From assembly GCA_964551475.1 (NCBI GenBank), contig CAZKCI010000023.1, forward strand, positions 7,289 through 71,288: a stretch of DNA of 64,000 nucleotides, in the 5' to 3' direction. A program made the translations under genes and the position numbers. Source of the DNA: an uncultured bacterium (lineage in GTDB: Bacteria; Auribacterota; Erginobacteria; Erginobacterales; CAZKCI01). Below, piece by piece: positions 1 through 64,000 of the stretch; the stretch's first letter is position 1, and the number at the start of each line of letters is the position of its first letter. The notes beneath the pieces are model-generated. The model saw only the letters and a list, made by a program, of their open reading frames with translations. It made no database searches and was not told where the DNA came from.

Positions 1-1
1 C

Positions 2-400
2 GGCTCCTTTTCCTATCCCCTCCTGGAGAAGATCCAGGCCAACGGGCTCAGTCCCCACCAGCTGGAAACGAACCTGGCCGGGTTCCTGCGGGAATACCTG
101 GTCAAACCCGAGGTCATCGTCTTCATCAAGGAATACAGCAAGATCTCCGTCCTCGGCCAGGTCAAGAAACCGGGCTCCTACGAGATCCGGGGCCGGATGA
201 CGGTCACCCAGGCGATCGCCCTGGCCGGCGGTTTCACCGACATCGCCTACTGGAACGGCACCCGGGTGGTCCGCACCGTGGGCGGGAAGGAGGAAGTGAT
301 CAAGGTGCCGGTGGGGGAGATCCTGAGCGAAGGCGCCCGCCTCCAGGACATCGAGCTCAAACCCAACGACATCATCGTGGTGCCGGAATCGTTGATCTAA
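2..400 (+). CDS. Polysaccharide export protein, Wza-like (5' truncated; periplasmic SLBB/soluble-ligand-binding domain region)
   Basis: Open frame from window edge continuous with listed ORF 197..400; sequence ...VKKPGSYEIRGRMTVTQAIALAGGFTDIA...IIVVPES typical of Wza/GumB/EpsA C-terminal SLBB repeat; lies directly upstream of Wzc-like gene. Confidence 0.7.
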   Translation, partial: GSFSYPLLEKIQANGLSPHQLETNLAGFLREYLVKPEVIVFIKEYSKISVLGQVKKPGSYEIRGRMTVTQAIALAGGFTDIAYWNGTRVVRTVGGKEEVIKVPVGEILSEGARLQDIELKPNDIIVVPESLI

Positions 401-457
401 CTTGTTCCGCTTCCGCGGAACTAGTTGGGATGAAACGCACGCGAGTATGATTTTGAT

Positions 458-2509
458 ATGAACCTCTCGACCGACAAACTGGGCTGGTCCAACTTTCTCG
501 TCGTCCTGAAGCGGCGGAAGCTGCTCATCCTGGCCGTGATGGCGATCATGGTGGTGGTGGTGCTGATCGGATCCTTCGCCGCCACTCCCCTCTATCGGGC
601 CCAGGCCCGGATCATCATCGAGCGGGAGCTGCCCCAGGTGATGCCCTTCCAGGAGGTCTACGAGCTGGAGACCTCTCAGAAGGACTACTACCAGACCCAG
701 TACAAGATCCTCCAGAGCCGCGACCTCGCCTCCAACGTGCTCAAGGTCCTCAAGGACAAGAAAAACATCAAGTCCAATCAGAACCTGGGGCGGATGGACC
801 TCCTCCGGATGATCAGCATCGAGCCGATCAAGTCGAGCTGGCTGGTGGACATCTTCGCCAGCGGACCCGACCCCCAGCTGGTGTCCGCCCTGGCCAACAC
901 CTGGGCCGAGGAGTATATCCGGGACTCGGTCCAGACCAAGCTCGACGCCGCTTCCACCGCCCTGAACCAGCTCCGAACCCAGCTCAAGGAGCAGGCGCTG
1001 AAGCTCAAGGCCGCCCGGGAGGAGCTCCAGCGCTACAAGGAGGACCAGTCGATCACCTCCATGGAGGAGAAGCAGTCGATCGAGGTCCAGACCCTGAGCG
1101 ACCTGAACCGCCTCTTCACCGACACCCAGAAGCGCAAGCTCGACGCCGAGACCACGATCAAGCAGCTGGAGGAGCACCTCGCCCAGGGCAACTCGCCCGA
1201 GGTTTTCCCCCTGATTCTCCAGAACGGCCTGATCCAGAACCTGAAGAGCCAGCGGATCAGCCTGCAGTCGAAATACTCCGACCTCTCCAAGCGCTATCGC
1301 GACAAGCACCCGGTGATGTCCCAGCTCATGGCGGAGATGGCGTCTCTGGAGGAGAGCATCCAGGGGGAGATCGATAAAATCTTCCAGGGGCTGCGGGCGG
1401 ACTGGGAGCTGGCCAAGGCCGAAGAGAAGAGGATCGCCGAGGACCTGGAGAGCAAGAAGCTGGTAAAGCTCAACCTCGACCGCCGGAACATCGACTACAT
1501 GGCGCTCAAGGAGAACATGGAGAGCGACCAGAAGATCTACGAAGCCCTGCTCGGCCGGCTCAACGAAACCAACTTCTATAAGAACCTGGAGCTGACCAAC
1601 ATCCGCATCCTGGAGCGGGCGAACGTCCCCCTGAGCCCCTTCCGTCCGCGCAAGGTCTTCAACTTCGGCCTTTCCCTGATCGGAGGCCTGATCCTGGGGA
1701 TCGGCGTGGCCCTGGTCGCCGAGCAGCTCGACGACACGATCAAGACGCCGGACGAGATCAAGAATTATCTCAACCTGCCGGTCCTGGGCGCCATCCCCCT
1801 GTTCGACCAGCCGGATTTCCCCGAGGACGGGATCATCATCTACTCCCACCCTCACAACCCGCTGACCGAGTCCTTCCGCGCCATCCGAACCGCGGTCTCC
1901 ATCCACGCCCCCAAGGACGCCACCCGCTCGATTCTCGTGACCTCCTCCTCCTCCACGGAAGGGAAGTCCCTGGTCTCGCTTCAGCTGGCCGCGGTCATGG
2001 CCCAGGTCAACGAGAAGGTCCTCCTGGTCGACAGCGACCTGCGCAAGCCGAGCCTGCACAAGGTGCTGGGCTTTCCCGTGGGGAAAGGCTTGCGGGAATA
2101 CCTCTCGGGCGAGGCGGAGCTCGCGGAGGTGGTGATCAAGACCGAGTATCCCAACGTCTTCTTCCTCCAGGCCGGGAAGCCCCCCTCCAACGCCTCCGAG
2201 CTCCTCTCCTCCGAACGCCTGAAAATGCTGATGCACGAGGGGGGAAACGAGTGGGACCGGGTCATCTTCGATTCGCCCCCCCTGGTTTCGGTAACCGACG
2301 GGGCGATCCTCGCCGCCGAAGCGGACGCGGTCATCTTCGTCGTCCGCGCCTACCAGACGCCCTGGGCGGTGGCCCGCCAGGGAAGCGAGATCCTCTCCGA
2401 GGTCAAAGCGAAGCTCTTGGGCGTGCTCCTGAACGGGGTGGTCCGCTCCTCGGAGTACTACTACCGTTCCTACAGCACTTACGGCGGCTACGGCGGATAC
2501 GGCACCTGA
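458..2509 (+). CDS. Polysaccharide co-polymerase / BY-kinase (Wzc/GumC/EpsB-like): N-terminal Wzz chain-length-determinant domain with coiled coil, C-terminal P-loop ATPase, Tyr-rich tail
   Basis: N-terminal TM then LYRAQARIIIE (Wzz-like), long coiled coil, second TM, P-loop region VTSSSSTEGKSLVSLQLAAV, Walker B-like DSPPL, C-terminal tyrosine cluster YYYRSYSTYGGYGGYGT. Confidence 0.85.
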   Translation: MNLSTDKLGWSNFLVVLKRRKLLILAVMAIMVVVVLIGSFAATPLYRAQARIIIERELPQVMPFQEVYELETSQKDYYQTQYKILQSRDLASNVLKVLKDKKNIKSNQNLGRMDLLRMISIEPIKSSWLVDIFASGPDPQLVSALANTWAEEYIRDSVQTKLDAASTALNQLRTQLKEQALKLKAAREELQRYKEDQSITSMEEKQSIEVQTLSDLNRLFTDTQKRKLDAETTIKQLEEHLAQGNSPEVFPLILQNGLIQNLKSQRISLQSKYSDLSKRYRDKHPVMSQLMAEMASLEESIQGEIDKIFQGLRADWELAKAEEKRIAEDLESKKLVKLNLDRRNIDYMALKENMESDQKIYEALLGRLNETNFYKNLELTNIRILERANVPLSPFRPRKVFNFGLSLIGGLILGIGVALVAEQLDDTIKTPDEIKNYLNLPVLGAIPLFDQPDFPEDGIIIYSHPHNPLTESFRAIRTAVSIHAPKDATRSILVTSSSSTEGKSLVSLQLAAVMAQVNEKVLLVDSDLRKPSLHKVLGFPVGKGLREYLSGEAELAEVVIKTEYPNVFFLQAGKPPSNASELLSSERLKMLMHEGGNEWDRVIFDSPPLVSVTDGAILAAEADAVIFVVRAYQTPWAVARQGSEILSEVKAKLLGVLLNGVVRSSEYYYRSYSTYGGYGGYGT

Positions 2510-2524
2510 GCAGTACAAACAAAG

Positions 2525-2568
2525 AAGTGATCGGTAATCAGTGATCAGTTACTGATGACTGATCACTT
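2525..2568. terminator. Hairpin between convergent genes (AGTGATCAG...CTGATCACT inverted repeat embedded in TGATCAG/TTACTGA heptamer tract); candidate bidirectional terminator
   Basis: Inverted repeat agtgatcag (2539-2547) / ctgatcact (2558-2566) in the 66-nt gap between the stop codons of convergent Wzc-like and methyltransferase genes. Confidence 0.45.
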
Positions 2569-2575
2569 CATTGGT

Positions 2576-3448
2576 TCAGACGGCGGCTATGCGATAAAAC
2601 CGCGACGACGCGGCCGGTCCTACCAGCACAATCCCCATCGTGAAGAGGTCGACGGCGAGACCGATCCGCTGATCGGCGGCGATCTTCTTCCAGGCCCGGG
2701 CCATTCCTTCCGACCAGGAGATGTCGTCGAAGACCAGGCAGGCGGAGGGCGCGAGACGGGGAAGCAGGGTTTCGAAATACTCGAGCGTCGGCCCTTCCGC
2801 GTGATGACCGTCGACGAAAGCGAATTCGACGGGGTCTTTCCCGCCGAGGATTCCCGGAAGACGGTCTTGGAAACGCCCGGCGACGACCGTCGCCCTCCGG
2901 TCCAGGCCGAGGCGGGAGAGGTTCTCGCGGGCGAGCGCGGCGACCTCCCCTGCCCCTTCCAGTGTCGTCAGCTCGCCCTCTCCATTCAACTCCTGGGCGG
3001 CGGCGAGGTAGGCGGCCGAGAGGCCGAGCGAGGTCCCGAGCTCGAGAGCGATCCGGGGACGCAATTCCCGGATCAGGCGGAAGAGGAGAAGAGCGCGGCG
3101 CGGGCGGGACGCCGAGACCCGGCAGATCTCGCTCACCCGCCGCTCCACGATCATCGGCTCTTCCTTCCCCCCGGAAGGGCCGCCGGGCGAGACCGCTCCC
3201 CAGTCCTCCAGCCGCAGGACCCGGGAAGACGCGGACAGCTCCCGCCGCAACGCTTCGATCCTCCCTCGCCAGGACGACTCCTCGGCTGTCAGAATCCCGT
3301 CGGCGAACGTGGCCAGTCCGCGGACCAGAGCCCGCGCCGCGGTCGCCTCCTCCCGGCCCAGCCGCTTCAGCTCGGTTGAATTCCTCCCGATCGCCCACGC
3401 CCGCCGATAGGCGAGCCGCCACAGGGCCTTGCTTGAGGGGACAGTCAC
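2576..3448 (-). CDS. Class I SAM-dependent methyltransferase (O-methyltransferase family 3-like)
   Basis: Motif I LELGTSLGLSAAYLAAA, downstream acidic motifs (VVAGRF, FAFVDGHH), ~290 aa. Confidence 0.7.
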   Translation of the reverse strand: MTVPSSKALWRLAYRRAWAIGRNSTELKRLGREEATAARALVRGLATFADGILTAEESSWRGRIEALRRELSASSRVLRLEDWGAVSPGGPSGGKEEPMIVERRVSEICRVSASRPRRALLLFRLIRELRPRIALELGTSLGLSAAYLAAAQELNGEGELTTLEGAGEVAALARENLSRLGLDRRATVVAGRFQDRLPGILGGKDPVEFAFVDGHHAEGPTLEYFETLLPRLAPSACLVFDDISWSEGMARAWKKIAADQRIGLAVDLFTMGIVLVGPAASSRFYRIAAV

Positions 3449-3473
3449 GAATCTCTCAGTTCTCGTAGGACCA

Positions 3474-3523
3474 GGGACGGTGGCAACTTGTCAACTGGCA
3501 AGTTGACAAGTTGCCACCGTCCC
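3474..3523. repeat. Perfect 50-bp palindrome (gggacggtggcaacttgtcaactggc|gccagttgacaagttgccaccgtccc) in intra-operon gap
   Basis: Verified base-by-base as self-complementary with no loop; lies in the 81-nt gap between the GT2 stop and methyltransferase start; contains TTGACA; a related half-copy (caatttgacaatttgacaccgtccctcc) occurs at ~22033-22060. Confidence 0.8.
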
Positions 3524-3529
3524 TCCTGC

Positions 3530-4408
3530 CTAGGCGGTCGGGGAGGTGGTGGCGCGGGCGGGACGCCGGAGCGCGCTCCTCAGGCCCCGGAGAGTCCAGG
3601 AGAGCAGAACATTGGCCCCGAAACCGGCCGCCAGCAATCCGCGGAGAACCGGGTTGGCATGGCGGTGCTTACAGAAGAACTTCCACATCGAGCGGTTGTG
3701 CTCCAGGATCATCCGGTAGGGCATCATGGAGGCGGTGCCCCCCCAGCGGTGGTAAACGGTGGACTCGGGATCGAAATAGACCTCCCAGCCCGCCCGGGAC
3801 ATCCGGAAGCAGAGATCGGTGTCCTCCAGGAACATGAAAAAGCGCTCGTCGAAAACACCGACCTCGTTCAGTGTTTTCTTCCGGACCAGGGCGAAGGCGG
3901 CGGCGACGCTGTCCACCTTCTGTATGGTCTGGTAATTCCCGGAGGGGGTGAGATAGCGGCGGGTGAGGCGGTTTTTGGGGAAGAGGAGTCCCAGGGGGGA
4001 GCGGCAGCTGGAGAGGCACCGGCGCAGAGTGGGGAACGGGCGGCAGGAGGGCTGGACCGAACCGTCGGGGTTCAGGAGCTTTCCGCCCACGATCCCCGCC
4101 TGTCCGTGGGAGCGCAGGAACTCGACCAGGGTGTCGATCGCCCGGGGCGTCACCTCGGTATCGGAGTTGAGCAGGAGGCAGTATTCGCCCCGGGCCTCAT
4201 GGAAAGCCAGGTTGTTCGCCACCGCGAATCCGAGGTTGGTGATATTGGCGACCAGGCGGATCTGGGGGAAGGAGCGCTTGACCATGATGGGGGACCCGTT
4301 GGAGGATCCGTTGTCCACCACGAAGACCTCGAAGGGATCGGAGGGCGGAGAGCGGAAAACCGACTGGAGACACTTCTGGAGCAGGTCCGGCGTGTTGAAA
4401 TGCACCAC
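3530..4408 (-). CDS. Family 2 glycosyltransferase (GT2, GT-A fold)
   Basis: VHFNTPDLL...VVDNGSSNGS...LLNSDT...EDTDLCFR typical GT2 motifs; the open frame continues upstream (KPLVSII) to 4447, so the true start may be a non-ATG codon slightly upstream. Confidence 0.8.
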   Translation of the reverse strand: MVHFNTPDLLQKCLQSVFRSPPSDPFEVFVVDNGSSNGSPIMVKRSFPQIRLVANITNLGFAVANNLAFHEARGEYCLLLNSDTEVTPRAIDTLVEFLRSHGQAGIVGGKLLNPDGSVQPSCRPFPTLRRCLSSCRSPLGLLFPKNRLTRRYLTPSGNYQTIQKVDSVAAAFALVRKKTLNEVGVFDERFFMFLEDTDLCFRMSRAGWEVYFDPESTVYHRWGGTASMMPYRMILEHNRSMWKFFCKHRHANPVLRGLLAAGFGANVLLSWTLRGLRSALRRPARATTSPTA

Positions 4409-4487
4409 GATGATGGAAACCAGCGGTTTTACCTTATCACCTCGGAATTATTTTTCTTCAGCAGTTAACGCTGACGTATCTCTGTTT

Positions 4488-4991
4488 TTACCCCGATGAG
4501 CGCTTTTCGCGCGCGCATCGGGATAGAAAGGACTCGATCACGGCGAAGGCGGGGAGATCCCGGCGGCAGATCTTCCCCGGATTCATCCCCGCGGCCCTCT
4601 TGATCGCCCGGGGCAGATCGCTCATCTCGTAGGCCACCGCGGCCAGGCCCTGCTCGTCCATCTCCCGGGCCATCTCCACCTGATGATCGTTGGTATGCTC
4701 TCCGTATCTCTTCTGGCGGGGGACGACCACCAGCGGTTTCCCTTCCCGGCGGCAGAGAATGACGATTCCCGCCCCAGCGTGGGCGATCACCAGGCTCGCC
4801 GCGGCAATCCGGCGGGCGAAATCGTCATACGGCCACGACCGGGACCAGGAAAGATGGCGCGGGACATAATCCGTGCATCCGATCTGCGCTTCCACCTCTT
4901 CCCGGATGATCCCCCGGCCGACCAGCTCGTCCACCGCCTCCACCAGGCGTCGGAAAGACCGCGTGTGCGTGCCCACCGTGAGCAGGATCAC
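4488..4991 (-). CDS. Alg13-like glycosyltransferase C-terminal-domain subunit (EpsF/Cps14G/PssE-like, Glyco_tran_28_C)
   Basis: ILLTVGTHTRSFRRL...VIAHAGAGIV; proposed GTG start at 4991 forms a GTGA overlap with the stop of the upstream Alg14-like gene; alternative in-frame ATG at 5045 would give a 58-nt overlap. Confidence 0.7.
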   Translation of the reverse strand: MILLTVGTHTRSFRRLVEAVDELVGRGIIREEVEAQIGCTDYVPRHLSWSRSWPYDDFARRIAAASLVIAHAGAGIVILCRREGKPLVVVPRQKRYGEHTNDHQVEMAREMDEQGLAAVAYEMSDLPRAIKRAAGMNPGKICRRDLPAFAVIESFLSRCAREKRSSG

Positions 4992-5455
4992 AGGAACGCG
5001 CCTCCGTAAACCGCCCGGCGATAACGGCCGGCCAAGGACTTCCATTGGACGATAAAAAGATCGGCGACAGGATACATTATTTTCCCGGTCAAGGAAAGGT
5101 CTTTCACCGCCGCCGCCGTCTCGACGAAGATCACCTTGCATCCGAACATCTTGGCCCAGAGACAGAAAGGAACGGCGATGCCCGAGCCCGTGGTGACCAC
5201 CGCATCCGGACGCTCGGCCAGGTATATCTTCAGGGATTGAACCAGATTGACGAGGAACTTGAAGGCATTGCGCTGGGGATCGATGATCAGGCGCCGCCGG
5301 GGCGCGGATCCGCTGGCGGCGGGGAGGGCGGCGAAGGAGCTGGTGATCCAGACGCACGGATGCCTTCGCCAGAGCTCGTTGAGACAGAGCAACTCGGCAA
5401 AATGGCCCCCGGCGGAGGCGATCAGACAGAGACGGGGTTTGATACTCTGGTCCAT
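4988..5455 (-). CDS. Alg14-like membrane-anchoring subunit of two-component glycosyltransferase (EpsE/Cps14F/PssD-like)
   Basis: MDQSIKPRLCLIASAGGHFAELL, ~155 aa, immediately followed by its Alg13-like partner; start chosen at second ATG (5455), the listed ORF extends to 5536. Confidence 0.7.
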   Translation of the reverse strand: MDQSIKPRLCLIASAGGHFAELLCLNELWRRHPCVWITSSFAALPAASGSAPRRRLIIDPQRNAFKFLVNLVQSLKIYLAERPDAVVTTGSGIAVPFCLWAKMFGCKVIFVETAAAVKDLSLTGKIMYPVADLFIVQWKSLAGRYRRAVYGGAFL

Positions 5456-5461
5456 GGGAAT

Positions 5462-5575
5462 TGGGTCAGGAGATTGGTCTGGTCTAGGGGTCAGGTTGAT
5501 GGTGCCGGCCGACCTTTGACCTTGCCCATCGACCAAACCACTATCCTTACCCTAACCCATCAACCAGATCCACAT
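5462..5575. repeat. Intergenic imperfect-palindromic repeat element, family A (GGGTYAGG / CCTTACCC units), copy 1
   Basis: gggtcaggagattggtctggtctaggggtcaggttgatggtg...caccatcaacc-like complement ccttaccctaacccatcaacc; homologous copies at ~12310, 38172, 54003, 58607 and a partial copy at 19688. Confidence 0.75.
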
Positions 5576-5601
5576 TGTATATAGCACACTGCGACGCTCT
5601 G

Positions 5602-6558
5602 CTACGAGTGTCGGATTTGATCCTCGACCTCCCGCACGAACCTCCCCGCCACCTCCGGCCAGGTGAGCGTCTCCTGGCGGGCGAGGGCGGCGGAGAGGGA
5701 GGCGCGCAGGGCGGGATCGGCGATCAGGCGGACGATCCCCGACCGCAGGTCGTCGGTGATCAGCGCCTCCTCCCCGTCTTTCAGGGTGCCGGAGACGCGA
5801 CCGGCGAGAGCGACGATCGGCCGCCGGGCGCGGATGTATTCGACCATCTTGACACAGCTGTCGTTGTCCATGGTCAAGACGGCGATGTCGAAAGCCTTGA
5901 TATAGGCGGCGACCTCCCGGGGAGGGACCTCGCCCAGGAAATGCGCGTTGCGGGGAGCGTTCCGGACGAGTTCATCCTCCGCCGGTCCGATCAGATAGAG
6001 TTCGCAGGGAAGCCCCCGCACCGCCTCGATCAGGCGGTCGACCCTTTTCGCCCGGTTGACGATCCCGACATAGCCGACGCGCGACGTCCCCGGAAGGTTT
6101 TTCGGCACAGCGGCGTCGAAATCCTCTTCCACGCCATGGGGGATGAAGACGGCCTTCCTGGACCAGCTTCGGGCTCTTTGAATCCGGGACACGCTGGGTG
6201 ACGAGACCAGGTCCGCCCCTCCCACAGCGATCCTCTCCAACCCCGAGACCAGGCGGCGGCCGTAAAGGCGACCCATGTTTTCGGCGTAATCGTCGATCCA
6301 GTCATGGACCAGATACGACCGGAGAAGGGACCAACGCCGCAAGAGGGCGGGGAGAAATCCGATCGCGCCGGCGGCCACCACCACCCGCGGGCGGAAACGG
6401 ACGAGCGCGGGAATAAAATCCCTCCAGCGCTCGCGGGAGAGGTGGATAACCTCCCAGCCCCGGCCGGCGAGGAGGGGCGGCAGGCGGTGCCAGCGGCGGG
6501 GAGTGGCGCCGGGGCGCATGTGGGTGAGGATCAGGACTCTGAAAGGTTCAAGGTTCAT
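5602..6558 (-). CDS. Glycosyltransferase, GT4/GT1-like (Glycos_transf_1 C-terminal domain)
   Basis: N-terminus FRVLILTH, C-terminal Rossmann-like half; the start codon lies inside a GGTTCA heptamer repeat. Confidence 0.6.
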   Translation of the reverse strand: MNLEPFRVLILTHMRPGATPRRWHRLPPLLAGRGWEVIHLSRERWRDFIPALVRFRPRVVVAAGAIGFLPALLRRWSLLRSYLVHDWIDDYAENMGRLYGRRLVSGLERIAVGGADLVSSPSVSRIQRARSWSRKAVFIPHGVEEDFDAAVPKNLPGTSRVGYVGIVNRAKRVDRLIEAVRGLPCELYLIGPAEDELVRNAPRNAHFLGEVPPREVAAYIKAFDIAVLTMDNDSCVKMVEYIRARRPIVALAGRVSGTLKDGEEALITDDLRSGIVRLIADPALRASLSAALARQETLTWPEVAGRFVREVEDQIRHS

Positions 6559-6665
6559 GGTTCAACGGTTCAAAGGTTGGCTGAAAATGGGATTTGAGAT
6601 TTGAGATTATAGATCTGAGATCCGAGATTTGAGATTAACAGATCTCGGCTGATTACCGATTACCG
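6545..6665. repeat. Tandem heptamer arrays: GGTTCAN x4-5 followed by GAGATTT/GATTTGA units and CTGATTACCGATTACC
   Basis: ggttcaaggttcatggttcaacggttcaaaggtt ... gggatttgagatttgagattatagatctgagatccgagatttgagattaacagatctcggctgattaccgattaccgg; related arrays at 18838, 32060 (GGTTCA type) and 56270 (GAGATT/CTGATTA type). Confidence 0.75.
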
Positions 6666-7717
6666 GACCAAGATTCCTGCAGAAGTTCCTCCGCCGCCTT
6701 CCGTACCCTCTCGACGGTGATCTCCTCCATGCAACGATAATCTTCGCAGGCATAGTTCTTCGCCCCCGGCGGGCCGATCCGGTAGCAGGGACGGGACGGA
6801 CAGTCTCCGGCGATCACGATCGCCCGGTAATGGGCGGGGAGAGCGACCTTTTCCGAGGTGGGACCGAAAAGGGCGACCTGCGGGACCCGGTAAACTCCGG
6901 CCAGATGGAGGAGGAAGCTGTCGTTGGTGATGAAAACGCGGCAGCGACGGACGAGATCGGCGGTGTGGGCAAATCCGGTGCAGCCGACCAGGTCCAGCGC
7001 CTGGGGCGGGAAGGAAAGAGCGGCGATCTCCCGGCGGACGGCCGCCTCGTCCCCTCCCCCCAGGACGAGAAAGCGCAGGCCGGGATGATCGCGGAGCAGA
7101 GCCAGCATCAGTTCCCGCCAACGACCGACCGGCCAGCACTTGCCGTGAGAGACGGTATTGAGGCCGATGTGCGTCCCCACCAGGATGGTCCCCGGCCCGA
7201 TCCCCCGGGCGCGCAGAAGATCGTCGTTCTTCCGCCGCACCTCCTCGGTGATCCGGAATTCGGGCGGGGGCCAGGGATCGGGGAGGGGAATCTTCAGCGC
7301 CCGCAGGATGTCGAGCTCGAGGTCCCAGCGGGATCGGGTCGGATCGAAAACCAGGGGATGGGTGAAGTAGGGACGGGGGGCGTAGCCGACCCGGACCGGG
7401 ACGCGGCTGAGCCAGGAGAGAATCCGCGTCCACCACCCGACATTGCCGTAGGTGGCGATGAGCAGTCCGGGGCGGGAGCGGCGCAGATGACGCAGGAAAG
7501 CGATCCGCTCGGCCCAGGAGAGGAGGCGGGGATCGTAGATCACCGTCTCGTCGGAGACGGCGGCGGATTCGATGATCTCCTTCTGGGCGGCGTCCCGGGC
7601 GATGGCTATGATCCGGCGGCCGGCGTAACGGGAGCGGATGACGGAGAGGGCGGAGAGGAAGCGGACGGTGTCCCCCAGTCCGCCCCGCGCGATCAGGATA
7701 ACCGATCCCTCGTTCAT
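6653..7717 (-). CDS. Glycosyltransferase family 9 (ADP-heptose:LPS heptosyltransferase-like, RfaF/RfaC/RfaQ family)
   Basis: N-terminal LIARGGLGDTV and C-terminal TNDSFLLHLAGVYRVPQVALFGPTS match the GT9 signature motifs. Confidence 0.85.
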   Translation of the reverse strand: MNEGSVILIARGGLGDTVRFLSALSVIRSRYAGRRIIAIARDAAQKEIIESAAVSDETVIYDPRLLSWAERIAFLRHLRRSRPGLLIATYGNVGWWTRILSWLSRVPVRVGYAPRPYFTHPLVFDPTRSRWDLELDILRALKIPLPDPWPPPEFRITEEVRRKNDDLLRARGIGPGTILVGTHIGLNTVSHGKCWPVGRWRELMLALLRDHPGLRFLVLGGGDEAAVRREIAALSFPPQALDLVGCTGFAHTADLVRRCRVFITNDSFLLHLAGVYRVPQVALFGPTSEKVALPAHYRAIVIAGDCPSRPCYRIGPPGAKNYACEDYRCMEEITVERVRKAAEELLQESWSGNR

Positions 7718-9222
7718 GAGATCAAGAGGCCGAGCTTTTTCAGATCCGCGATTCGCGATCGAAAATCGGAGATCCTCGGGACGGGTCGGGGGAGAGAATC
7801 CGCCAGCACCCTCCCCGACTCCTCTCCCTCCCCATCCATCGCCGGCAGACGGAAGAGAATCCCGGCGCAGAGCCAGAAGAGAAAGTTGATCGGGAACATC
7901 ATCTCCCAGACATTGAGGGCGAAGGCGATGATGCCGTAGGCGGCCAGGATGGTGAACAAGGCCGAGGCCGTCTCCCGGATGCGGGGATCCCGGGCGGCTT
8001 TCATCACCCGCCAGGCCTGCCGGAAGATGGTCCCGAGAAGGCCGGCAAAGATACCGGTGCCGACCAGGCCGTACTGGATCAGGAGAAGAAAATAGCTGTT
8101 GTCCACAATATTTTCGATGATAAAGGCGGAATCCGGCTGAAGGATGCCGCCGAACTTCCCGTAGCCCACGCCGAAGAGAGGAGAGGGCCGGATTTCATTG
8201 GCGACTTCCCTCCAGTTCTTCGTCCTCCCCTCCCGCTGGGTGGGGTCGCTGAGCTTTTTCTGCAGCCAGGTGATGCGTCCGTAGTAGAGCGGGGTGACCG
8301 CCATGACGTTCAGGGCCACCACGCCGACGAAGACGATCAGGATGGTCTTGCGCATGGTCGCGGCCCGATTGAAGAGCAGGATCAGGGCCACGGCGGCGAT
8401 CAGGGCCAAGAGGGCGCTGATGGAGTAAGCGAAGAGGAAGGGGAGAATGAGGAGGATCACGGGCAGGGCGGGGAAAGGCGGCGGACGGACGGAGAGACCG
8501 GAGAGGTAGCGGTTGAGCAGGATGATCATGGCGGAGAGGAGCACGTCGGCGAAGGTGTTCGGGTTCCCGTAGGTGGAGCTGATCCTCCGGAAGGACTCCT
8601 CCCCCAGGACCACGATCTTCTCGTCCACGTAACGCCCGGTCGCTTTCTGGACCAGACCCAGGACGGCGGTGACCAGGGCGATGGCCACAAGATTTTTCAT
8701 AAAGGAGTACACGGTCTCCTTCTTCTCGAAGTAGGCCTGGGCCAGCCAGAAGACGGTGAAAAACTCCGCGGTCTTGCGGAAGCCGAGCAGACCCACGGAA
8801 AGGCCTCCGCCCCGGAAGATGGTGAAAAAAGTGTAGGCGAAGAAGGTGAGGGACAGGATATTGTGCGCGCCCCAGGTCCAGGCGCCGAAGATCCCCTTCC
8901 CCCTCCGGACCACCCCCCGGATGAAAACATACAGCCAGAGGAAGAGGAGAAGGATGTCCTTCAAGGAGTTCAGAGCTAAGATCTGCCGCCCCTCGGCGGC
9001 GAACTGATAGATGCTGACGGAGAAGGTGATCCACATGTAGGCGTTGATCAGGTTTTCCGATGAGTAGGCCATGACGACGAAAAATCCGCCGATCATGAGA
9101 ACGGAGACGAACAAGACCACGTCCCCCCTCAGAATGGCGGAGGTGACCATGACCAGGATGACCAGCATCAGGAGGATGGAGGCGAGCGATCGGGTGGAGG
9201 AGGCTCTCGCGATGGTCTTCAT
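7714..9222 (-). CDS. O-antigen ligase / Wzy-like polysaccharide polymerase family membrane protein
   Basis: ~12 predicted TM helices; Wzy_C-like motif ...DNSYFLLLIQYGLVGTGIFAGLL; 4-nt overlap with the GT9 gene. Confidence 0.65.
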   Translation of the reverse strand: MKTIARASSTRSLASILLMLVILVMVTSAILRGDVVLFVSVLMIGGFFVVMAYSSENLINAYMWITFSVSIYQFAAEGRQILALNSLKDILLLFLWLYVFIRGVVRRGKGIFGAWTWGAHNILSLTFFAYTFFTIFRGGGLSVGLLGFRKTAEFFTVFWLAQAYFEKKETVYSFMKNLVAIALVTAVLGLVQKATGRYVDEKIVVLGEESFRRISSTYGNPNTFADVLLSAMIILLNRYLSGLSVRPPPFPALPVILLILPFLFAYSISALLALIAAVALILLFNRAATMRKTILIVFVGVVALNVMAVTPLYYGRITWLQKKLSDPTQREGRTKNWREVANEIRPSPLFGVGYGKFGGILQPDSAFIIENIVDNSYFLLLIQYGLVGTGIFAGLLGTIFRQAWRVMKAARDPRIRETASALFTILAAYGIIAFALNVWEMMFPINFLFWLCAGILFRLPAMDGEGEESGRVLADSLPRPVPRISDFRSRIADLKKLGLLIS

Positions 9223-10379
9223 CCGGCCAGAGCCTCCCGGTAGAGCGCGCTGAGGCGGCGGGCATACTCTTCCGGCCCGAATTTCCGGGCAAAGGAGGCG
9301 GAGGCTGTCTCCAGGGCGGCGCGGCGGGCGGAATCCCGGATGAGTCCATTCGCCCGGGCCGCGATCTCAGCCGGCCGGTCGGCGGCGACAAGCTCCATCC
9401 CGGCGCCGAGGCCGCTCAGTTCCCGGTGAGTCTCGGTATCCGAGGCGAGAACCGCCTTGCCCAGGCCGAGGCTCAAGGAAAGGGAGGCCGAACCCTGGAC
9501 CTGGGGCGGGAAGGGAGCGAGAACGAGGTCGGCGGCGGCGATCATCAGGGCCAGGCGAGCGAAGGGAAGGAAGCCCGTGACCATGACCTTCCCCCGGCTA
9601 CCCTCCCGACGGCATAACTCCGCCAGCTCCTCCCGATAGGGCGCTCCGATGCGGTCCATCTCGCCGCCCGCGATCACGTAGAGAGCGTCGCCGGGCAGAT
9701 CGCCCAGAGCGGAGAGAACCGCCTCGTAGCCCTTGCGCCGGTTCAGAAAACCCGGCGTGAGGAGGACCCGCCGCCCTTCCCAGCCGAGAAGCCGCCGGGC
9801 CTCCTCCCGCCCGGGGAGAGAGGCGGGGAGCGGATGCGGGGGAGCGGGAAGAGGGAATACCTTGATCCGTCCCCCGTCGATGCCCATCCCGGCGAGGAGG
9901 CGGCGGTGGAGGGAGGTGTGGACATGGAGAACGGCGGCGCGGGCGGCGGCGGAACGATGATACCAGCCGAGCCACTCTTTCATCCCCAGAAGGGAGGAAC
10001 GGTTGAGAACCGCGCGCTTCATCCGGGGGAGAAAATCGGCGAGGCCGGCGAGCGCGGGGAGGGGGGAAACGGGATAGCGGTCGCGGAATTCATGAAAGGT
10101 GATCACCAGGGGCACGGCGAGACGGCGGAGAAAGAAGTGAAAGCGCTCCCGCCAGGGGAAGAGGCCGTTGAAAAGCACATAGTTGTGCTGCATGTGGCAG
10201 AGATCGCAGCGGTTGGCTTGCTCCGCCGCCCGGCGATAGAAGTCTCGATCGGAGCGGTTCAGATCAAGCGGGACCACCTCGACATCGCAGGCGGAGCGGA
10301 GAAACGGGACGACGGCGGCCGAAAAGCCCGCGATGCCGTCCCGCTCCCGTTCCCAGGAGGTGCAGAAAGCCACTTTCAC
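9219..10379 (-). CDS. Glycosyltransferase family 4
   Basis: (M)KVAFCTSWE... GT4 C-terminal domain GKVMVTGFLP...DLVLAPF...LGLGKAVLASD; proposed GTG start at 10379 overlaps the upstream TGA stop (GTGA); the listed 730-aa ORF is an artefactual 5' extension running across another gene in a different frame. Confidence 0.75.
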   Translation of the reverse strand: MKVAFCTSWERERDGIAGFSAAVVPFLRSACDVEVVPLDLNRSDRDFYRRAAEQANRCDLCHMQHNYVLFNGLFPWRERFHFFLRRLAVPLVITFHEFRDRYPVSPLPALAGLADFLPRMKRAVLNRSSLLGMKEWLGWYHRSAAARAAVLHVHTSLHRRLLAGMGIDGGRIKVFPLPAPPHPLPASLPGREEARRLLGWEGRRVLLTPGFLNRRKGYEAVLSALGDLPGDALYVIAGGEMDRIGAPYREELAELCRREGSRGKVMVTGFLPFARLALMIAAADLVLAPFPPQVQGSASLSLSLGLGKAVLASDTETHRELSGLGAGMELVAADRPAEIAARANGLIRDSARRAALETASASFARKFGPEEYARRLSALYREALAG

Positions 10380-11314
10380 GATTGCGGATCGCGGATGGCG
10401 GATGGCGGATGGCGGAACTCCGCTCTCCGGGCTTTGAAGAAGAGTCCCGTCCCCGTGGCTCGGCGCTGGAAGACAAGATCGAGGTCGCAGATCAGGTTGA
10501 AAACCGGCAAAAACAGGAAGGAATAGATCCGGGTGAGAAGGTCGTGGCGGGGAGAGGAGGAGAGCGAGGAGAGGTAAGCGGTGAGATAGGGGTCGCCAGG
10601 AGAGGCGCTGAGCCCGAGGATCGAGCGGGCGGCGTCGAGGATCCGTCGGTTGAGCTTCTGGGAGAGGCGGTAGAAATACTTTCCGCGGGTGTAGTGGGCA
10701 TTGAGGGGAAGGCCGGCTTCGGCCAGGCGGTCCCGCAACCCCTCGAAGGAGTAGCGCCGAAAATGGCCGTCCTGCATCCCGTCCCAGGACTCCCGGCCGA
10801 CCATGCTGTCCACCGGGGTCTCCTCCATCGCCCGACCGGGCTGATGGCCGGGGACGGATCCGAGGAAGAGTCCGTTCGGCTTGAGCACGCGGCGGATCTC
10901 GCGCAACCCCCGGCGATCGTCCGGGACGTGTTCCAAAAGCTCCGTGCCCAGGGCGACATCGAAAACGGCGTCCCGGAAGCAGAGGAACTGGACATCGCAG
11001 ACCAGGAGAAGGGGGCGGGGAGCGGAGCGCTCCCGGAAACGACGCCGGGCGAAGGAGACGATCTGGGGGGAAAAATCGAAACCGGCGAGAAGCGCCGGAC
11101 GGCCGATCTCCCAGAGGGTGGCCAGGTTGTCGCCCCGTCCGCAGCCGGCGTCGAGGACGGCGCGGGCGGTCTCGCCCTTGAGGAAGGTCTTGAAAGCCTG
11201 GGCGATGTCGCGGGAGAGGAAGACCTTGACCCGGTGGGTCTCCTCCACCCGGCGGACGGAAAGGCCGTCGGTGTAGCCGTACAGGCGGTCGTAATAGTCG
11301 CGCAGTTCCTTCAT
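10376..11314 (-). CDS. Class I SAM-dependent methyltransferase (Methyltransf_11/23-like)
   Basis: VLDAGCGRGDNL motif I, LKPNGLFLGSVP post-II region. Confidence 0.7.
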   Translation of the reverse strand: MKELRDYYDRLYGYTDGLSVRRVEETHRVKVFLSRDIAQAFKTFLKGETARAVLDAGCGRGDNLATLWEIGRPALLAGFDFSPQIVSFARRRFRERSAPRPLLLVCDVQFLCFRDAVFDVALGTELLEHVPDDRRGLREIRRVLKPNGLFLGSVPGHQPGRAMEETPVDSMVGRESWDGMQDGHFRRYSFEGLRDRLAEAGLPLNAHYTRGKYFYRLSQKLNRRILDAARSILGLSASPGDPYLTAYLSSLSSSPRHDLLTRIYSFLFLPVFNLICDLDLVFQRRATGTGLFFKARRAEFRHPPSAIRDPQS

Positions 11315-11373
11315 AGAACGAGTATATGGTTATTGGGTTAGGAAGCCGATAACACATTCTATACGCGCGCGAT

Positions 11374-12306
11374 TCAATCCTCCCAAACAATAATCTCCCG
11401 CTCCAACTCAATCCCGAACTTCTCCCTCACCCTCGCTCGGGCCAGATCGATCAGGCTCCGCACATCGCCGGATCGGGCTTGCCCCAGATTGACGATCCAG
11501 TTGGCGTGCTTCTCCGAGATACGGGCGGATCCCCGCCTCTCTCCCTTCAGACCGGCTGCCTCGACCAGGCGGCCGGCGGAGTCGCCCGGGGGGTTCTTGA
11601 AGATGGACCCGGCGGAGGGCCATTGCAGGGGGAACTTCCGTTTCCTCTCCTCTCCGATCTCCCGCAGGCGCTCCCGCACGGCCGCGGGATCGGCCGGCTC
11701 CAGGAGACAGGCGATTTCCAGCACCGCCTCCTCCCCTCTCCGGAAACGGGAGCCGCGATAGACGAAATCGCACCCGCTCGCGGGGAACTCCCTGATCCCC
11801 GCTCCGGGACGGTAGGCCCTGATCCAGCGCACGATCCCCGCCATGTCGCGGCCGAGCGACCCGGCATTGGTCGCCGCCGCGCCGCCCGCCGTCCCGGGGA
11901 TGAAAGCGGCGAACTCCAGGCCGCTTAAACCCCGCTCCGCCGCCGAACGGGCCAGAAGCGGAAGAGGCGCGCCGGCGGAGGCGATCAGAGTATTCCCCTC
12001 GAATCGGAAGGAACCCATTTTCGATCCCATCCGCAGCACCGCCCCCGATACGCCCCGGTCGGCGACCAGCAGGTTCGATCCTCCGCCCAGAACGCGCCAG
12101 TCGATCCCCTCCCCCGCGAGGAGGTCGAGGGCCGCGCACAGCTCCTTTTCCGACCCCGGCTCGACCAGCAGCTCGGCCGCTCCGCCGATGGCGAAGGTGG
12201 TCAGGGGGGCGAGGGGAGCGGAGACAACCGGCGGACAGACCCCGCCCAGAAGGGCGATCGCCCGAGATAAATCCGGTTTGGGAGAGAGAGGCCTGGGACT
12301 CTTCAC
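11374..12306 (-). CDS. murB: UDP-N-acetylenolpyruvoylglucosamine reductase (MurB)
   Basis: FAD-binding TFAIGGAAELLVEP, GGGSNLL, C-terminal IFKNPPGDSAGRLVEAAGLKG...SEKHANWIVN characteristic of MurB; GTG start. Confidence 0.85.
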   Translation of the reverse strand: MKSPRPLSPKPDLSRAIALLGGVCPPVVSAPLAPLTTFAIGGAAELLVEPGSEKELCAALDLLAGEGIDWRVLGGGSNLLVADRGVSGAVLRMGSKMGSFRFEGNTLIASAGAPLPLLARSAAERGLSGLEFAAFIPGTAGGAAATNAGSLGRDMAGIVRWIRAYRPGAGIREFPASGCDFVYRGSRFRRGEEAVLEIACLLEPADPAAVRERLREIGEERKRKFPLQWPSAGSIFKNPPGDSAGRLVEAAGLKGERRGSARISEKHANWIVNLGQARSGDVRSLIDLARARVREKFGIELEREIIVWED

Positions 12307-12309
12307 AAT

Positions 12310-12432
12310 ATAGGTCGATAGGTTAGGGAGAAGAAGCGGGTCTGGTCGATGGGTTAGGGTCAGGTGATGACTCGCCCAGCCGCACCATTAACCCGACCCA
12401 TTTACTAGACCCACTTCTTAACCCAACTCCCC
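12310..12432. repeat. Family A palindromic intergenic repeat, copy 2
   Basis: aggtcgataggttagggagaagaagcgggtctggtcgatgggttagggtcaggtg ... caccattaacccgacccatttactagacccacttcttaacccaactcc. Confidence 0.75.
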
Positions 12433-12433
12433 T

Positions 12434-13726
12434 TTACTGTCTTTCGACTTTCCCCCCCAGGGCGCGGATCTTCCCCGGCAAGTCCGCGTAGCCGCGCTCG
12501 ATCTGATAGACGTTCAGAATCCGCGATTTTCCGGACGCCGCCAGGGCGGCGAGGAGCAGGGCGGCGCCGCCCCGGATATCGCCGGCGCGGACGGACGCCC
12601 CCCTGAGCTTCCTTTCCCCCGTTATCCGGGCGATCAGGCCGGGGCGCCCGTTGACACAGAGAAAACCGCCGTTGTCGACGCTCACCTCCGCCCCGAAACG
12701 GTTCAGCTCCGGAACATAGGCGAAACGGTTGTCGAGAATCGTCTCCCGGATCGAAGACTCGCCGCGGGCGCGCGCCATCAGGGCGCAGAAGGCGGGCTGG
12801 TTGTCGGTATGGAATCCGGGGTAGGCGGCGGTGACGACCGGCCGCCCCCGGAGAGGGCCGGGCGCGGATACGGAGACCCCGTCCCCTTCCCGCCTCAGAA
12901 CGACGCCCGCCCCGGCGAGCGTCTCCGCCTCGGCGGCGATCAGGGAAAGTCCGCCGCCCCGGACGAAGACCTCCCCGCCGGTGATCGCCCCCGCGCAGAT
13001 CAGCGTGAAGAGCTCGATCCGGTCGTCCATCACGCGGTGGCGCGCGCCGTGGAGTTTTTTCCTGCCTTCCACCGCGAGCGTCCGCGTCCCCTTTCCCGTC
13101 ACCTTCGCCCCCATGGCGATGAGGCAGGAGACCGCGTCGTCGACCTCCGGGTTGACGGCGGCGTTCTTGAGGACGGTCCTTCCCCGGGCCAGCGAGGCAG
13201 CAAAGAGAAGGTTCAGTGTCCCCGAGAAACTGGGGTAGGGAAAATGAAATTCCGTCCCGGAGAGGCCGCCCGCCCGCGCGCGGATGCGGTTGGGGAGAAG
13301 CTCGATCGTCGCCCCCATCCGCTTCAAGCCTTCCAGATGGTAATCGAAACGGCGATCGCCGATCGGACAGCCGGCGGGAAAGGATATCTCCGCCTCTCCA
13401 AAGCGGGCGAGCAGGGGACCCAGGGCGAGGAGCGAGTGGCGGGTCCGGTTTTGAAAGGACCTCGGGATCACGGTCGTCTTCAAGGTTCCGGCGCGGACGG
13501 TCAACCGCGTCGACTCCCGCCGGATCGAGACGCCGAGAAGCTTCAGAAAAAGGCCCAGGTCGAGCGTGTCCTCGAGCCGCGGGACGTTCTCCAGGATCAT
13601 CGCCTCGTCGGTCAGAAGCGACGCCGCGAGCAGGGGGAGGGCGGCGTTCTTCGCCCCCTGGAGGGAGACTTCGCCCCGCAGGGGGATTCCCCCCTCGACC
13701 AAATAGCATTTCTCAGGAACGTTCAA
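12434..13726 (-). CDS. murA: UDP-N-acetylglucosamine 1-carboxyvinyltransferase (MurA)
   Basis: LRGEVSLQGAKNAALPLLAASLL, ...HLEGLKRMGA..., C-terminal YVPELNRFGAEVSV...IERGYADLPGKIRALGG colinear with E. coli MurA; TTG start. Confidence 0.9.
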   Translation of the reverse strand: MNVPEKCYLVEGGIPLRGEVSLQGAKNAALPLLAASLLTDEAMILENVPRLEDTLDLGLFLKLLGVSIRRESTRLTVRAGTLKTTVIPRSFQNRTRHSLLALGPLLARFGEAEISFPAGCPIGDRRFDYHLEGLKRMGATIELLPNRIRARAGGLSGTEFHFPYPSFSGTLNLLFAASLARGRTVLKNAAVNPEVDDAVSCLIAMGAKVTGKGTRTLAVEGRKKLHGARHRVMDDRIELFTLICAGAITGGEVFVRGGGLSLIAAEAETLAGAGVVLRREGDGVSVSAPGPLRGRPVVTAAYPGFHTDNQPAFCALMARARGESSIRETILDNRFAYVPELNRFGAEVSVDNGGFLCVNGRPGLIARITGERKLRGASVRAGDIRGGAALLLAALAASGKSRILNVYQIERGYADLPGKIRALGGKVERQ

Positions 13727-14945
13727 TCCTCTGCTCCTCGATCGAGCGGATGAACTCTAGCATCCTCTCCGCCTGCTTCTCCCAGCTCTCCTCCTCGGCG
13801 ATCGCGCGGCGCCGGAGCGCCCGGGAAGGGTCCCTTTCCCCGAGGGCCTCGGCGATCGCGGCGGAAAACTCCTCGTTCCCGGCAGCGAGACGGATCCAGG
13901 GCATAAGCCGCCGGAAATGCGGGAGGTCGACGGCGACCACCGGCTTTCCGGTCGCCAGGTACTCGTGCATTTTAAGCGTGGTCAGGTTCGCGGTGTAGTC
14001 GTTTTTCCGGTAAGGGATGGCGAGCACGGAGCAGTGCTTGAGATAGCGGGGGACTTCCTCCCGCGGCCGGACGCCCAGGTAATGGAGGTTGGGCAGGCGG
14101 GGCAGACGCCCGGCGGAGGTTCCGTCGGAAACCCCCGTCCCGCCGATCAGGACCCAGTGCCAGCCGGGTCGGGAAGCGGCCACCGCCCGGATCAGTTCGA
14201 AATCGACCTTGTAGGCGTCCAGCGCCCCCACGTAGCCGATCCGGGGAACGGGGATATCCCGCAGGCCATCCGGGATCGGGATATCGGAATCTATCACCCG
14301 GGCATAGAGGGCGGCGTCCACGCCGAGGCGGACGAGGCGGGTGTCGGGGTTGACCGCCGCCTTGCGTTCGGCGATCGAGGGAGAGGTGCAGAAGACGACG
14401 GAGGCGGCGCGCAGCAGCCTCTCCTCCTCCCGGACGAGGCGGGAGCGGCCCGCGCCGAGCCAGGGGAAGGTCGAGACCTCTCCATCGCATTTGTAGACGA
14501 GGATTTTCCTCCGCAGGCCCTCGGCCAGGCGAAAATGGCGGGGCGAGATGACCCAGGTCTGGTAATCGCCGAAGCCGAGGCGGGAGAGGGCGGCGCGGAC
14601 CCGGGCCGCGAGAAAAGGCCGGGCGAGCCGGTCGGCCGCGCCAAAGCGGGAGCTGAAGGGGACGGGGCTCAGCGGCCGCAGGACGCTGAGCGTGTCGCTT
14701 TGCCGGTCCGTTTCTTCCCGGCGCCTTCTCCCGCGCCAGGCGCGGGGGCCGAGGGGCGGATCGACGACGAGAACGCGGGCGAGGCGGGAGAGGGCGAGCG
14801 CGATCTGCTGGGAGGAGGTCCAGACCGGGTCCTCCCAGGACCGGGTGGCGAAGTAGAGGATCTCGGCTCGCGGTGCGGGAGCGGTCATATCCATAGTATC
14901 GACCGCCGGACGGAGAGTGTCAACGATGGGGGATGGTCGGGCCAA
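13713..14945 (-). CDS. Glycosyltransferase family 4 (TuaH-like)
   Basis: IGYVGALDAYKVDFELI...WVLIGG...LAIPYRKNDYTANLTTLKMHEYLATGKPVVAVD; start uncertain (internal Met at residue 18/20). Confidence 0.75.
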   Translation of the reverse strand: MARPSPIVDTLRPAVDTMDMTAPAPRAEILYFATRSWEDPVWTSSQQIALALSRLARVLVVDPPLGPRAWRGRRRREETDRQSDTLSVLRPLSPVPFSSRFGAADRLARPFLAARVRAALSRLGFGDYQTWVISPRHFRLAEGLRRKILVYKCDGEVSTFPWLGAGRSRLVREEERLLRAASVVFCTSPSIAERKAAVNPDTRLVRLGVDAALYARVIDSDIPIPDGLRDIPVPRIGYVGALDAYKVDFELIRAVAASRPGWHWVLIGGTGVSDGTSAGRLPRLPNLHYLGVRPREEVPRYLKHCSVLAIPYRKNDYTANLTTLKMHEYLATGKPVVAVDLPHFRRLMPWIRLAAGNEEFSAAIAEALGERDPSRALRRRAIAEEESWEKQAERMLEFIRSIEEQRIERS

Positions 14946-14957
14946 AGGACGGAAGAG

Positions 14958-15062
14958 CTGGAGTACTGAAGTATCGGAGTAATGGAGTATTGGAGTAATG
15001 GAGTAGTGGGGAAAGCTCCGCCTGCGCAGCCCATTACTCCATCACTCCATTACTCCAACACC
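14958..15062. repeat. Heptamer-hairpin repeat, family B (GGAGTAATGGAGTAYTGGAGTAATGGAGTAGTG ... inverted CATTACTCCATCACTCCATTACTCCAACAC), copy 1
   Basis: Tandem TGGAGTA/GGAGTAA heptamers, a short loop, then their reverse complements; homologous copies at 49596 and 52863. Confidence 0.8.
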
Positions 15063-15107
15063 CCTCTGGTTCTCGACCGATCATCAGGGAAATTCGGCGC
15101 CGGTGAA

Positions 15108-16652
15108 TCAGAAGAACCGGGCGGTCCAGCCGAGCCAGGGGGCGGCTTTTCTCATCAGCTCCCGGTCCCGATCGCCCAGGGGCTTGAGGAGAAAGGCCAG
15201 GGCGGCGACGGTCGCGAGGTAGACGACACCCTTGGCGATGAGCCCCGGCAGTCCCCGCAGGGGGATGATCAGGGAGAGAAAGGCGGCGGCGACCGTGGCG
15301 GCGACCACTTTTAGGGTGAAGAGCGCGGGGTAGCGGATGGTGATCCGCGAACCGATCAGGGTGATCTCCCAGACGGTCACCAGCACGCTGGTGATGCCGG
15401 TCGCGATCACCGCTCCCATCGCCCCGTAGCGGGGGATGAGCCAGAAGTAGTTCAGGCCCAGGTTCAGGATGCCCATGGAGAGGCGCAGGAGAAGGATCAG
15501 CCGCTCCTGGTTCAGAACGTAGAGGATCGATGTGTTGAGACCGCCCCCCATCAGGTAGATCACGCAGTAAAACGCGGAGTAAAAGAAGAGGAGGCGGCCG
15601 ACCGGCCGGTAAGCGGAGGAATAGATGGCGTCCACGATCTCCTGGGAGTGGGCGGTCACGAAGACGACGCCGGTGAAACAGAGGATGAGGATGCCCTTGA
15701 ACATCATCTGCCAGGTCTCCGCCATCTTCTCCTCCCCCTTCTGGGTCCGGACTTCGGAGAGGATGGGGACGCCGATTTCGCTGAATCCCGCTCCCAGGGC
15801 CAACCCCAGAGTGGTGAGCAGGCCAAAGGCGACGTTGTAATAACTGGTCTCCTCCAGACGGCCGGTGATCTTGGTGATCAGGAGAATGTCGGCGTGCTTG
15901 CCGAGAAAATAGTTCACGAAGAGGATGACCCAGGAGACGAAGGAAAAGCGCATGATCGGCCCGAACTCCGGCGCGGGGCCGACGGCGTTGAGGAGCGGCC
16001 AGCCCAGCCGCGTGTAGAGGAGGATGGTCAGGGCGAAGATGGCGATCGTGCACCAGTAGAGGGCGATCAGGGCCGTATGCAACTGCGCCAGGGTGGGCGG
16101 CGCACCGCTCCGCGATCGCACGGAAAAGACGATGACAGCGGCGGTGGCAAGATAAATGATTTTGCCCACGATCTCCACGGTGGCGCTGATGCGGTTCTTG
16201 ATCTGGGCGTCGAAGATCTGCTTCCAGAGAACGGAGACATTGGCCAGCGCCACCGAGACGCCGCCCAGCCAGGTGAAGACGGCCTGATCTTCCGCCAAAC
16301 CGAACCAATGGACCAGATGGGTCCGGAAGATGGTGAAGAAGGCGACGGCGGCGAAGGCGGCCAGGACGCGGAGCCCGAGGAGTGAACGGACCAGCGGACC
16401 GGCGCGGGAAGGGTCGCCCGCGTAGCGGGGGAGGTAGACGGAGATCGTCCGCTCCAGTCCCAGCGAGAGGAAAAGCATGGCCGTGGCGCCGAGCGAAAAC
16501 GAGGCCGTCCACAGACCGTATATTTGGGGGCCGAAGCCGTTGGCGATCAGCACCGAGGTGAGGAGGGTGAAGGCCCAGATCCCGAGCTTCCCCGCATGCC
16601 CCCAGAGGAAGCCCCGGCTGAAGCGCGCGGAAAGGTTCTCGGAGACGCTCAC
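15108..16652 (-). CDS. Wzx-like oligosaccharide flippase (MOP superfamily polysaccharide biosynthesis protein)
   Basis: ~14 TM helices over 514 aa, typical PST-family organisation; 4-nt overlap with the downstream GT4. Confidence 0.7.
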   Translation of the reverse strand: MSVSENLSARFSRGFLWGHAGKLGIWAFTLLTSVLIANGFGPQIYGLWTASFSLGATAMLFLSLGLERTISVYLPRYAGDPSRAGPLVRSLLGLRVLAAFAAVAFFTIFRTHLVHWFGLAEDQAVFTWLGGVSVALANVSVLWKQIFDAQIKNRISATVEIVGKIIYLATAAVIVFSVRSRSGAPPTLAQLHTALIALYWCTIAIFALTILLYTRLGWPLLNAVGPAPEFGPIMRFSFVSWVILFVNYFLGKHADILLITKITGRLEETSYYNVAFGLLTTLGLALGAGFSEIGVPILSEVRTQKGEEKMAETWQMMFKGILILCFTGVVFVTAHSQEIVDAIYSSAYRPVGRLLFFYSAFYCVIYLMGGGLNTSILYVLNQERLILLLRLSMGILNLGLNYFWLIPRYGAMGAVIATGITSVLVTVWEITLIGSRITIRYPALFTLKVVAATVAAAFLSLIIPLRGLPGLIAKGVVYLATVAALAFLLKPLGDRDRELMRKAAPWLGWTARFF

Positions 16653-17800
16653 GACCCGGCTACCTCGCGATAGATGGAGAGAAGACGGCGGGCCATCTCC
16701 TCCCAGGTGAAAGACGAGACGCTCTCCCGGGCGCGCCGGCCCAGCGTTTCCCGGACGGAGGGATCACGCAGGCGCCGGAGAGCGGAACGGACAGACACGG
16801 CATCCCGCTTGGGGACGATGAAACCGTTGGCTCCGTCCTCCAGAACGTCGCGGGCGCCGTTGCAGTCGGCGACCACCGCGGGCAGCCCCGAGGCCAGCGC
16901 TTCCAGGAGAACCATGGGGAGTCCCTCGTAGAGGGAGGGGAGGACGAAGAGGTCGGATCCGCAATAGATCTCGGCGAGCGCCTCCAGGTCGCGCACCCGG
17001 CCGCAATCGATCAGGGGGATGGCGCCGGCGCGCTCATGGGCCCAGAGTCTCTCGGCCTCGGAAAGACCGGCGAGGCAGAGCGTCCAATCGCCCGGTTCGG
17101 CGGCCAGCGCCTCGAGAAGATAGGCCAACCCTTTCCGCCAAACCGGCGTCCCGGAGAAGAGGATGACGGGACGATCCGGCGATAGCTGATAACGGGAGCG
17201 GAAGCGAGCCCGACGGGCGGCGTCGGGGCGAAAATGTCCGCTGTCCACGCCGTAGGGCACCACCCGCGGAACGATCCCCAGATGGGCCCGGACGTCCTCG
17301 CCCGCGCCCCGGGAGGGGACGATCACCGCTTCCGCCCGTCTCTGGTAATAGGCTTCCTTGGCGAGGATCGCCGCCGCCTTGACCTTCTGCAGGAAGGAGA
17401 AGACCGCCTTCCCCTCCCGCGCCTCCTCTCTCCACTCCCGGTAAAGGGCGTGGGGAAGACCGTGGACGAAGGTGAGAAGCTTGTAGCGACCGCCGAAGAC
17501 CGCCCGGGCCAGCGCCGGGTGGTAGGCCCAGCGGGCGTGCGAATGGACGATGTCGTAATCCCGGGTGGAGACGAAGCGCTGGAAGCGCCGGACGCCGAAC
17601 CAGGGATCGGCCACCTCCGGAACGGAAAACTGGCGGGGATAGCCCTCGAGGTATGTGAAGTGGCCCTCCCCTCCCCCCCGGCCGTAGAGGAAATCGACCT
17701 CGGCGCCGAGCTTCCTCAGGGCAGAGCCCAGCGATTCGGTGATCCGCCCGATCCCGGTGAAAAGATCGAAGTCAAAACCGGAGTGCATCAATATCTTCAC
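16649..17800 (-). CDS. Glycosyltransferase family 4
   Basis: ...FVLPSLYEGLPMVLLEALASGLPAVVAD (EX7E motif), N-terminal Glyco_trans_4-like domain. Confidence 0.85.
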   Translation of the reverse strand: MKILMHSGFDFDLFTGIGRITESLGSALRKLGAEVDFLYGRGGGEGHFTYLEGYPRQFSVPEVADPWFGVRRFQRFVSTRDYDIVHSHARWAYHPALARAVFGGRYKLLTFVHGLPHALYREWREEAREGKAVFSFLQKVKAAAILAKEAYYQRRAEAVIVPSRGAGEDVRAHLGIVPRVVPYGVDSGHFRPDAARRARFRSRYQLSPDRPVILFSGTPVWRKGLAYLLEALAAEPGDWTLCLAGLSEAERLWAHERAGAIPLIDCGRVRDLEALAEIYCGSDLFVLPSLYEGLPMVLLEALASGLPAVVADCNGARDVLEDGANGFIVPKRDAVSVRSALRRLRDPSVRETLGRRARESVSSFTWEEMARRLLSIYREVAGS

Positions 17801-17861
17801 GGCAACTATCCTCGGCGAAGCGATTCGGCGAGCAAGGCTCCTTCAGCTTCGCTTATATTCT

Positions 17862-18080
17862 AAATCCGAAATACGAATATCGAAATCCGAAACAAACCGA
17901 AAAATTCGAAATTCCGAAACAATGGACAAAAAGATGTCTTCCTCTCTTACGCTGGTTTTGGTCCTGTCACTGGCGGTTTCGAATTTCGGTCATTCGGATT
18001 TGTTTCGGATTTCGATATTCGAGTTTCGAATTTGCCCCGTTGTTACGGATTTCGTTTCCCGATATTCGGATTTTTTCAGC
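17862..18080. repeat. AT-rich island with long imperfect inverted repeat (CGAATATCGAAATCCGAAACAAA ... TTTGTTTCGGATTTCGATATTCG) and multiple TTCGGATTT/CGAAATC heptamer-like units; MITE-like or operator array
   Basis: The 23-nt core of arm 17872-17900 is exactly reverse-complementary to 17997-18022; ~95-nt spacer; extra motif copies 18040-18075; GC content far below surroundings; right arm overlaps the 3' end of the methyltransferase gene. Confidence 0.75.
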
Positions 18081-18820
18081 ACATAGTAGGAGTTCATTCC
18101 CCGCAGCCGGGGGAAGCGGTCGCCCAGCGGCTCCCAGAGGACCTCCAGGCGGTGCTTCAACCACCAGCAGAAGCGGGGGCGGAGAAGAAAGCCCAGGTGG
18201 AGCCGCCGCAGCCAGAGACGCCAGCGGAGGAAGAGCGGGGCATTGACCCGATGGGAGGAAACGATGGCGAGGCCGACCGCCGGCGCGGCCTGCGCCAGGG
18301 CCTGCGGGGAGACGCTCCTCTCCCGGGGGCTGGTGCCGTCCCAGAAGTTGAAGGCGTGGGGATTCGGCTCGTGGAGGAGGGCCTCGCCGCCGGGCTGGAG
18401 CAGGGCGGAGATCGCCTGGAGAGAGGCCGCGAGATCCTCGAGATGGTGGAGGACGCCGAGAGAGACGACGAAGTCGAAGACGCCTTCCCGCAGGGGAAGC
18501 GGGCGGGAGAGATCGCACTGAATGAAATGCCCCCCGGGGAAGGCTTTCGCCGCGTGGGAGAGCATGGCCGAGGAGATGTCGGCGCCGAGATAGAAGGGGG
18601 AGAGGCCGGCCGCCCGGAAATAGCGCCGCGGGGAGACAGCCGGTCCGCAGCCGATTTCCAGGATGCGCAAGCGCGGGCCGCCGGCGACGCGGGCCTCGAA
18701 GCGGCGGAAGAGGAAGGAGACGTTGGGATAGTGCCAGATGTATTCCCTCTCCATCTCCCGCAGGCGGGCGGGGGTGGTCTCCTCGAAGTAGGCCTTTTCA
18801 CTTCTCGTCCAGTTGTCCAT
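17990..18820 (-). CDS. Class I SAM-dependent methyltransferase
   Basis: LEIGCGPA motif I, VVSLGVLHHL, LLQPGGEALL; the last ~30 codons are encoded by the AT-rich repeat element. Confidence 0.7.
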   Translation of the reverse strand: MDNWTRSEKAYFEETTPARLREMEREYIWHYPNVSFLFRRFEARVAGGPRLRILEIGCGPAVSPRRYFRAAGLSPFYLGADISSAMLSHAAKAFPGGHFIQCDLSRPLPLREGVFDFVVSLGVLHHLEDLAASLQAISALLQPGGEALLHEPNPHAFNFWDGTSPRERSVSPQALAQAAPAVGLAIVSSHRVNAPLFLRWRLWLRRLHLGFLLRPRFCWWLKHRLEVLWEPLGDRFPRLRGMNSYYVLKKSEYRETKSVTTGQIRNSNIEIRNKSE

Positions 18821-18837
18821 AATAACGAAAACCGATC

Positions 18838-18928
18838 GGGTTCAGCGGTTCACGGTTCAGGGGTTCACGGTTATTTATGATTTTTCCCAACCGCTGAACC
18901 CTTGAACCGTGGAACCTTTTAACCTAAT
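18838..18928. repeat. GGTTCA-heptamer inverted repeat, family C, copy 2
   Basis: gggttcagcggttcacggttcaggggttcacggtt ... aaccgctgaacccttgaaccgtggaacc (reverse-complementary arms). Confidence 0.75.
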
Positions 18929-18974
18929 CCAAGTATATCAGCAGCCAGAAGAACGTGGCATAAGGATAGGGCGG

Positions 18975-19727
18975 ATGAGCCTGCGGAAACGAGCATCCAG
19001 TGTGCTGAAAAATCCCCGGTCTCTCCTCTCGACCCTCCGCGCCCGCCTCGATCCCTTGCGCTACTGGGGGCCGCAGGGCTACCGCGCCGGACGCTACTGG
19101 TCGGATCGCCTCGCCCGCTTCCGTTCCGACCTCCGGGGAGTGGGAAACGCCTCGCTCACCTCCGCCGAGAACGAAAAGCTCCACCGGGAGGGGGCGCAGG
19201 TCTTCCTCTCCCTCTGCCGGGGAGAGGGGATCGACTTCCCCCGGGCCCGCCTCCTCGACATCGGCTGCGGGACCGGCTACTACGCCTCCCTCTTTCGGGA
19301 GGGCGGTGGGAAAAGTTATCTCGGCGCCGACATCACCTCTGTCCTCTTCCCCGATCTCCGGAGCCGCTTCCCCGGTTTTTCCTTCCGCCGGATCGATGTC
19401 TCCCGGGAGCGCCTGGAGGGCGCTTTCGATCTCGTCATCATGATCGACGTCGCACAGCACATCACCTCTCCCGAGGGGTTCGCCTTCGCGATGAAAAACG
19501 TCCGGGAAAGCCTGGCGCCGGGCGGGCGCTTCATCGTCACCTCCTGGCTCGATCGCAACGCCCGCAGGTCCTTCTACGAGATCGCGCGGGGAGAAGAGGA
19601 TTACCGGGCGGCCTTCCCCGGCTGGCGGATGAGCGCACCCCTCCCCTTCCGCGACAAGAAGATATTCTCCCTCAGGCCCCCTAACCAAGGGTCGATGGGT
19701 AAGGGTAAGGAAGACGATTCGAAATGA
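18975..19727 (+). CDS. Class I SAM-dependent methyltransferase
   Basis: LLDIGCGTGYY motif I, FDLVIMIDV, LAPGGRFIV; start placed at second ATG (18975, preceded by aggatagggcgg) because the first ATG at 18909 lies inside the repeat. Confidence 0.65.
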   Translation: MSLRKRASSVLKNPRSLLSTLRARLDPLRYWGPQGYRAGRYWSDRLARFRSDLRGVGNASLTSAENEKLHREGAQVFLSLCRGEGIDFPRARLLDIGCGTGYYASLFREGGGKSYLGADITSVLFPDLRSRFPGFSFRRIDVSRERLEGAFDLVIMIDVAQHITSPEGFAFAMKNVRESLAPGGRFIVTSWLDRNARRSFYEIARGEEDYRAAFPGWRMSAPLPFRDKKIFSLRPPNQGSMGKGKEDDSK

Positions 19728-20752
19728 TGAGCTCGCCAAGGAAATGGCTGATCCTCTTCCTCGTCGCGGCGGTACTCATTGCGGCGATCCTGTATGTTTT
19801 CGATCTCGCCTTCAGCCCCTACCGGAGGCTCCCCCCCAACGGCACTGTCGACGGAGTCTTCCGCACCTGGGGCTATCCGGTCGAAACAAACCGCTTCGGC
19901 TTCCGGGAGAGGGACTTCGCCGCGCCCAAACCCTCCGGTGTTTTCCGTGTCATGGTTCTGGGCGACTCTCTCACCTGGGGCGGCGGGCTGCGAGCGGATC
20001 AGCGATACACCGCTGTCTGCGAAGAATGGTGGCAAATGTATCAATCCGGGAGAAAGGCCGAAATCCTGAACTTCGGCATCATCGGGAGCCCCACCACGGT
20101 CCAGAGGGACACGTTGAAACGCTACGGGCCGATCGTCCAGCCCGATCTCGTCGTCGTCGGCTTCTGTTTCAACGACACGCAGACGAAGAGCCAGTACCAC
20201 AGCGCGGAGAGGGAACGGGTCGACCGGAGCCTTCCCGGGCGAGCGGTCGCCTATCTCTCCAGCGGCCTGCGCCAAACAGGTCTCATCTACACATCGAAGC
20301 TCATCTACGACGGATTCTACCGCCTGATGGAAATGGTCGGGCGCGTCCCGGTCTGGCCGGACGCCCTGGACCGGACCTATGACAAGACGTCGCCGGAATG
20401 GAAAAACTTCTGCGCGGCCCTGCGGGAGATCAAGGACGAGGCGGAACGGCTGACCGGCCGCCCTCCCCTCTTCGCCGTCCTCAACCAGGGTTTCTGGCGC
20501 GACCGACCCACCGACTACGGCCATCCCGACGCCAACCTTGAGCGCTACCTCCGCTGGTATCATCGGGCGGAGGCGGCGGCGCGGGAGATCGGCTTTTTTA
20601 CCTACAACCACGAAGAGGAGATCGCCAGAGAACTCAAGGACCGGCCGCTCTCGGTCAACGCCGTGGACGGCCATCCCTCGGCCGAGCTGAACCGCGTCTA
20701 CGGGGAGAAGCTCTACCGGGAGCTGGAGACGGCTCTCCTCGCCGATCCTTAG
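19724..20752 (+). CDS. SGNH/GDSL-family hydrolase with N-terminal membrane anchor
   Basis: N-terminal TM, GDSL block I (VMVLGDSLTWGGG), block V DGHPS; ATGA overlap with upstream gene. Confidence 0.7.
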   Translation: MMSSPRKWLILFLVAAVLIAAILYVFDLAFSPYRRLPPNGTVDGVFRTWGYPVETNRFGFRERDFAAPKPSGVFRVMVLGDSLTWGGGLRADQRYTAVCEEWWQMYQSGRKAEILNFGIIGSPTTVQRDTLKRYGPIVQPDLVVVGFCFNDTQTKSQYHSAERERVDRSLPGRAVAYLSSGLRQTGLIYTSKLIYDGFYRLMEMVGRVPVWPDALDRTYDKTSPEWKNFCAALREIKDEAERLTGRPPLFAVLNQGFWRDRPTDYGHPDANLERYLRWYHRAEAAAREIGFFTYNHEEEIARELKDRPLSVNAVDGHPSAELNRVYGEKLYRELETALLADP

Positions 20753-21410
20753 CCGCCTTCTCCGCCAGAATCACCACGCCCGGCGCCAGGAACTCGACCG
20801 CCGGGCGCAATGCCAAGAGAGCCGGGAAGCGGCGGATGAGAGCCGCCCGACCGCGGCGGGAGAAGATGCCCTCGATGCGCAGGGGCGTGAAGCCGTTCTC
20901 CCTGAGCAGAGCGACCAGATCGCGGACGCCGAAGTAGTGGATGTGCCCCCCGTCGTAGTCGGAACCGGGTCGCGACGAGGTGAGGGGGAACGAACCTCCC
21001 AGGACCAGGCTCTTGAGTCTCCTCCAGTAGCGGATGTTGGGCGTGGAGAGGATAAGGAGCCCCCCCGGCCGGAGCGATCGTCCGATCCGGCCGATCAACG
21101 CGCCGGGATCGCGAACATGCTCGATCACGTCGAGACAGGCGGCGGCCGAGAGGTCCCGGCCGGGAAGCTCGCCCGCTTCGACATCCGCCTGCGCGACGAA
21201 CACGCCCCTGTCCCGCGCGGCGCGCAGTCTCTCCCAATCGGCGTCAATCCCCACCCCCCTGCTGTACTTTTCCCGGCTTTCGATCAGAAAACGCCCCTCC
21301 CCGCAGCCGACGTCGAGAAGCGTCTCCACCGGGGGGAGGAGGCGGGCGGCGACCGCCTCGCGGCAGTGAGAAGGAAGCTGGGCGCGATCAATGGTATCCG
21401 GGGATTTCAT
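20655..21410 (-). CDS. Class I SAM-dependent methyltransferase (Methyltransf_11-like) with Arg-rich low-complexity C-terminal tail
   Basis: LLDVGCGEGRF motif I, LDVIEHV, LRPGGLLILSTPN; the 3' end overlaps the convergent SGNH gene by ~98 nt. Confidence 0.65.
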   Translation of the reverse strand: MKSPDTIDRAQLPSHCREAVAARLLPPVETLLDVGCGEGRFLIESREKYSRGVGIDADWERLRAARDRGVFVAQADVEAGELPGRDLSAAACLDVIEHVRDPGALIGRIGRSLRPGGLLILSTPNIRYWRRLKSLVLGGSFPLTSSRPGSDYDGGHIHYFGVRDLVALLRENGFTPLRIEGIFSRRGRAALIRRFPALLALRPAVEFLAPGVVILAEKAAKDRRGEPSPAPGRASPRRRGSARPRDGRPRR

Positions 21411-21958
21411 TTGGATGCCGCGCGCGCCCGATAATAAGACCGTTTCTCTCGCACGGCGAAGCCGATCCGCCGGCGGGCACGGCGAGGCGGATTCATCAAT
21501 CGGCGCAGAGCAGTGAAGACGACGCGGAACTGGGCGTCGTATTTTCTCTCCAGTTCGTCTAATTCCCTCGCCAGGCCGGAGTGGGTGGCCAGAATCTGCC
21601 GAAGCCGGATGAAGGCTCGCATGATGGCGATATTCACTTGAATGGCGCGTTGACTATTGAGGACGCTCGATAGCATCGCCACGCCCGGTTCGGTGAAAGC
21701 CATCGGCGGATAGCGTAGACCCAGGCGGTCGGATTTGGAGGTGCCAAATTGGCGCCTCCAATTTGTCAACTCTTGCTGATCCAACACAAACATGAAATCT
21801 ACCGGGAAACGATCGATGTTCCGTCGAACCGCTCTTTTCAGGGATTTGGCGTCGATCCCGTATAACAAGGCCAAGTCACGATCCAGCATCACCTTCTTCC
21901 CGCGCAGGAGTAGTATTTTGCTCTCGATCCGTTCCGTCAGAATCATCTTATCGCTCAT
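21407..21958 (-). CDS. ORF6N domain protein (KilA-N-like, phage antirepressor-associated domain)
   Basis: ILLLRGKKVMLDRDLALLYGIDAKSLKRAVRRNIDRFPVDFMFVL matches the ORF6N domain consensus; noticeably lower GC than flanks. Confidence 0.7.
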   Translation of the reverse strand: MSDKMILTERIESKILLLRGKKVMLDRDLALLYGIDAKSLKRAVRRNIDRFPVDFMFVLDQQELTNWRRQFGTSKSDRLGLRYPPMAFTEPGVAMLSSVLNSQRAIQVNIAIMRAFIRLRQILATHSGLARELDELERKYDAQFRVVFTALRRLMNPPRRARRRIGFAVREKRSYYRARAASK

Positions 21959-22068
21959 GGCACGCCTTCGCTCAACGGCTACCGCACCTGTTTGACGCGG
22001 TCGCTATCCCCGACAGTCTTGATCCGCCCAGCCGGGCAATTTGACAATTTGACACCGTCCCTCCTCCC

Positions 22069-22184
22069 CCAAGAATGTCGCTCCCACGAATCGACGAAGA
22101 GCGCGCGCCAGAGTCGACTGTGGGAGGGGCGTCTCGCCCCGATCCAAGTCGGCGAGGATCGCGACAGGAATGTCGCTCCCACAA
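22069..22184. repeat. Family D hairpin repeat (TGTGGGAGGGGCGTCTCGCCCCGATCC ... GGATCGCGACAGGAATGTCGCTCCCACA), copy 1 with an extra half-copy
   Basis: Outer stems tgtgggag/ctcccaca and cgatcc/ggatcg; homologous copies at 44407, 48729 and 51695/51830. Confidence 0.75.
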
Positions 22185-22210
22185 ACGGCGTGGCCGGATC
22201 AACAACGGGG

Positions 22211-23722
22211 TCAGTTTGATTTCATGCATCTGCTCACCCTCACCCTCTCCCCCTTCCGCACCGGCACGGGGGAATGGGGCCGTTCCCCCTCGCCCGCTTT
22301 CATCCCCAGATCGCGCGCCGTCCTTGAGGTCATCCCGACGACCAGCGCAAACAGGAAGGCATTGGCCGGGATATGAAAGTTGAAATCCATGAAGCTGTGG
22401 ACGATGAGCGCGGTGGCGGAGGCGTATCCCCCGACGAGGAGGAAACGGCGGCTCAGGGGGCCGGGAAGAAGGGTCGGGGGGCGGCGGGACGACTTCCGCC
22501 CGGGCAGGAAGTCGGGATGGAGCGAGCGCAGCGGCAGGTAGAAGGAGAGCAGAGCGGCGAGGACGATAAGCAGGCCGATCATCCCCGTCTCCACGGCGAG
22601 CTGGAGATAGTCGTTCTCGGCGAAGGGGTAATCGTAGCGGGTGGAGAAGGACTTGTAGCGGCCGATCCCGTGCCCCTCCGGGTTGTAGACGAAAGCGAAG
22701 GTGTTGAGTCCCGTCCCGAGAAGGGGGTAGTCGCGGACGATCTCGATCGAATCGGACCAGACGCGCAGGCGGTGGGGGGGGGCCTTTCCGGTCGGGTGCA
22801 GGCGTTCGAGAAGCTGGTCCCAGCCGAAATAGGTGAAGGCGGTGAGGAAGAAAAGGAGGAGGACGAGGAGGGCCTGAACGATCGCCCGGGTGCGGGCGAG
22901 GCGCAACCGGCGGCAGAGTAAGGCGAAGAGGCCGAGGGAAAGGAGAAAAGAGAGGATCCCGCCCCGGGAGACGGTGAGAAAAAGGGCGAGGGCCATGATC
23001 AGAATCATGAAGACCATCAGCGCCTGGACCGGATCGAAGCCGGAGGGCGAGCGGCGGCGGGGCCCCTTGTGGAGACGGTCGGAGAGGAAGAGGGACAGGG
23101 AGAGGGGGATGACCATGGCGATGAAACCGGCAAAATGGTTGCGGTTGACGAAGGGGCCGAAGGGATGCGCCCGGGGGTCGCTCACCTTCCGGATCCAGTA
23201 GAGCTTCCCGGACCAGCTGAACTTCTGGATGATCCCGAAGAGGGAGAGGACGAAGCCGAAGGCGGTGAGGACGAGGATCATCCGGGTGAAAACGGAGAGA
23301 GATTCGGCGTCGTCCGCCTCCGCGACCGCGAGAAAGACGGCCAGGCAGGCGATGAGGCGCATGAGCTCGGCGAGCGTCGCGGCGGGGCGGGAGGAGAGAG
23401 GACGCCAGCTGCCGGCGCCCTCGTTCCCGCCGGCGGGGGCAGAGGCGGAATGGAAAAGATCGTTCAGAGCGGGAGGCAGAGGAAGAAGCTGAAACAAGAC
23501 CAGAAGAAAAAAGAGGCCCAGGCAGACGCCCAGGGGGGAGGCGAGCGACGGAAAACGGAGAGACCCCGCCCGCGCCTTGGACCAGAGGAGAAGAGCGAAG
23601 AGAACGGCGGCGCCAAGGTTGAGGACCGCGGAAGACCAGCCTTCGACGCCCCCGAAAGCCAGGGCGCCGAAGGCGACCAGGAGGAGAGCGCCCCAGGAAA
23701 TCAAGGAAGCGAGCGATGTCAT
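22211..23722 (-). CDS. O-antigen ligase domain (Wzy_C) membrane protein
   Basis: Start MTSLASLISWG...; multi-TM; motif FAENDYLQLAVETGMIGLLIVL matches the Wzy_C consensus; ATGA overlap with the upstream giant gene; the listed 999-aa ORF is a spurious 5' extension. Confidence 0.7.
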   Translation of the reverse strand: MTSLASLISWGALLLVAFGALAFGGVEGWSSAVLNLGAAVLFALLLWSKARAGSLRFPSLASPLGVCLGLFFLLVLFQLLPLPPALNDLFHSASAPAGGNEGAGSWRPLSSRPAATLAELMRLIACLAVFLAVAEADDAESLSVFTRMILVLTAFGFVLSLFGIIQKFSWSGKLYWIRKVSDPRAHPFGPFVNRNHFAGFIAMVIPLSLSLFLSDRLHKGPRRRSPSGFDPVQALMVFMILIMALALFLTVSRGGILSFLLSLGLFALLCRRLRLARTRAIVQALLVLLLFFLTAFTYFGWDQLLERLHPTGKAPPHRLRVWSDSIEIVRDYPLLGTGLNTFAFVYNPEGHGIGRYKSFSTRYDYPFAENDYLQLAVETGMIGLLIVLAALLSFYLPLRSLHPDFLPGRKSSRRPPTLLPGPLSRRFLLVGGYASATALIVHSFMDFNFHIPANAFLFALVVGMTSRTARDLGMKAGEGERPHSPVPVRKGERVRVSRCMKSN

Positions 23723-26700
23723 CCGGTCCCCTCGCGCGGCTGCGAGACGATGGAGAGGAGAAGGAATATCAGAAGGGTCGCCATCAGATGAGGCGCATAG
23801 GACGGGCGGGACCGGGGAGCGAGAAAAGGACGGAGGATGTCGTCGGGACGGGCGGGGAGGCGCACAGGCGCCGGGGCTTTCGTAGGCGCCCAGAGGTCCT
23901 CCAGTCCCCGCGGATCGGAGCGAATCCGGTCCCATTGGCCGAGAAGCGAAGCGGCGGGGAAGATGCGGATGGCGGGGTCGAAGGAAACAGAAGACTCGCG
24001 CAGAAGCCCCCAGTAGTAAAACTCGTTCTCGAAGAGGGAGGGCAGATAGCTCAGATAGGAGGGCGTCCGGAAGAGATCGCCGGAGGAACGGCGGGCGACC
24101 TCGCTGATCTCGTAGTATTCCTTCCGGGTATAGAACCAGGATCCGTGGGCGAGCTCGATGTAGTCGGAATACATCATCGCTCCCGGGGGTTCCTGGGCGG
24201 CCGACGCCGACAGGTCGTCCCAGGAGGCAGCCGGGCGGAGATCGGGCCAGGGGGACAGATCCTGGCAGATCAGCGTCGCCACTCCGTGGGGGATGAAATG
24301 TATCCAGGCCCAGGCTTTGACCCGGTCCGGCGCCCAGCGGGCGAGGCGAAAGGTCTCGAGCCTCCCCCAGTGGCTGAGAAGCAGGATAAGCATCAGAGCG
24401 CCGATCGCCCAGCGAAAAGGACGCCAGCGGCGGACGAGATCGCGGGCGGCGGCGGCCATGATGACGACGAGCGGTATCCAGGCCGGGAAGTAATGGCGGA
24501 TGACCTGCGCTGCCCCCGTATACGTGACGGCGACGGCGGCGCCGAAGAAGAGGGCGAGCAGAAATCCGAGGCCCTCCGGCAAGCGGCGGCGGCGGACGGC
24601 CCCAGCCGCCCAGATGAGGGACGAGATGGCCGCCGCGGTCGCCAGGGGTCCTTCGGAGACGAAAAGGTAGCGCCAGAAAAACCAAAAATCCACCGGCAGC
24701 GCCCGGGCGTGGAGGAGGTTGTCCCGGAAGGTGGCGGCGAGGATGCGGTGATAGGGGACATAGGAGCTTCCGACCGTGCGGGTGGAAAGGAAGCTCAAGA
24801 CCTCCCAGCCGAGCCAGACCGCGGCCGCTCCGCCGAGCAGGGCGATTCCGCCGACAACAATTTCTCTCCGGCGCGGCCCCCGGAACAGCCTCAGGATGCG
24901 CCAGACGCCGTCCACGGCGAGCAGGCAGAAACCCGGCCAGAGGTCGGACGAGCTGAAGAAGAGGCTGGCCCCGACGAGAAGGCCGGCGGCGAGGAAACGC
25001 CGGGGGCGGCCGGAGGACCGGGCGGCAAGGTAGGCCCAGAGGGCGAGGGCGAACCAGAGCCCGCCCCCGGTGGCATGGATCCCCCAGGTGGAGTAGGTCA
25101 CGGCCCAGGGGGAGATCGCCCAAAGAAAGGCGGCGACCAATCCTGCCGCGCGGCCGGCGGCCCGCCGTCCCAGGCCGTAGATCAGGAGGACCGTGATCAG
25201 CCCCTTGCAACAGGTCCAGAACTGGATCGTCCGGGCCGAGGACCCCAGCAGGTAGTCGAGGAGACAGCGCTCCAGGAGGAAGAACGGCTTGGCCATCGAG
25301 GTGACGGTCTTGTTCACGTCGAGCTGGGTGAGGTGGACGGCGAGGATGAAGGGAGAGGCGATCCCCCGGCCTTGGAAGAGCGGGAAGGTCCTACCCTTCT
25401 CCACATAGGTCCGGTATTCGGCGTCGTCGCCGCCCATCTGGGAGAAGCGTTTCAACCCGTGGAAACGGAAGACGGCGGCCACGGCCAGAACGAGAGCGAG
25501 AACGATGACCAACCGCGCGGCCTGGAGCCCCCGGACAAGTTCGGACGGCGCGGGCGCGGAGAGGAAGAGGACGAGGAGACCGAGGGCGAGAAGGGCCAAG
25601 AACGGCGGCCAAGCGCCCCGGAAGGGGAAGACCGCGAAACGGACGAAAGACCAGTAGATGTTCGTCCCCCGAGCCCCGTCTTCGTGGACCCATTTGACCG
25701 TGACCGCGTCGGCCGGACGGGGAGGATGGGCGCGAAAGGCGAGGACCGCCGCGACCGGGATGACCCGCAGGTCGGGGTCGAAAACCTCCTTCCTCTGGCG
25801 CACGAATCCCCAGTAGTAGTCCTCGTTCTCGTAAAGAAAGGAGGGGTCGGAGAGGTGGGTGCCGGCGCGGAAGGCCTCCCCCTCGATCGCCCGGCAGGAC
25901 TGGGCGATCTGGAACATCTCGAGGGGATAATCCCAGATCCCCCGGGTGATGGCCAGGTAGTCGCCATAGACCAGGTAGAGCGGGCCTTGCGCCTTCTCCC
26001 TCTGGGCAAGCTCGGACCAGCTGTGGAATCGAGGAACCTCCGGCCAGAGAGCGGCGGGCTGATTGGCGGGGGCGAGGACGCGACCGGCGGGAGCGTTTTC
26101 ACTCATCCAGGCGGCGAGGCGGAAAGCGCCCTGTCGGCTGTACCGGTAGACGAGAAGACTTTTCCCCGAGAAAAGGAGGGCGGCGAGGAGCAGGAGGGCA
26201 AGAATCGCCCCCCGGACGAAGCGGCGGGAACCGGAGAAAAGGACCCTCCCCTTGAGCCAGGAGGCGGCCAGCCCCCCGATCGGCGCCAGGGCGAGCGACC
26301 AGGCGAAGACATAGTGGCGGGCGCACTGGGTCGAACCCGACCAGGTGGCGGCGGAGATCGAAGCGAGGGAGGCGGCGAGGAGAGCAAGCAGGGGGAAACG
26401 ATCGGAACGGTCCGTTCGGAACACCGCCCGGACGGTCCAGATCAGCGAGACAATCCAGAGAATGAGCTGGGGCCGGCCTTCGGTGGCGTGGATCAGACGA
26501 AGCCAGAAAAGATGATCGATCGGAAGCAGGCTGGCGTGAAAAGCGTTGTCCTCCGCGGTCTGGGCGAAGCCGGCCCAGAAGGGACGGTACGGAACCGCCA
26601 GGATCCGGGACTGGATGAGACCGAGCGCCTCCCAGAGAAGAGGGAGAAGGAGGAAACCGAAGAGGAGCGTGAGACAGCCGCGGAGCGCTTTCCGGCCGGG

Positions 26701-27426
26701 CGGGCGGGCGGCAGACCGCGCGTCCCCCTGGTAGCCGCAGGCTTGAGCCTGCGCTCCCTCCAGCCACCGGCGGATCGCGGCCAGGCCGAGAACGGCGACC
26801 GCCGGCCAGATCACGGTCGGATTGGCCAGAACCGCCGCCCCGAGGCAAATCCCGACCAGCAGGGGAATAAAGCGCAGAGCGACAAGACCACGGAAGGCGA
26901 GAAGGAGGAAGAGGAGGCTGTCCATGGTGGGTATGCCGTATGTGCTGTAGCGGGTGAGCCAGGGGGAGACGGCGGCGAGGGAGGCGGCGATCAGGCCGGC
27001 CGCCGATCCGAAGAGGCGGCGGCCGATGGAGAAGACGACCAGAACGACGGCAAGACCGGAGATCGCCAGCGACCACTGCTGGCGGTACAGGGTCAGACCG
27101 ACCGCGCCTTCGATCGCCGAGAGCTTCAGCATATAGAGGGGCTTGGCCAGCGAGGTGAAGGCCATATCACGGTAGGAACGCCGGGCGAGGTCGTTGGCGA
27201 CCATGAAGGGGGAGAAGGCCCTGAACGCGAATGAGGAAGAGGGATGGCTCAGGCGCCAGGAGGAGTAGCCGTCGCGGACGCTGTTGAGATAGGAGGCGTC
27301 GTCACCCGGCGTGGGGCCGTAGGTGGAGAGATCGAAGAGGCGGACCAGTCCCGCCAGGGCGAGGATCAGCAGGAGGATCGCGCCGACGCTGACAGCTGAT
27401 TTTCTGGTCCTGGACGGAGAATTCAT
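23719..27426 (-). CDS. Giant (~1235 aa) membrane protein made of two tandem GT-C (ArnT/PMT-like) modules, each ending in a YENE(D/F)YYWG-containing soluble domain
   Basis: Two colinear modules, each with ~10 TM helices; a DD motif in the first loop (TPGDDASY / MGGDDAEY); shared ...MAKP(L/F)(Y/F)(M/L)L..., SPW(L/A)(T/V)(R/T)YSTWG, and C-terminal ...YLVYGDYLAI.../...MMYSDYIELAHG... and FLYENEDYYWGF/LFENEFYYWGL; start set at internal ATG 27426 (MNSPSRTRK... then TM). Confidence 0.6.
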   Translation of the reverse strand: MNSPSRTRKSAVSVGAILLLILALAGLVRLFDLSTYGPTPGDDASYLNSVRDGYSSWRLSHPSSSFAFRAFSPFMVANDLARRSYRDMAFTSLAKPLYMLKLSAIEGAVGLTLYRQQWSLAISGLAVVLVVFSIGRRLFGSAAGLIAASLAAVSPWLTRYSTYGIPTMDSLLFLLLAFRGLVALRFIPLLVGICLGAAVLANPTVIWPAVAVLGLAAIRRWLEGAQAQACGYQGDARSAARPPGRKALRGCLTLLFGFLLLPLLWEALGLIQSRILAVPYRPFWAGFAQTAEDNAFHASLLPIDHLFWLRLIHATEGRPQLILWIVSLIWTVRAVFRTDRSDRFPLLALLAASLASISAATWSGSTQCARHYVFAWSLALAPIGGLAASWLKGRVLFSGSRRFVRGAILALLLLAALLFSGKSLLVYRYSRQGAFRLAAWMSENAPAGRVLAPANQPAALWPEVPRFHSWSELAQREKAQGPLYLVYGDYLAITRGIWDYPLEMFQIAQSCRAIEGEAFRAGTHLSDPSFLYENEDYYWGFVRQRKEVFDPDLRVIPVAAVLAFRAHPPRPADAVTVKWVHEDGARGTNIYWSFVRFAVFPFRGAWPPFLALLALGLLVLFLSAPAPSELVRGLQAARLVIVLALVLAVAAVFRFHGLKRFSQMGGDDAEYRTYVEKGRTFPLFQGRGIASPFILAVHLTQLDVNKTVTSMAKPFFLLERCLLDYLLGSSARTIQFWTCCKGLITVLLIYGLGRRAAGRAAGLVAAFLWAISPWAVTYSTWGIHATGGGLWFALALWAYLAARSSGRPRRFLAAGLLVGASLFFSSSDLWPGFCLLAVDGVWRILRLFRGPRRREIVVGGIALLGGAAAVWLGWEVLSFLSTRTVGSSYVPYHRILAATFRDNLLHARALPVDFWFFWRYLFVSEGPLATAAAISSLIWAAGAVRRRRLPEGLGFLLALFFGAAVAVTYTGAAQVIRHYFPAWIPLVVIMAAAARDLVRRWRPFRWAIGALMLILLLSHWGRLETFRLARWAPDRVKAWAWIHFIPHGVATLICQDLSPWPDLRPAASWDDLSASAAQEPPGAMMYSDYIELAHGSWFYTRKEYYEISEVARRSSGDLFRTPSYLSYLPSLFENEFYYWGLLRESSVSFDPAIRIFPAASLLGQWDRIRSDPRGLEDLWAPTKAPAPVRLPARPDDILRPFLAPRSRPSYAPHLMATLLIFLLLSIVSQPREGTG

Positions 27427-27508
27427 CGAGGGGAAAGCTCTGCCATCAACCTGCGTTCTCATAGAGAATAACCGATCGGGAGAGGAGAAAACAGGGGAAA
27501 CCCCGCAA

Positions 27509-27531
27509 AATGAATGTCCTCCGGACATTCA
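27509..27531. promoter_or_regulatory. Perfect 10-bp inverted repeat (ATGAATGTCC-tcc-GGACATTCAT) in AT-richer divergent promoter region
   Basis: Lies in the ~210-nt gap between the giant minus-strand GT-C gene (start ~27426) and the plus-strand sulfatase-like gene (27637); followed by tgaaatgatgaaatatatatgcaatattaag. Confidence 0.5.
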
Positions 27532-27636
27532 TCGCGGGGCAAGCAGGAGGCATATTGAAATGATGAAATATATATGCAATATTAAGCGAAAGAGCGGCTG
27601 ACCGACACGGCGGCTTTTCCGCCCTTCCTATTACCC

Positions 27637-29124
27637 ATGCACCACCGGTTTCGGACAGCTTGCGCCCTCCTCTTTCTTCTCGTCGTCTCCTGCCGGCCCT
27701 CTTCCCCGCCGCCGGAACGGCCCGACATCATACTGATCTCCATCGATACCCTCCGGGCCGACCGCCTCGGCGGCTACGGCTACCCCCGGCCCACCTCGCC
27801 CGCCATCGACGCCTTCTCCCGCGAGTGCGTCCTTTTCAAAAACGCTATCAGCCAGTCCCACTACACCGCTCCCGCCCACATGTCGATCTTCACTGCTCTC
27901 TCCCCCTTCGTCCACCGGATCGACAACATCGAGCCCCAGGGAGAGACCGTCTCCACGCTCTCTCCCGAGATCCCCAGCCTGGTCGAGGTCCTCGCCAGCC
28001 TCGGCTACGCCACGATCGGAATGCACGGGGGAGCCAACCTGGATCCGCAGTTCGGCTTCGGACGAGGATTCGATTCCTACACCGCCGACTTCTACGACTG
28101 GGAGAAAAAGCAAGGAGCCGATCCTCGCCATCTGGAAACCGTCCTGAACGCGCTCCGAAAACGGATCCGGGACAGCCGCCGGGAAGGGGGTCCCCTCTTC
28201 CTCTTCCTCCACCATTTCCTCTGCCACGACCCCTATCTGGAGGGGCCCGAGGATCTCCGCTACCGCTTCGTCGAGAGCGTCCCGGAAGGTCTTCCGGACC
28301 GAAGAGAGGATCCGGCCAGGGTGAGCGATCCCGGAGACGAAAAGAACTATTTCTGGAACCGGGTCAACCTCGCCGAGCCGGACGATCGGCGCTATGCCTC
28401 CGACCTGTATGACGGCGGCGTGCTCTACTCCGATTTCCTTCTCCGGGAATTTCTGGACTGCCTGAGAAAGGAGGGGGTCTACGACAACGCCGTCGTCATT
28501 CTCCTCTCCGACCACGGAGAGGAGTTTTACGAACACCAGGGGCATCTTCACGAAAACCTGTTCATCGAAAACCTCCACGTCCCCCTGATGATCAAATTCC
28601 CCCAGGGCCGCGGCCGGGGGCGGGTCGTCGAAACGCCGGTGCGGACCATCGACACGCTGCCTTCGGTCTTCGACTACCTCGGCCTCCCCATCGCCCACCG
28701 CGTCCAGGGTGTCTCCTTCATCCCTCTCCTCACCGGAAACGGGTCCTACCTCCCGCCCCTGGTCTCCTACGCTTTCGCCCGGCCGCCCCACCACCAGGAC
28801 TCCGTCCGCATCCGGGACGGCGATGACGTCTACACCAACTTTCGCTGGCAGGGCATCCCCGACTGGCTCTTCGACGCCGGGAACGACCCCCGTGAGGAGG
28901 AAAACCTGGCCGGGGAAAGAATCGAGGCGGTGGAAAGACTGCGGGAGAAAACGCGGGAGATCGCAAATAGCGACGCCGCTTTCCGGCGTCTTTTCGTCGG
29001 CCGGGCCGCGGCGAAGAAGGCGCCCGGGGTGAAGACCCCCGCCGGAAGATCATCTTCTCCGAACACTCCGAAGATCGACCCGGAACTCTGGAATCAGATG
29101 AAGGCGCTGGGATACCTCAAATGA
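27637..29124 (+). CDS. Sulfatase-like hydrolase/transferase (alkaline phosphatase superfamily), predicted lipoprotein
   Basis: N-terminal lipobox LLVVSC; DIILISIDTLRADRLGGYGY sulfatase N-terminal block; no CxPxR seen (TAPAH instead), so possibly a Thr-nucleophile phospho-transferase type. Confidence 0.65.
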   Translation: MHHRFRTACALLFLLVVSCRPSSPPPERPDIILISIDTLRADRLGGYGYPRPTSPAIDAFSRECVLFKNAISQSHYTAPAHMSIFTALSPFVHRIDNIEPQGETVSTLSPEIPSLVEVLASLGYATIGMHGGANLDPQFGFGRGFDSYTADFYDWEKKQGADPRHLETVLNALRKRIRDSRREGGPLFLFLHHFLCHDPYLEGPEDLRYRFVESVPEGLPDRREDPARVSDPGDEKNYFWNRVNLAEPDDRRYASDLYDGGVLYSDFLLREFLDCLRKEGVYDNAVVILLSDHGEEFYEHQGHLHENLFIENLHVPLMIKFPQGRGRGRVVETPVRTIDTLPSVFDYLGLPIAHRVQGVSFIPLLTGNGSYLPPLVSYAFARPPHHQDSVRIRDGDDVYTNFRWQGIPDWLFDAGNDPREEENLAGERIEAVERLREKTREIANSDAAFRRLFVGRAAAKKAPGVKTPAGRSSSPNTPKIDPELWNQMKALGYLK

Positions 29125-29227
29125 ACGCAGGGAGCAGGGAGTGGGGAGTAGTGAGTAGTAAATTATTAAAATCCTTCCCCCCCGGGGAGCGGATTGATGA
29201 AAACGGCGTCTATCGATCCCTTCCCTT

Positions 29228-31321
29228 TCACCCCAGCATTTCCAGCTCGCCCAGGGAATAGAAATAGTGCGCGGAACCTTGATGACCGTCAGAGATGAGC
29301 AACTGGTAGTAACGGAAAGCCTGATCGTTGTCGAATGTCCAAGAATAGCTTTGGCCCTCGACGGGCGGATCGTCTTGGGCCACGGGCGCCAGCAGATTCC
29401 AGGTTTTCCCGTCCTGACTCGCCAGGAGCTGGGCCAGGCGGAAAAATTGCTCGGGGTGCCCGCGCCGCGGCCGGGCCGTCAGCGACCGGATCACCCGGGC
29501 CCGACCGGCGCCGAAATCGACCGTCACCCAGGCGGTTTGCCCGATTTTATCCATCGCCACGTGCCAGAAGGTATCCGGGTCCTCATCCCGCAGGTTCTCG
29601 ACCTCTCCCCCCCCGGAGCTTTCGGACGAGGCCTCCAGCGATACCCCGGGGACGAGAAGCCGGTTCCTTGCCTCCGGGGGACGGAGTTCCAGTTCCTTGA
29701 AGAGCCAGAGCGCGCGGACGGGGAAGCGCGGACGCAGCGCCTCGAGCAACGTAGTCTCCCACCGCCGATGCCACGCTTCGGCGACGAGGGCTCGGGAGAC
29801 CGTTTCCCCGGTCATCTCTTTCGCCTCATTCGGGAAGTAATGTGGGTAGCCGTAGACATCCGATCTCCCATGATTCGCCAGCGCCGCTTGGTTGATGAAG
29901 CGGAAGTTCGGAATCGAGATGATGAGCAAACCGACGAGGAGGCACCGGTTCAGGGTCGCGAAAGGCTCTTCCCGGATAGAAAACAACAGCGCGAACGGCA
30001 AGGTAACGAACAGGGAAAACAAGGCCCCGTAATAATAGGGTGTTTCGATCAGGCGCAGGTGTTTGGCCAGAATCGCCGTTTGGAAGATTATGAAAAGAAG
30101 CAGCACGGCGAGCGCGCGGAGAAATGCCTTTTTCGCCCAGGCGGGCAACTGAAAAAAAGCCGTCACGACATACACGAAGAGAAAGATGGCCGCGCCGGTA
30201 TAGACTTTCTGGACGTGCAGCGCCGCGCGGACAGGGGCCGGCATGATCAGGCTGCCCAGCAGATGGCGCCCGTTCGAGACGATGCTCCCGAACTTAAACT
30301 GCTGCCAGATATTGGAAGACTGGGCGTAGTGAGGCCTCCAGATGCACTGCCAGAACTGGAAATCGCCGAAACCGCATCCCTTGATCACCCGGGGAGCGAT
30401 CCACGTCACGAAGCATAAAAAGAAAACGAAAACCAGCGCATACCCGCACAGCGCCGCGATCATATTCTTCCTGGCGCTAAAGATATTCGGATAAAGGATC
30501 GGGATGCAGAAAAAGATGAACCAGGCCGTTTCGTCTAGAAAAAACGCGATGAATATGGTGGCGACGAGCCCCGCATAGGCGAGCGCGAGGCGCCGAGCGA
30601 TCCGATCCCCCTGTTTCGTGAAAGACCTGATCCTGGCGGCGAGGGCAAGGCCCGCGCGAAGGCACCCGCCGTCCGCCCCCGGCGGGGAGCCCCGAAGAAT
30701 GGCCGGCGAGAGCAGCGTCCACTGCAGCGCCTTTTTCCCGAAATATTCTTTCCGCGCGAGCAGGCGGTCGATGCGGGAAGACAGATACAGGCTCAGAATC
30801 GCCGCAAAGAGGGTCAACGGCTTGCCGGGGTGAAACAGCAGGGTAATCCCGGACAAAAAGCCGACCGAGAGGATATAGAGCGAGATCCCCGACCAGGCCG
30901 AGAGATGGCTGCGCGCGAAATTGCGCAGGAACTTGAAGAGCAGGAGAGGCGAGAGAATGAGAGTGAATATCCAGGTCAGGGAAAGGCTGGGATGCGGGGG
31001 AAAATACTCCCAGAGCCAAACGCGGAATTTCACATTGATGATCAGCACGGCATAGGATAAAAACCGGGCGCGGGCGATGGCGTCAAAGCTCCAGCAGTCG
31101 AAACCTCGCAACAAATCTCCCGGGACGAGGCGAGACCCGTTTCTAAAGGCATTGGGAATGCAGCGAGAGACGATCTCCGGATGGGTCCAATTGGCATTGT
31201 AGTTAAAAATAACGCCGAGAACATAGGCCAGGGCGAAAACGAAGATCGCCCGATAAATAAAAGCATCTCCCGGCCACGCGGCGAAGGGGCGGGGCCGGCC
31301 CACGGTTGCCTGCCGGCTCAT
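29228..31321 (-). CDS. Polytopic membrane protein with C-terminal F5/8 type C (discoidin) carbohydrate-binding domain
   Basis: ~14 TM helices over ~480 aa, then GGGEVENLRDEDPDTFWHVAMDKIGQTAWVTVDFG...TWNLL... resembling the discoidin-domain signature (DxDPxTxW). Confidence 0.6.
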   Translation of the reverse strand: MSRQATVGRPRPFAAWPGDAFIYRAIFVFALAYVLGVIFNYNANWTHPEIVSRCIPNAFRNGSRLVPGDLLRGFDCWSFDAIARARFLSYAVLIINVKFRVWLWEYFPPHPSLSLTWIFTLILSPLLLFKFLRNFARSHLSAWSGISLYILSVGFLSGITLLFHPGKPLTLFAAILSLYLSSRIDRLLARKEYFGKKALQWTLLSPAILRGSPPGADGGCLRAGLALAARIRSFTKQGDRIARRLALAYAGLVATIFIAFFLDETAWFIFFCIPILYPNIFSARKNMIAALCGYALVFVFFLCFVTWIAPRVIKGCGFGDFQFWQCIWRPHYAQSSNIWQQFKFGSIVSNGRHLLGSLIMPAPVRAALHVQKVYTGAAIFLFVYVVTAFFQLPAWAKKAFLRALAVLLLFIIFQTAILAKHLRLIETPYYYGALFSLFVTLPFALLFSIREEPFATLNRCLLVGLLIISIPNFRFINQAALANHGRSDVYGYPHYFPNEAKEMTGETVSRALVAEAWHRRWETTLLEALRPRFPVRALWLFKELELRPPEARNRLLVPGVSLEASSESSGGGEVENLRDEDPDTFWHVAMDKIGQTAWVTVDFGAGRARVIRSLTARPRRGHPEQFFRLAQLLASQDGKTWNLLAPVAQDDPPVEGQSYSWTFDNDQAFRYYQLLISDGHQGSAHYFYSLGELEMLG

Positions 31322-32031
31322 CGCGTCGCCTCGGGCTCTCGCCCCCGACGCAACTCTTTCCAGAACAGGCCCAGAAAAGCCGCGCCGGTCGGCAGCGAGC
31401 TGGATTTGCTCTTCCCGCCGATCCGGTCCCCCTCGATGGTGGGGATTTCCCCGACCCTCAGGCCCAGCTTCATCGCCCGGATGGACAGCTGATACTCAAT
31501 CAGGTAACCGTCCGCGTCCGGATGAAGGCGGGCAAAGGCCTCCTTGGTGATGGCCCGGTAGCCGTTGATGCTGTCGCTCAAACTTCCCTTCCAGGTTTTA
31601 TTGGCCGCCCAGGTGAACGCCTGATTCGCCCACTTGCGCCAGGGCCAGGCCGCCTCATCTTCCTCATTGCGGGAACCGGGTAAAAAGCGCGAGGCGATCG
31701 CCATGTCCGCGCCGTTCTGGAGCACGGAGAGGAGCCGCGGGATGTCGGCGGGGTCTTCGTTGCCGTCCGGGCTGAAGAAGACGATATGCTCGCCCGCCGC
31801 GCGATCGACCGCGATCCGGAACGCCTCCCCCCTTCCCTTTTTCTCCTGGGAAAATACGGGCACTCCCCGGCTCCGGAGAAACTCCGCCGTGCCGTCGGTG
31901 GAGCCCCCGTCCACTGTGATAACCTCGCCGACCAGCGCTACGGGGATCCGGTCGAACAGGGCCCGCACCCCCGCGATCTCGTCGTAGGTGAGGAAAACGA
32001 GGGTGCTCCTGACGTTTGGTCTCTTTTCCAT
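31318..32031 (-). CDS. GT2 polyprenyl-phosphate sugar synthase (DPM1/ArnC/GtrB-like)
   Basis: STLVFLTYDE...VITVDGGSTDGT...FFSPDGNEDP...IASRF; 4-nt overlap with the discoidin-membrane gene. Confidence 0.75.
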   Translation of the reverse strand: MEKRPNVRSTLVFLTYDEIAGVRALFDRIPVALVGEVITVDGGSTDGTAEFLRSRGVPVFSQEKKGRGEAFRIAVDRAAGEHIVFFSPDGNEDPADIPRLLSVLQNGADMAIASRFLPGSRNEEDEAAWPWRKWANQAFTWAANKTWKGSLSDSINGYRAITKEAFARLHPDADGYLIEYQLSIRAMKLGLRVGEIPTIEGDRIGGKSKSSSLPTGAAFLGLFWKELRRGREPEATR

Positions 32032-32059
32032 ATCAAGGGCGGCTCAGCGACATCGGGAT

Positions 32060-32126
32060 AAACGGTTCACGGTTCAACGGCTTACGGTGAGTTTGTCATT
32101 CCTCCAACCGTTAAACCTTTGAACCG
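32060..32126. repeat. GGTTCA-heptamer inverted repeat, family C, copy 3
   Basis: acggttcacggttcaacggcttacgg ... ccaaccgttaaacctttgaaccgg. Confidence 0.7.
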
Positions 32127-32127
32127 G

Positions 32128-33099
32128 CTATTGGGAATTGCGGCGATACCACTCGATCGTCCGCTGGAGCCCCTCCCGCAGGGAAACCGCGGCTTCGTAG
32201 CCGAGGAGGCTTTCGGCCTTGGCCGTGCTCGCCTGGCGGCGCATCTGCCCGGAGGGTCGCCGGGGGTCAAAAACGATACGGGGACTCTCCCCCGCGAGCT
32301 CGGCGATAAGCGCGATCAGCTCTTTGATCGTGATCTCTTCCTCGGCGCCGATATTGACCGGGTCGGCCTCGGGATACTTCTCCACGGCCAACAGCAATCC
32401 CCGGGCAACATCGGTCACATACACGAACGCCCGGCTCTGCTCGCCGTCGCCCCAGACCGTCAGAGGATCCTGTTTCTCCACCACTTTGCGGATCAACGCC
32501 GGGATGACATGGGAGCTTTCCCATTGGAAATTATCCCGCGGTCCATAGGCATTGTACGGCCGGGCGATGGCAATCCGCATCGGGTATTGGAGGGCGTAAC
32601 AGCGCCCCTGCGCTTCCGCCACCCGTTTCGCCCACCCGTAGCCCAGGTTGGTGGGTTCGGGGTCGGAAAGAAAACCCTCGTCCTCCGGCGTGGGGACGCT
32701 GGACTCCCGGGGATAGACGCAGGCCGAGCTCACGCAGAGATATCTCTCCACCCCACTGCGAACGGCGGCTTCCATCACGTTGGCGTTCATCACCACATTG
32801 GCGTAAAACAGCGCGCCCGGACGGGCGGCGTTGTAACCCACACCCCCGACGTGGGCGGCGAGGTGCAAGGCGCAGTCCATCCCGCGGCAAGCGCGCAGGC
32901 ATACGTCGAGATCGGAGAGGTCTCCCGGGCTGAAATCCACCTCCGCGAAGGAGGAGCCCAGGTGGCGGCGCGATTTCTCCTCCGAACCGTCGGCCACCCG
33001 CACCCGGGCGCCTTCCTGAAGCAGCATCTCCGTCAGGTGAGAGCCGATAAAACCTCCCCCGCCCGTCACCAGGACTTTTTTATCCTTCCAGAACGACAT
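32128..33099 (-). CDS. NAD-dependent epimerase/dehydratase (extended SDR; UDP-glucuronate decarboxylase/ArnA-C-terminal-like or 4-epimerase)
   Basis: KVLVTGGGGFIGSHL, YxxxK region VSSACVY...GYGWAK; start at internal ATG 33099 (MSFWKDKK), overlapping the stop of the upstream fusion gene by 1 nt. Confidence 0.75.
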   Translation of the reverse strand: MSFWKDKKVLVTGGGGFIGSHLTEMLLQEGARVRVADGSEEKSRRHLGSSFAEVDFSPGDLSDLDVCLRACRGMDCALHLAAHVGGVGYNAARPGALFYANVVMNANVMEAAVRSGVERYLCVSSACVYPRESSVPTPEDEGFLSDPEPTNLGYGWAKRVAEAQGRCYALQYPMRIAIARPYNAYGPRDNFQWESSHVIPALIRKVVEKQDPLTVWGDGEQSRAFVYVTDVARGLLLAVEKYPEADPVNIGAEEEITIKELIALIAELAGESPRIVFDPRRPSGQMRRQASTAKAESLLGYEAAVSLREGLQRTIEWYRRNSQ

Positions 33100-34988
33100 C
33101 AGTCGGCGGCTCCCGGGCGGCGGAACACCCTCCCTTTCCAGAGTTCCTTGACGAGTATGCCCACCATGTGAAAAACGGACCACGCTATTTTGTAGCCAAC
33201 GTCCTCGCGGGACTTGACCGATTCGCGGGTGGGGATTTCGATCACCTTCCACCCGGCTTCCATCGCCCGGATGGACATCTGGTAGTGGTAGCCCAGGCCG
33301 GAGGCATCAAGGCCGAGACGGGCCAGGCTCGCTTTTCTGACCGCGCGGAAGGTGTTCAGGGGGTCGGTGAGGTTGCCGTTAAAGAGGACATTGGCCAGCA
33401 GCGAGAAAAACCGGTTTCCCAGCCCCCGGAAGGGGATGGAGCGCCGATAGTCGCTTTTGTGCCCCCCGGGCATGAGCCGCGAGGCGATGACCAGGTCGTA
33501 TCCCTGGTCCAGCAGAAGCCGCAAGCGGTGGATGTCTTCCGGATCCTTGGACCCGTCCAGCTCGAAAAAGACGATGCCCTCGCCCGCAGCCAGCGCGGCG
33601 CCGGCCGGGAATGGGTCGGGGGCGACGGACACCGGGACTTTCTTCTCCTCCCAGAACTCCGGCGTCCCGTCGGAAGATCCCCGGTCGACCACCACAAGCT
33701 GATTGAACATCTCTCGGGGGATGGAATCGAAGACTTGGCGAGACAGATCGAGCGAGTCGAAGGTGGCGATGACCAGGGTGAAGTTCCGGGCGGCCTTCTC
33801 CCGCGGCCGCCCGGAGAAGTAGCTGTGGAAACGCCCGATCAGGTAATCCAGGTCCACCGAAGACAGGTCCTGGTGGCAGCCGACGTAGAAACCGCCCCGG
33901 TTGATCCAGTCCGCCGCCGGGTAATCCTTCGGATCGAGTCGGAACAGACGGCGGTAGACCGGCTGGGTGATCAGGGGGAACATCTCCCGGGTTTCCACCC
34001 CGTGCTCTTCCAGATAATTGACCAGATTCTCCTTGCTCTCCTCCCTGAGTACGATCGGATACATCATGAAGGAATGCTCGCACTCCGGCCGGATCGCCGG
34101 AAGCTGAATCCGGTCTTCGAGATCGCGCAACCCCTCGGTCAGATAGCGGGCGTTCCGGCGGCGGCGGGCGATCATCTCCTCCCAGGTTTCGAGCTGGGCC
34201 AGCCCCAGCGCCCCCTCCATCTCGGTGACCCGGTAGCTGTGCCCCAGGCTGACGAAAGAGAAGCGGCGGGCGACGATCATCCTCATCTCTTCCCGGGTCT
34301 TGTTTTCGTCGTCGTCGATGCTGATGTAGATGGAATCCCGCCCGTGGTTCAGCAACGAGCGCAGGGCGACGGCGCACTCGGGATCGTTGGTGGTGCACAG
34401 CCCCCCGACCCCGGTGACGATCAGGTGGGCCACGTAGGTGGAGAAACAGCCGATATCTCCCAGGCCGCCCACCCATCGACCCCGGTAGCGGGCGAACATG
34501 GTTTCGCAGGAGTCCTCGATCACGCCGAGCCGGCGGGAGCGGGCGATCTCGAGGATGGGATCCATCGCGCAGGGGAGGCCGAAGAGATGGACGGGGAGGA
34601 CGGCGCGCGTGCGGGGGGTGATCCGGGCTTCGATCCGGCTGGGGTCGATCCCGTAGTAGTCCTTCTCCACGTCCACGAAGACCGGTCGCAGATTGTTGTG
34701 GAGAACGCAGTTGGAGGTGGCGATGAAGGTGACCGCCGGGACGAGCACTTCGTCCCCGTCCCGCCAGCCGCGCTGCTCCTTGAGGGCGGCCAGCGCGATC
34801 GTGAGCGCGCTGGTCCCGCTGTTGGTCATCACCCCGAAACGGCAGCCGTGGAGGTGGGCGAATTTCTCCTCGAACCTCATGGTGAAGGGTCCGTAGGAGA
34901 GACGGTTGCTGCCCAGGACCTGGCGGACGTACTCCTTCGCCCGTTCGCTGACGGTGAGCGTGCCGACTTTTATGATCGGTGTTTCCAT
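33099..34988 (-). CDS. Fusion protein: DegT/DnrJ/EryC1/StrS-family PLP sugar aminotransferase (N-terminal ~400 aa) + GT2 polyprenyl-phosphate glycosyltransferase (C-terminal ~230 aa)
   Basis: N-terminal KEYVRQVLGSNRLSYGPFTMRFEEKFA...MTNSGTSAL...VIEDSCETM...(aminotransferase class V/DegT fold); C-terminal FTLVIATFD...VVVDRGSSDGT...FFELDGSKDPEDI...IASRL (DPM1/ArnC-like). Confidence 0.8.
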   Translation of the reverse strand: METPIIKVGTLTVSERAKEYVRQVLGSNRLSYGPFTMRFEEKFAHLHGCRFGVMTNSGTSALTIALAALKEQRGWRDGDEVLVPAVTFIATSNCVLHNNLRPVFVDVEKDYYGIDPSRIEARITPRTRAVLPVHLFGLPCAMDPILEIARSRRLGVIEDSCETMFARYRGRWVGGLGDIGCFSTYVAHLIVTGVGGLCTTNDPECAVALRSLLNHGRDSIYISIDDDENKTREEMRMIVARRFSFVSLGHSYRVTEMEGALGLAQLETWEEMIARRRRNARYLTEGLRDLEDRIQLPAIRPECEHSFMMYPIVLREESKENLVNYLEEHGVETREMFPLITQPVYRRLFRLDPKDYPAADWINRGGFYVGCHQDLSSVDLDYLIGRFHSYFSGRPREKAARNFTLVIATFDSLDLSRQVFDSIPREMFNQLVVVDRGSSDGTPEFWEEKKVPVSVAPDPFPAGAALAAGEGIVFFELDGSKDPEDIHRLRLLLDQGYDLVIASRLMPGGHKSDYRRSIPFRGLGNRFFSLLANVLFNGNLTDPLNTFRAVRKASLARLGLDASGLGYHYQMSIRAMEAGWKVIEIPTRESVKSREDVGYKIAWSVFHMVGILVKELWKGRVFRRPGAAD

Positions 34989-35157
34989 GCTAGAAAGCGA
35001 TGCTCGGTAACAGTAAAGAGTCAGAAAAAGAAGTTATGTATGACCGAAATGATTTCGTTCCCGTTCACATCCGCGTTCACGGAGACGCGACGGGTACGTG
35101 AACGTGTACGAGAACGTGAACGTTTACGTGTGCGCAAACGCGTAACCGTGCGTAACC

Positions 35158-37140
35158 TCACGTATCCTCATGTAACCTCTTTTTTCCCCGCAGGCACACC
35201 AGCGTATAGGCGAAGAGCACCGCGGAGGCGATAATCCCCGGCATGAGATACGAGGGCCTCTCCAGGCGGTCCATGAAGGGGAGGATGATCCGGTCCTTCC
35301 AAGCGGGGATGACCACCGGAGGGGGGCGGGACAAGCGCTCCTGAAGACGCCCCAGGGCGCCATCGTCCGAGCTGAGCTCCTGGTTGACGCGGAGCACCTC
35401 CCGGGCCGGGATGACCCTGATCCGGGGGTCAAAATCGGACGCGGGGCGGCGGTAGAGACCCCAGTAGTAGAACTCGTTCTCGTAGAGCATCGGCCGGTAG
35501 GAGAGATAGGAGGGGCAGGCGAAAGCGGTCGCCCGGCAGAGGCGGAAGGTCTCGGCCATCCCCAGTTGCTCCTTGGTGTGGTAGAACCAGGCGCCGTGGG
35601 CGATCCCGATGTAGTCGGAATACATGATGTAGGGTCGGTGGTGGGAGTTGATATAGGCGTCGAGCTCCTTCCAATCGTGGAAGAAGGACATGGTCGGCCA
35701 GAGGTCCCACTGCTGCATGTTCATCGTCGCCACCTGGCCCCGGAGCTGGTTGCGCTCTTCCCACAGACCATAGCGGTAGGGCCCCTGGCGGCTCAAACGA
35801 TAGTCCGACAGGCGAAAAAAGTTGAGCGCCGCCACGGCGACGGCCAGGGCGCAGAGAGGCCAGACCGCCCGGCGGAAACGGGAAAGAAGCGCGGAGACGC
35901 CGAGGCCCGTGATGACCGCGGCGAGAAGAAGGGCGGAGTAGTAGTGACGCGCCACCTGCGTCCCGCTGGTGTAGTTCATGATCACCGCCACTCCGATGAA
36001 GACCGCGGCCAGGCGAAGGCTCTCATCGTCCGCCGAATCTTTTCGGAGCAGGCGGACGAGAAGAAAGGCCAGCGCGGCGACGACCGCCACCAGGACCGGC
36101 CAGCCGTCGCTGTCCTTCAGGTGGCGGAAGAAGTAGAGGTGGTCGGCCGGAAGAGAGCCGGTGTGCGAGGCGTTGTCCTGGAAGGACTCCAGGAGGCGGC
36201 GGGGAAAAGGAACGTATCCGACCCGGGCAAAATCGATGGCGAAGGAGTCGGCGGAGGGGAATCGGCTGATCACCTCCCGGTTCTGGGCAAAAACTCGGAA
36301 CGAGGCGTAGTTCACCCCTTCCCAGGCGGCCAGGGGCAGGATGAAACCGAGGCTGAAGACGGCGAGGAGGAGGATCTGGCGGAGGGGACGGAAACGGCGG
36401 GCGGCGGCGACGAGGCGCCGGAGGAGCTCGAAGAGGCAGACGAAGAGAGCCGGCCAGACCAGGGAAATCGAGTAATAGACGGAGACGCCGAGAAAAACGC
36501 CGAAGCAGAGCGCGCGCAGGACGCTGTCGCGGCGGGTGGCGCCGGGAGCGGCCAGGAGGGCGAGGCAAAACCAGAGGCCGCCGCCCGCCGTGTGCAGGAC
36601 CCAGGTGGAGTAGCGGACCGCCCAGGGGGAGACCGCGAGCAACAAGGCGGCGGCGCAGCCGGCGGGGAAACCTCCCAGGCGACGGGCCAGGAAGAAGACG
36701 ACGAGCACGGTCGCCGTTCCCAGGACGGCCATCCAGATGTGCAGCCGCCGGATGTTCTCGTAGGGGTCGTTCGTGCGCAGATTAAAAACGGCGCTGACCA
36801 GGCCGATCTCCAGGATGAAGAGCGGCTTGGCGAAGGAGGTCACCTTCTTGTTGACATCCCAGTGGGAGAGATAAGCCGCGGCCAGAAAGGGCGCCTGGAA
36901 GCGGGGGAAATAGTATTTCTCCGCCCGCAGGATCTTCTCAAAGTTGTAGACGTGATCGGGGATGTGAACGCGGAACTCGACGTCGTCGCCCCCAACCTGG
37001 GAGAAATGCTCGAGCCCCCAGAAACGGAAAAGAGCGGCGAGAGCCACGCTGGCCAGGGGGACCAGCCAGCGCCAGCGGCGACGCGGAGAGAGGACAGCGG
37101 GGGAAGCAGCGGGGGGTGAGGCTGTGGCGGCGACGATCAT
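35158..37140 (-). CDS. GT-C fold membrane glycosyltransferase (ArnT/PMT-like) with C-terminal YENEFYYWG domain; paralogue of the two modules in 23719..27426
   Basis: GGDDVEF first-loop motif, FAKPLFILEIG, SPWAVRYSTW, C-terminal PYIMYSDYIGIAHGAWFYHTKE...LYENEFYYWGLYRRPASDFDPRIRVIP. Confidence 0.65.
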   Translation of the reverse strand: MIVAATASPPAASPAVLSPRRRWRWLVPLASVALAALFRFWGLEHFSQVGGDDVEFRVHIPDHVYNFEKILRAEKYYFPRFQAPFLAAAYLSHWDVNKKVTSFAKPLFILEIGLVSAVFNLRTNDPYENIRRLHIWMAVLGTATVLVVFFLARRLGGFPAGCAAALLLAVSPWAVRYSTWVLHTAGGGLWFCLALLAAPGATRRDSVLRALCFGVFLGVSVYYSISLVWPALFVCLFELLRRLVAAARRFRPLRQILLLAVFSLGFILPLAAWEGVNYASFRVFAQNREVISRFPSADSFAIDFARVGYVPFPRRLLESFQDNASHTGSLPADHLYFFRHLKDSDGWPVLVAVVAALAFLLVRLLRKDSADDESLRLAAVFIGVAVIMNYTSGTQVARHYYSALLLAAVITGLGVSALLSRFRRAVWPLCALAVAVAALNFFRLSDYRLSRQGPYRYGLWEERNQLRGQVATMNMQQWDLWPTMSFFHDWKELDAYINSHHRPYIMYSDYIGIAHGAWFYHTKEQLGMAETFRLCRATAFACPSYLSYRPMLYENEFYYWGLYRRPASDFDPRIRVIPAREVLRVNQELSSDDGALGRLQERLSRPPPVVIPAWKDRIILPFMDRLERPSYLMPGIIASAVLFAYTLVCLRGKKRLHEDT

Positions 37141-37159
37141 TGTCCCGAAATGATACCAG

Positions 37160-37205
37160 ATGAAGAGGACGGACGTTGAATTTTAAGCTATTCGCCTCAA
37201 GGCGA
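37160..37205. terminator. Short hairpin (ATTCGCC-tcaa-GGCGAAT) flanked by direct repeats TTGAATTTTA
   Basis: Lies downstream of era stop and upstream of the GT-C gene start; weak U-tract on the minus-strand reading. Confidence 0.3.
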
Positions 37206-37217
37206 ATGACTTGAATT

Positions 37218-38108
37218 TTAGCGTCCGCCCCCCAGTCCGAACTCCCTGAGGCTCGCTTCGTTTCGCCGCCACTTCTCGCGGACCTTCACCCGCAGGTCGA
37301 GGAAGACCGGCCGGCCCAGGAACCGCTCGATCCGGCCGCGGGCGGCGGTCCCGATCTTCTTGATCATCTCTCCGCCCTTGCCCACTACGATTCCCTTCTG
37401 GGAGTCCCGCTCCACGTGGATGGTGGCGGCGATGAGAAGCTTGCGCCGGTCTTCGCCCTCCAAATATTCCTCGATCGTCACCGCGCTGGCGTAGGGAATC
37501 TCCTGGCGGGTCAGAAGATACATCTGCTCGCGGATGAACTCCCGAACCAGGTCGCGCTCCGGCTGGTCGGAGAGCTGGTCGGCCGGAAAGAGCGGCGGCC
37601 CTTCGGGAAGATGCGACCAGGTGGCCTGGAGCAGGCGGTCCACGTTGGTGCCGGTTTTCGCGGAGACGGGCACGACCTCGCGGAAGGGCGCCAGCTTCAC
37701 GAAATACTCGATCAGGGGGAGCAGGGCGGGCTTCGCGATCAAGTCGACCTTGTTGAGGACGAGGAAGGAGGGCACGGAGGCGACGAGTCCCGCGTCGAAC
37801 TGAGGCGGGGCGGCCGCTCCCCGACGGCAGTCCGCCAGCCAGTAGATGAGATCGGACTCGTGGAGCGCCCGTTTCGCGGAGGCCACCATGTGGGCGCCGC
37901 AGAGGTCCTGGGGCGCATGGAGACCCGGCGTGTCCACAAAGATGATCTGCCCCGCCTCCGCGGTGAGGATGCCGCGCACCGTGTTCCAGGTGGTCTGGGG
38001 CTTGGGAGAGACGATGGCGAGGGGCTCGCCGACCAGGCGGTTGAGGAGCGTGGACTTGCCCACATTGGGCTCACCCACCAAGCTGACGAATCCGCAGACG
38101 GGGTTCAT
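37218..38108 (-). CDS. era: GTPase Era
   Basis: G1 GEPNVGKST, G3 DTPG, NKVD G4, C-terminal KH domain region, ~296 aa. Confidence 0.9.
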   Translation of the reverse strand: MNPVCGFVSLVGEPNVGKSTLLNRLVGEPLAIVSPKPQTTWNTVRGILTAEAGQIIFVDTPGLHAPQDLCGAHMVASAKRALHESDLIYWLADCRRGAAAPPQFDAGLVASVPSFLVLNKVDLIAKPALLPLIEYFVKLAPFREVVPVSAKTGTNVDRLLQATWSHLPEGPPLFPADQLSDQPERDLVREFIREQMYLLTRQEIPYASAVTIEEYLEGEDRRKLLIAATIHVERDSQKGIVVGKGGEMIKKIGTAARGRIERFLGRPVFLDLRVKVREKWRRNEASLREFGLGGGR

Positions 38109-38171
38109 CGGGAGGCGCTTTCCGCCGAAAATATTTTCATGATCCGAAGATGGTTTTTCAAAGCATTATTT

Positions 38172-38229
38172 TGGTCGATGGGTAAGGGAGAGGAAGTGGG
38201 TTTGGTCGACCAGGCCCACTTCCTAATTA
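38172..38229. repeat. Family A repeat, short copy (ggtcgatgggtaagggagaggaagtgggtttggtcgacc...cccacttcc)
   Basis: Shares the GATGGGTAAGGG / GAAGTGGGTTTGG units with copies 54003 and 58607. Confidence 0.6.
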
Positions 38230-38231
38230 TT

Positions 38232-38765
38232 CTAGGTTTTACGGCGGGAGAGGAACTCGCCCAGGGCAGCCAGGATCTCGTCCACCAGGATATTGCCGAA
38301 GACCCGGGGATGGCGCCATTTCAGCTCTTCCTGGAGGAAAAGCTCCCCGACCGTGTCCACGCCTTTGCCGCCGATCGCCTTCCGGAGGGGCGCGCTCAGG
38401 GAGAGACGTTCGAGCGGGGTGGAGCGGACGCGCGCATGGGCAAGGATGTCGTCCACGCCCCGGTCGAGAAAGTTCAGGGCGAAGATATAGCGGAATTTGG
38501 ATCCGACCCAGAACCGGGAGAGCTCCCGCTGGAGCTCCTTGCGAATCTGTTGGTCGAGGCACAGATGAGAGACCTGCTTGCGCACGCTGGCCTCCACCAC
38601 CTCGCTCAGCGTCTTCAAGCGGTGGGCCTTGAGCCACTTTTTCGCCCGGGCGCTCACCGGGAGGACATCGGCCGACAGACGGCCCAAATCCTGCAGGCGG
38701 GGCGGATTGGCCAGGGAGTTGGGGGAGGTGAAAGCAAATTCCTTTTGTACGATCTTCCTGGCCAT
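38232..38765 (-). CDS. Hypothetical protein with two to three RNA polymerase alpha C-terminal-domain-like helix-hairpin-helix motifs
   Basis: LSARAKKWLKAHRLKTLSEVV, LSLSAPLRKAIGGKGVDTVGELF, VFGNILVDEILAALG resemble RpoA alpha-CTD HhH repeats. Confidence 0.35.
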   Translation of the reverse strand: MARKIVQKEFAFTSPNSLANPPRLQDLGRLSADVLPVSARAKKWLKAHRLKTLSEVVEASVRKQVSHLCLDQQIRKELQRELSRFWVGSKFRYIFALNFLDRGVDDILAHARVRSTPLERLSLSAPLRKAIGGKGVDTVGELFLQEELKWRHPRVFGNILVDEILAALGEFLSRRKT

Positions 38766-38940
38766 AACGAGAGGAGAGTGGGTGACGACGGGTTAAGTAT
38801 ATCCGGACGGGGAATCCGGCAACAATCTATTTCGCTTTCGAATCGGCCGCGGGAGCGCTGCTGGGGGTCGCTGTTTTCCCTGGTATTCGGCAGGCTGCTC
38901 TGGTATCTTGGCTGGCGCTCAGTGACCATGGGAGGCGAGC

Positions 38941-39144
38941 GTGAGCGCCGGTGACGGTTACTTCTACTGCTTCTCCTGCAAGAAATTCTTCCAGAGCCAG
39001 AACCCGGCTTGCCGGCGCTGCGGCAAAGGTTGCGCCCCCGCCCGCAGAGAGCTCCTCCGCTCCACCCCGCGCGTGGACATCTATCAGATCTTCGTGGGAA
39101 ACTCCCTGGTGGGCAATCAGCGGGTGGAAAAACCCTCCGTTTAG
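38941..39144 (+). CDS. Small hypothetical zinc-ribbon-like protein (CxxC...CxxC)
   Basis: GTG start preceded by gggaggcgagc; YCFSCKKF...CRRCGKGC; 4-nt convergent overlap with the MazG-like gene. Confidence 0.3.
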   Translation: MSAGDGYFYCFSCKKFFQSQNPACRRCGKGCAPARRELLRSTPRVDIYQIFVGNSLVGNQRVEKPSV

Positions 39145-39452
39145 CTCTCCGTCACCCTCACCGTTCCCCGCACCATCCGGCTTTTGCGCTTCATTATCCT
39201 GCGCATCTTCGCCCAGAAGGCCTTCTCCAGGTCGAAGTCCAGCGAGACCGCGTTCCCGATCAGAAGGATCAGGAGGTCGGCGTGCTCCTCGATCAGATCC
39301 CGGCGGGGACGGCCCTTGGTCAGGCACTGGCAGATCTCCCCCACCTCCTCCATGATCAGGTTCATGCGGTGGAGGATCTCCTCTCCGCCCCGCTCCTGCA
39401 GCCGGTGGTGGCGATGAAAACCCCGGACCGCCTCGATCATCTCTTTCATCAC
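39141..39452 (-). CDS. MazG-like nucleotide pyrophosphohydrolase domain protein (all-alpha NTP-PPase)
   Basis: EE.GE....L.KG pattern: IMEEVGEICQCLTKGRPRRDLIEEHADLLILLIGNAVSLDFDLEKAFWAKMRR. Confidence 0.55.
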   Translation of the reverse strand: MMKEMIEAVRGFHRHHRLQERGGEEILHRMNLIMEEVGEICQCLTKGRPRRDLIEEHADLLILLIGNAVSLDFDLEKAFWAKMRRIMKRKSRMVRGTVRVTES

Positions 39453-39673
39453 GAGCGGAAAACGTAATCGACGATGGGGTCGATGTGGCGGTAGTAGTCG
39501 GGGAGGTCGAAAAGCTCGTTCTCCCAGGCGGCATTCGCCTTCAAGCGGGCCTTGACCTCGGCGGCGTCATAGCCGAGATCGCGCAGCATCACCGCCCGGT
39601 CCTTGACCTCGTACATGTGCATCTTCTCAAACGCGTTCTGATACTGGTGCTTCTTCTCGGGATGCTTGGACAC
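39449..39673 (-). CDS. Small conserved hypothetical protein (~74 aa)
   Basis: GTG start with aggagg RBS 6 nt upstream; SKHPEKKHQYQNAFEKMHMYEVKDRAVMLRDLGYDAAEVKARLKANAAWENELF...; 4-nt overlap with the MazG-like gene; the listed ORF has an Arg-rich 5' extension judged spurious. Confidence 0.4.
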   Translation of the reverse strand: MSKHPEKKHQYQNAFEKMHMYEVKDRAVMLRDLGYDAAEVKARLKANAAWENELFDLPDYYRHIDPIVDYVFRS

Positions 39674-39769
39674 GGTCCGCCTCCTCTCTTCCGCCCGGAT
39701 GGTGCGATGCCGGGACGGAAGAAGTCTATCCCGGGAGCCCCCCCGCGGCAAGCCTTTCCCGGCTTGGCT

Positions 39770-39895
39770 GCAATGAACTACGAATTACGCGAATTTCGCG
39801 AATTAAACTCGACTTATCTCTACGAGTCCTTGGGGTATATGTTGCCTGGTCCCGCCGGGCCGAATTCGCGTAATTCGCGAAATTCGTAGTTAAAT
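39770..39895. repeat. Long inverted repeat in divergent promoter region (AACTACGAATTACGCGAATTTCGCGAATTAAACTCGAC ... GAATTCGCGTAATTCGCGAAATTCGTAGTTAAATTGCC)
   Basis: ~30-bp arms built of ATTCGCG/AATTACG units separated by ~45 nt; related ATTCGCG-unit tracts at 40830-40900, 44320-44345, 51795-51815. Confidence 0.7.
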
Positions 39896-39948
39896 TGCCA
39901 GGCCCGGCCCGGTTTGACAGGGGCCGGACCGTGGGTTATGATTTCACT

Positions 39949-40203
39949 ATGGTCAAACCGGCCGTCAAATCGCTCCTGCTCGGCCTCGGCCTCGACTGCG
40001 CCGACGGGCACGTCCGCGTGACCAAAGGCCCCAACTTCCGCCTCTACGGAGGGGCGGAGGAGACCCACTCCCTGATGCAGGAGAAGGCCCTGAAGTTCAA
40101 CGAGCACCTGAAGCGCCGCGGAAAATCACTCGACGACATCTCCCGCCAGGAGTTCAAGGAAATCGCCGAGAAGATCGGCATGAAGTCCCCTCCTCCGGGC
40201 TGA
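39949..40203 (+). CDS. Conserved hypothetical small protein
   Basis: MVKPAVKSLLLGLGLDCADGHVRVTKGPNFRLYGGAEETHSLMQEKALKFNEHLKRRGKSLDD...; start set at the second in-frame ATG. Confidence 0.4.
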   Translation: MVKPAVKSLLLGLGLDCADGHVRVTKGPNFRLYGGAEETHSLMQEKALKFNEHLKRRGKSLDDISRQEFKEIAEKIGMKSPPPG

Positions 40204-40282
40204 ACCGACCTACCAATCAGCACCTGATTTCTCCGATAATCTTGCTCGGGTCTTTCCGTTTCAGAGAAATCAGAGTAATCGG

Positions 40283-40786
40283 GTGCTAGTTTTGCTTTTT
40301 TGCCGAGTCGGCGCACAACAGGAGGATCCCATCAGACTCCACCATCACACCTTTCTTTCCCTGGCCGGCTCCTCCCTCTTCTATCTTCTCACCCGGTCGC
40401 TCTCCGGAACACTCGCTTTCTTCCTCTCCGGGATCTTCATTGATCTCGATCACATCTTCGAATATGTCTACGCCTTCGGGGCGAGGTCATTCAGCGTGCG
40501 CCGGTTTTTCCGCGCCGCCCACGGCCATGAATACCGCCGCTATTTCCTCCTCGTCCACTCCTGGGAGATCGTCCTCGTCTTCTGGGCGGCGACGGCTTTT
40601 CTCTTGCCCTCTAACTGGGCAGTCGGCTTCTCCCTCGGATTCACGCTGCACATCCTGGCCGACCAGATCTACAACCCCTGCACGGCCCTGACCTACTTCC
40701 TCTGGTTCCGGATCCGCCACCGCTTCGACGGAGACATCCTCTTCCCGCCGGAGAAACGCGCTCGGCGGAAGATTTCCACGAATTGA
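40283..40786 (+). CDS. Membrane-bound metal-dependent hydrolase-like protein (YdjM/DUF457-like)
   Basis: 4-5 TM helices, His/Asp-containing loops (HHH, DLDH, HGHE). Confidence 0.35.
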   Translation: MLVLLFCRVGAQQEDPIRLHHHTFLSLAGSSLFYLLTRSLSGTLAFFLSGIFIDLDHIFEYVYAFGARSFSVRRFFRAAHGHEYRRYFLLVHSWEIVLVFWAATAFLLPSNWAVGFSLGFTLHILADQIYNPCTALTYFLWFRIRHRFDGDILFPPEKRARRKISTN

Positions 40787-40905
40787 CACGCCGGCGCGCC
40801 GTAGCGCTATAGCGCGCAGGCACGAATTTGCACGAAGGGGGCTTGACTCACAGTTAGCCCAGTTTCAATACGTGATAATTCGTGAAAATTCGTGGACAGT
40901 CCGGG

Positions 40906-43395
40906 TTAGCCGGGGCGGGAACGGCGGGCGGCGCGCAGGGACCAGACGGCCAGGGCGATCAGGGAGAGGAGGCTCAACGCACCGCCGATCCGGAACGAGA
41001 GCGGGCGGTAGGAGAAGACGACGCGGTGTTTCCCTCCCTCCAGGAAAACCGCCCGGAGAAGATAGTTGGCCCGATAAATCCGGCTTTCCTTCCCGTCCAC
41101 TGAGGCCTTCCAGCCCGGGGCAAAAGCGTCGGCGAGGAGGAGCCAGCCGGAGGCGGAGAGCTCGGCCTCGACCGTCAACTCCCCCGTCCCGCTCGCGACG
41201 ACGCGGGCCGAGCCTGTCCCTCCGGAGGCGGCGGCAGCGGGAGCATCTTCCAGAACAATGCATCGGCGGGGGTCGTAGCCGCGACGGGCCAGCTCCGAGA
41301 GGGCCGCCTCCCGCCCGCCGACGACCTTCTCGCCCCCCGAGATCAGCGCGCGCGGCCAGGCGCGAACGGACTCGCCGATCTCCCTCCCTCCGCTTTCATA
41401 AACCTTCCGGAAGCCCGACTCCTCCTGGATCGATCCCGCGGGACCGATCACGTATCTCCAATTGAGAAGGTCGAGCAGCGGAGACGACCTTTCAATCAGA
41501 GGCAACAGTTCTTCCGGCATCGCCCCGGTCCCCTGGCTCACCGAGACATATTCCAGGAAACGGAGACTCGCGTCCGCCTGGTAGCCGAGAAGGCAGGGAT
41601 AGCCGGCGAGCATCCCCCGGTTGAAATCGCCGGGATCGAGGCTCGAGTAGCGGTAGGGTTCCGTCCGGGACCGGAAAAACTCGGCCTCACCGGAGGGCCA
41701 GGAGAGGGGCGCGGCGGCGAAACCGGATGAGAAACGCCGAGCCCAGGGGATGAGTTCCAGAAGGGTCAGGACCAGAAGAGCCAGGGGAATCAATCGGGCG
41801 CGGCGGATGTCGGCCGCCTCTGTGAGGCGGCGCAGATACGCCCGCTCACAGAGCGGGCCTACAACCGGCGGGACGGCGATGATGAAGATCGCAGCGAGAG
41901 CGAGGGAGACGATCCCCAAACGCAAAAATGCGGACCGGAAGATCCCCCATCCCGCGGAGGCGAAGGGGCTTTTCTCGACCAGTCGCCGGGTGAAGGCGGG
42001 GTAGTTCGTCTCCGGGGGCGTTTCCCGCATCAGATCCTTCCACCACTCCGGCTGTCCGGGGACGACGATATCGTAGTGCCGTCCCTCCGTGAGCGTCTCT
42101 CTCACCCAGTTCTTCCACCACTCAGGGGGATCGCGGGGGGCGGTTATCAGAAATAACGACGATGCCAGAAAAACCAGGGCGCAAACTCCGCCGATCGATC
42201 GGAGAACAACCTTCTTTCCGCGGTGGGAGCGGAGGCACTCCGCTCCCACCGCGGAAAGAACGGAGATAAAAAAGGCGGCGAAAAACAGGAGCTTGGCCGA
42301 TCCCCGGAAGAGGCCGAAGCCCGGGAGGAATCGGTGGAGGAAGGGGAAGAGCGGCGTGGAGGCGCCGAGGGCGAGAAGAACGGCGAGAACCGCGAGGATG
42401 AAAAAACGCAGAATCATCCGATCGCGGCGGATGAATATTCCGGCCAGGGCGAGGAGGAGCGGCGCGATCCCCAGGTAGGCGCACATCTCCCAGAAGTAAT
42501 ACTGGCCCCAATATAAGCCGCGGACGGAGTCGCCGAGGGCGTCGGGGAGAAAGAAAGTGAGCAGGTTCAGGGGGGGAAGGGAGAAGTTGGCCGACCAGGC
42601 GATATCCGCCGACTTCCGGAACGATTCCCGCGAGACCTCGGCCGCCGGCAGGGACTGGACGGAGGAGAAACCCGCCGCGAAGATGAAAAAGACGGCCGCG
42701 CCGGCGAGCCAGCGCGGAACCTTCCCCCGCCAGGATGGGAATTCCAGCGCCAGGTCGCAAACGAGATAAAGGACCCCCAGGAGAAGCGTGTAATAGACAT
42801 ACTGGACATGGCCGGAGAGAAGCTGGAGGCCGCACAGCCCCCCGGCCAGAGCCGCGGAGAGAATCCGGCGCCGGCGGCGAAAGTCCTCCAGGCAGAGAAA
42901 GACCAGGGGAACCCAGGAGAGAGCGCAGACGTTGGAGAGGTGGCCGGCGTGGACGTGGAGGATGACCGGCGCGGAGAGGCTCAAGGACGAGGCGCCCAGA
43001 AGCGCGGGGAGAGCGCCCAAGCCCAGCTTTTTCAGGTACGCATACTGGAATAGCGCGAGCAGGAAGAGGTGGAGAAAAAAACTCAGATTGATCGCGGCGG
43101 CGACGGGGAGAAAAAGGAAGATGAGGTTCGGGGGATAGAAAAGCCCCGACTCGGGATAGGCGGCGAAGGGCGTTCCGCAGAGAACGAAAGGGTTCCAGAG
43201 GGGGAGGTTCCCCTTCGCCATCTCCCCGAAGCCGAAGGCGCGCCAGTAGTAATAGAGCGTGCCGACATCGCCCTCCGGGCGGGAGAGAACCCAGCCGGAG
43301 ACGGGAGAAACGATCGCCTCGTGGAAGACCGCGGCCACGAGGACCAGGAGGAGGAGAAAGGGGATCAGGGAGGCGATGGAGGGAAGGCGTCGCAT
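40906..43395 (-). CDS. YfhO-family membrane protein (putative GT-C glycosyltransferase)
   Basis: 829 aa; N-terminal LYYYWRAFGFGEMAKGNLPLWNPFVLCGTPFAAYPESGLFYPPN matches the YfhO N-terminal consensus; many TMs plus a C-terminal TM anchor. Confidence 0.7.
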   Translation of the reverse strand: MRRLPSIASLIPFLLLLVLVAAVFHEAIVSPVSGWVLSRPEGDVGTLYYYWRAFGFGEMAKGNLPLWNPFVLCGTPFAAYPESGLFYPPNLIFLFLPVAAAINLSFFLHLFLLALFQYAYLKKLGLGALPALLGASSLSLSAPVILHVHAGHLSNVCALSWVPLVFLCLEDFRRRRRILSAALAGGLCGLQLLSGHVQYVYYTLLLGVLYLVCDLALEFPSWRGKVPRWLAGAAVFFIFAAGFSSVQSLPAAEVSRESFRKSADIAWSANFSLPPLNLLTFFLPDALGDSVRGLYWGQYYFWEMCAYLGIAPLLLALAGIFIRRDRMILRFFILAVLAVLLALGASTPLFPFLHRFLPGFGLFRGSAKLLFFAAFFISVLSAVGAECLRSHRGKKVVLRSIGGVCALVFLASSLFLITAPRDPPEWWKNWVRETLTEGRHYDIVVPGQPEWWKDLMRETPPETNYPAFTRRLVEKSPFASAGWGIFRSAFLRLGIVSLALAAIFIIAVPPVVGPLCERAYLRRLTEAADIRRARLIPLALLVLTLLELIPWARRFSSGFAAAPLSWPSGEAEFFRSRTEPYRYSSLDPGDFNRGMLAGYPCLLGYQADASLRFLEYVSVSQGTGAMPEELLPLIERSSPLLDLLNWRYVIGPAGSIQEESGFRKVYESGGREIGESVRAWPRALISGGEKVVGGREAALSELARRGYDPRRCIVLEDAPAAAASGGTGSARVVASGTGELTVEAELSASGWLLLADAFAPGWKASVDGKESRIYRANYLLRAVFLEGGKHRVVFSYRPLSFRIGGALSLLSLIALAVWSLRAARRSRPG

Positions 43396-43453
43396 CGGCT
43401 GGCGGATCAGTCCGGGAAACCCGACAATGATTTTCCCCGCGACTGAATGAAGA

Positions 43454-43816
43454 TTACGCTCCGCCGCCCGTAGGCGGTGCAGGGAGCAGGGGTGGGATGA
43501 AAGCTATCAGCTCGGGGATCCGTTCAGTGGCGACTTTCCACATGAGTTCGTGCTTGATCTCTCCATAATTGTGAGCAAGAACATTGCGCATCCCGACGAT
43601 CCGCTTCCAGGGGATTTCGGGATGAGCATCGCAAAAATCCCGAGAAACCTTCCCCGCCGCTTCCCCAATGATCTCTTTGTGCCGTTCGACCGCTCCCCGG
43701 AGCATTCGATTGTCCAAATATTCCTTAACGGTTTTCCCCGAAATAAAACTGCGTACGGCTAAAGCCGCATCCAGCATATCCCACAAATTGGCGTAATCGT
43801 TTGAGTCAGGCCGCAT
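43454..43816 (-). CDS. hepT: HepT-like toxin (DUF86 RNase, Rx4HxY motif)
   Basis: RNVLAHNYG motif, ~120 aa, immediately downstream of the MntA-like nucleotidyltransferase. Confidence 0.75.
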   Translation of the reverse strand: MRPDSNDYANLWDMLDAALAVRSFISGKTVKEYLDNRMLRGAVERHKEIIGEAAGKVSRDFCDAHPEIPWKRIVGMRNVLAHNYGEIKHELMWKVATERIPELIAFIPPLLPAPPTGGGA

Positions 43817-44108
43817 AAATCACCTGCCGGTTTTCCAAAATCTCCTTTCTGCGAAAGGGATTCCGCAATCCGGATTTTTCCACCAGATCTACATCCCGTC
43901 CGAAAATCTCCCGAAGCTCTTCGATCATCTCCACCCATTCGAACAGGCTCCAGGGGGCATCCGCCGCCAAACTGATCATGACATCGACATCGCTGTCCGG
44001 TCGGAACTCGTCCCGCAATATCGAGCCGAAAAGGGACAACTCGACGATTTTCCATTTCCGGCAGAAATCGGCGATTTTGATCGTATCTATTTTGATTTTT
44101 GGATTCAT
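43806..44108 (-). CDS. mntA: MntA-like minimal nucleotidyltransferase antitoxin
   Basis: FGSILRDEFRPDSDVDV (GSx9-13DxD NTase motif), 100 aa; 11-nt overlap with hepT; a hairpin cgttcggt-aaaacaa-ccgaacaac lies just upstream of its start (44116-44140). Confidence 0.75.
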   Translation of the reverse strand: MNPKIKIDTIKIADFCRKWKIVELSLFGSILRDEFRPDSDVDVMISLAADAPWSLFEWVEMIEELREIFGRDVDLVEKSGLRNPFRRKEILENRQVIYAA

Positions 44109-44319
44109 ATCAGAGTCGTTCGGTAAAACAACCGAACAACACCGTCACCTATCCCCACTCTCCCATTGTGGTAGAGGCCCGCCCCGCACTACGCGCTCAG
44201 GCGGGTAAACTTCCAGCCCCGAGAAACGCGCTTCCTGGTGAAAGCATACCACGCTATTTTTTCGCGGGATATCGATTTTTCGATGGGCGGATACGACCTC
44301 GCTTACTCGCCGAGCCGTC

Positions 44320-44510
44320 GCCATCCGCGATTATTCGCGCGTTATTCGCGGTTAATTTTTAGCCGGGCAGTCTCGGATCGCGGCGAGACAGATTCTTCTA
44401 GTCCATCGTGGGAGGGGCGTCTCGCCCCGATCCAGAGAGGCCGGCCCGGATCGCGGCAGGAATGCCGCTCCCACAGGTTCGGTGTCGCACCCAGAGGGCG
44501 TTCCCACAGT
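44320..44510. repeat. Composite repeat block: ATTCGCG units (cgcgattattcgcgcgttattcgcggttaatt) + family D hairpin (copy 2) + extra D half-site
   Basis: Lies in a 475-nt noncoding gap; gtgggaggggcgtctcgccccgatcc...ggatcgcggcaggaatgccgctcccaca then gggcgttcccacag. Confidence 0.7.
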
Positions 44511-44583
44511 TATTGTTCGTGAAAATTCCCGCCTTCGCCCTCCCGGGCTACGGCGGGCAGGCGTGCGAATTCGTGGAAATCTT

Positions 44584-47283
44584 TCAGCGAGCCGCCGACT
44601 GCCCCGGTTCCAGAAAGCGAAGCCTCATGTTCGTGACCACCGGGTTCGCCTTCGGCGCGCCTTTGCCGACCCCGTAGAACATCCACTCGGGGAAGAGATC
44701 GTCCGGCCAGCGGGCGTTCTCGCGGTAAACCATCGTCTGCGATTTCTCCGGCCAGGTCATCCCCACGAAGATGCTTTTCTCCGCCGTTTCGAACTCCCAG
44801 GAGGACCAGTCTCCCGCCTTTTCCCCCTGGAAGACCGGCGAGGAGGCGAGCAGGCGGTCGGGCTTTCCGTCGTTGTCCGAGTCGGCGTAGACCGCCATGC
44901 TGAAGGCGCCTTCCGCTCCGGAGGCGGCGTGGGCGATCTCCAGAAGCATCCGATTCCCCTTCCGGCGCGCCGGGTTCACCTCCCAGAGAGCGAGGTGGTA
45001 ATAGGAGGCGACGTGGGTCTTCTTGGTCAGATAATCGCCGCTCCTCACCGCCACCGGATAGGAAACGGAGGGGGGAGGATCGCGGCGGTGGTTGAGAAAG
45101 ATCCGGTAGCGGCCGGTCTGCCGGCCGGACGCGGGGGAGAGGTCCGTTCCGAAGCTCTTCCCCCCCTCCGCATAGGAACTCGCGCCGGGGAGCACCGTCG
45201 CTTTCCGCCAGAGACGCCAGTCGTCCTCGACCAGATAGCGGTAGAGGGAGAGTTCGGAGGGAGACTGGGAGAAGGTGGGGATAAAGGCCGAGGCGGGACC
45301 GTCCGCGGACGGGTAATCGCCGTAGAGGTCGACCCAGGAGTCCCGGGAAGCCCCCAGCGGCTCCAGCTTCACATCGACCGTGATCTCCTTTTTGCCGACG
45401 AGAGTCGCGGGATCGAGCGGGACGGTGAACCACTGACCCACCTCGCTCAGGTGCCGCGCCTGCCCCCGGTGGTCCACCTGCTCCCTCAGGTAAATCGGGA
45501 AGGCCCTCCTCTGGGCAATGTAGGAATCGGAGTCGGCGGAGAGGCCCCGCTCGAAACGGCGAACGAGCTTTCCGTCCACCATGACCAGGAGGTCATAGTC
45601 CCGCCCGGGGCCGGAGACGAGGTCGAGCTTGAGTTCCGCCCCCTTCCAGGACAAAGCCTCCGCGGGAAGGGTGATGGTCTGGGTCGCCGTCTGTCCGGAG
45701 TGGAAGAGGCGCAGGGACCATTCCTGCCCGAAGGGATGGAGCGAGATCGCGCAGAGATACAGCGGGACGGAGACGAGCGCCGGGAGAAGAACGGCCGCCC
45801 ACCTCCGTGAGCCCGTGAGCGCGGCGCGATAGGCGAGAAACATGATCGGGCCGGGAGAGAGCAGCCCAAGAACGACCAGGGCGACATGGAGGCGATAGGC
45901 CGCGCTAAATTCCAGATTTGGGGAAAAGGCGAGGAGGCGGGAGGGAAGCGAGAGACGGCTCAAGGCCAGCAGCAGCCCGGCCAGGATCAGGCAGAGCAGC
46001 AAAGGCAGACGCAAGGGCATCTCCTTCTTCCAGAGCTGGATGGATCCCCGCCCCAGGCGATAGACGACGTGGACCCCGGCCGCAATCATGAACGGGATGG
46101 CGGGGAGGGTATAGCGGGCTTCGGCGTCGGCGAGGAAGCAGAGCGCCCAGGTATAAAGGCAGGCGGCGAGAAATGGCCAGGCCGCCGGACCGAGGCCGAG
46201 CAGGGAAGCCAGCCCCCAGAAGCCCAGGAAGAGGACAGCGCGATTCAGGATGTCCATCCCTTCCGGGGAGAGAAGATAGCTCTGGAGGAAATCGTTGTAG
46301 GCCCTTTTCCAGAAGATCCCCGCCTTGCCGAGAATGACCGGGGCGACCGAACCGGGATCGGAGAGGATGAGTTCGGCGACGGTTTTAAGGTAGACGTCGT
46401 CCGCGGACAAACGCCCCCGCGCCTCCCGGCGGACGCGGGAGAAGACCTCCCCCCCCGGGTCGGAGTCGGTCTGGTAGCCCTGGTTGGGGGGATAGACTCC
46501 GCAATACATCGCCAGGCCGTTCTTCCAGGAGCCGCTGATCAGGCGCCGGTGGTGCTTGTCCACTTGAGGGGTGAAGGAAAGACGGGGGACGATGATCAGG
46601 GCGAAGCCGGCGAGAAAGGGGAGCGAGCGGAGGAACCATCGCTTCTTCTTCCCCACCTTGAGGCCGACCAGGACCAGGGGGAAGAAGACCAGGGAGGAGA
46701 ACTGAAAGAAGGTCCGGGAGACGGTGAGAAAGGCGGTGGCCACGCCCGCGAAAAATATCGCCGCGAGCGACCCCCGCGCCAGGGAGAGGGTGAGAAGCCA
46801 GGAGACCAGCAGGAGCAGAAAAATCGCGACGGTTTCGGTGAGGAGCCTGCCTTCGGAGAGGATAAAGGGCGGATAGACCGCGGCGACGAGGAGGGCGGGG
46901 AGGGCGATCCTCTTGCCGAGGAGGCGGGCGGTCACGGCGAAGAGGAGCAGGAGAGAGAGCGTCCCCAGGACGGCCTGGGCGATCCGGGCGGCGGGGAAGT
47001 TCGATCCCCAGAAATAATAAACCACGCTCAGGAAGAGGGGATAGACCTCGCCCTTGTCCAGGGCCATCTCATAGCCCCGGAAGAAATGCCGTCGGAAAGC
47101 CTCGGGATCGGAGACCGACTTCCAGGCTTCGTAAAACTCCCGGGCCTGGAGGCTGTAGCCGGCGGCGTCCCAGACCACCGGAAGCTGGCGCTCGTGGATG
47201 AGAAAGTTGAGCCTGAGCAGAAAAGCCCCGGCCAGGAGCAGCAGCACGAGCAGCGCGGTGATGAGCTTTTCGCCGATCTTCAC
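44584..47283 (-). CDS. GT-C (ArnT/PMT_2-like) membrane glycosyltransferase with large C-terminal periplasmic domain ending in a conserved ~120-aa module shared with 56364..58592 and 58739..60799
   Basis: N-terminal VVWDAAGYSLQAREF (DE/DA loop motif), ~13 TMs; C-terminal ...SMAVYADSDNDGKPDRLL...GDWSSWEFE...FVGMTW...MFYGVG...PVVTNMRLRFLEP. Confidence 0.65.
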   Translation of the reverse strand: MKIGEKLITALLVLLLLAGAFLLRLNFLIHERQLPVVWDAAGYSLQAREFYEAWKSVSDPEAFRRHFFRGYEMALDKGEVYPLFLSVVYYFWGSNFPAARIAQAVLGTLSLLLLFAVTARLLGKRIALPALLVAAVYPPFILSEGRLLTETVAIFLLLLVSWLLTLSLARGSLAAIFFAGVATAFLTVSRTFFQFSSLVFFPLVLVGLKVGKKKRWFLRSLPFLAGFALIIVPRLSFTPQVDKHHRRLISGSWKNGLAMYCGVYPPNQGYQTDSDPGGEVFSRVRREARGRLSADDVYLKTVAELILSDPGSVAPVILGKAGIFWKRAYNDFLQSYLLSPEGMDILNRAVLFLGFWGLASLLGLGPAAWPFLAACLYTWALCFLADAEARYTLPAIPFMIAAGVHVVYRLGRGSIQLWKKEMPLRLPLLLCLILAGLLLALSRLSLPSRLLAFSPNLEFSAAYRLHVALVVLGLLSPGPIMFLAYRAALTGSRRWAAVLLPALVSVPLYLCAISLHPFGQEWSLRLFHSGQTATQTITLPAEALSWKGAELKLDLVSGPGRDYDLLVMVDGKLVRRFERGLSADSDSYIAQRRAFPIYLREQVDHRGQARHLSEVGQWFTVPLDPATLVGKKEITVDVKLEPLGASRDSWVDLYGDYPSADGPASAFIPTFSQSPSELSLYRYLVEDDWRLWRKATVLPGASSYAEGGKSFGTDLSPASGRQTGRYRIFLNHRRDPPPSVSYPVAVRSGDYLTKKTHVASYYHLALWEVNPARRKGNRMLLEIAHAASGAEGAFSMAVYADSDNDGKPDRLLASSPVFQGEKAGDWSSWEFETAEKSIFVGMTWPEKSQTMVYRENARWPDDLFPEWMFYGVGKGAPKANPVVTNMRLRFLEPGQSAAR

Positions 47284-48707
47284 CGGTTGGTGGACCCCGT
47301 CTTGTAATCGAGATAGGAGATCATCTTTTCGTAGAAACGCTTCGGGTCGTTCCCGGCCAGGGCTTCCTCGGCGGCGAGGAGCCCCATCTCCATGCTGTCA
47401 TGGATGTCGGTGTTGAGGAAAAGGCCCTGGCGGCCGGTGGCGAAGAGGTTGCGGATTTCGGAGAGGGGGGAGATCACCCTCTTCAGCCGCTCTTCGTAGG
47501 CGAGATCGTAGACCGGGTAGGCGTCTTTCACCCGGACAACCTGGTACTCGGAGATCGCCCGGCCCTTCAGCGCCGGGATCCGGACGGCGTCGGAACGGGC
47601 GATCCCGAAGATCCCCTCGTCGGTGGAGGACCAGCGGGCGTCCCCTTCGTCGGCGCAAAGCTCGAACGCGATCATCGTCCGGTCGGCCGGGACGGGAACG
47701 GCCAGCAGGTTCTTCGGCTCGCAGTAGCGGTTGCAGCGGAAGGAGGGATCGAGCAGGTAGACCCAGTGGGCGGTGGAAGTCTGAGCGACGGGCAGGATGG
47801 TGTTGCAGAGGATCAGCGCCCGGTAGCGCATCAGCTGTCCCTCCCGAAAGCATTCCTCCGGGAGCGAGGATTTAAAGACGGCGGTGAGGGCGTTCAGGGG
47901 GATGGTGGAGAGAAGGCCGGCGCAGGGGAGATCGAACTCCCGGCCTTCCCGGCGGATCCGGACGGAGACCACCCTTTCGCCTTCGACGCGGGCCGACACC
48001 GGTTCGCTCCGGAGCCAGACCTCTCCCCCCTCCTTCCGGAGAGCGGCGGCCATGTTCTCGAAGATGATCCCCATCCCTTCCTCCGGGTAGTAGAACTCCT
48101 TCCAATAGGTCGCCTGCTCCTGACCCCGGCCGCCCAGAAGCTTGATGATGACATCCTTGAGGTTGAGCTTGTTGAGCTTCTGGCTGGCCAGGCGGACCGA
48201 GAGGCGGGAGGCGGGGACGCCCCAGAGACGCTCGGTGTACTGGCCGAAGCAGAGGTGGTAGAGGGTCCGGCCGAAGCGGCGGATCCCCCAGGTGCGAAAA
48301 GAGTCGTCGGGGCGGGGGAAGATCCGGAACTGCAGCGTGGTGAAGAGAAAATCGAGAAGCATGCGGGCGGAAAAGAACGGGTTCAACCCCTGGATCAACT
48401 GCCAGAACTTGAGCGGGTAGTCGAAGAACTTTCCCCGGATCAGCATCCGGGTGTTGATGATCTTGGCCGGGAGCGGAGAGGGCGAGTAGGAGCGGAGGAT
48501 CTCGTCGATCCGGTCGTGCTTGACGTGGTAGACGTGGGGGCCGTACTCGGCGATGAAGCCGTTCCAGCGGGGCGAAGCGGAGAGCCCCCCGACCACGGCC
48601 GCCTTCTCCACCACTACCGCCTTCTTCCCCGCCCGGAGGAGGGCGCGGGCGGCGGTGAGGCCGGCGGGACCGGCGCCGAGAATGATAAATGGCAAATCGC
48701 CGGTCAT
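47280..48707 (-). CDS. FAD-dependent oxidoreductase, UDP-galactopyranose mutase (Glf)-like
   Basis: FIILGAGPAGLTAA dinucleotide-binding motif; GGLSAS...YGPHVYHV and later blocks roughly colinear with Glf (GGN...YGAHIFH); 4-nt overlap with the upstream GT-C gene. Confidence 0.5.
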   Translation of the reverse strand: MTGDLPFIILGAGPAGLTAARALLRAGKKAVVVEKAAVVGGLSASPRWNGFIAEYGPHVYHVKHDRIDEILRSYSPSPLPAKIINTRMLIRGKFFDYPLKFWQLIQGLNPFFSARMLLDFLFTTLQFRIFPRPDDSFRTWGIRRFGRTLYHLCFGQYTERLWGVPASRLSVRLASQKLNKLNLKDVIIKLLGGRGQEQATYWKEFYYPEEGMGIIFENMAAALRKEGGEVWLRSEPVSARVEGERVVSVRIRREGREFDLPCAGLLSTIPLNALTAVFKSSLPEECFREGQLMRYRALILCNTILPVAQTSTAHWVYLLDPSFRCNRYCEPKNLLAVPVPADRTMIAFELCADEGDARWSSTDEGIFGIARSDAVRIPALKGRAISEYQVVRVKDAYPVYDLAYEERLKRVISPLSEIRNLFATGRQGLFLNTDIHDSMEMGLLAAEEALAGNDPKRFYEKMISYLDYKTGSTNR

Positions 48708-48728
48708 CTGCAGCCCCCGGTCTGACTA

Positions 48729-48795
48729 TTGTGGGAGGGGCATTCTTGCCCCGATCCAGGCCGACCCGGATCGCGACAGGAATGTCGCTCCCACA
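48729..48795. repeat. Family D hairpin repeat, copy 3
   Basis: tgtgggaggggcattcttgccccgatccaggccgacccggatcgcgacaggaatgtcgctcccaca. Confidence 0.75.
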
Positions 48796-48834
48796 GAAGG
48801 GCAAGACAAGACACGCGCCACGGCGTTTGGATCA

Positions 48835-49563
48835 TCACCACGCCCCGATCCGGATCAGGAAAGCCCGCCAGGCGATGGAGGCGCCGGTGGTGACGATGGA
48901 CTGGAACTCCTGGAACCCCGTCCCGTGGCCGGATTGGCCCCCCTGGCGGCTCAGATACTTCACCGGGATCTGGACTATGCGCAGACCCGCCCGGGCCGCG
49001 CGCATGACCACCTCCATCTCATAGACAAACCGGTTGTCCTGGAAGCGGATCTTCCAGATCGCCTCGCGCGTCCAGGCCTTCATCCCGGTGGTCACGTCGC
49101 TGATCCCGGTTCCCGCCATCCCGGAGATGAAGCGGTTCAGGATTTTGTTCCCCACGTCGCGGAAGAAGCTGAAGGTGTAGCCGGTCCGGTCGGCCCCCTT
49201 CAGGAAACGGGAGCCGACGACCAAGTCCGCCCTTCCTTCCCGCAGGGGGGCGAGCATCGCCGGGATGTCCTCGGGCGCGAACTGGAGATCGGCGTCGAAC
49301 TGGATCTGGAGGGGATGGGAGGCGAGCGAGATCCCCACCTTGATCGCATGGCCCTTGCCGGAGTCGCCGTAGTTCTCCAGCACCCGCAGGCGCAGGCAGT
49401 CGTGGGTCCGGGCGAACTCGCGCGCGAGCGCCGCCGTCCGGTCGCGGCCGCCGTGGATGATCAGGACCTCCGCGCCGGGGACGACGGCGGAGAGCCTCTC
49501 GAGGCAGGAGACGATCGTCCCCTCCTCGTTGAAGGTGGAGATGATCACCGAGAGATCGTTCAT
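48835..49563 (-). CDS. GT2 polyprenyl-phosphate sugar synthase (DPM1/GtrB-like)
   Basis: (M)NDLSVIISTFNEEGT...LIIHGGRDRT...QFDADLQFAPEDI...VVGSRF; start chosen at internal ATG 49563. Confidence 0.75.
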   Translation of the reverse strand: MNDLSVIISTFNEEGTIVSCLERLSAVVPGAEVLIIHGGRDRTAALAREFARTHDCLRLRVLENYGDSGKGHAIKVGISLASHPLQIQFDADLQFAPEDIPAMLAPLREGRADLVVGSRFLKGADRTGYTFSFFRDVGNKILNRFISGMAGTGISDVTTGMKAWTREAIWKIRFQDNRFVYEMEVVMRAARAGLRIVQIPVKYLSRQGGQSGHGTGFQEFQSIVTTGASIAWRAFLIRIGAW

Positions 49564-49595
49564 GGCGGGACAGATGTGTTGGAGCGACACAGAAA

Positions 49596-49715
49596 CGGAG
49601 TACTGGAGTACTGGAGTAATGGAGTGTTGAAAAGACTCCGGCTTCGCTTCCCATTACTCCAATGCTCCATCACTCCATTGTTTTGTTTCATTTCATCACT
49701 CCACCACTCCCTTAC
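49596..49715. repeat. Family B heptamer-hairpin repeat, copy 2
   Basis: ggagtactggagtactggagtaatggagtgttg ... cccattactccaatgctccatcactccattg ... cactccaccactcccttactcc. Confidence 0.8.
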
Positions 49716-50734
49716 TCCTTTTGTTTTCTATCGGGGACCGGCAGTTTCTCCGGATCGTAGAAGACGATCTGCGACCCCTGCCGCTCGAAGCTGAAGTCCA
49801 CCTCGAGGAGCGAGGAGAGGGCCCGGCGCACGCCCTCCTGGGCCGGGGGTTCGGCGTAGAGGAGAAGGAATCCGCCCCCGCCCGCCCCCAGAAGCTTGCC
49901 GCCCACCGCGCCGGCGCTCAGGGCCGCTCCATACATGGCGTCGATCGCGGGGCTGGTGACGCCGGTCCCCAGGGATTTCTTAATCTTCCAGGACTCGCCC
50001 AGCAGGCCGCCGAATTCCTTGAGTTTCTCCCTGCCTCCTCCGAGCAGGTCCCTCCCCTGCGCGGCCAGCGCCGACATCGTCTTCAGGTAAGCGGTGTTGT
50101 CCCCGATCGCCCGCACGTGGCGCTTCTGGATGTTGTCCGAGTAGCGCTGGATCCCGGTGTAGAAGAGGAGCAGGTTGTTTTCCAGTTCCCGGAGAGCTTC
50201 CGGAGAGCAGACCAGCGGCTCCACCCTCGCCTCGTCCCGGCCCTTGAACTCGATGTAGTTGAAGCCGCCGCAGGCGGCGGCGTACTGGTCCTGGAAGCCC
50301 ACGCTCTCCTTGATCAACTCCCGCTCGATGGTCACCGCCTCGGCGGCGAGGCGCTGGGCGGAGACCCGGGTCGAGCGATAGGCGTAGAGGGCGTTGAGGA
50401 GGCCGACCACGAAGGAGGAGGATGTCCCCAACCCCGTCCGGGCGGGCAGATCGGAGAAGTAGTTGATCTCGACGTGGGAGGTGATCCCCATAAATTCGAG
50501 ACAGGCCCGGACCGCCGGGTGCTCGATCTCGGAGACCTGGTGGAGAAGCTCGGTCTTGGAGTAGGAGACCTTGATCCGGTAGTCGAAGAAATCGCTCAGG
50601 TAGCTGACGGTGAGATAGCAGTATTTGTCCACCGTGGTGGAGAGGACCGCCCCCCCGTGGCGGGAGAAGTGCTCCGGGAAATCGGTTCCGCCGCCCAGGA
50701 AGCTGATCCGGACCGGTGTCTGAGAAATGATCAT
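49712..50734 (-). CDS. GHMP-family sugar kinase (D-glycero-D-manno-heptose 7-phosphate kinase HddA-like)
   Basis: PVRISFLGGGTD, GHMP motif PARTGLGTSSSFVVG, C-terminal GAGGGGF. Confidence 0.75.
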   Translation of the reverse strand: MIISQTPVRISFLGGGTDFPEHFSRHGGAVLSTTVDKYCYLTVSYLSDFFDYRIKVSYSKTELLHQVSEIEHPAVRACLEFMGITSHVEINYFSDLPARTGLGTSSSFVVGLLNALYAYRSTRVSAQRLAAEAVTIERELIKESVGFQDQYAAACGGFNYIEFKGRDEARVEPLVCSPEALRELENNLLLFYTGIQRYSDNIQKRHVRAIGDNTAYLKTMSALAAQGRDLLGGGREKLKEFGGLLGESWKIKKSLGTGVTSPAIDAMYGAALSAGAVGGKLLGAGGGGFLLLYAEPPAQEGVRRALSSLLEVDFSFERQGSQIVFYDPEKLPVPDRKQKE

Positions 50735-50771
50735 GAGATTGAAATTCAGCCAATTTCGAATGCGCGGAAGA

Positions 50772-50840
50772 TCTGTAGGCCGGTTCTGTGAACCGGCGGC
50801 CAGGCCCCGTCGCGCCCGATCACAGATCGGGCCTACAGAA
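50772..50840. repeat. Family H REP-like palindromic element (TGTAGGCCGGTTCTGYGAACCGGCGGCCAGG...GGGCCTACAGAA), copy 1
   Basis: Nested palindromes tgtaggcc/ggcctaca and ccggttc/gaaccgg; second copy at 60840. Confidence 0.75.
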
Positions 50841-51657
50841 AGCTCGCCTCAGCAGGGCGCCCTCTGGCTTGGAGTGATAAATAGTTTTTGATTGTATCAA
50901 TAGTTCTCGGGACTGCGCAATAGCCCACAAGCTTTTCGTTGTTGATCTCGTAGGCCTCCCGGGGAACGGAGGGGGAAGCGTAGCGTAGGGGCTTTTTCAG
51001 CATTTCCCGGATCTCCCGGATCGTCACCGTCCCCGTCCCGCAGAGGTTGACGGTCTCGCCCCAGATCCCTTTCCCGGCCAGTTCCAGAGCGGACTGGGCC
51101 GCAAAGTCGACCGGGAGATACTGATAGCGGGAATCCTCATGGACCCGCAGGGGGCGAGCGTTGATCAAGTCGAAAACCGGATTCTTCTTCAGGCCCGGTC
51201 CCAGCACGCCGCCCAGGCGCACGATCAGCCGGCGGGGAGCGTAGCGGCGGACCAGGAGTTCGCCCAGGTATTTGTGCAGGCCGTAGGGAGAGAGACGGTC
51301 GCCGTCGATCGGCGCCTCCTCGCGGTTGTTTTCCGGGTTTTCGTGGTCGGGATAGACGTCGATGGTGGAAACGTGGAGATATCCGCGGAAGCGGAAGTCG
51401 TGGAGCGCCTGGAGAACGGAGACGACGGAAAGCTCAAACTCCTCGAGCGGCTTCTCGGCGGCGAGATACTTCCTGGAGTTCCCGTCGGCGTTGACCAGCA
51501 GATCGCACTCCTTCCCCCGGAAAGAGGCGTAGTCGTCGAGATCGACGCATTCGGCCGCCAGGCCTTTTTTTTGCGCCGCCCGCAGGAAGGCCGAGCCGAC
51601 GAAGCCCTTGCCGCCCAGAACGAAGATTTTCCTGAGATTATTCATTCGTAAGTTCAA
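50833..51657 (-). CDS. NAD(P)-dependent sugar-nucleotide reductase/epimerase, RmlD-like short SDR
   Basis: KIFVLGGKGFVGSAF, ...SPYGLHKYLGE (YxxxK), ~274 aa. Confidence 0.6.
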   Translation of the reverse strand: MNLRMNNLRKIFVLGGKGFVGSAFLRAAQKKGLAAECVDLDDYASFRGKECDLLVNADGNSRKYLAAEKPLEEFELSVVSVLQALHDFRFRGYLHVSTIDVYPDHENPENNREEAPIDGDRLSPYGLHKYLGELLVRRYAPRRLIVRLGGVLGPGLKKNPVFDLINARPLRVHEDSRYQYLPVDFAAQSALELAGKGIWGETVNLCGTGTVTIREIREMLKKPLRYASPSVPREAYEINNEKLVGYCAVPRTIDTIKNYLSLQARGRPAEASFL

Positions 51658-51694
51658 TCAGCAAACAACGATCAGTTACTGCTCACTGCTATTC

Positions 51695-51861
51695 CGTGGG
51701 AGCGACATTCTTGTCGCGATCCGGGCGAGTGGGGATCGCGGCAGGAATGCCGCTCCCACAGATGGCCTGGAGAGCGCGTTAGAATACTCCCGCAGCTATT
51801 CGCGAGAATTCGCGGTTAATTCTTGGGCCGGGCCGGATCGGGGCGAGACGCCCCTCCCACA
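51695..51861. repeat. Family D hairpin repeat copy 4 (perfect hairpin) + ATTCGCG units + reverse-oriented D half-site
   Basis: gtgggagcgacattcttgtcgcgatcc-gggcgagtgg-ggatcgcggcaggaatgccgctcccaca; ctattcgcgagaattcgcggttaatt; ggatcggggcgagacgcccctcccaca. Confidence 0.75.
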
Positions 51862-51866
51862 AAAAG

Positions 51867-52847
51867 CTAAAGACGAACGGTCCCCTTATCGTAGTTGGCC
51901 GCGAACCAGCCGACGGTCTTCTGGAGGCCGTCCCGGAGAGAGGTGGGGCAATCGAGGCCGAGGGCTCTGAGCTTCTCGTTGGAGAAGATCTTGAAGAGCT
52001 TACCGTCCGGCTTCGCTGTGTTCCAGGCGATCCGCCCCGTATAGCCGGTGAGTTCCCGGGTCATCTCCGCCAGATCCCGGATGGAGGTGGATTGACCGGT
52101 GGAAAGGTTGATCGGCTCCGGCAAGTCGTAGTTTTCCAGGAAGTAGGGGAAGAGGGCGGCGACGTCGGCGGCGTAGACGAAGTCGCGGGTCGGTTTCCCG
52201 CTCCCCCACATCGTCACTTCCGGACTCCCCGCGCGCTTCGCTTCGAAAAACTTGCGGATGGTGGCGGGGATGACGTGAGCGTCGCGCAGGCTGAAGTTGT
52301 CGTATTCGCCGTAGACGTTCCCGGGGATCAAAACGACGGCGCGGAACCCGTATTGGCGGCGGTAGGCCTCCGACTGGATGATCGCCATCTTCTTCGCCGT
52401 CGAATAGGGGGCGCTTTCGAGAGTCGGGAGCCCTTCCCACATCTGGTTCTCGGAGATTGGCGAGGAAGCCGCGGCCGGATAGCTGCAACCGCCCATGACG
52501 TTGACGATCCTTTTCGCCCCCGCCTTCCAAGCCTCATGCAGGGTGAGCGTGATCATCATCAGGTTGCGGTAATAGAAGTCGGCCGGAAATTCCAGGTTCG
52601 CCCCGATCCCGCCGACATAGCCGGCCAGGGCCACCACCCAGTCGGGGCGGTGGTCCCGGAGCATCTGGCGCGCGGAGGCCTGATCGGTGAGGTCGTAGTC
52701 CTTCGCGGAGACGCCGATCACCGCCCCTTTCCCGTAGCGGGCAGAGAGGACCGGGACAACATGGCGGCCGAGAAAACCCGAGGCGCCGGTGACGAGGATC
52801 CGCGACGGTCGGTCGGGGGGGACGGACGTGGAACGGTCAGAGGTCAT
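51867..52847 (-). CDS. GDP-L-fucose synthase-like (GDP-4-keto-6-deoxy-mannose 3,5-epimerase/4-reductase, Fcl/WcaG family)
   Basis: RILVTGASGFLG, DYDLTD, ...SAPYSTAKKM (YxxxK); start at ATG 52847; the listed ORF begins 5 codons upstream at a GTG. Confidence 0.7.
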   Translation of the reverse strand: MTSDRSTSVPPDRPSRILVTGASGFLGRHVVPVLSARYGKGAVIGVSAKDYDLTDQASARQMLRDHRPDWVVALAGYVGGIGANLEFPADFYYRNLMMITLTLHEAWKAGAKRIVNVMGGCSYPAAASSPISENQMWEGLPTLESAPYSTAKKMAIIQSEAYRRQYGFRAVVLIPGNVYGEYDNFSLRDAHVIPATIRKFFEAKRAGSPEVTMWGSGKPTRDFVYAADVAALFPYFLENYDLPEPINLSTGQSTSIRDLAEMTRELTGYTGRIAWNTAKPDGKLFKIFSNEKLRALGLDCPTSLRDGLQKTVGWFAANYDKGTVRL

Positions 52848-52862
52848 AGGGAAGAGCCACAC

Positions 52863-53010
52863 TGGAGTAATGGAGTGTTGGAGTAAATGAGCACAGGAGT
52901 AATGGAGTGTTGGAGTAATGGAGTACTGGAAAACATGGCCTCGCGGCCCATTACTCCACTACTCCATTACTCCACATTGTTCCCTACTCCATTACTCCAA
53001 TTCTGCATCA
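52863..53010. repeat. Family B heptamer-hairpin repeat, copy 3
   Basis: ctggagtaatggagtgttggagtaaatgagcacaggagtaatggagtgttggagtaatggagtactgg ... cccattactccactactccattactccacattg...ctactccattactccaattc. Confidence 0.8.
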
Positions 53011-53019
53011 CTCCGATTT

Positions 53020-53964
53020 TCATAGGTTATCGTGGATCGAGTGTTTGAGGAAGGTATAGGCCCGGATCAGCTCCGCGATCCCCCAGTCCAGGTCGTGGCG
53101 GGTCCGAAAGCCGGCCTTCTCGATCTTCTCGTTGGAGACGATGTAGTTCCTCTGGTCGGGGTCCTTGCCCACCTCGGAGGTGATGATCACGAGCCGGGGG
53201 AGATGGCGCTTGATCGTCTGGCAGAGCTCGAGCTTGGAGAGGTTGGCCGAGGAAAGGCCGACGTTGTAGACCTCGTCCTTCATCCGGGAGAAATTCTCCA
53301 GGCCGAAGGCGAAGGCGCGGGCGATGTCCCGGACATGGATATAGTTCCGCTTGAAGTGGGCCTCGAAGAGAACGATCACCCGATCGACGAAGGCCCGGTA
53401 GGTGAAGTCGTTGACCAGGAGGTCGATCCGCATCCGGGGGGAAACCCCGAAGGCGGTGGCCAGGCGGAAGGCGATGGCGTTGCCGCTCCCCATCAGCACC
53501 CTCTCCGCCTCCACCTTCTGGCGGCCGTAGGAGGAGATCGGGCGGAGCGGAGACTCTTCGGTGCAGAAGGCCCCGGCCTCGCCCACTCCGTAGCCGGAGT
53601 TGGTCACCGGGAAGAGGACGCGCTGGGCGCGGGAGCGCAGCCGGTCGATCAGCTTCACCCCCCCCACGTTGATCGACCGCGCCTCCTGGGGATGGCGGTC
53701 GCAGGCGGGGGCGCCGACCACGGCGGCGAGCGGGATGATCACGTCGGCTTCCTTGATGAGGGGCCGGACCACGGAGGGCTCCCGGACGTCTCCCCGGACG
53801 ATGCGCAGCGTCTGGTGATGGCAGAGGTGCAGGAGGGAGGTCTGGCGGTAGCGGAAATCGTCGAGAACGGTGACCGAATATCCGTTGTCCAGAAAATGCC
53901 CGGCCATCACCGAACCGACGTATCCCGCCCCGCCGGTAATTAATATTTTGCATGATTTCATGGT
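53020..53964 (-). CDS. NAD-dependent epimerase/dehydratase (extended SDR)
   Basis: (M)KSCKILITGGAGYVGS, ...SSYGRQKVEAE (YxxxK); start at internal ATG. Confidence 0.75.
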   Translation of the reverse strand, partial: TMKSCKILITGGAGYVGSVMAGHFLDNGYSVTVLDDFRYRQTSLLHLCHHQTLRIVRGDVREPSVVRPLIKEADVIIPLAAVVGAPACDRHPQEARSINVGGVKLIDRLRSRAQRVLFPVTNSGYGVGEAGAFCTEESPLRPISSYGRQKVEAERVLMGSGNAIAFRLATAFGVSPRMRIDLLVNDFTYRAFVDRVIVLFEAHFKRNYIHVRDIARAFAFGLENFSRMKDEVYNVGLSSANLSKLELCQTIKRHLPRLVIITSEVGKDPDQRNYIVSNEKIEKAGFRTRHDLDWGIAELIRAYTFLKHSIHDNL

Positions 53965-54002
53965 TTTCTCCGCGCGGTAATGCAAACGGGCGAGCGAGTA
54001 TA

Positions 54003-54127
54003 TGGGTTAGGGTTATGAAGTGGGTTTGGCAGATGGGTCAGGTTAATGGTGTTGGCCTCGGCGAGCCGCACCATCAACTTCTCCCATGTACCAAACCAAC
54101 TTCTTGACCCTTACCCATCGACCCAAA
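54003..54127. repeat. Family A palindromic repeat, copy 4
   Basis: tgggttagggttatgaagtgggtttggcagatgggtcaggttaatggtg ... caccatcaacttctcccatgtaccaaaccaacttcttgacccttacccatcgacc. Confidence 0.8.
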
Positions 54128-54151
54128 CAGTGTTCCAGGGAAAGATAGCCG

Positions 54152-55090
54152 TTATCTCAGAATAGCGTTTGCTGTTTCCCCGACCAGATGGTCCCTGAGG
54201 ATCTTCAGCCCTTCCGAGAGCTTCACCCGGGGAGCGAAGCCGTAGAGCTTCTTCATCGCCGTGGGGCGGGGACGGAAGGAGATGTATTCCGGCACCTTCC
54301 CCACGCAGCGGATCCGCGCCTTGACCCCGAACGTCCGCGCCGCCTCTTCCACCAGGGCGCGCAGCGTGTAGGGCCGGCCGACACAGAGATCCACGGTGAT
54401 ATACCTTCCCCGGGACGCGAGCATCATTTTCACCGCCTCCACCGTGTCGGAAACGAACATGGCGTCGATCAGGTTCTTCCCGTCGCCCCGGATGACGAAC
54501 TCCCGCTCCTTCTCCAGGGCGAAGGTCCGGACCAGCTTGGTGTAGATCTTCCGGGGCGGCTCCTGCGGGCCGTAGGCGCCGAAGAAACGGACAATCACAT
54601 AATCCCGAACCGATCCCTGTTTCTGGAAGAACTTGACGTAGCCTTCGGAGGCGAGCTTGGCGATGGCATAGGGGAGTCTCGGATCGAGACGGCTCGAGGG
54701 CGAGACCAGACCGGAGAGGCCGTCGTAGACCGCCCCCGAAGAGAAGTAGATCAGGCGGCCGATTCGAAAATGCGAGAGAAACCGGATCAGGGCCAAGGGC
54801 CCGTCGGACAGGTCCCTCCCCGGATTCTCGACCGAAAAGGCGGGATCCCCGTTCCCGGCGAGATAGACCGCGGCATCCGCCTTCCCGTCCCAGCGGCGGG
54901 CGAGTCGGGAGAGCGCCGCGCTGTCCTGGAGATCGCAGGACACGGCGTCCACGCCCGAAAGCCCCCGCTCCCGGACGAAAGCAGCCGCTGCCGGCGTCCG
55001 GTCGAGAGCCAGGACCTGGTGACGTTCCGCCAGAGAAAGCAGGAGGTTCTTGCCGATGAATCCCCCCGCGCCGGCGATAATGATCTTCAT
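54152..55090 (-). CDS. NAD-dependent epimerase/dehydratase (SDR)
   Basis: (M)KIIIAGAGGFIGKNL, ...PYAIAKLASE (YxxxK). Confidence 0.7.
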   Translation of the reverse strand: MKIIIAGAGGFIGKNLLLSLAERHQVLALDRTPAAAAFVRERGLSGVDAVSCDLQDSAALSRLARRWDGKADAAVYLAGNGDPAFSVENPGRDLSDGPLALIRFLSHFRIGRLIYFSSGAVYDGLSGLVSPSSRLDPRLPYAIAKLASEGYVKFFQKQGSVRDYVIVRFFGAYGPQEPPRKIYTKLVRTFALEKEREFVIRGDGKNLIDAMFVSDTVEAVKMMLASRGRYITVDLCVGRPYTLRALVEEAARTFGVKARIRCVGKVPEYISFRPRPTAMKKLYGFAPRVKLSEGLKILRDHLVGETANAILR

Positions 55091-55223
55091 GGGAACAAAC
55101 TCCAAAATACAAACCACAAATTCCAAACAAAATTCAAATCACAACTTACCATCACCGATGAGCCGGTTTGTTTGTGATTTGGCTTTGTAATTTGTTTGGA
55201 ATTTGTTCTTTGTGGGTTGTTAT

Positions 55224-56180
55224 TTATTCTTTCCAGTACTCTCGGTACCACGCAATCGTCTTTTCGAGCCCTTCCGAGAGAGGGACCCGCGGAACGAAGC
55301 CGAGGAGACGGCGGGCTTTCTCAATGGAGGGGATCCGGAGTTCCACGTCGGCGGCCAGGGCGTCCTTGAAAACCAATTTCGAGGAGGACCCCGAGATGCC
55401 GATGATCTTCTCGGCCAGGTCGCGGATGGTCACGGCGGCAGCATGGTTCCCGAGGTTGAAGACCTCGCCCACCGCCTTGGGTTTTTCCAGGCAGGCGAGC
55501 ACGCCGCGGACGAAGTCGTCGATATAGCACCAGGCCCGGATCTGCGCCCCGTCTCCGTGGATAAAGAGGGGCTCGTTCTTGAGCGCCGCCAGCGTGAACT
55601 TCTGGATCGCCCCCTCCCCCACCTGGTAGGGGCCATAGATGTTGAAGGGGCGAACGGTGACCGCGGGCAGGCCGTACTCCTGGTGGTAGCAGTGGGTCAT
55701 GTGCTCGGCGGCGAGCTTGGAGACGGCATAGACCCACCGCAGAACGCCTACCCGGCCGTGCGTGGTGGGGGCGGCCTCGTCCGCCTTGTAGACGAAAGAG
55801 CCGTAGACCTCGCTGGTGGAAAAGTCTACGAAGCGCTCGACCTTCTCCTTCACCGCCGCGACCAGGACGTTCTGGGTTCCGGTCATGTTCACGGCCATGG
55901 TCACGGTCGGGCGCTTGATCACGGTGTCGATCCCGGCGATGGCGGCGAGGTGGACGACCAGGTCGCACCCCTTGATCGCTTTCCTTACCCCTTGGGGGTC
56001 GAGGACGTCCCCCTTGATGAACTTGATGTGGGGATGACGGGGGAGATCGGTCAGGTGGATGGCGTCCCGGTGCTGGTTGTCGTAGACGACCAGACGGTTC
56101 AAATCCGCCAGCGCCCGGCAGAGGTGGGTCCCGATGAACCCCCCTCCCCCGGTGAGCAGTATCTTCTTGTTCTTGATCAT
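55224..56180 (-). CDS. NAD-dependent epimerase/dehydratase (extended SDR; UDP-sugar 4-epimerase/decarboxylase-like)
   Basis: (M)IKNKKILLTGGGGFIGTHL, ...VYAVSKLAAE (YxxxK). Confidence 0.75.
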   Translation of the reverse strand: MIKNKKILLTGGGGFIGTHLCRALADLNRLVVYDNQHRDAIHLTDLPRHPHIKFIKGDVLDPQGVRKAIKGCDLVVHLAAIAGIDTVIKRPTVTMAVNMTGTQNVLVAAVKEKVERFVDFSTSEVYGSFVYKADEAAPTTHGRVGVLRWVYAVSKLAAEHMTHCYHQEYGLPAVTVRPFNIYGPYQVGEGAIQKFTLAALKNEPLFIHGDGAQIRAWCYIDDFVRGVLACLEKPKAVGEVFNLGNHAAAVTIRDLAEKIIGISGSSSKLVFKDALAADVELRIPSIEKARRLLGFVPRVPLSEGLEKTIAWYREYWKE

Positions 56181-56269
56181 AAAAATCCTTTCAGGATTTT
56201 TTGGTTTGGAGGCGGATATGATACCAAAAGGCGCAGGATTCCTGTTAATCAAATCACGTCAGGGACAAG

Positions 56270-56370
56270 GAGATTAGAGATTACCGATTACTGTTCACCG
56301 ATCGCCGCTCCTTGATCTGAAATCTGAGATTTTAGATACTGATAACTGATCGCTGATTACTGATCACTGT
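56270..56370. repeat. Heptamer array GAGATTA/CTGATTA/TGATCAC (family G)
   Basis: gagattagagattaccgattactg...tctgaaatctgagattttagatactgataactgatcgctgattactgatcactg; related to 6585-6665, 2525-2568, 51661-51690. Confidence 0.7.
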
Positions 56371-58592
56371 TTTTCTACGGGGGCGAGGCGGAGGTTGGTG
56401 ATCACCGGATAGGCCTTGTTCCGGGGGATCCCCCCGCGCGAGTAGAACATCGTCTCGCCGAAGGTCTTGTCGGTCCAGGGGCCGCGCTCGTAGTAGATCC
56501 AGTTCCCGATCGGCCAGGAGGCGCCGACGAAATAGCGCCCCCGGGGGGCGGCGAAGGTCCAGGAAGACCAGTCGCCGGGATTCTTCACGGCGAAGAGGGG
56601 CGACTCGGCGACTTTCCCGTCGGGCACGCCATCCCCGTCCGCATCGGCGAAGACGGCGAGCCGGATACTTCCCTCGTCGCCCTCCCGGGCGTGGGCCATC
56701 TCCAGTTTCAGCTCTGTCCCCTCCGGCCATCCGTTCGCCACCTCCCAGACGCCGACGTCGAAGTAGCCGGCATGCTCGACGGAGTCGGTGAGCAGGTCGC
56801 CGGAAAAAGCAGGAGAGACGACGGCCGTTTCTTTCCCACCCGTCGCCGGCGAGTCCGCCTTCCCCTTGACCGCCTTGATCTCGACCAGCCAGGACTCGAA
56901 ATGCTGCGGCTCCATTCTCTCGTCCCAGACCACGGGGGCGTTGGCCCGGCGGGGGAGGCGCTTCCCCGCCCAGTCGACGATGTCGTCGGCGAGCAGGGGA
57001 ATGATGTCCGCGTGCTCCTTATGGATGATCTCGACGTCGTAGAGGCGGCCCATATAGCGCTTTTCCGTCTCCAGGTTGGTGTGCCATCCGTGGAGCATGA
57101 CCAGGTCCCCCACCTTGAGATTCCCCCGGGTGGAGTTGGTGTAGCCGCGCAAGGGGCGGGGCTTGGCGAAGAAGCCCGCTTTCAGCGTCTCGTCCGTGTA
57201 GAGAGACCTTCCGGGAAAACGGTCGCGGACATAGAGGGAAAGGCGGGAGATGTCGGCGAAGGAATCTCTCTGGTAGACCAGGACCAAACCCGTGAAGACC
57301 GAGGAGGCGAGAAGGCAGAGGACGAGCGAAGCTATGCCCAGCCAACGGATCTTCCGGGTGGCATAGATAGCGTCGATGCCGACGCCTCCCAGGATCAGGC
57401 CCGCCGGGACAAGCTCGTACTGATAGCGGGGCGTCCACCACTTGTTGACCACCAGGACGAAGGTGATGGCGGCGAAGAAATAGAGATAGAGAAGGGCGTA
57501 GGAGAGAGCGGCGGAAGATTTCCGGGCGCGGACGATCAGGACGAGGAGACCGGCGAGAGCGAGGAGCGCCACCGGGTAGGTGAGTATCCAGGGATAGGAG
57601 TAGAGGTAGTGGACGAGCCAGTCCATCCCCCGGGTCTGGATCGACTGCCAGGAGACCTTCATCCCCTCCCCATACCAGTTGCTCTTGGCCAGGTATTTCT
57701 GCCAGACGTGGAGAAAGACGAAGGCGGAGAAGGAGACGACCATGAGGAGGAGGACGAGGGGCCTCATCCACCAGCGGGGAGAAATGTTTTTCCGGGGAAA
57801 GAGGTAGAAGAGACCGAGGAGAGCCCCCATCAAAGCTAGGGCGGCGAGCCCATATTGACGCAGGAGGATCGGGCCGGGGATTTTGACGGGGAAAACAGCG
57901 AGGACCTGATCGATCACCGGCTGGAGCATTTCCTTCAGGCCGGGGAGATAGAAGAAGGCGACGGCCAGCAGGGCGAGGGCAAGGGGGAAAACGATCAGCG
58001 CGGTCTTGACCTTCCTCTCCCGGAAGAGCGCGGCGATGAGGAAAACGGCGGCGGCGGCGGCGGCGGGCGGGACCAGGACGAGTCCGGTGGGATAGGTGAG
58101 CGCGGCGAGCCCCCCGGAGAATATCCCCAGGGCGAGGAAAAGGCTGTTGCCGGTCGGCAAGCACTTGAGAATACCGTAGAAGCAGAGGAGAACGAAAAGC
58201 GCGTACTGGGCGTGGGGAAAGATCCTCAGCGACCAGCGGAAGACCAGGGGGGAGACGGTGTAGAGGGCGGCGGAGAAGATCGCGGCTCTTTTTCCCGAGA
58301 CAATCCGGGCGATCCCCATCAGGGGGAGGACGGAGAGAGCCCCGGCAAGGATCGAGACGAGCCTTCCCGAGACCAGGGAATCTCCGACCAGGCGGTTGAG
58401 CAGGCGCAGGAAAAAGGGATAGCCGGGGAGGATGAACGTCCCCTGTATCCGCTCCAGCGCCGTCATGTAGTAGACCGAGTCGGTATAGACGGCGGGATGC
58501 CAGAAGAGGAAGGCGAGGCGCAAGACAAGGTTCAGAAGAAAGAACCCCGTTAGCCACTTCCAGATCTTCCCCACATTATCGAGATTATTCAC
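56364..58592 (-). CDS. GT-C (ArnT/PMT_2-like) membrane glycosyltransferase with conserved C-terminal ~120-aa module
   Basis: ~13 TMs; C-terminal ...RLAVFADADGDGVPDGKV...NPGDWSSWTFAAPRGRYFVGASWP...TMFYSRGG...PVITNLRLAPVEKQ. Confidence 0.65.
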   Translation of the reverse strand: MNNLDNVGKIWKWLTGFFLLNLVLRLAFLFWHPAVYTDSVYYMTALERIQGTFILPGYPFFLRLLNRLVGDSLVSGRLVSILAGALSVLPLMGIARIVSGKRAAIFSAALYTVSPLVFRWSLRIFPHAQYALFVLLCFYGILKCLPTGNSLFLALGIFSGGLAALTYPTGLVLVPPAAAAAAVFLIAALFRERKVKTALIVFPLALALLAVAFFYLPGLKEMLQPVIDQVLAVFPVKIPGPILLRQYGLAALALMGALLGLFYLFPRKNISPRWWMRPLVLLLMVVSFSAFVFLHVWQKYLAKSNWYGEGMKVSWQSIQTRGMDWLVHYLYSYPWILTYPVALLALAGLLVLIVRARKSSAALSYALLYLYFFAAITFVLVVNKWWTPRYQYELVPAGLILGGVGIDAIYATRKIRWLGIASLVLCLLASSVFTGLVLVYQRDSFADISRLSLYVRDRFPGRSLYTDETLKAGFFAKPRPLRGYTNSTRGNLKVGDLVMLHGWHTNLETEKRYMGRLYDVEIIHKEHADIIPLLADDIVDWAGKRLPRRANAPVVWDERMEPQHFESWLVEIKAVKGKADSPATGGKETAVVSPAFSGDLLTDSVEHAGYFDVGVWEVANGWPEGTELKLEMAHAREGDEGSIRLAVFADADGDGVPDGKVAESPLFAVKNPGDWSSWTFAAPRGRYFVGASWPIGNWIYYERGPWTDKTFGETMFYSRGGIPRNKAYPVITNLRLAPVEKQ

Positions 58593-58606
58593 GGTAGCTA
58601 ATGAAG

Positions 58607-58740
58607 GTAGATAGGTTAGGGTTAAGAGGTGGGTCTGGTAAATGGGTTAGGGTTAGGTGGAGCTCGCAGACCGCGAGCCAGGCTACACCATCAACCTTAC
58701 CCATTCACCAAACCCACTTCTTTACCCTTACCCATCGACT
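58607..58740. repeat. Family A palindromic repeat, copy 5
   Basis: gtagataggttagggttaagaggtgggtctggtaaatgggttagggttaggtgg ... caccatcaaccttacccattcaccaaacccacttctttacccttacccatcgac. Confidence 0.8.
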
Positions 58741-60799
58741 ATTGTTTTTCTACCTCGATCGCCATGTTGGTCGAGCGCGGGCCGGTCGAACCGGCGGGGG
58801 CGTCGCCCTGGGAGAAGAACATGGTCGGGGAGAAGTCCTTGGTCTTCCAGCCCGTCCGGTCGAAGTAGATCCGGGCCCCTTCGTCCCAGGTGTTCCCGAC
58901 AAAAACCTTCCCCTCCGGGGCGGGGAAGGTCCAGAAGGACCAGTCGCCCGCCTTCTGGGCGATCAGGAAATCGGAGCGGGCGAGCTCGGCGTCGGGCCGG
59001 CCGTCGGAGTTCGCGTCCCCGAAAGCGACCATGGTGAACCCTCCATCCCGGCCGGCCGCCGCGTGCTGGATCTTCAGGAGCAGGGTGTCGCCGGAAGAGC
59101 GCTCCTTCATCACCTCCCAGATCTGGAGGCGATGCCCGGGCGAGGTGCGGAGCTGGACATCCGAAACCGGGGCCTCCCGGGCCGTGACCTTGGAGGCGCC
59201 CGCGCCGGCCAGATCCTGTAGAGCGGACTTGATCTGGAGCTGGACGACCAGGGAGAAGACGGAGACGGCGAGGACTCCGAGAACGATGTACAGCACGGTT
59301 TTCGAAGCGGCGGAACCGGGCCCCTTTCCTTCCGGCGCGCCGTTTCCCTGGGGAAATACGGTGGTCATGATCAGCCCTCCTATCAGCCAGACAAGGTAGA
59401 GGGGGAAGAGGCTGGCCTGGCCTTCCAGTCCGGCGACCTCCCCCAGGTTGAAGGAATTATAATAATCGGAGACAACGGTGTTCTTCTGAAATGTCGTCTC
59501 CCGGTTGGTGGAAAGACTGCCGTTCATGAATGCCCCCACATAGAGATCGCGATAGGGGTGGGCGGCGTATTCCTCCGGGCGAACGGCTACGCCGGTGAGG
59601 ATGAGAAAGATGGAGAGAGCGATGAGGACGGTGGAGAGCCGGGGGAAACGGACGATAAAGAAGAAGGCGAGCAGGCAGAGATAAGGGAGGATCTCCATCG
59701 CGTGGCGCGGACCCAGCGCCTTGCCCCCATACCAGTAGGGGTAGCTGGTGTTGGTGTAGAAATAGAGGAGACACATCGTCCAGAGAACGACCAGCAGTCC
59801 TCTCCAGCCCTTGGCTTTGGCGAAGTAGTAGATCCCCGGGAAGATGAAGATGAGGAAGGAGGAGAGGTGGAAGAAGCCGCGGAAGGGCCCGAAAGAGGTC
59901 TGGAAGAGGGGCTTGATGATCTGCCCTCCCCAGGGGAGGATTCCGAGGAGGAAACTCCGCTTGTAGGCCGAATGGGCGGCGGCGCGCTTGTCGAAATAGG
60001 CGACATAGAAGGGCTTGGCGAAGACCAGATAGTTGTATCCGAGCAGGATGCCGGCGGGGAAGAGAGCGCCGAGGAGGAACCAGGCGAAGCGAAACTTTTT
60101 CGGCATCCGGAAGAAGCAATAGAGGGTGAGGAAGACAACGATGATGATCGTCGGATATTCGGTGACCACCGCCCATCCCCCGATCAACCCCGCCCAGAAA
60201 ACAAAGAGGGAAGCGCGTTCCTTCTCCGGGAAGAGGACTCCGTATTTGAGGAGGAGGTAGAAGGAGATCACGGTCAGGACCGAGCCGACCATGTGGCCGT
60301 AGAGAACGGTGGAGTAGGCGAAAGCGGGTGTTCCCAGGAAGAGGCCCAGCGTGCAGAGAAGGCGGGGATAGACGGAGGAATGAAACAATCCCAGGAGTCG
60401 GAAGAAAACGACGCCGCCCAGGGAGCAGGGGATCCCGACCACGATCACGGTGGTCAGCCAGCAGGTGAAGAGGTGGTAAAAATCTTCGGAGAAGGAGGAG
60501 ACCAGAACGGGCTTCAGACGCGAGAGGAGAAAATAGGGGACCACGCCGGTGAGGCTCATCCCGGGAGCCTTGTTGGGGTAGGTCTTGGGCCTTCCGCCGG
60601 TCCCGGGGAGAGGATCGACCTGGACGATATCATGGGAACCCGCAAAGGGCTTCAGATTGAGCTGGCGGAGCTCCACGATCGAACGCATCTGGTCGAGGCG
60701 GGAGTTCTGGTTCGCCCCCCCGCCCTGGTAGAAGAAGGCGAAGGAGAAGAGGAGAATCAGGAAAAGGACGATCTCGATCTTGCGTTCGGAGCATTCCAT
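58739..60799 (-). CDS. GT-C fold membrane glycosyltransferase paralogue with the same conserved C-terminal module
   Basis: ~13 TMs; C-terminal ...TMVAFGDANSDGRPDAEL...KAGDWSFWTFPAPEGKVFVGNTW...TMFFSQGD...NMAIEVEKQ colinear with the C-termini of 56364..58592 and 44584..47283. Confidence 0.6.
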   Translation of the reverse strand: MECSERKIEIVLFLILLFSFAFFYQGGGANQNSRLDQMRSIVELRQLNLKPFAGSHDIVQVDPLPGTGGRPKTYPNKAPGMSLTGVVPYFLLSRLKPVLVSSFSEDFYHLFTCWLTTVIVVGIPCSLGGVVFFRLLGLFHSSVYPRLLCTLGLFLGTPAFAYSTVLYGHMVGSVLTVISFYLLLKYGVLFPEKERASLFVFWAGLIGGWAVVTEYPTIIIVVFLTLYCFFRMPKKFRFAWFLLGALFPAGILLGYNYLVFAKPFYVAYFDKRAAAHSAYKRSFLLGILPWGGQIIKPLFQTSFGPFRGFFHLSSFLIFIFPGIYYFAKAKGWRGLLVVLWTMCLLYFYTNTSYPYWYGGKALGPRHAMEILPYLCLLAFFFIVRFPRLSTVLIALSIFLILTGVAVRPEEYAAHPYRDLYVGAFMNGSLSTNRETTFQKNTVVSDYYNSFNLGEVAGLEGQASLFPLYLVWLIGGLIMTTVFPQGNGAPEGKGPGSAASKTVLYIVLGVLAVSVFSLVVQLQIKSALQDLAGAGASKVTAREAPVSDVQLRTSPGHRLQIWEVMKERSSGDTLLLKIQHAAAGRDGGFTMVAFGDANSDGRPDAELARSDFLIAQKAGDWSFWTFPAPEGKVFVGNTWDEGARIYFDRTGWKTKDFSPTMFFSQGDAPAGSTGPRSTNMAIEVEKQ

Positions 60800-60839
60800 A
60801 TCGCGTGCCGCCTCGGCGAGGAGATGGCTGGGTCGCCCA

Positions 60840-60900
60840 TTGTAGGCCGGTTCTGCGAACCGGCGGCCAGGATGCCCGCTCCCAGAGCGGGCCTACAGAA
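60840..60900. repeat. Family H REP-like palindromic element, copy 2
   Basis: tgtaggccggttctgcgaaccggcggccaggatgcccgctcccagagcgggcctacagaa. Confidence 0.75.
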
Positions 60901-61029
60901 CCCGGCGGACAGATGCCAGGCGCAAATCCGTTTGACCATTCAAGCTTTTCAGTATATACAATTCAGGGCCGCCGGGGAAGGTCCACAATAAAACAAGGTT
61001 CCCGGTTCAAGGATTACTTCTGCCTTGCC

Positions 61030-63237
61030 ATGACCAGCGTTCTGCCAGCGCCATTCCAGATCATCCTCGGCTTCCTCTCCCTGGGTTTGATCGCTCTCGG
61101 CCTCCAGGCCAAGGGGCTTCTCGCCGGGGAGAAGATCCGGGGGCTGATCGTCTTCCTCCTCGCCCTGGCGATCGCCCTCGCCGTCTTCTACTTCGCCGTG
61201 GCTGTCTCCGTCCAGGATGTCAGGAGCGGCCGGGACAGCTTCGCCTTCGCCGCGCCCGCCTTCCAGGCCCTCTTCAATCTGTCCGGCAGAATCAATGGAC
61301 TGATCGCCGCCCACGGACCGAGGATGATCGCCTACGGGACGAGCGCCCTCTTCCTCTTCGGAGTCTTCTCTCTTCTCTTCGCCCGCTGGCGGGGTTGGCG
61401 GATCTTCTGGATCGCTCTCGCGGGCTCAGTCGCGATCAAAGCCCAGTCTTTTCTCCTCCAGGGCAACCCGCGCCTGGGCTGGCGCTGGTATCTCGTCGCC
61501 ATCGTGGCCGCCGCCGTCGCCTCTCTCCGCATACGGGAAGAGGCGAGGGACGAAAAGACGCCGGGGAAGAAGAGCTGGATCGGTCTCCTCCTCATCCCGA
61601 TCCTCCTCGTCGCCCTTTTCAGCTCCTTCTACCGCATCGATCAGTATCTCTACACGGTGAACGACTACGAGGTCGCCAACGGCCTCTCCGCCCTCCAGGT
61701 CTTCGAAGGCGACCCCGCGTATCACTCTATCCTCTGGAGCTACATCGAACGCGATTACCAGGGCGGAGCATACGGCCCCTTTGTCTACTGGGTGGCCCTC
61801 CTCTTCCGCCTCTTCGAGCCCACCATCGGCGTCATGCGGGCGGCGGGCGCTTTCTGGGCGCTCGCCGCCGTCGCCATGCTCTACCGCCTCCTCGCCGATC
61901 TCTACGGCAAGCGGACGGGCGCGATCGGGGCCTTGATCCTCTCGGTCAGCCCCTGGTTCCTGGGCTCCACCCACCTCGGCGTCTACATCGGCCTGACCCT
62001 CTTCAACTGCCTCCTCTTCCTCTTCCTCTTCCAGCGGGCGATAAACCGCTCACCCTGCTACTATCCCCTGGCCGGGACCCTCCTTGCCTGCTACTCCTAC
62101 TTCTATGTCCCCAGCAAGACGCTCCTCCCCCTGACCGGGATACTCTGGCTTCACAAGACTCTGACCGACCGGAAATTTTTCATCAAAAACATCGTCGGCT
62201 TCCTGACCTTTCTCCTCTGCTTCTACCTCTTCGCCTCGCTGCTCGCCCCCCTCGAGAGGCAGATCTTCGGCGTCAGCATCACCGACCACTTCATCGGGGG
62301 AACAGCGGGGCAGACCGGGGGTTTCGACCTCGAGTGGGCGGTGGCCGACATCACCAACAACCTCGAGCACATCTACGGCATGGTCTTCGAGAGGGCGATG
62401 TCCTGGGCCTATCCCGCCGTCGACGCGCCCCTCATCCATCACTCCATCTTCCTCCTCGCCCTGGTCGGCGCCGGCGTCTGCCTCGGCCGGGCTTTCCACG
62501 GCAAATACTTCTTCCCCCTCGCCTCCCTCCTCCTCTTCCTCCTGCCGGTCATCCTGATCTCGCCCATGGTCGACCGGGGCGCCACCCGCCGGGGCTTCCT
62601 TTTGCTCGTTCCCATCTGCACCATGGCCGCGCTGGCCCTGAACGCTTTCATTTCCGGCGCGCGGCGGGCGGTAAAACTGCCGGGCGGGATACTGGCGGGA
62701 CTGGCCGCAGTCGTTCTCCTCTGCGTTGTCGCGGTCAACGGGATCACCGTCTACTTCACCACACCGTCCTACGCCGTCAACTACCACCGCGATATTCGCG
62801 AGTTCTCCGAAGCGTTTGCCCGGCTCCTCGGCGAGGGCTACCACGTCGACGTCATCCTCCCCCGCCCGCAGTTCTCGGACTGGCTGGTGGAATTCATTGC
62901 CTATCCCCATGTGAAAAAGCTCTATTACACCTATGGACAACCGCTCGACATCTGGGGACAGCCCAGGCGGGAAATGCGGGAGACCAACCCTTACTACCGT
63001 TTCTGGAGCTTCCAGGAGCCGACCCGGGGGTTGGAGGCGGCTGAATCATACCCGGGGAAATCGGTCCTTCTGATCGCCAATCCGGACCTGAGCGCGGACC
63101 TGATCGCCGGCCTCAAGGGCAGGGCGCCGCCGGTTCGGATCGAGGAGATCACGAACCGGGCCGGCGGGGTGATCGGCTACACCTACTACCCGAAAAGCGA
63201 GGCGTCGCCCTCAGCGGCGCCCGCGCCGCGATCGTAG
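61030..63237 (+). CDS. GT-C fold (PMT_2/ArnT-like) polytopic membrane glycosyltransferase
   Basis: Start at ATG 61030 (MTSVLPAPFQIILGF); the listed ORF has a non-hydrophobic 75-aa 5' extension across the divergent promoter; ~16 TMs; DYEVANG / YERDYQGGAYGPF loop motifs. Confidence 0.55.
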   Translation: MTSVLPAPFQIILGFLSLGLIALGLQAKGLLAGEKIRGLIVFLLALAIALAVFYFAVAVSVQDVRSGRDSFAFAAPAFQALFNLSGRINGLIAAHGPRMIAYGTSALFLFGVFSLLFARWRGWRIFWIALAGSVAIKAQSFLLQGNPRLGWRWYLVAIVAAAVASLRIREEARDEKTPGKKSWIGLLLIPILLVALFSSFYRIDQYLYTVNDYEVANGLSALQVFEGDPAYHSILWSYIERDYQGGAYGPFVYWVALLFRLFEPTIGVMRAAGAFWALAAVAMLYRLLADLYGKRTGAIGALILSVSPWFLGSTHLGVYIGLTLFNCLLFLFLFQRAINRSPCYYPLAGTLLACYSYFYVPSKTLLPLTGILWLHKTLTDRKFFIKNIVGFLTFLLCFYLFASLLAPLERQIFGVSITDHFIGGTAGQTGGFDLEWAVADITNNLEHIYGMVFERAMSWAYPAVDAPLIHHSIFLLALVGAGVCLGRAFHGKYFFPLASLLLFLLPVILISPMVDRGATRRGFLLLVPICTMAALALNAFISGARRAVKLPGGILAGLAAVVLLCVVAVNGITVYFTTPSYAVNYHRDIREFSEAFARLLGEGYHVDVILPRPQFSDWLVEFIAYPHVKKLYYTYGQPLDIWGQPRREMRETNPYYRFWSFQEPTRGLEAAESYPGKSVLLIANPDLSADLIAGLKGRAPPVRIEEITNRAGGVIGYTYYPKSEASPSAAPAPRS

Positions 63238-63243
63238 TCAATC

Positions 63244-64000
63244 ATGAGAATCACCTTCGCCTGCCTGGGGGCGGAAAACCTGGGCGTGGAGTACCTCTCC
63301 TCCGTCCTCCGGAAGGAAGGCCACTCCACCTGCCTGGTCTTCGACCCCGCTCTCTTCAACGACAAATACTGGCTCGACATCCCCTCTCTCGCCCGCCTCT
63401 TCGACCGCCGGAAGCGGGTGGTGGACGAGATCATCGAGAGCCGCCCGGACCTCCTCGCCTTTTCGGTCGTGACCGACACTTACCGCTGGGCGCTCTCGGT
63501 GGCCGCCGACGTCCGGATGAAGGCGAACATCCCCGTCGTCTTCGGGGGGATCCATCCCACCTCGGTGCCCGAGCTGGTCATCCGGGAGCCGGCCGTCGAC
63601 TATGTGATCGTGGGCGAGGGGGAAGGAGCCATCCTCGACCTGGCGGGGGGAAAACGGGACGTCCCCAATGTCTGGAGAAAGGAGGGTGAGAAGGTTATCC
63701 GGCACGAGGTCCGACCGCTCGCCGCCGATCTCGACTCCATCCCCTTCCCCGACAAAGACCTCTTCGCTCCTTACTTCTCGCAGAAGTCCTACACCCTGAT
63801 GACCGCCCGGGACTGTCCCTTCGACTGCACCTACTGCTGCAACTCCGTCCTCCACCGTTTGTACGGCCATCCCCGCCGGAAGCGTTCCATCGACAATGTT
63901 CTTCAGGAGCTGGCGTGGGGGAGGAAACGCTTCCTCTTCAACGCCGTCAACTTCATGGACGACAACTTTACGCTCGACCGGAAGTGGCTCCGGGATTTTC
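63244..64000 (+). CDS. B12-binding-domain radical SAM protein (3' truncated by window end)
   Basis: Own translation from ATG 63244: MRITFACLGAENLGVEYLSSVLRKEGHS... (cobalamin-binding domain) then radical SAM CxxxCxxC as DCPFDCTYCCNS; open to the window end. Confidence 0.75.
   Translation, partial: MRITFACLGAENLGVEYLSSVLRKEGHSTCLVFDPALFNDKYWLDIPSLARLFDRRKRVVDEIIESRPDLLAFSVVTDTYRWALSVAADVRMKANIPVVFGGIHPTSVPELVIREPAVDYVIVGEGEGAILDLAGGKRDVPNVWRKEGEKVIRHEVRPLAADLDSIPFPDKDLFAPYFSQKSYTLMTARDCPFDCTYCCNSVLHRLYGHPRRKRSIDNVLQELAWGRKRFLFNAVNFMDDNFTLDRKWLRDF

Follow-up and report, generated by a model that had tools for sequence, protein, structure and literature searches.

Two minus-strand genes in the window, the 64,000-nt stretch of DNA that was analysed, encode membrane proteins built from the same unit (Table 1). 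The larger protein, P0001, carries two such units in series, here called N and C, and the smaller, P0010, carries a single (S) unit. The third-codon GC of the two frames, 0.82 and 0.85, marks both as true coding frames, and by the same measure two long ORFs overlapping the fused gene (23716..27234 on the plus strand and 22211..25210 on the minus strand) were set aside as high-GC shadows. The reading frame of the fused gene is open to 27528, which gives 1269 aa counted from the first ATG (23719..27528). The intergenic leader is AT-rich and forms a perfect hairpin of 10 bp around that ATG, so a start at 27426 or 27462 appears more likely. At its other end, the TGA of the fused gene (23721-23719) overlaps the ATG of the Wzy_C gene (23722-23720) as ATGA.

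Judging from the predicted products, the two genes lie in a surface-glycan island. In the aminotransferase-GT2 fusion the aminotransferase best matches RfbH/PseC and the GT2 is the C-terminal domain; the product is a candidate for the synthesis of an amino-sugar donor linked to lipid, and the 237-aa GT2 is a candidate second lipid-phosphate-sugar synthase. The SDR gene probably has its true start downstream of 33252. Orthologues of the gene with the F5/8 type C domain adjoin the fused or single genes at three further loci (L001, L003 and L006), making four diverged genomes in all; its 697-aa product was also considered as a relative of the GT-C unit and rejected, as hhalign against the unit profile gave a probability of 0.2%. 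The fused gene of L003 is near Wza/Wzc-like export genes, while that of L004 (GCA_975966495.1) lies amid unrelated genes, so the tie to donor-synthesis genes is not conserved. The scanned ORFs of the window, which covered part of the small ones, gave no GtrA Pfam match and hence no GtrA-type flippase.

Table 1. Genes and features of the fused and single GT-C proteins and their neighbourhood (positions in the window).
Feature	Position	Strand	Remarks
Wzy_C (O-antigen ligase/polymerase-like) membrane protein	22211..23722	-	directly downstream of fused gene, likewise in L002
Fused two-unit GT-C gene P0001	23719..27426	-	1235 aa; public gene call and preliminary description
C unit	23722..25521	-	ends in predicted C-terminal TM anchor
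ENEFYYWG, C unit	24007-24030	-	
GDD, C unit	25423-25428	-	
Junction of N and C units	25465..25611	-	predicted N-unit terminal TM helix, linker of few residues, C-unit TM1
N unit	25522..27426	-	predicted TM core, periplasmic domain, terminal TM helix
ENEDYYWG, N unit	25807-25830	-	
GDD, N unit	27298-27303	-	
Sulfatase-family gene	27637..29124	+	divergent from fused gene; adjacency kept in L002
Polytopic membrane protein, C-terminal F5/8 type C (discoidin) domain	29228..31321	-	
237-aa GT2	31318..32031	-	best matches AglJ, dolichyl-phosphate hexose transferase, PpgS
SDR sugar-nucleotide epimerase/dehydratase	32128..33252	-	best match GDP-fucose-synthase-like
DegT-type sugar aminotransferase fused to polyprenyl/dolichyl-phosphate-sugar-synthase-type GT2 domain	33099..34988	-	
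Single-unit (S) paralogue P0010	35158..37140	-	660 aa
ENEFYYWG, P0010	35458-35481	-	
GGDD, P0010	36982-36993	-	

The preliminary description of this DNA had read P0001 as two complete GT-C units in series and P0010 as one copy of the same unit, and both claims are borne out. Self-comparison of the 1235-aa protein by BLASTP revealed a significant internal repeat, with the N and C halves aligning over 544 aa at 32% identity (E=6e-50). P0010 is homologous to both, with 35% identity (E=1e-91) when compared with the C unit and 31% (E=3e-52) when compared with the N unit, and a tblastn search with P0010 found no further copy of it in the whole window. The motifs cited in that description are all present in some form, with TS(L/M/F)AKP, SPW..YST and Y(G/S)DY each found in 3/3 of the N, C and S units, though two were misquoted: the C unit has LFENEFYYWG and not YENE, and the N unit has YGDYLAITRG and not YSDY..AHG. 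An alignment of 23 units contains 45 invariant columns, among them G51-D52-D53, K105-P106, S-P-W 171-173, W273-E274, D322-N323, Y507/D509/Y510 and E554-N555-E556. In the numbering of P0001 the Asp pair is D42/D43 in the N unit and D667/D668 in the C unit. In the E-N-E-x-Y-Y-x-G motif the second x is W in all units but one, and Y-x-D-Y is likewise invariant; these two motifs of the periplasmic domain probably bind sugar or acceptor.

A recent tandem duplication that was collapsed or misjoined during assembly, or a stop codon or frameshift missed between two genes, could also give a gene of this appearance; the preliminary description had raised this caveat, and nothing in its favour was found. 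Against such an artefact, the halves are as dissimilar in protein as noted above, and the DNA they share is limited to patches of 51-76 nt that are 72-78% identical, which is not the kind of likeness that is prone to misassembly. An identical protein is found on two contigs, and a member of its cluster at no less than 90% identity (P0170) on two more. Eight further full-length orthologues (1208-1268 aa, 45-77% identity), drawn from NCBI, ENA, JGI and Logan assemblies, all read through the same junction, and the homologue searches returned no stand-alone protein of the N or C clade. With nine diverged full-length proteins in hand we regard the fusion as genuine and the artefact as practically out of the question.

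In a neighbour-joining tree the N, C and S units form three clean clades with similar identity within each (59%, 62% and 60%, respectively), and the N and C clades branch similarly. The units are therefore duplicated and in tandem, as had been proposed, but the duplication is not a recent one, since the three paralogue lineages split before all of the sampled genomes diverged. On these comparisons the join is both real and ancient. The family itself is tiny, with 5 of 1.84 billion cluster representatives matching at E<=1e-30, and when the unit alignment was used in a word-indexed search for homologues, generic PMT_2 proteins were all that it gained. By its members it is restricted to a rare uncultured lineage of the PVC group, Candidatus Aureabacteria-like.

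An AF2 model of the fused protein built from nine sequences reached a pLDDT of 66 overall, with good TM cores and soluble parts that fell below 50 and were unusable. The model of one unit (P0010, 23 aligned units) was much better, with a pLDDT of 86.5 and a pTM of 0.90, and its best structural matches were Pmt4, Pmt2, STT3B, PglB and AglB. The closest of these, PMT and STT3, glycosylate proteins, an observation that runs counter to a role on polysaccharides. Enzymes of the GT-C(A) class share a conserved N-terminal 7-TM module in which a pair of juxtamembrane helices separates TM1 from TM2, and their catalytic Asp lies "at the tip of JM helix 1", as a DD motif in AftB (PMC12041299). The modelled unit has the 7-TM module and both juxtamembrane helices, and helix 52-73, which comes next after TM1, has D52/D53 at its N terminus, a match of G51-D52-D53 to the catalytic Asp in position only. 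By modelled fold the units are of the GT-C type.

Their ties to known GT-C families at the level of sequence are weak, and no characterised close homologue was found. PMT_2 (PF13231) is the only Pfam family above threshold in the fused protein, at 37.1 bits against a gathering score of 26.1; the best stretch, residues 759-856, covers about 100 residues of the C unit, and the single paralogue stays under the cut-off at 18.8 bits. STT3 (PF02516) falls below its cut-off of 24.5 bits in both the fused protein (22.9) and the single unit (16), and TIGR04154 scores 33.7 bits against a cut-off of 450. Neither PF02366 (PMT) nor a MIR domain was matched in the units at E<=1, and WWDYG is absent from them, the nearest string being Y(S/G)DY, which places them outside both the PMT and the STT3/AglB/PglB families. 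Searching PDB chains by sequence with the unit profile gave nothing beyond a single noise match (E=1.3), and the three C-terminal domains, scanned by themselves against Pfam, gave no match at E<=10. The string Y-S-D-Y-I-G, which follows a strand in the soluble domain, is one we take to resemble the WWDYG of OST loosely; reading the periplasmic domain as a degenerate form of the WWDYG domain of OST failed every test run and is kept only as a lead.

Each unit is modelled as a TM core of the PMT type, whose crossing helices we read as 7 + 4, followed by a periplasmic alpha/beta domain of ~180 aa (residues ~451-631 in P0010), for which no sequence relatives were detected, and one extra TM helix predicted to return the C terminus to the cytoplasm. 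PMTs (GT39; Pmt1-Pmt2 heterodimer, Pmt4 homodimer) share the plan of 7 TM, a large extracytoplasmic loop and 4 TM, as well as an acidic pair in loop 1, which is DE in PMT and DD in the units. They differ in having a MIR domain in the large loop, which in the unit is only ~40-60 aa, and in lacking the C-terminal soluble domain, the terminal TM helix and the bacterial polysaccharide-type gene context. Kyte-Doolittle TM calling was too coarse for helix counts. The AF2 model places eight helices ahead of the large loop while parity requires seven crossings, and which of the eight fails to cross the membrane is a guess. Counts of K+R in short loops (12 inside and 7 outside in the single paralogue, 21 inside and 8 outside in the fused protein) fit 12-TM, N-in/C-in units, suggesting a fused protein of ~24 TM with both ends of each unit in the cytoplasm. 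If so, a few residues would suffice to link the units, and the second would keep its orientation. At the junction, WPPFLALLALGLLVLFLS is the terminal TM helix on the N side, the linker between the modelled helices is ~3 residues (in the region of P0001 residues ~624-634), and the pattern of two TM helices with a short linker between them is conserved and unbroken in 9/9 full-length orthologues. The terminal TM helix may thus be a simple topological trick that permits polytopic enzymes to be concatenated.

Two units in one chain need not mean two working sites, as one could lack catalytic activity and act as a scaffold or as a partner that binds substrate. PIGU in the GPI transamidase, which has a GT-C fold and is not an enzyme, is a model for such a half. 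Divergence is greatest in the N clade, which shares 33% identity with S and 38% with C; its motifs are altered (TPGDD, YGDY..TRG, ENED) and it lacks the conserved tail ahead of its TM helix, all of which favours an inactive half. However, the GDD pair and the other invariant columns, 45 in total, are intact in every N and every C unit, and the N clade is conserved internally on a par with C and S. We find an inactive half unlikely, and both sites would then be active.

In every domain of life, cell envelopes and glycoproteins are built and decorated by GT-C enzymes, some of which are obligate dimers. In GtrA/GtrB/GtrC and CsbB/GtcA/YfhO systems a cytoplasmic GT2 loads polyprenyl phosphate and a periplasmic GT-C transfers the sugar to a surface polymer. 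GT2s and GT-C units likewise occur together here, with three GT-C modules (two of them fused) in place of one and with no flippase of the GtrA type recognised in the ORFs scanned. The neighbourhood also mirrors the ArnB-ArnC-ArnT pathway, the DegT aminotransferase corresponding to ArnB, the SDR the C-terminal domain of ArnA, and the GT2s ArnC. PMT_2 is the ArnT-like family (GT83), although the match is partial and the periplasmic domain of the units is unrelated to that of ArnT in sequence; the aminotransferase, moreover, is fused to a GT2 and closer to RfbH/PseC than to ArnB. From the synthase-like GT2 genes of the island we infer a donor that is a polyprenyl-(pyro)phosphate-linked sugar used at the extracytoplasmic face.

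Our favoured reading, which we hold to be fairly probable, is that this lineage-restricted GT-C(A) family, through its fused two-site and single enzymes, moves polyprenyl-phosphate sugars onto a Wzy-type surface polysaccharide. An ancient duplication would have given three paralogue lineages, two of which (N and C) became permanently fused with two intact active sites. PMTs, the structurally closest enzymes, form obligate dimers (PMC12705809), and the fusion may be a covalent version of such a dimer. The neighbouring GT2 synthases, one of them fused to a sugar aminotransferase in an Arn-like manner, would supply donors, and in the periplasm each site of the fusion, as well as the single paralogue, could add a sugar or linkage of its own. 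Successive transfers by the two fused sites are plausible.

The acceptors could instead be proteins, such as the discoidin-domain or other envelope proteins, glycosylated in a PMT-like (O-linked) or OST-like way. The top structural matches are all protein glycosyltransferases, the F5/8 type C domain gene accompanies the family in four diverged genomes, and there is the loose likeness to WWDYG. We nevertheless consider protein acceptors doubtful, as both the MIR domain and WWDYG are absent, the STT3 and PMT Pfam models are absent or under threshold, and the conserved genes nearby are of the Wzy_C and, in L003, the Wza/Wzc export type.

Alternatively, the fused sites may form a single polymerase that uses two sugars or linkages in turn and builds a repeat polymer directly in the periplasm, instead of decorating side branches. 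GT-C enzymes of the Emb/Aft group are known to polymerise arabinan from decaprenyl-phosphate-arabinose (PMC12041299), the same island holds two lipid-phosphate-sugar synthase-like GT2s, and a fusion fixes both a 1:1 stoichiometry and the proximity of two sites. On the other hand, the fused gene and the two GT2s are not conserved together and a Wzy_C polymerase/ligase is already encoded alongside, making such a polymerase improbable. More improbable still is its most specific form, a covalent GT-C heterodimer acting as a periplasmic co-polymerase that makes a two-sugar repeat from two polyprenyl-phosphate-monosaccharides, with the ENExYYWG domains holding the chain; if true, the bifunctional glycosaminoglycan synthases of the cytoplasm would have a GT-C counterpart embedded in the membrane.

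Whichever acceptor is used, an anciently fixed two-site GT-C would offer a single-chain system for studying how two GT-C active sites cooperate, and the family contributes a periplasmic domain, so far uncharacterised, whose aromatic and acidic motifs are very strongly conserved. In practical terms its impact is limited, the family being restricted to a rare uncultured lineage. The preliminary description had called the fusion unusual, which holds insofar as our literature searches found no paper describing tandem or fused GT-C enzymes, but the architecture recurs in metagenomes, apparently undescribed as far as those searches show. Among 169 proteins retrieved, five unrelated ones have two PMT_2-type cores in tandem: P0028 (1391 aa), P0063 (1403 aa), P0091 (1427 aa), P0127 (2315 aa) and P0033 (906 aa). 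They come from other lineages, are uncharacterised, match the unit profile only at ~16-316, inside the TM core, and, unlike P0001, are without the ENExYYWG domain. The halves of P0033 are 52% identical, and where the source names these proteins, the name is "ArnT-like glycosyltransferase".

Codon-position GC identified the minus-strand frames 23719..27528 and 35158..37140 as coding (GC3 0.82 and 0.85) in a window of ~63% GC, and the long overlapping ORFs in other frames were dismissed as high-GC shadows. BLASTP of residues 1-640 against residues 641-1269 of the fused ORF gave 32% identity over 544 aa (E=6e-50), far beyond chance, and so the two homologous GT-C units in series within one ORF that had been read from the DNA were confirmed. 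The separate gene is likewise a third paralogue, its 660-aa product being 35% identical to the C-terminal half (C unit; E=1e-91) and 31% identical to the N-terminal half (N unit; E=3e-52), and no fourth copy was found in the window by tblastn. All motifs listed in the preliminary description are present with small deviations (FENEFYYWG in the C unit, YGDY..TRG in the N unit), and its finding is real and correctly described. Translation from the first ATG (27528) gives 1269 aa, and the public gene call has the start previously given and 1235 aa. The shorter form is more likely since the first ATG lies inside a perfect 10-bp hairpin, ATGAATGTCC-GGA-GGACATTCAT followed by TTTT. This inverted repeat sits in the AT-rich leader between the sulfatase gene and the divergently oriented fused gene, where it may act as a regulatory hairpin or an attenuator.

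It had been feared that the fusion was a misassembled tandem duplication. The DNA shared by the two halves consists only of patches of 51–76 nt at 72–78% identity, with no repeat between them able to mislead an assembler. A homologue search covering 5.8 billion clustered proteins also returned nine full-length fused proteins (1208–1268 aa, 45–100% identity; JGI, NCBI, ENA and Logan assemblies), and in all nine the junction is read through without interruption, from a hydrophobic helix across a short Arg/Lys-bearing linker into TM1 of the second unit. An assembly artefact is thus excluded. In GTDB representative genomes the fused gene occurs at two loci, labelled "uncultured bacterium" and "PVC group bacterium", and one single-unit family member is labelled Candidatus Aureabacteria. 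The single paralogue has an orthologue set of seven proteins (50–100% identity), and at least three genomes carry both genes: that of the window, ENA contig L001 and GCA_975966495.1, in the last on two different contigs. A neighbour-joining tree of 23 units resolved N, C and single (S) units as three clean clades, with C sister to S and similar branching orders in N and C, indicating that the duplications and fusion predate the divergence of every sampled genome. Neither an N-type nor a C-type protein standing on its own appeared among homologues from the protein-database searches.

The preliminary description had called such a fusion unusual. Against this, five of 169 proteins examined (P0028, P0033, P0063, P0091 and P0127), none of them related to this family, have two GT-C cores per chain, and tandem GT-C proteins thus recur in nature. 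These are metagenomic proteins with PMT_2-type cores in tandem, named at most "ArnT-like glycosyltransferase" at source, and the halves are homologous by BLASTP in three of the five (52% identical in P0033). P0127 (2315 aa) has a DUF2298 in addition to its two cores. Full-text searches found no published description of the architecture, phrase searching being a weak negative, and we know of no systematic survey of multi-core GT-C proteins.

The unit's ties to known families are weak at the sequence level. PMT_2 scored 37 bits for the fused protein and was sub-threshold for the single paralogue, STT3 was sub-threshold, archaeal STT3 fell far short of its cut-off, and a profile search with the unit matched no PDB sequence. 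The unit family fell outside both PMT and STT3, and would belong to PMT_2 only marginally. The predicted fold, however, confirms the GT-C assignment: the unit model matched Pmt4 (26.8), Pmt2 (24.3), STT3B (24.0), PglB (21.0), ALG12 (21.0), AglB (20.3) and ArnT (19.3), each alignment spanning ~355–385 residues, the TM core, and Foldseek was concordant for both the fused and single-unit models. Forty-five columns are invariant across all 23 units. These include GDD, K105-P106, SPW, WE, DN and Q395/R398, and the model puts G51-D52-D53 right at the N-terminal end of the first helix past TM1. In AftB the catalytic Asp is in a DD motif, and the Asp position defines GT-C(A) enzymes (PMC12041299); the GDD of the unit is predicted to occupy the same position. 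The soluble domain (~451–631), modelled as a small alpha/beta domain with no Pfam match, has invariant Y507-x-D509-Y510 and E554-N555-E556-x-Y558-Y559-x-G561, and W560 is conserved in 22 of 23 units.

When 1.84 billion cluster representatives were searched exhaustively by HMM, only five matched at E<=1e-30: a fused protein, a single-unit protein and three fragments. The next match was at 6e-19, and no generic GT-C match re-scanned locally reached profile positions past 520, where the motif-bearing part of the soluble domain lies. The family and its domain are thus restricted to one small clade, as far as HMMER can see. What is new here is an orphan subfamily of GT-C(A) enzymes whose periplasmic domain is novel and whose units end in a TM helix, with two units joined in a fusion that is ancient and fixed.

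Every unit has one extra hydrophobic helix after the soluble domain, followed by basic residues. Topology was drawn from the predicted model's helices and a PMT-like 7 + loop + 4 layout, with K+R counted in short loops. One caveat is that the model has eight helices ahead of the large loop where parity needs seven crossings, one of the eight presumably not spanning the membrane. The counts (12 inside vs 7 outside for the S unit; for the fused protein, 21 vs 8) favour a unit that is N-in/C-in and crosses the membrane 11 times in addition to its terminal helix. In the N unit this last helix would bring the chain back to the cytoplasmic side, and the C unit could then insert in its normal orientation although the linker is just a few residues long.

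Coordinates of the features discussed
Feature	Sequence	Position	Strand	Context
Fused GT-C gene (P0001)	window	23719..27426	-	1235-aa form
Single paralogue (P0010)	window	35158..37140	-	first in its gene run
Inverted repeat	window	~27510-27532	-	upstream of fused gene
DegT aminotransferase fused to GT2	window	33099-34988	-	single paralogue's run
SDR sugar-nucleotide enzyme	window		-	single paralogue's run
237-aa GT2	window		-	single paralogue's run
Membrane protein ending in discoidin domain	window	29228-31321	-	single paralogue's run
YfhO-like (829 aa) and PMT_2 (899 aa) GT-C genes	window	40906-43395, 44584-47283, 47280-49590	-	then amine oxidase and 251-aa GT2
ORF6N-domain gene	window	21407-21958	-	between Wzy_C and methyltransferase genes, same strand
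514-aa ORF	window	15108-16652	-	between GT4 genes
IS200/Y1 transposase-like gene	L003	5283-6290		directly after fused gene
Discoidin domain	L003	607-1170		orthologous
Discoidin domain	L001	17293-17640		orthologous
Discoidin domain	L006	~13175-13525		orthologous

Both genes lie in an envelope-glycan island (~3.5 to 51 kb) with GT4, GT2 and GT9 transferases, MurA-like and MurB genes, methyltransferases, GDSL esterases and two Wzy_C genes, and it has another two genes of the GT-C type, of which one is YfhO-like and the other PMT_2. The stop codon of the fused gene (TGA) and the start codon of a Wzy_C gene (ATG) overlap as ATGA, and at locus L002 sulfatase, fused gene and Wzy_C follow one another in the same order. 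At L003 a small discoidin-domain gene precedes the fused gene, and an IS200-like gene, then porin and Wza/Wzc-type export genes, follow it; at L004, however, its neighbours are unrelated. The GT2s of the single paralogue's run best match polyprenyl/dolichyl-phosphate-sugar synthases (AglJ, dolichyl-phosphate hexose transferase, PpgS), both under curated cut-offs. One is in a single ORF with a DegT/RfbH/PseC-type sugar aminotransferase, an ArnB-ArnC-like fusion that would link the making of amino-sugar nucleotides directly with their loading onto lipid.

The most economical reading is an Arn/Gtr-like scheme for the fused and single GT-Cs: sugars would be loaded onto lipid phosphate in the cytoplasm, and three GT-C sites on the periplasmic side would draw on them to modify or extend a surface polysaccharide of the Wzy type. 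Each half of the fused protein has kept every catalytic and binding motif and evolves as fast as the single enzyme, which argues that both are active. The PMTs are the nearest structural relatives, and since they are obligate dimers (PMC12705809), the fused protein is best seen as a covalent heterodimer. It is probably a lipid-linked-sugar-dependent periplasmic glycosyltransferase with two active sites, the finer mechanism being what we infer.

GT-C modules number at least five in the 64 kb of the window, and the GT-C/amine oxidase/GT2 arrangement recurs at L006, upstream of the single paralogue. The discoidin-bearing membrane protein of the window is polytopic, with a TM part of ~500 aa that has no Pfam match and, according to hhalign, no relationship with the GT-C units, and a terminal F5/8 type C domain. 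Four genomes have an orthologous domain (45–52% identity) close to the fused gene or to the single one, and in the three others the protein context differs (stand-alone or GDSL-fused). ORF6N is a phage antirepressor-type DNA-binding domain; the gene carrying it is odd for a glycan operon and is missing from the syntenic L002 stretch. The 514-aa ORF has a strong coding signal (GC3 0.88) and no Pfam match, and is 89% identical to its L002 counterpart.
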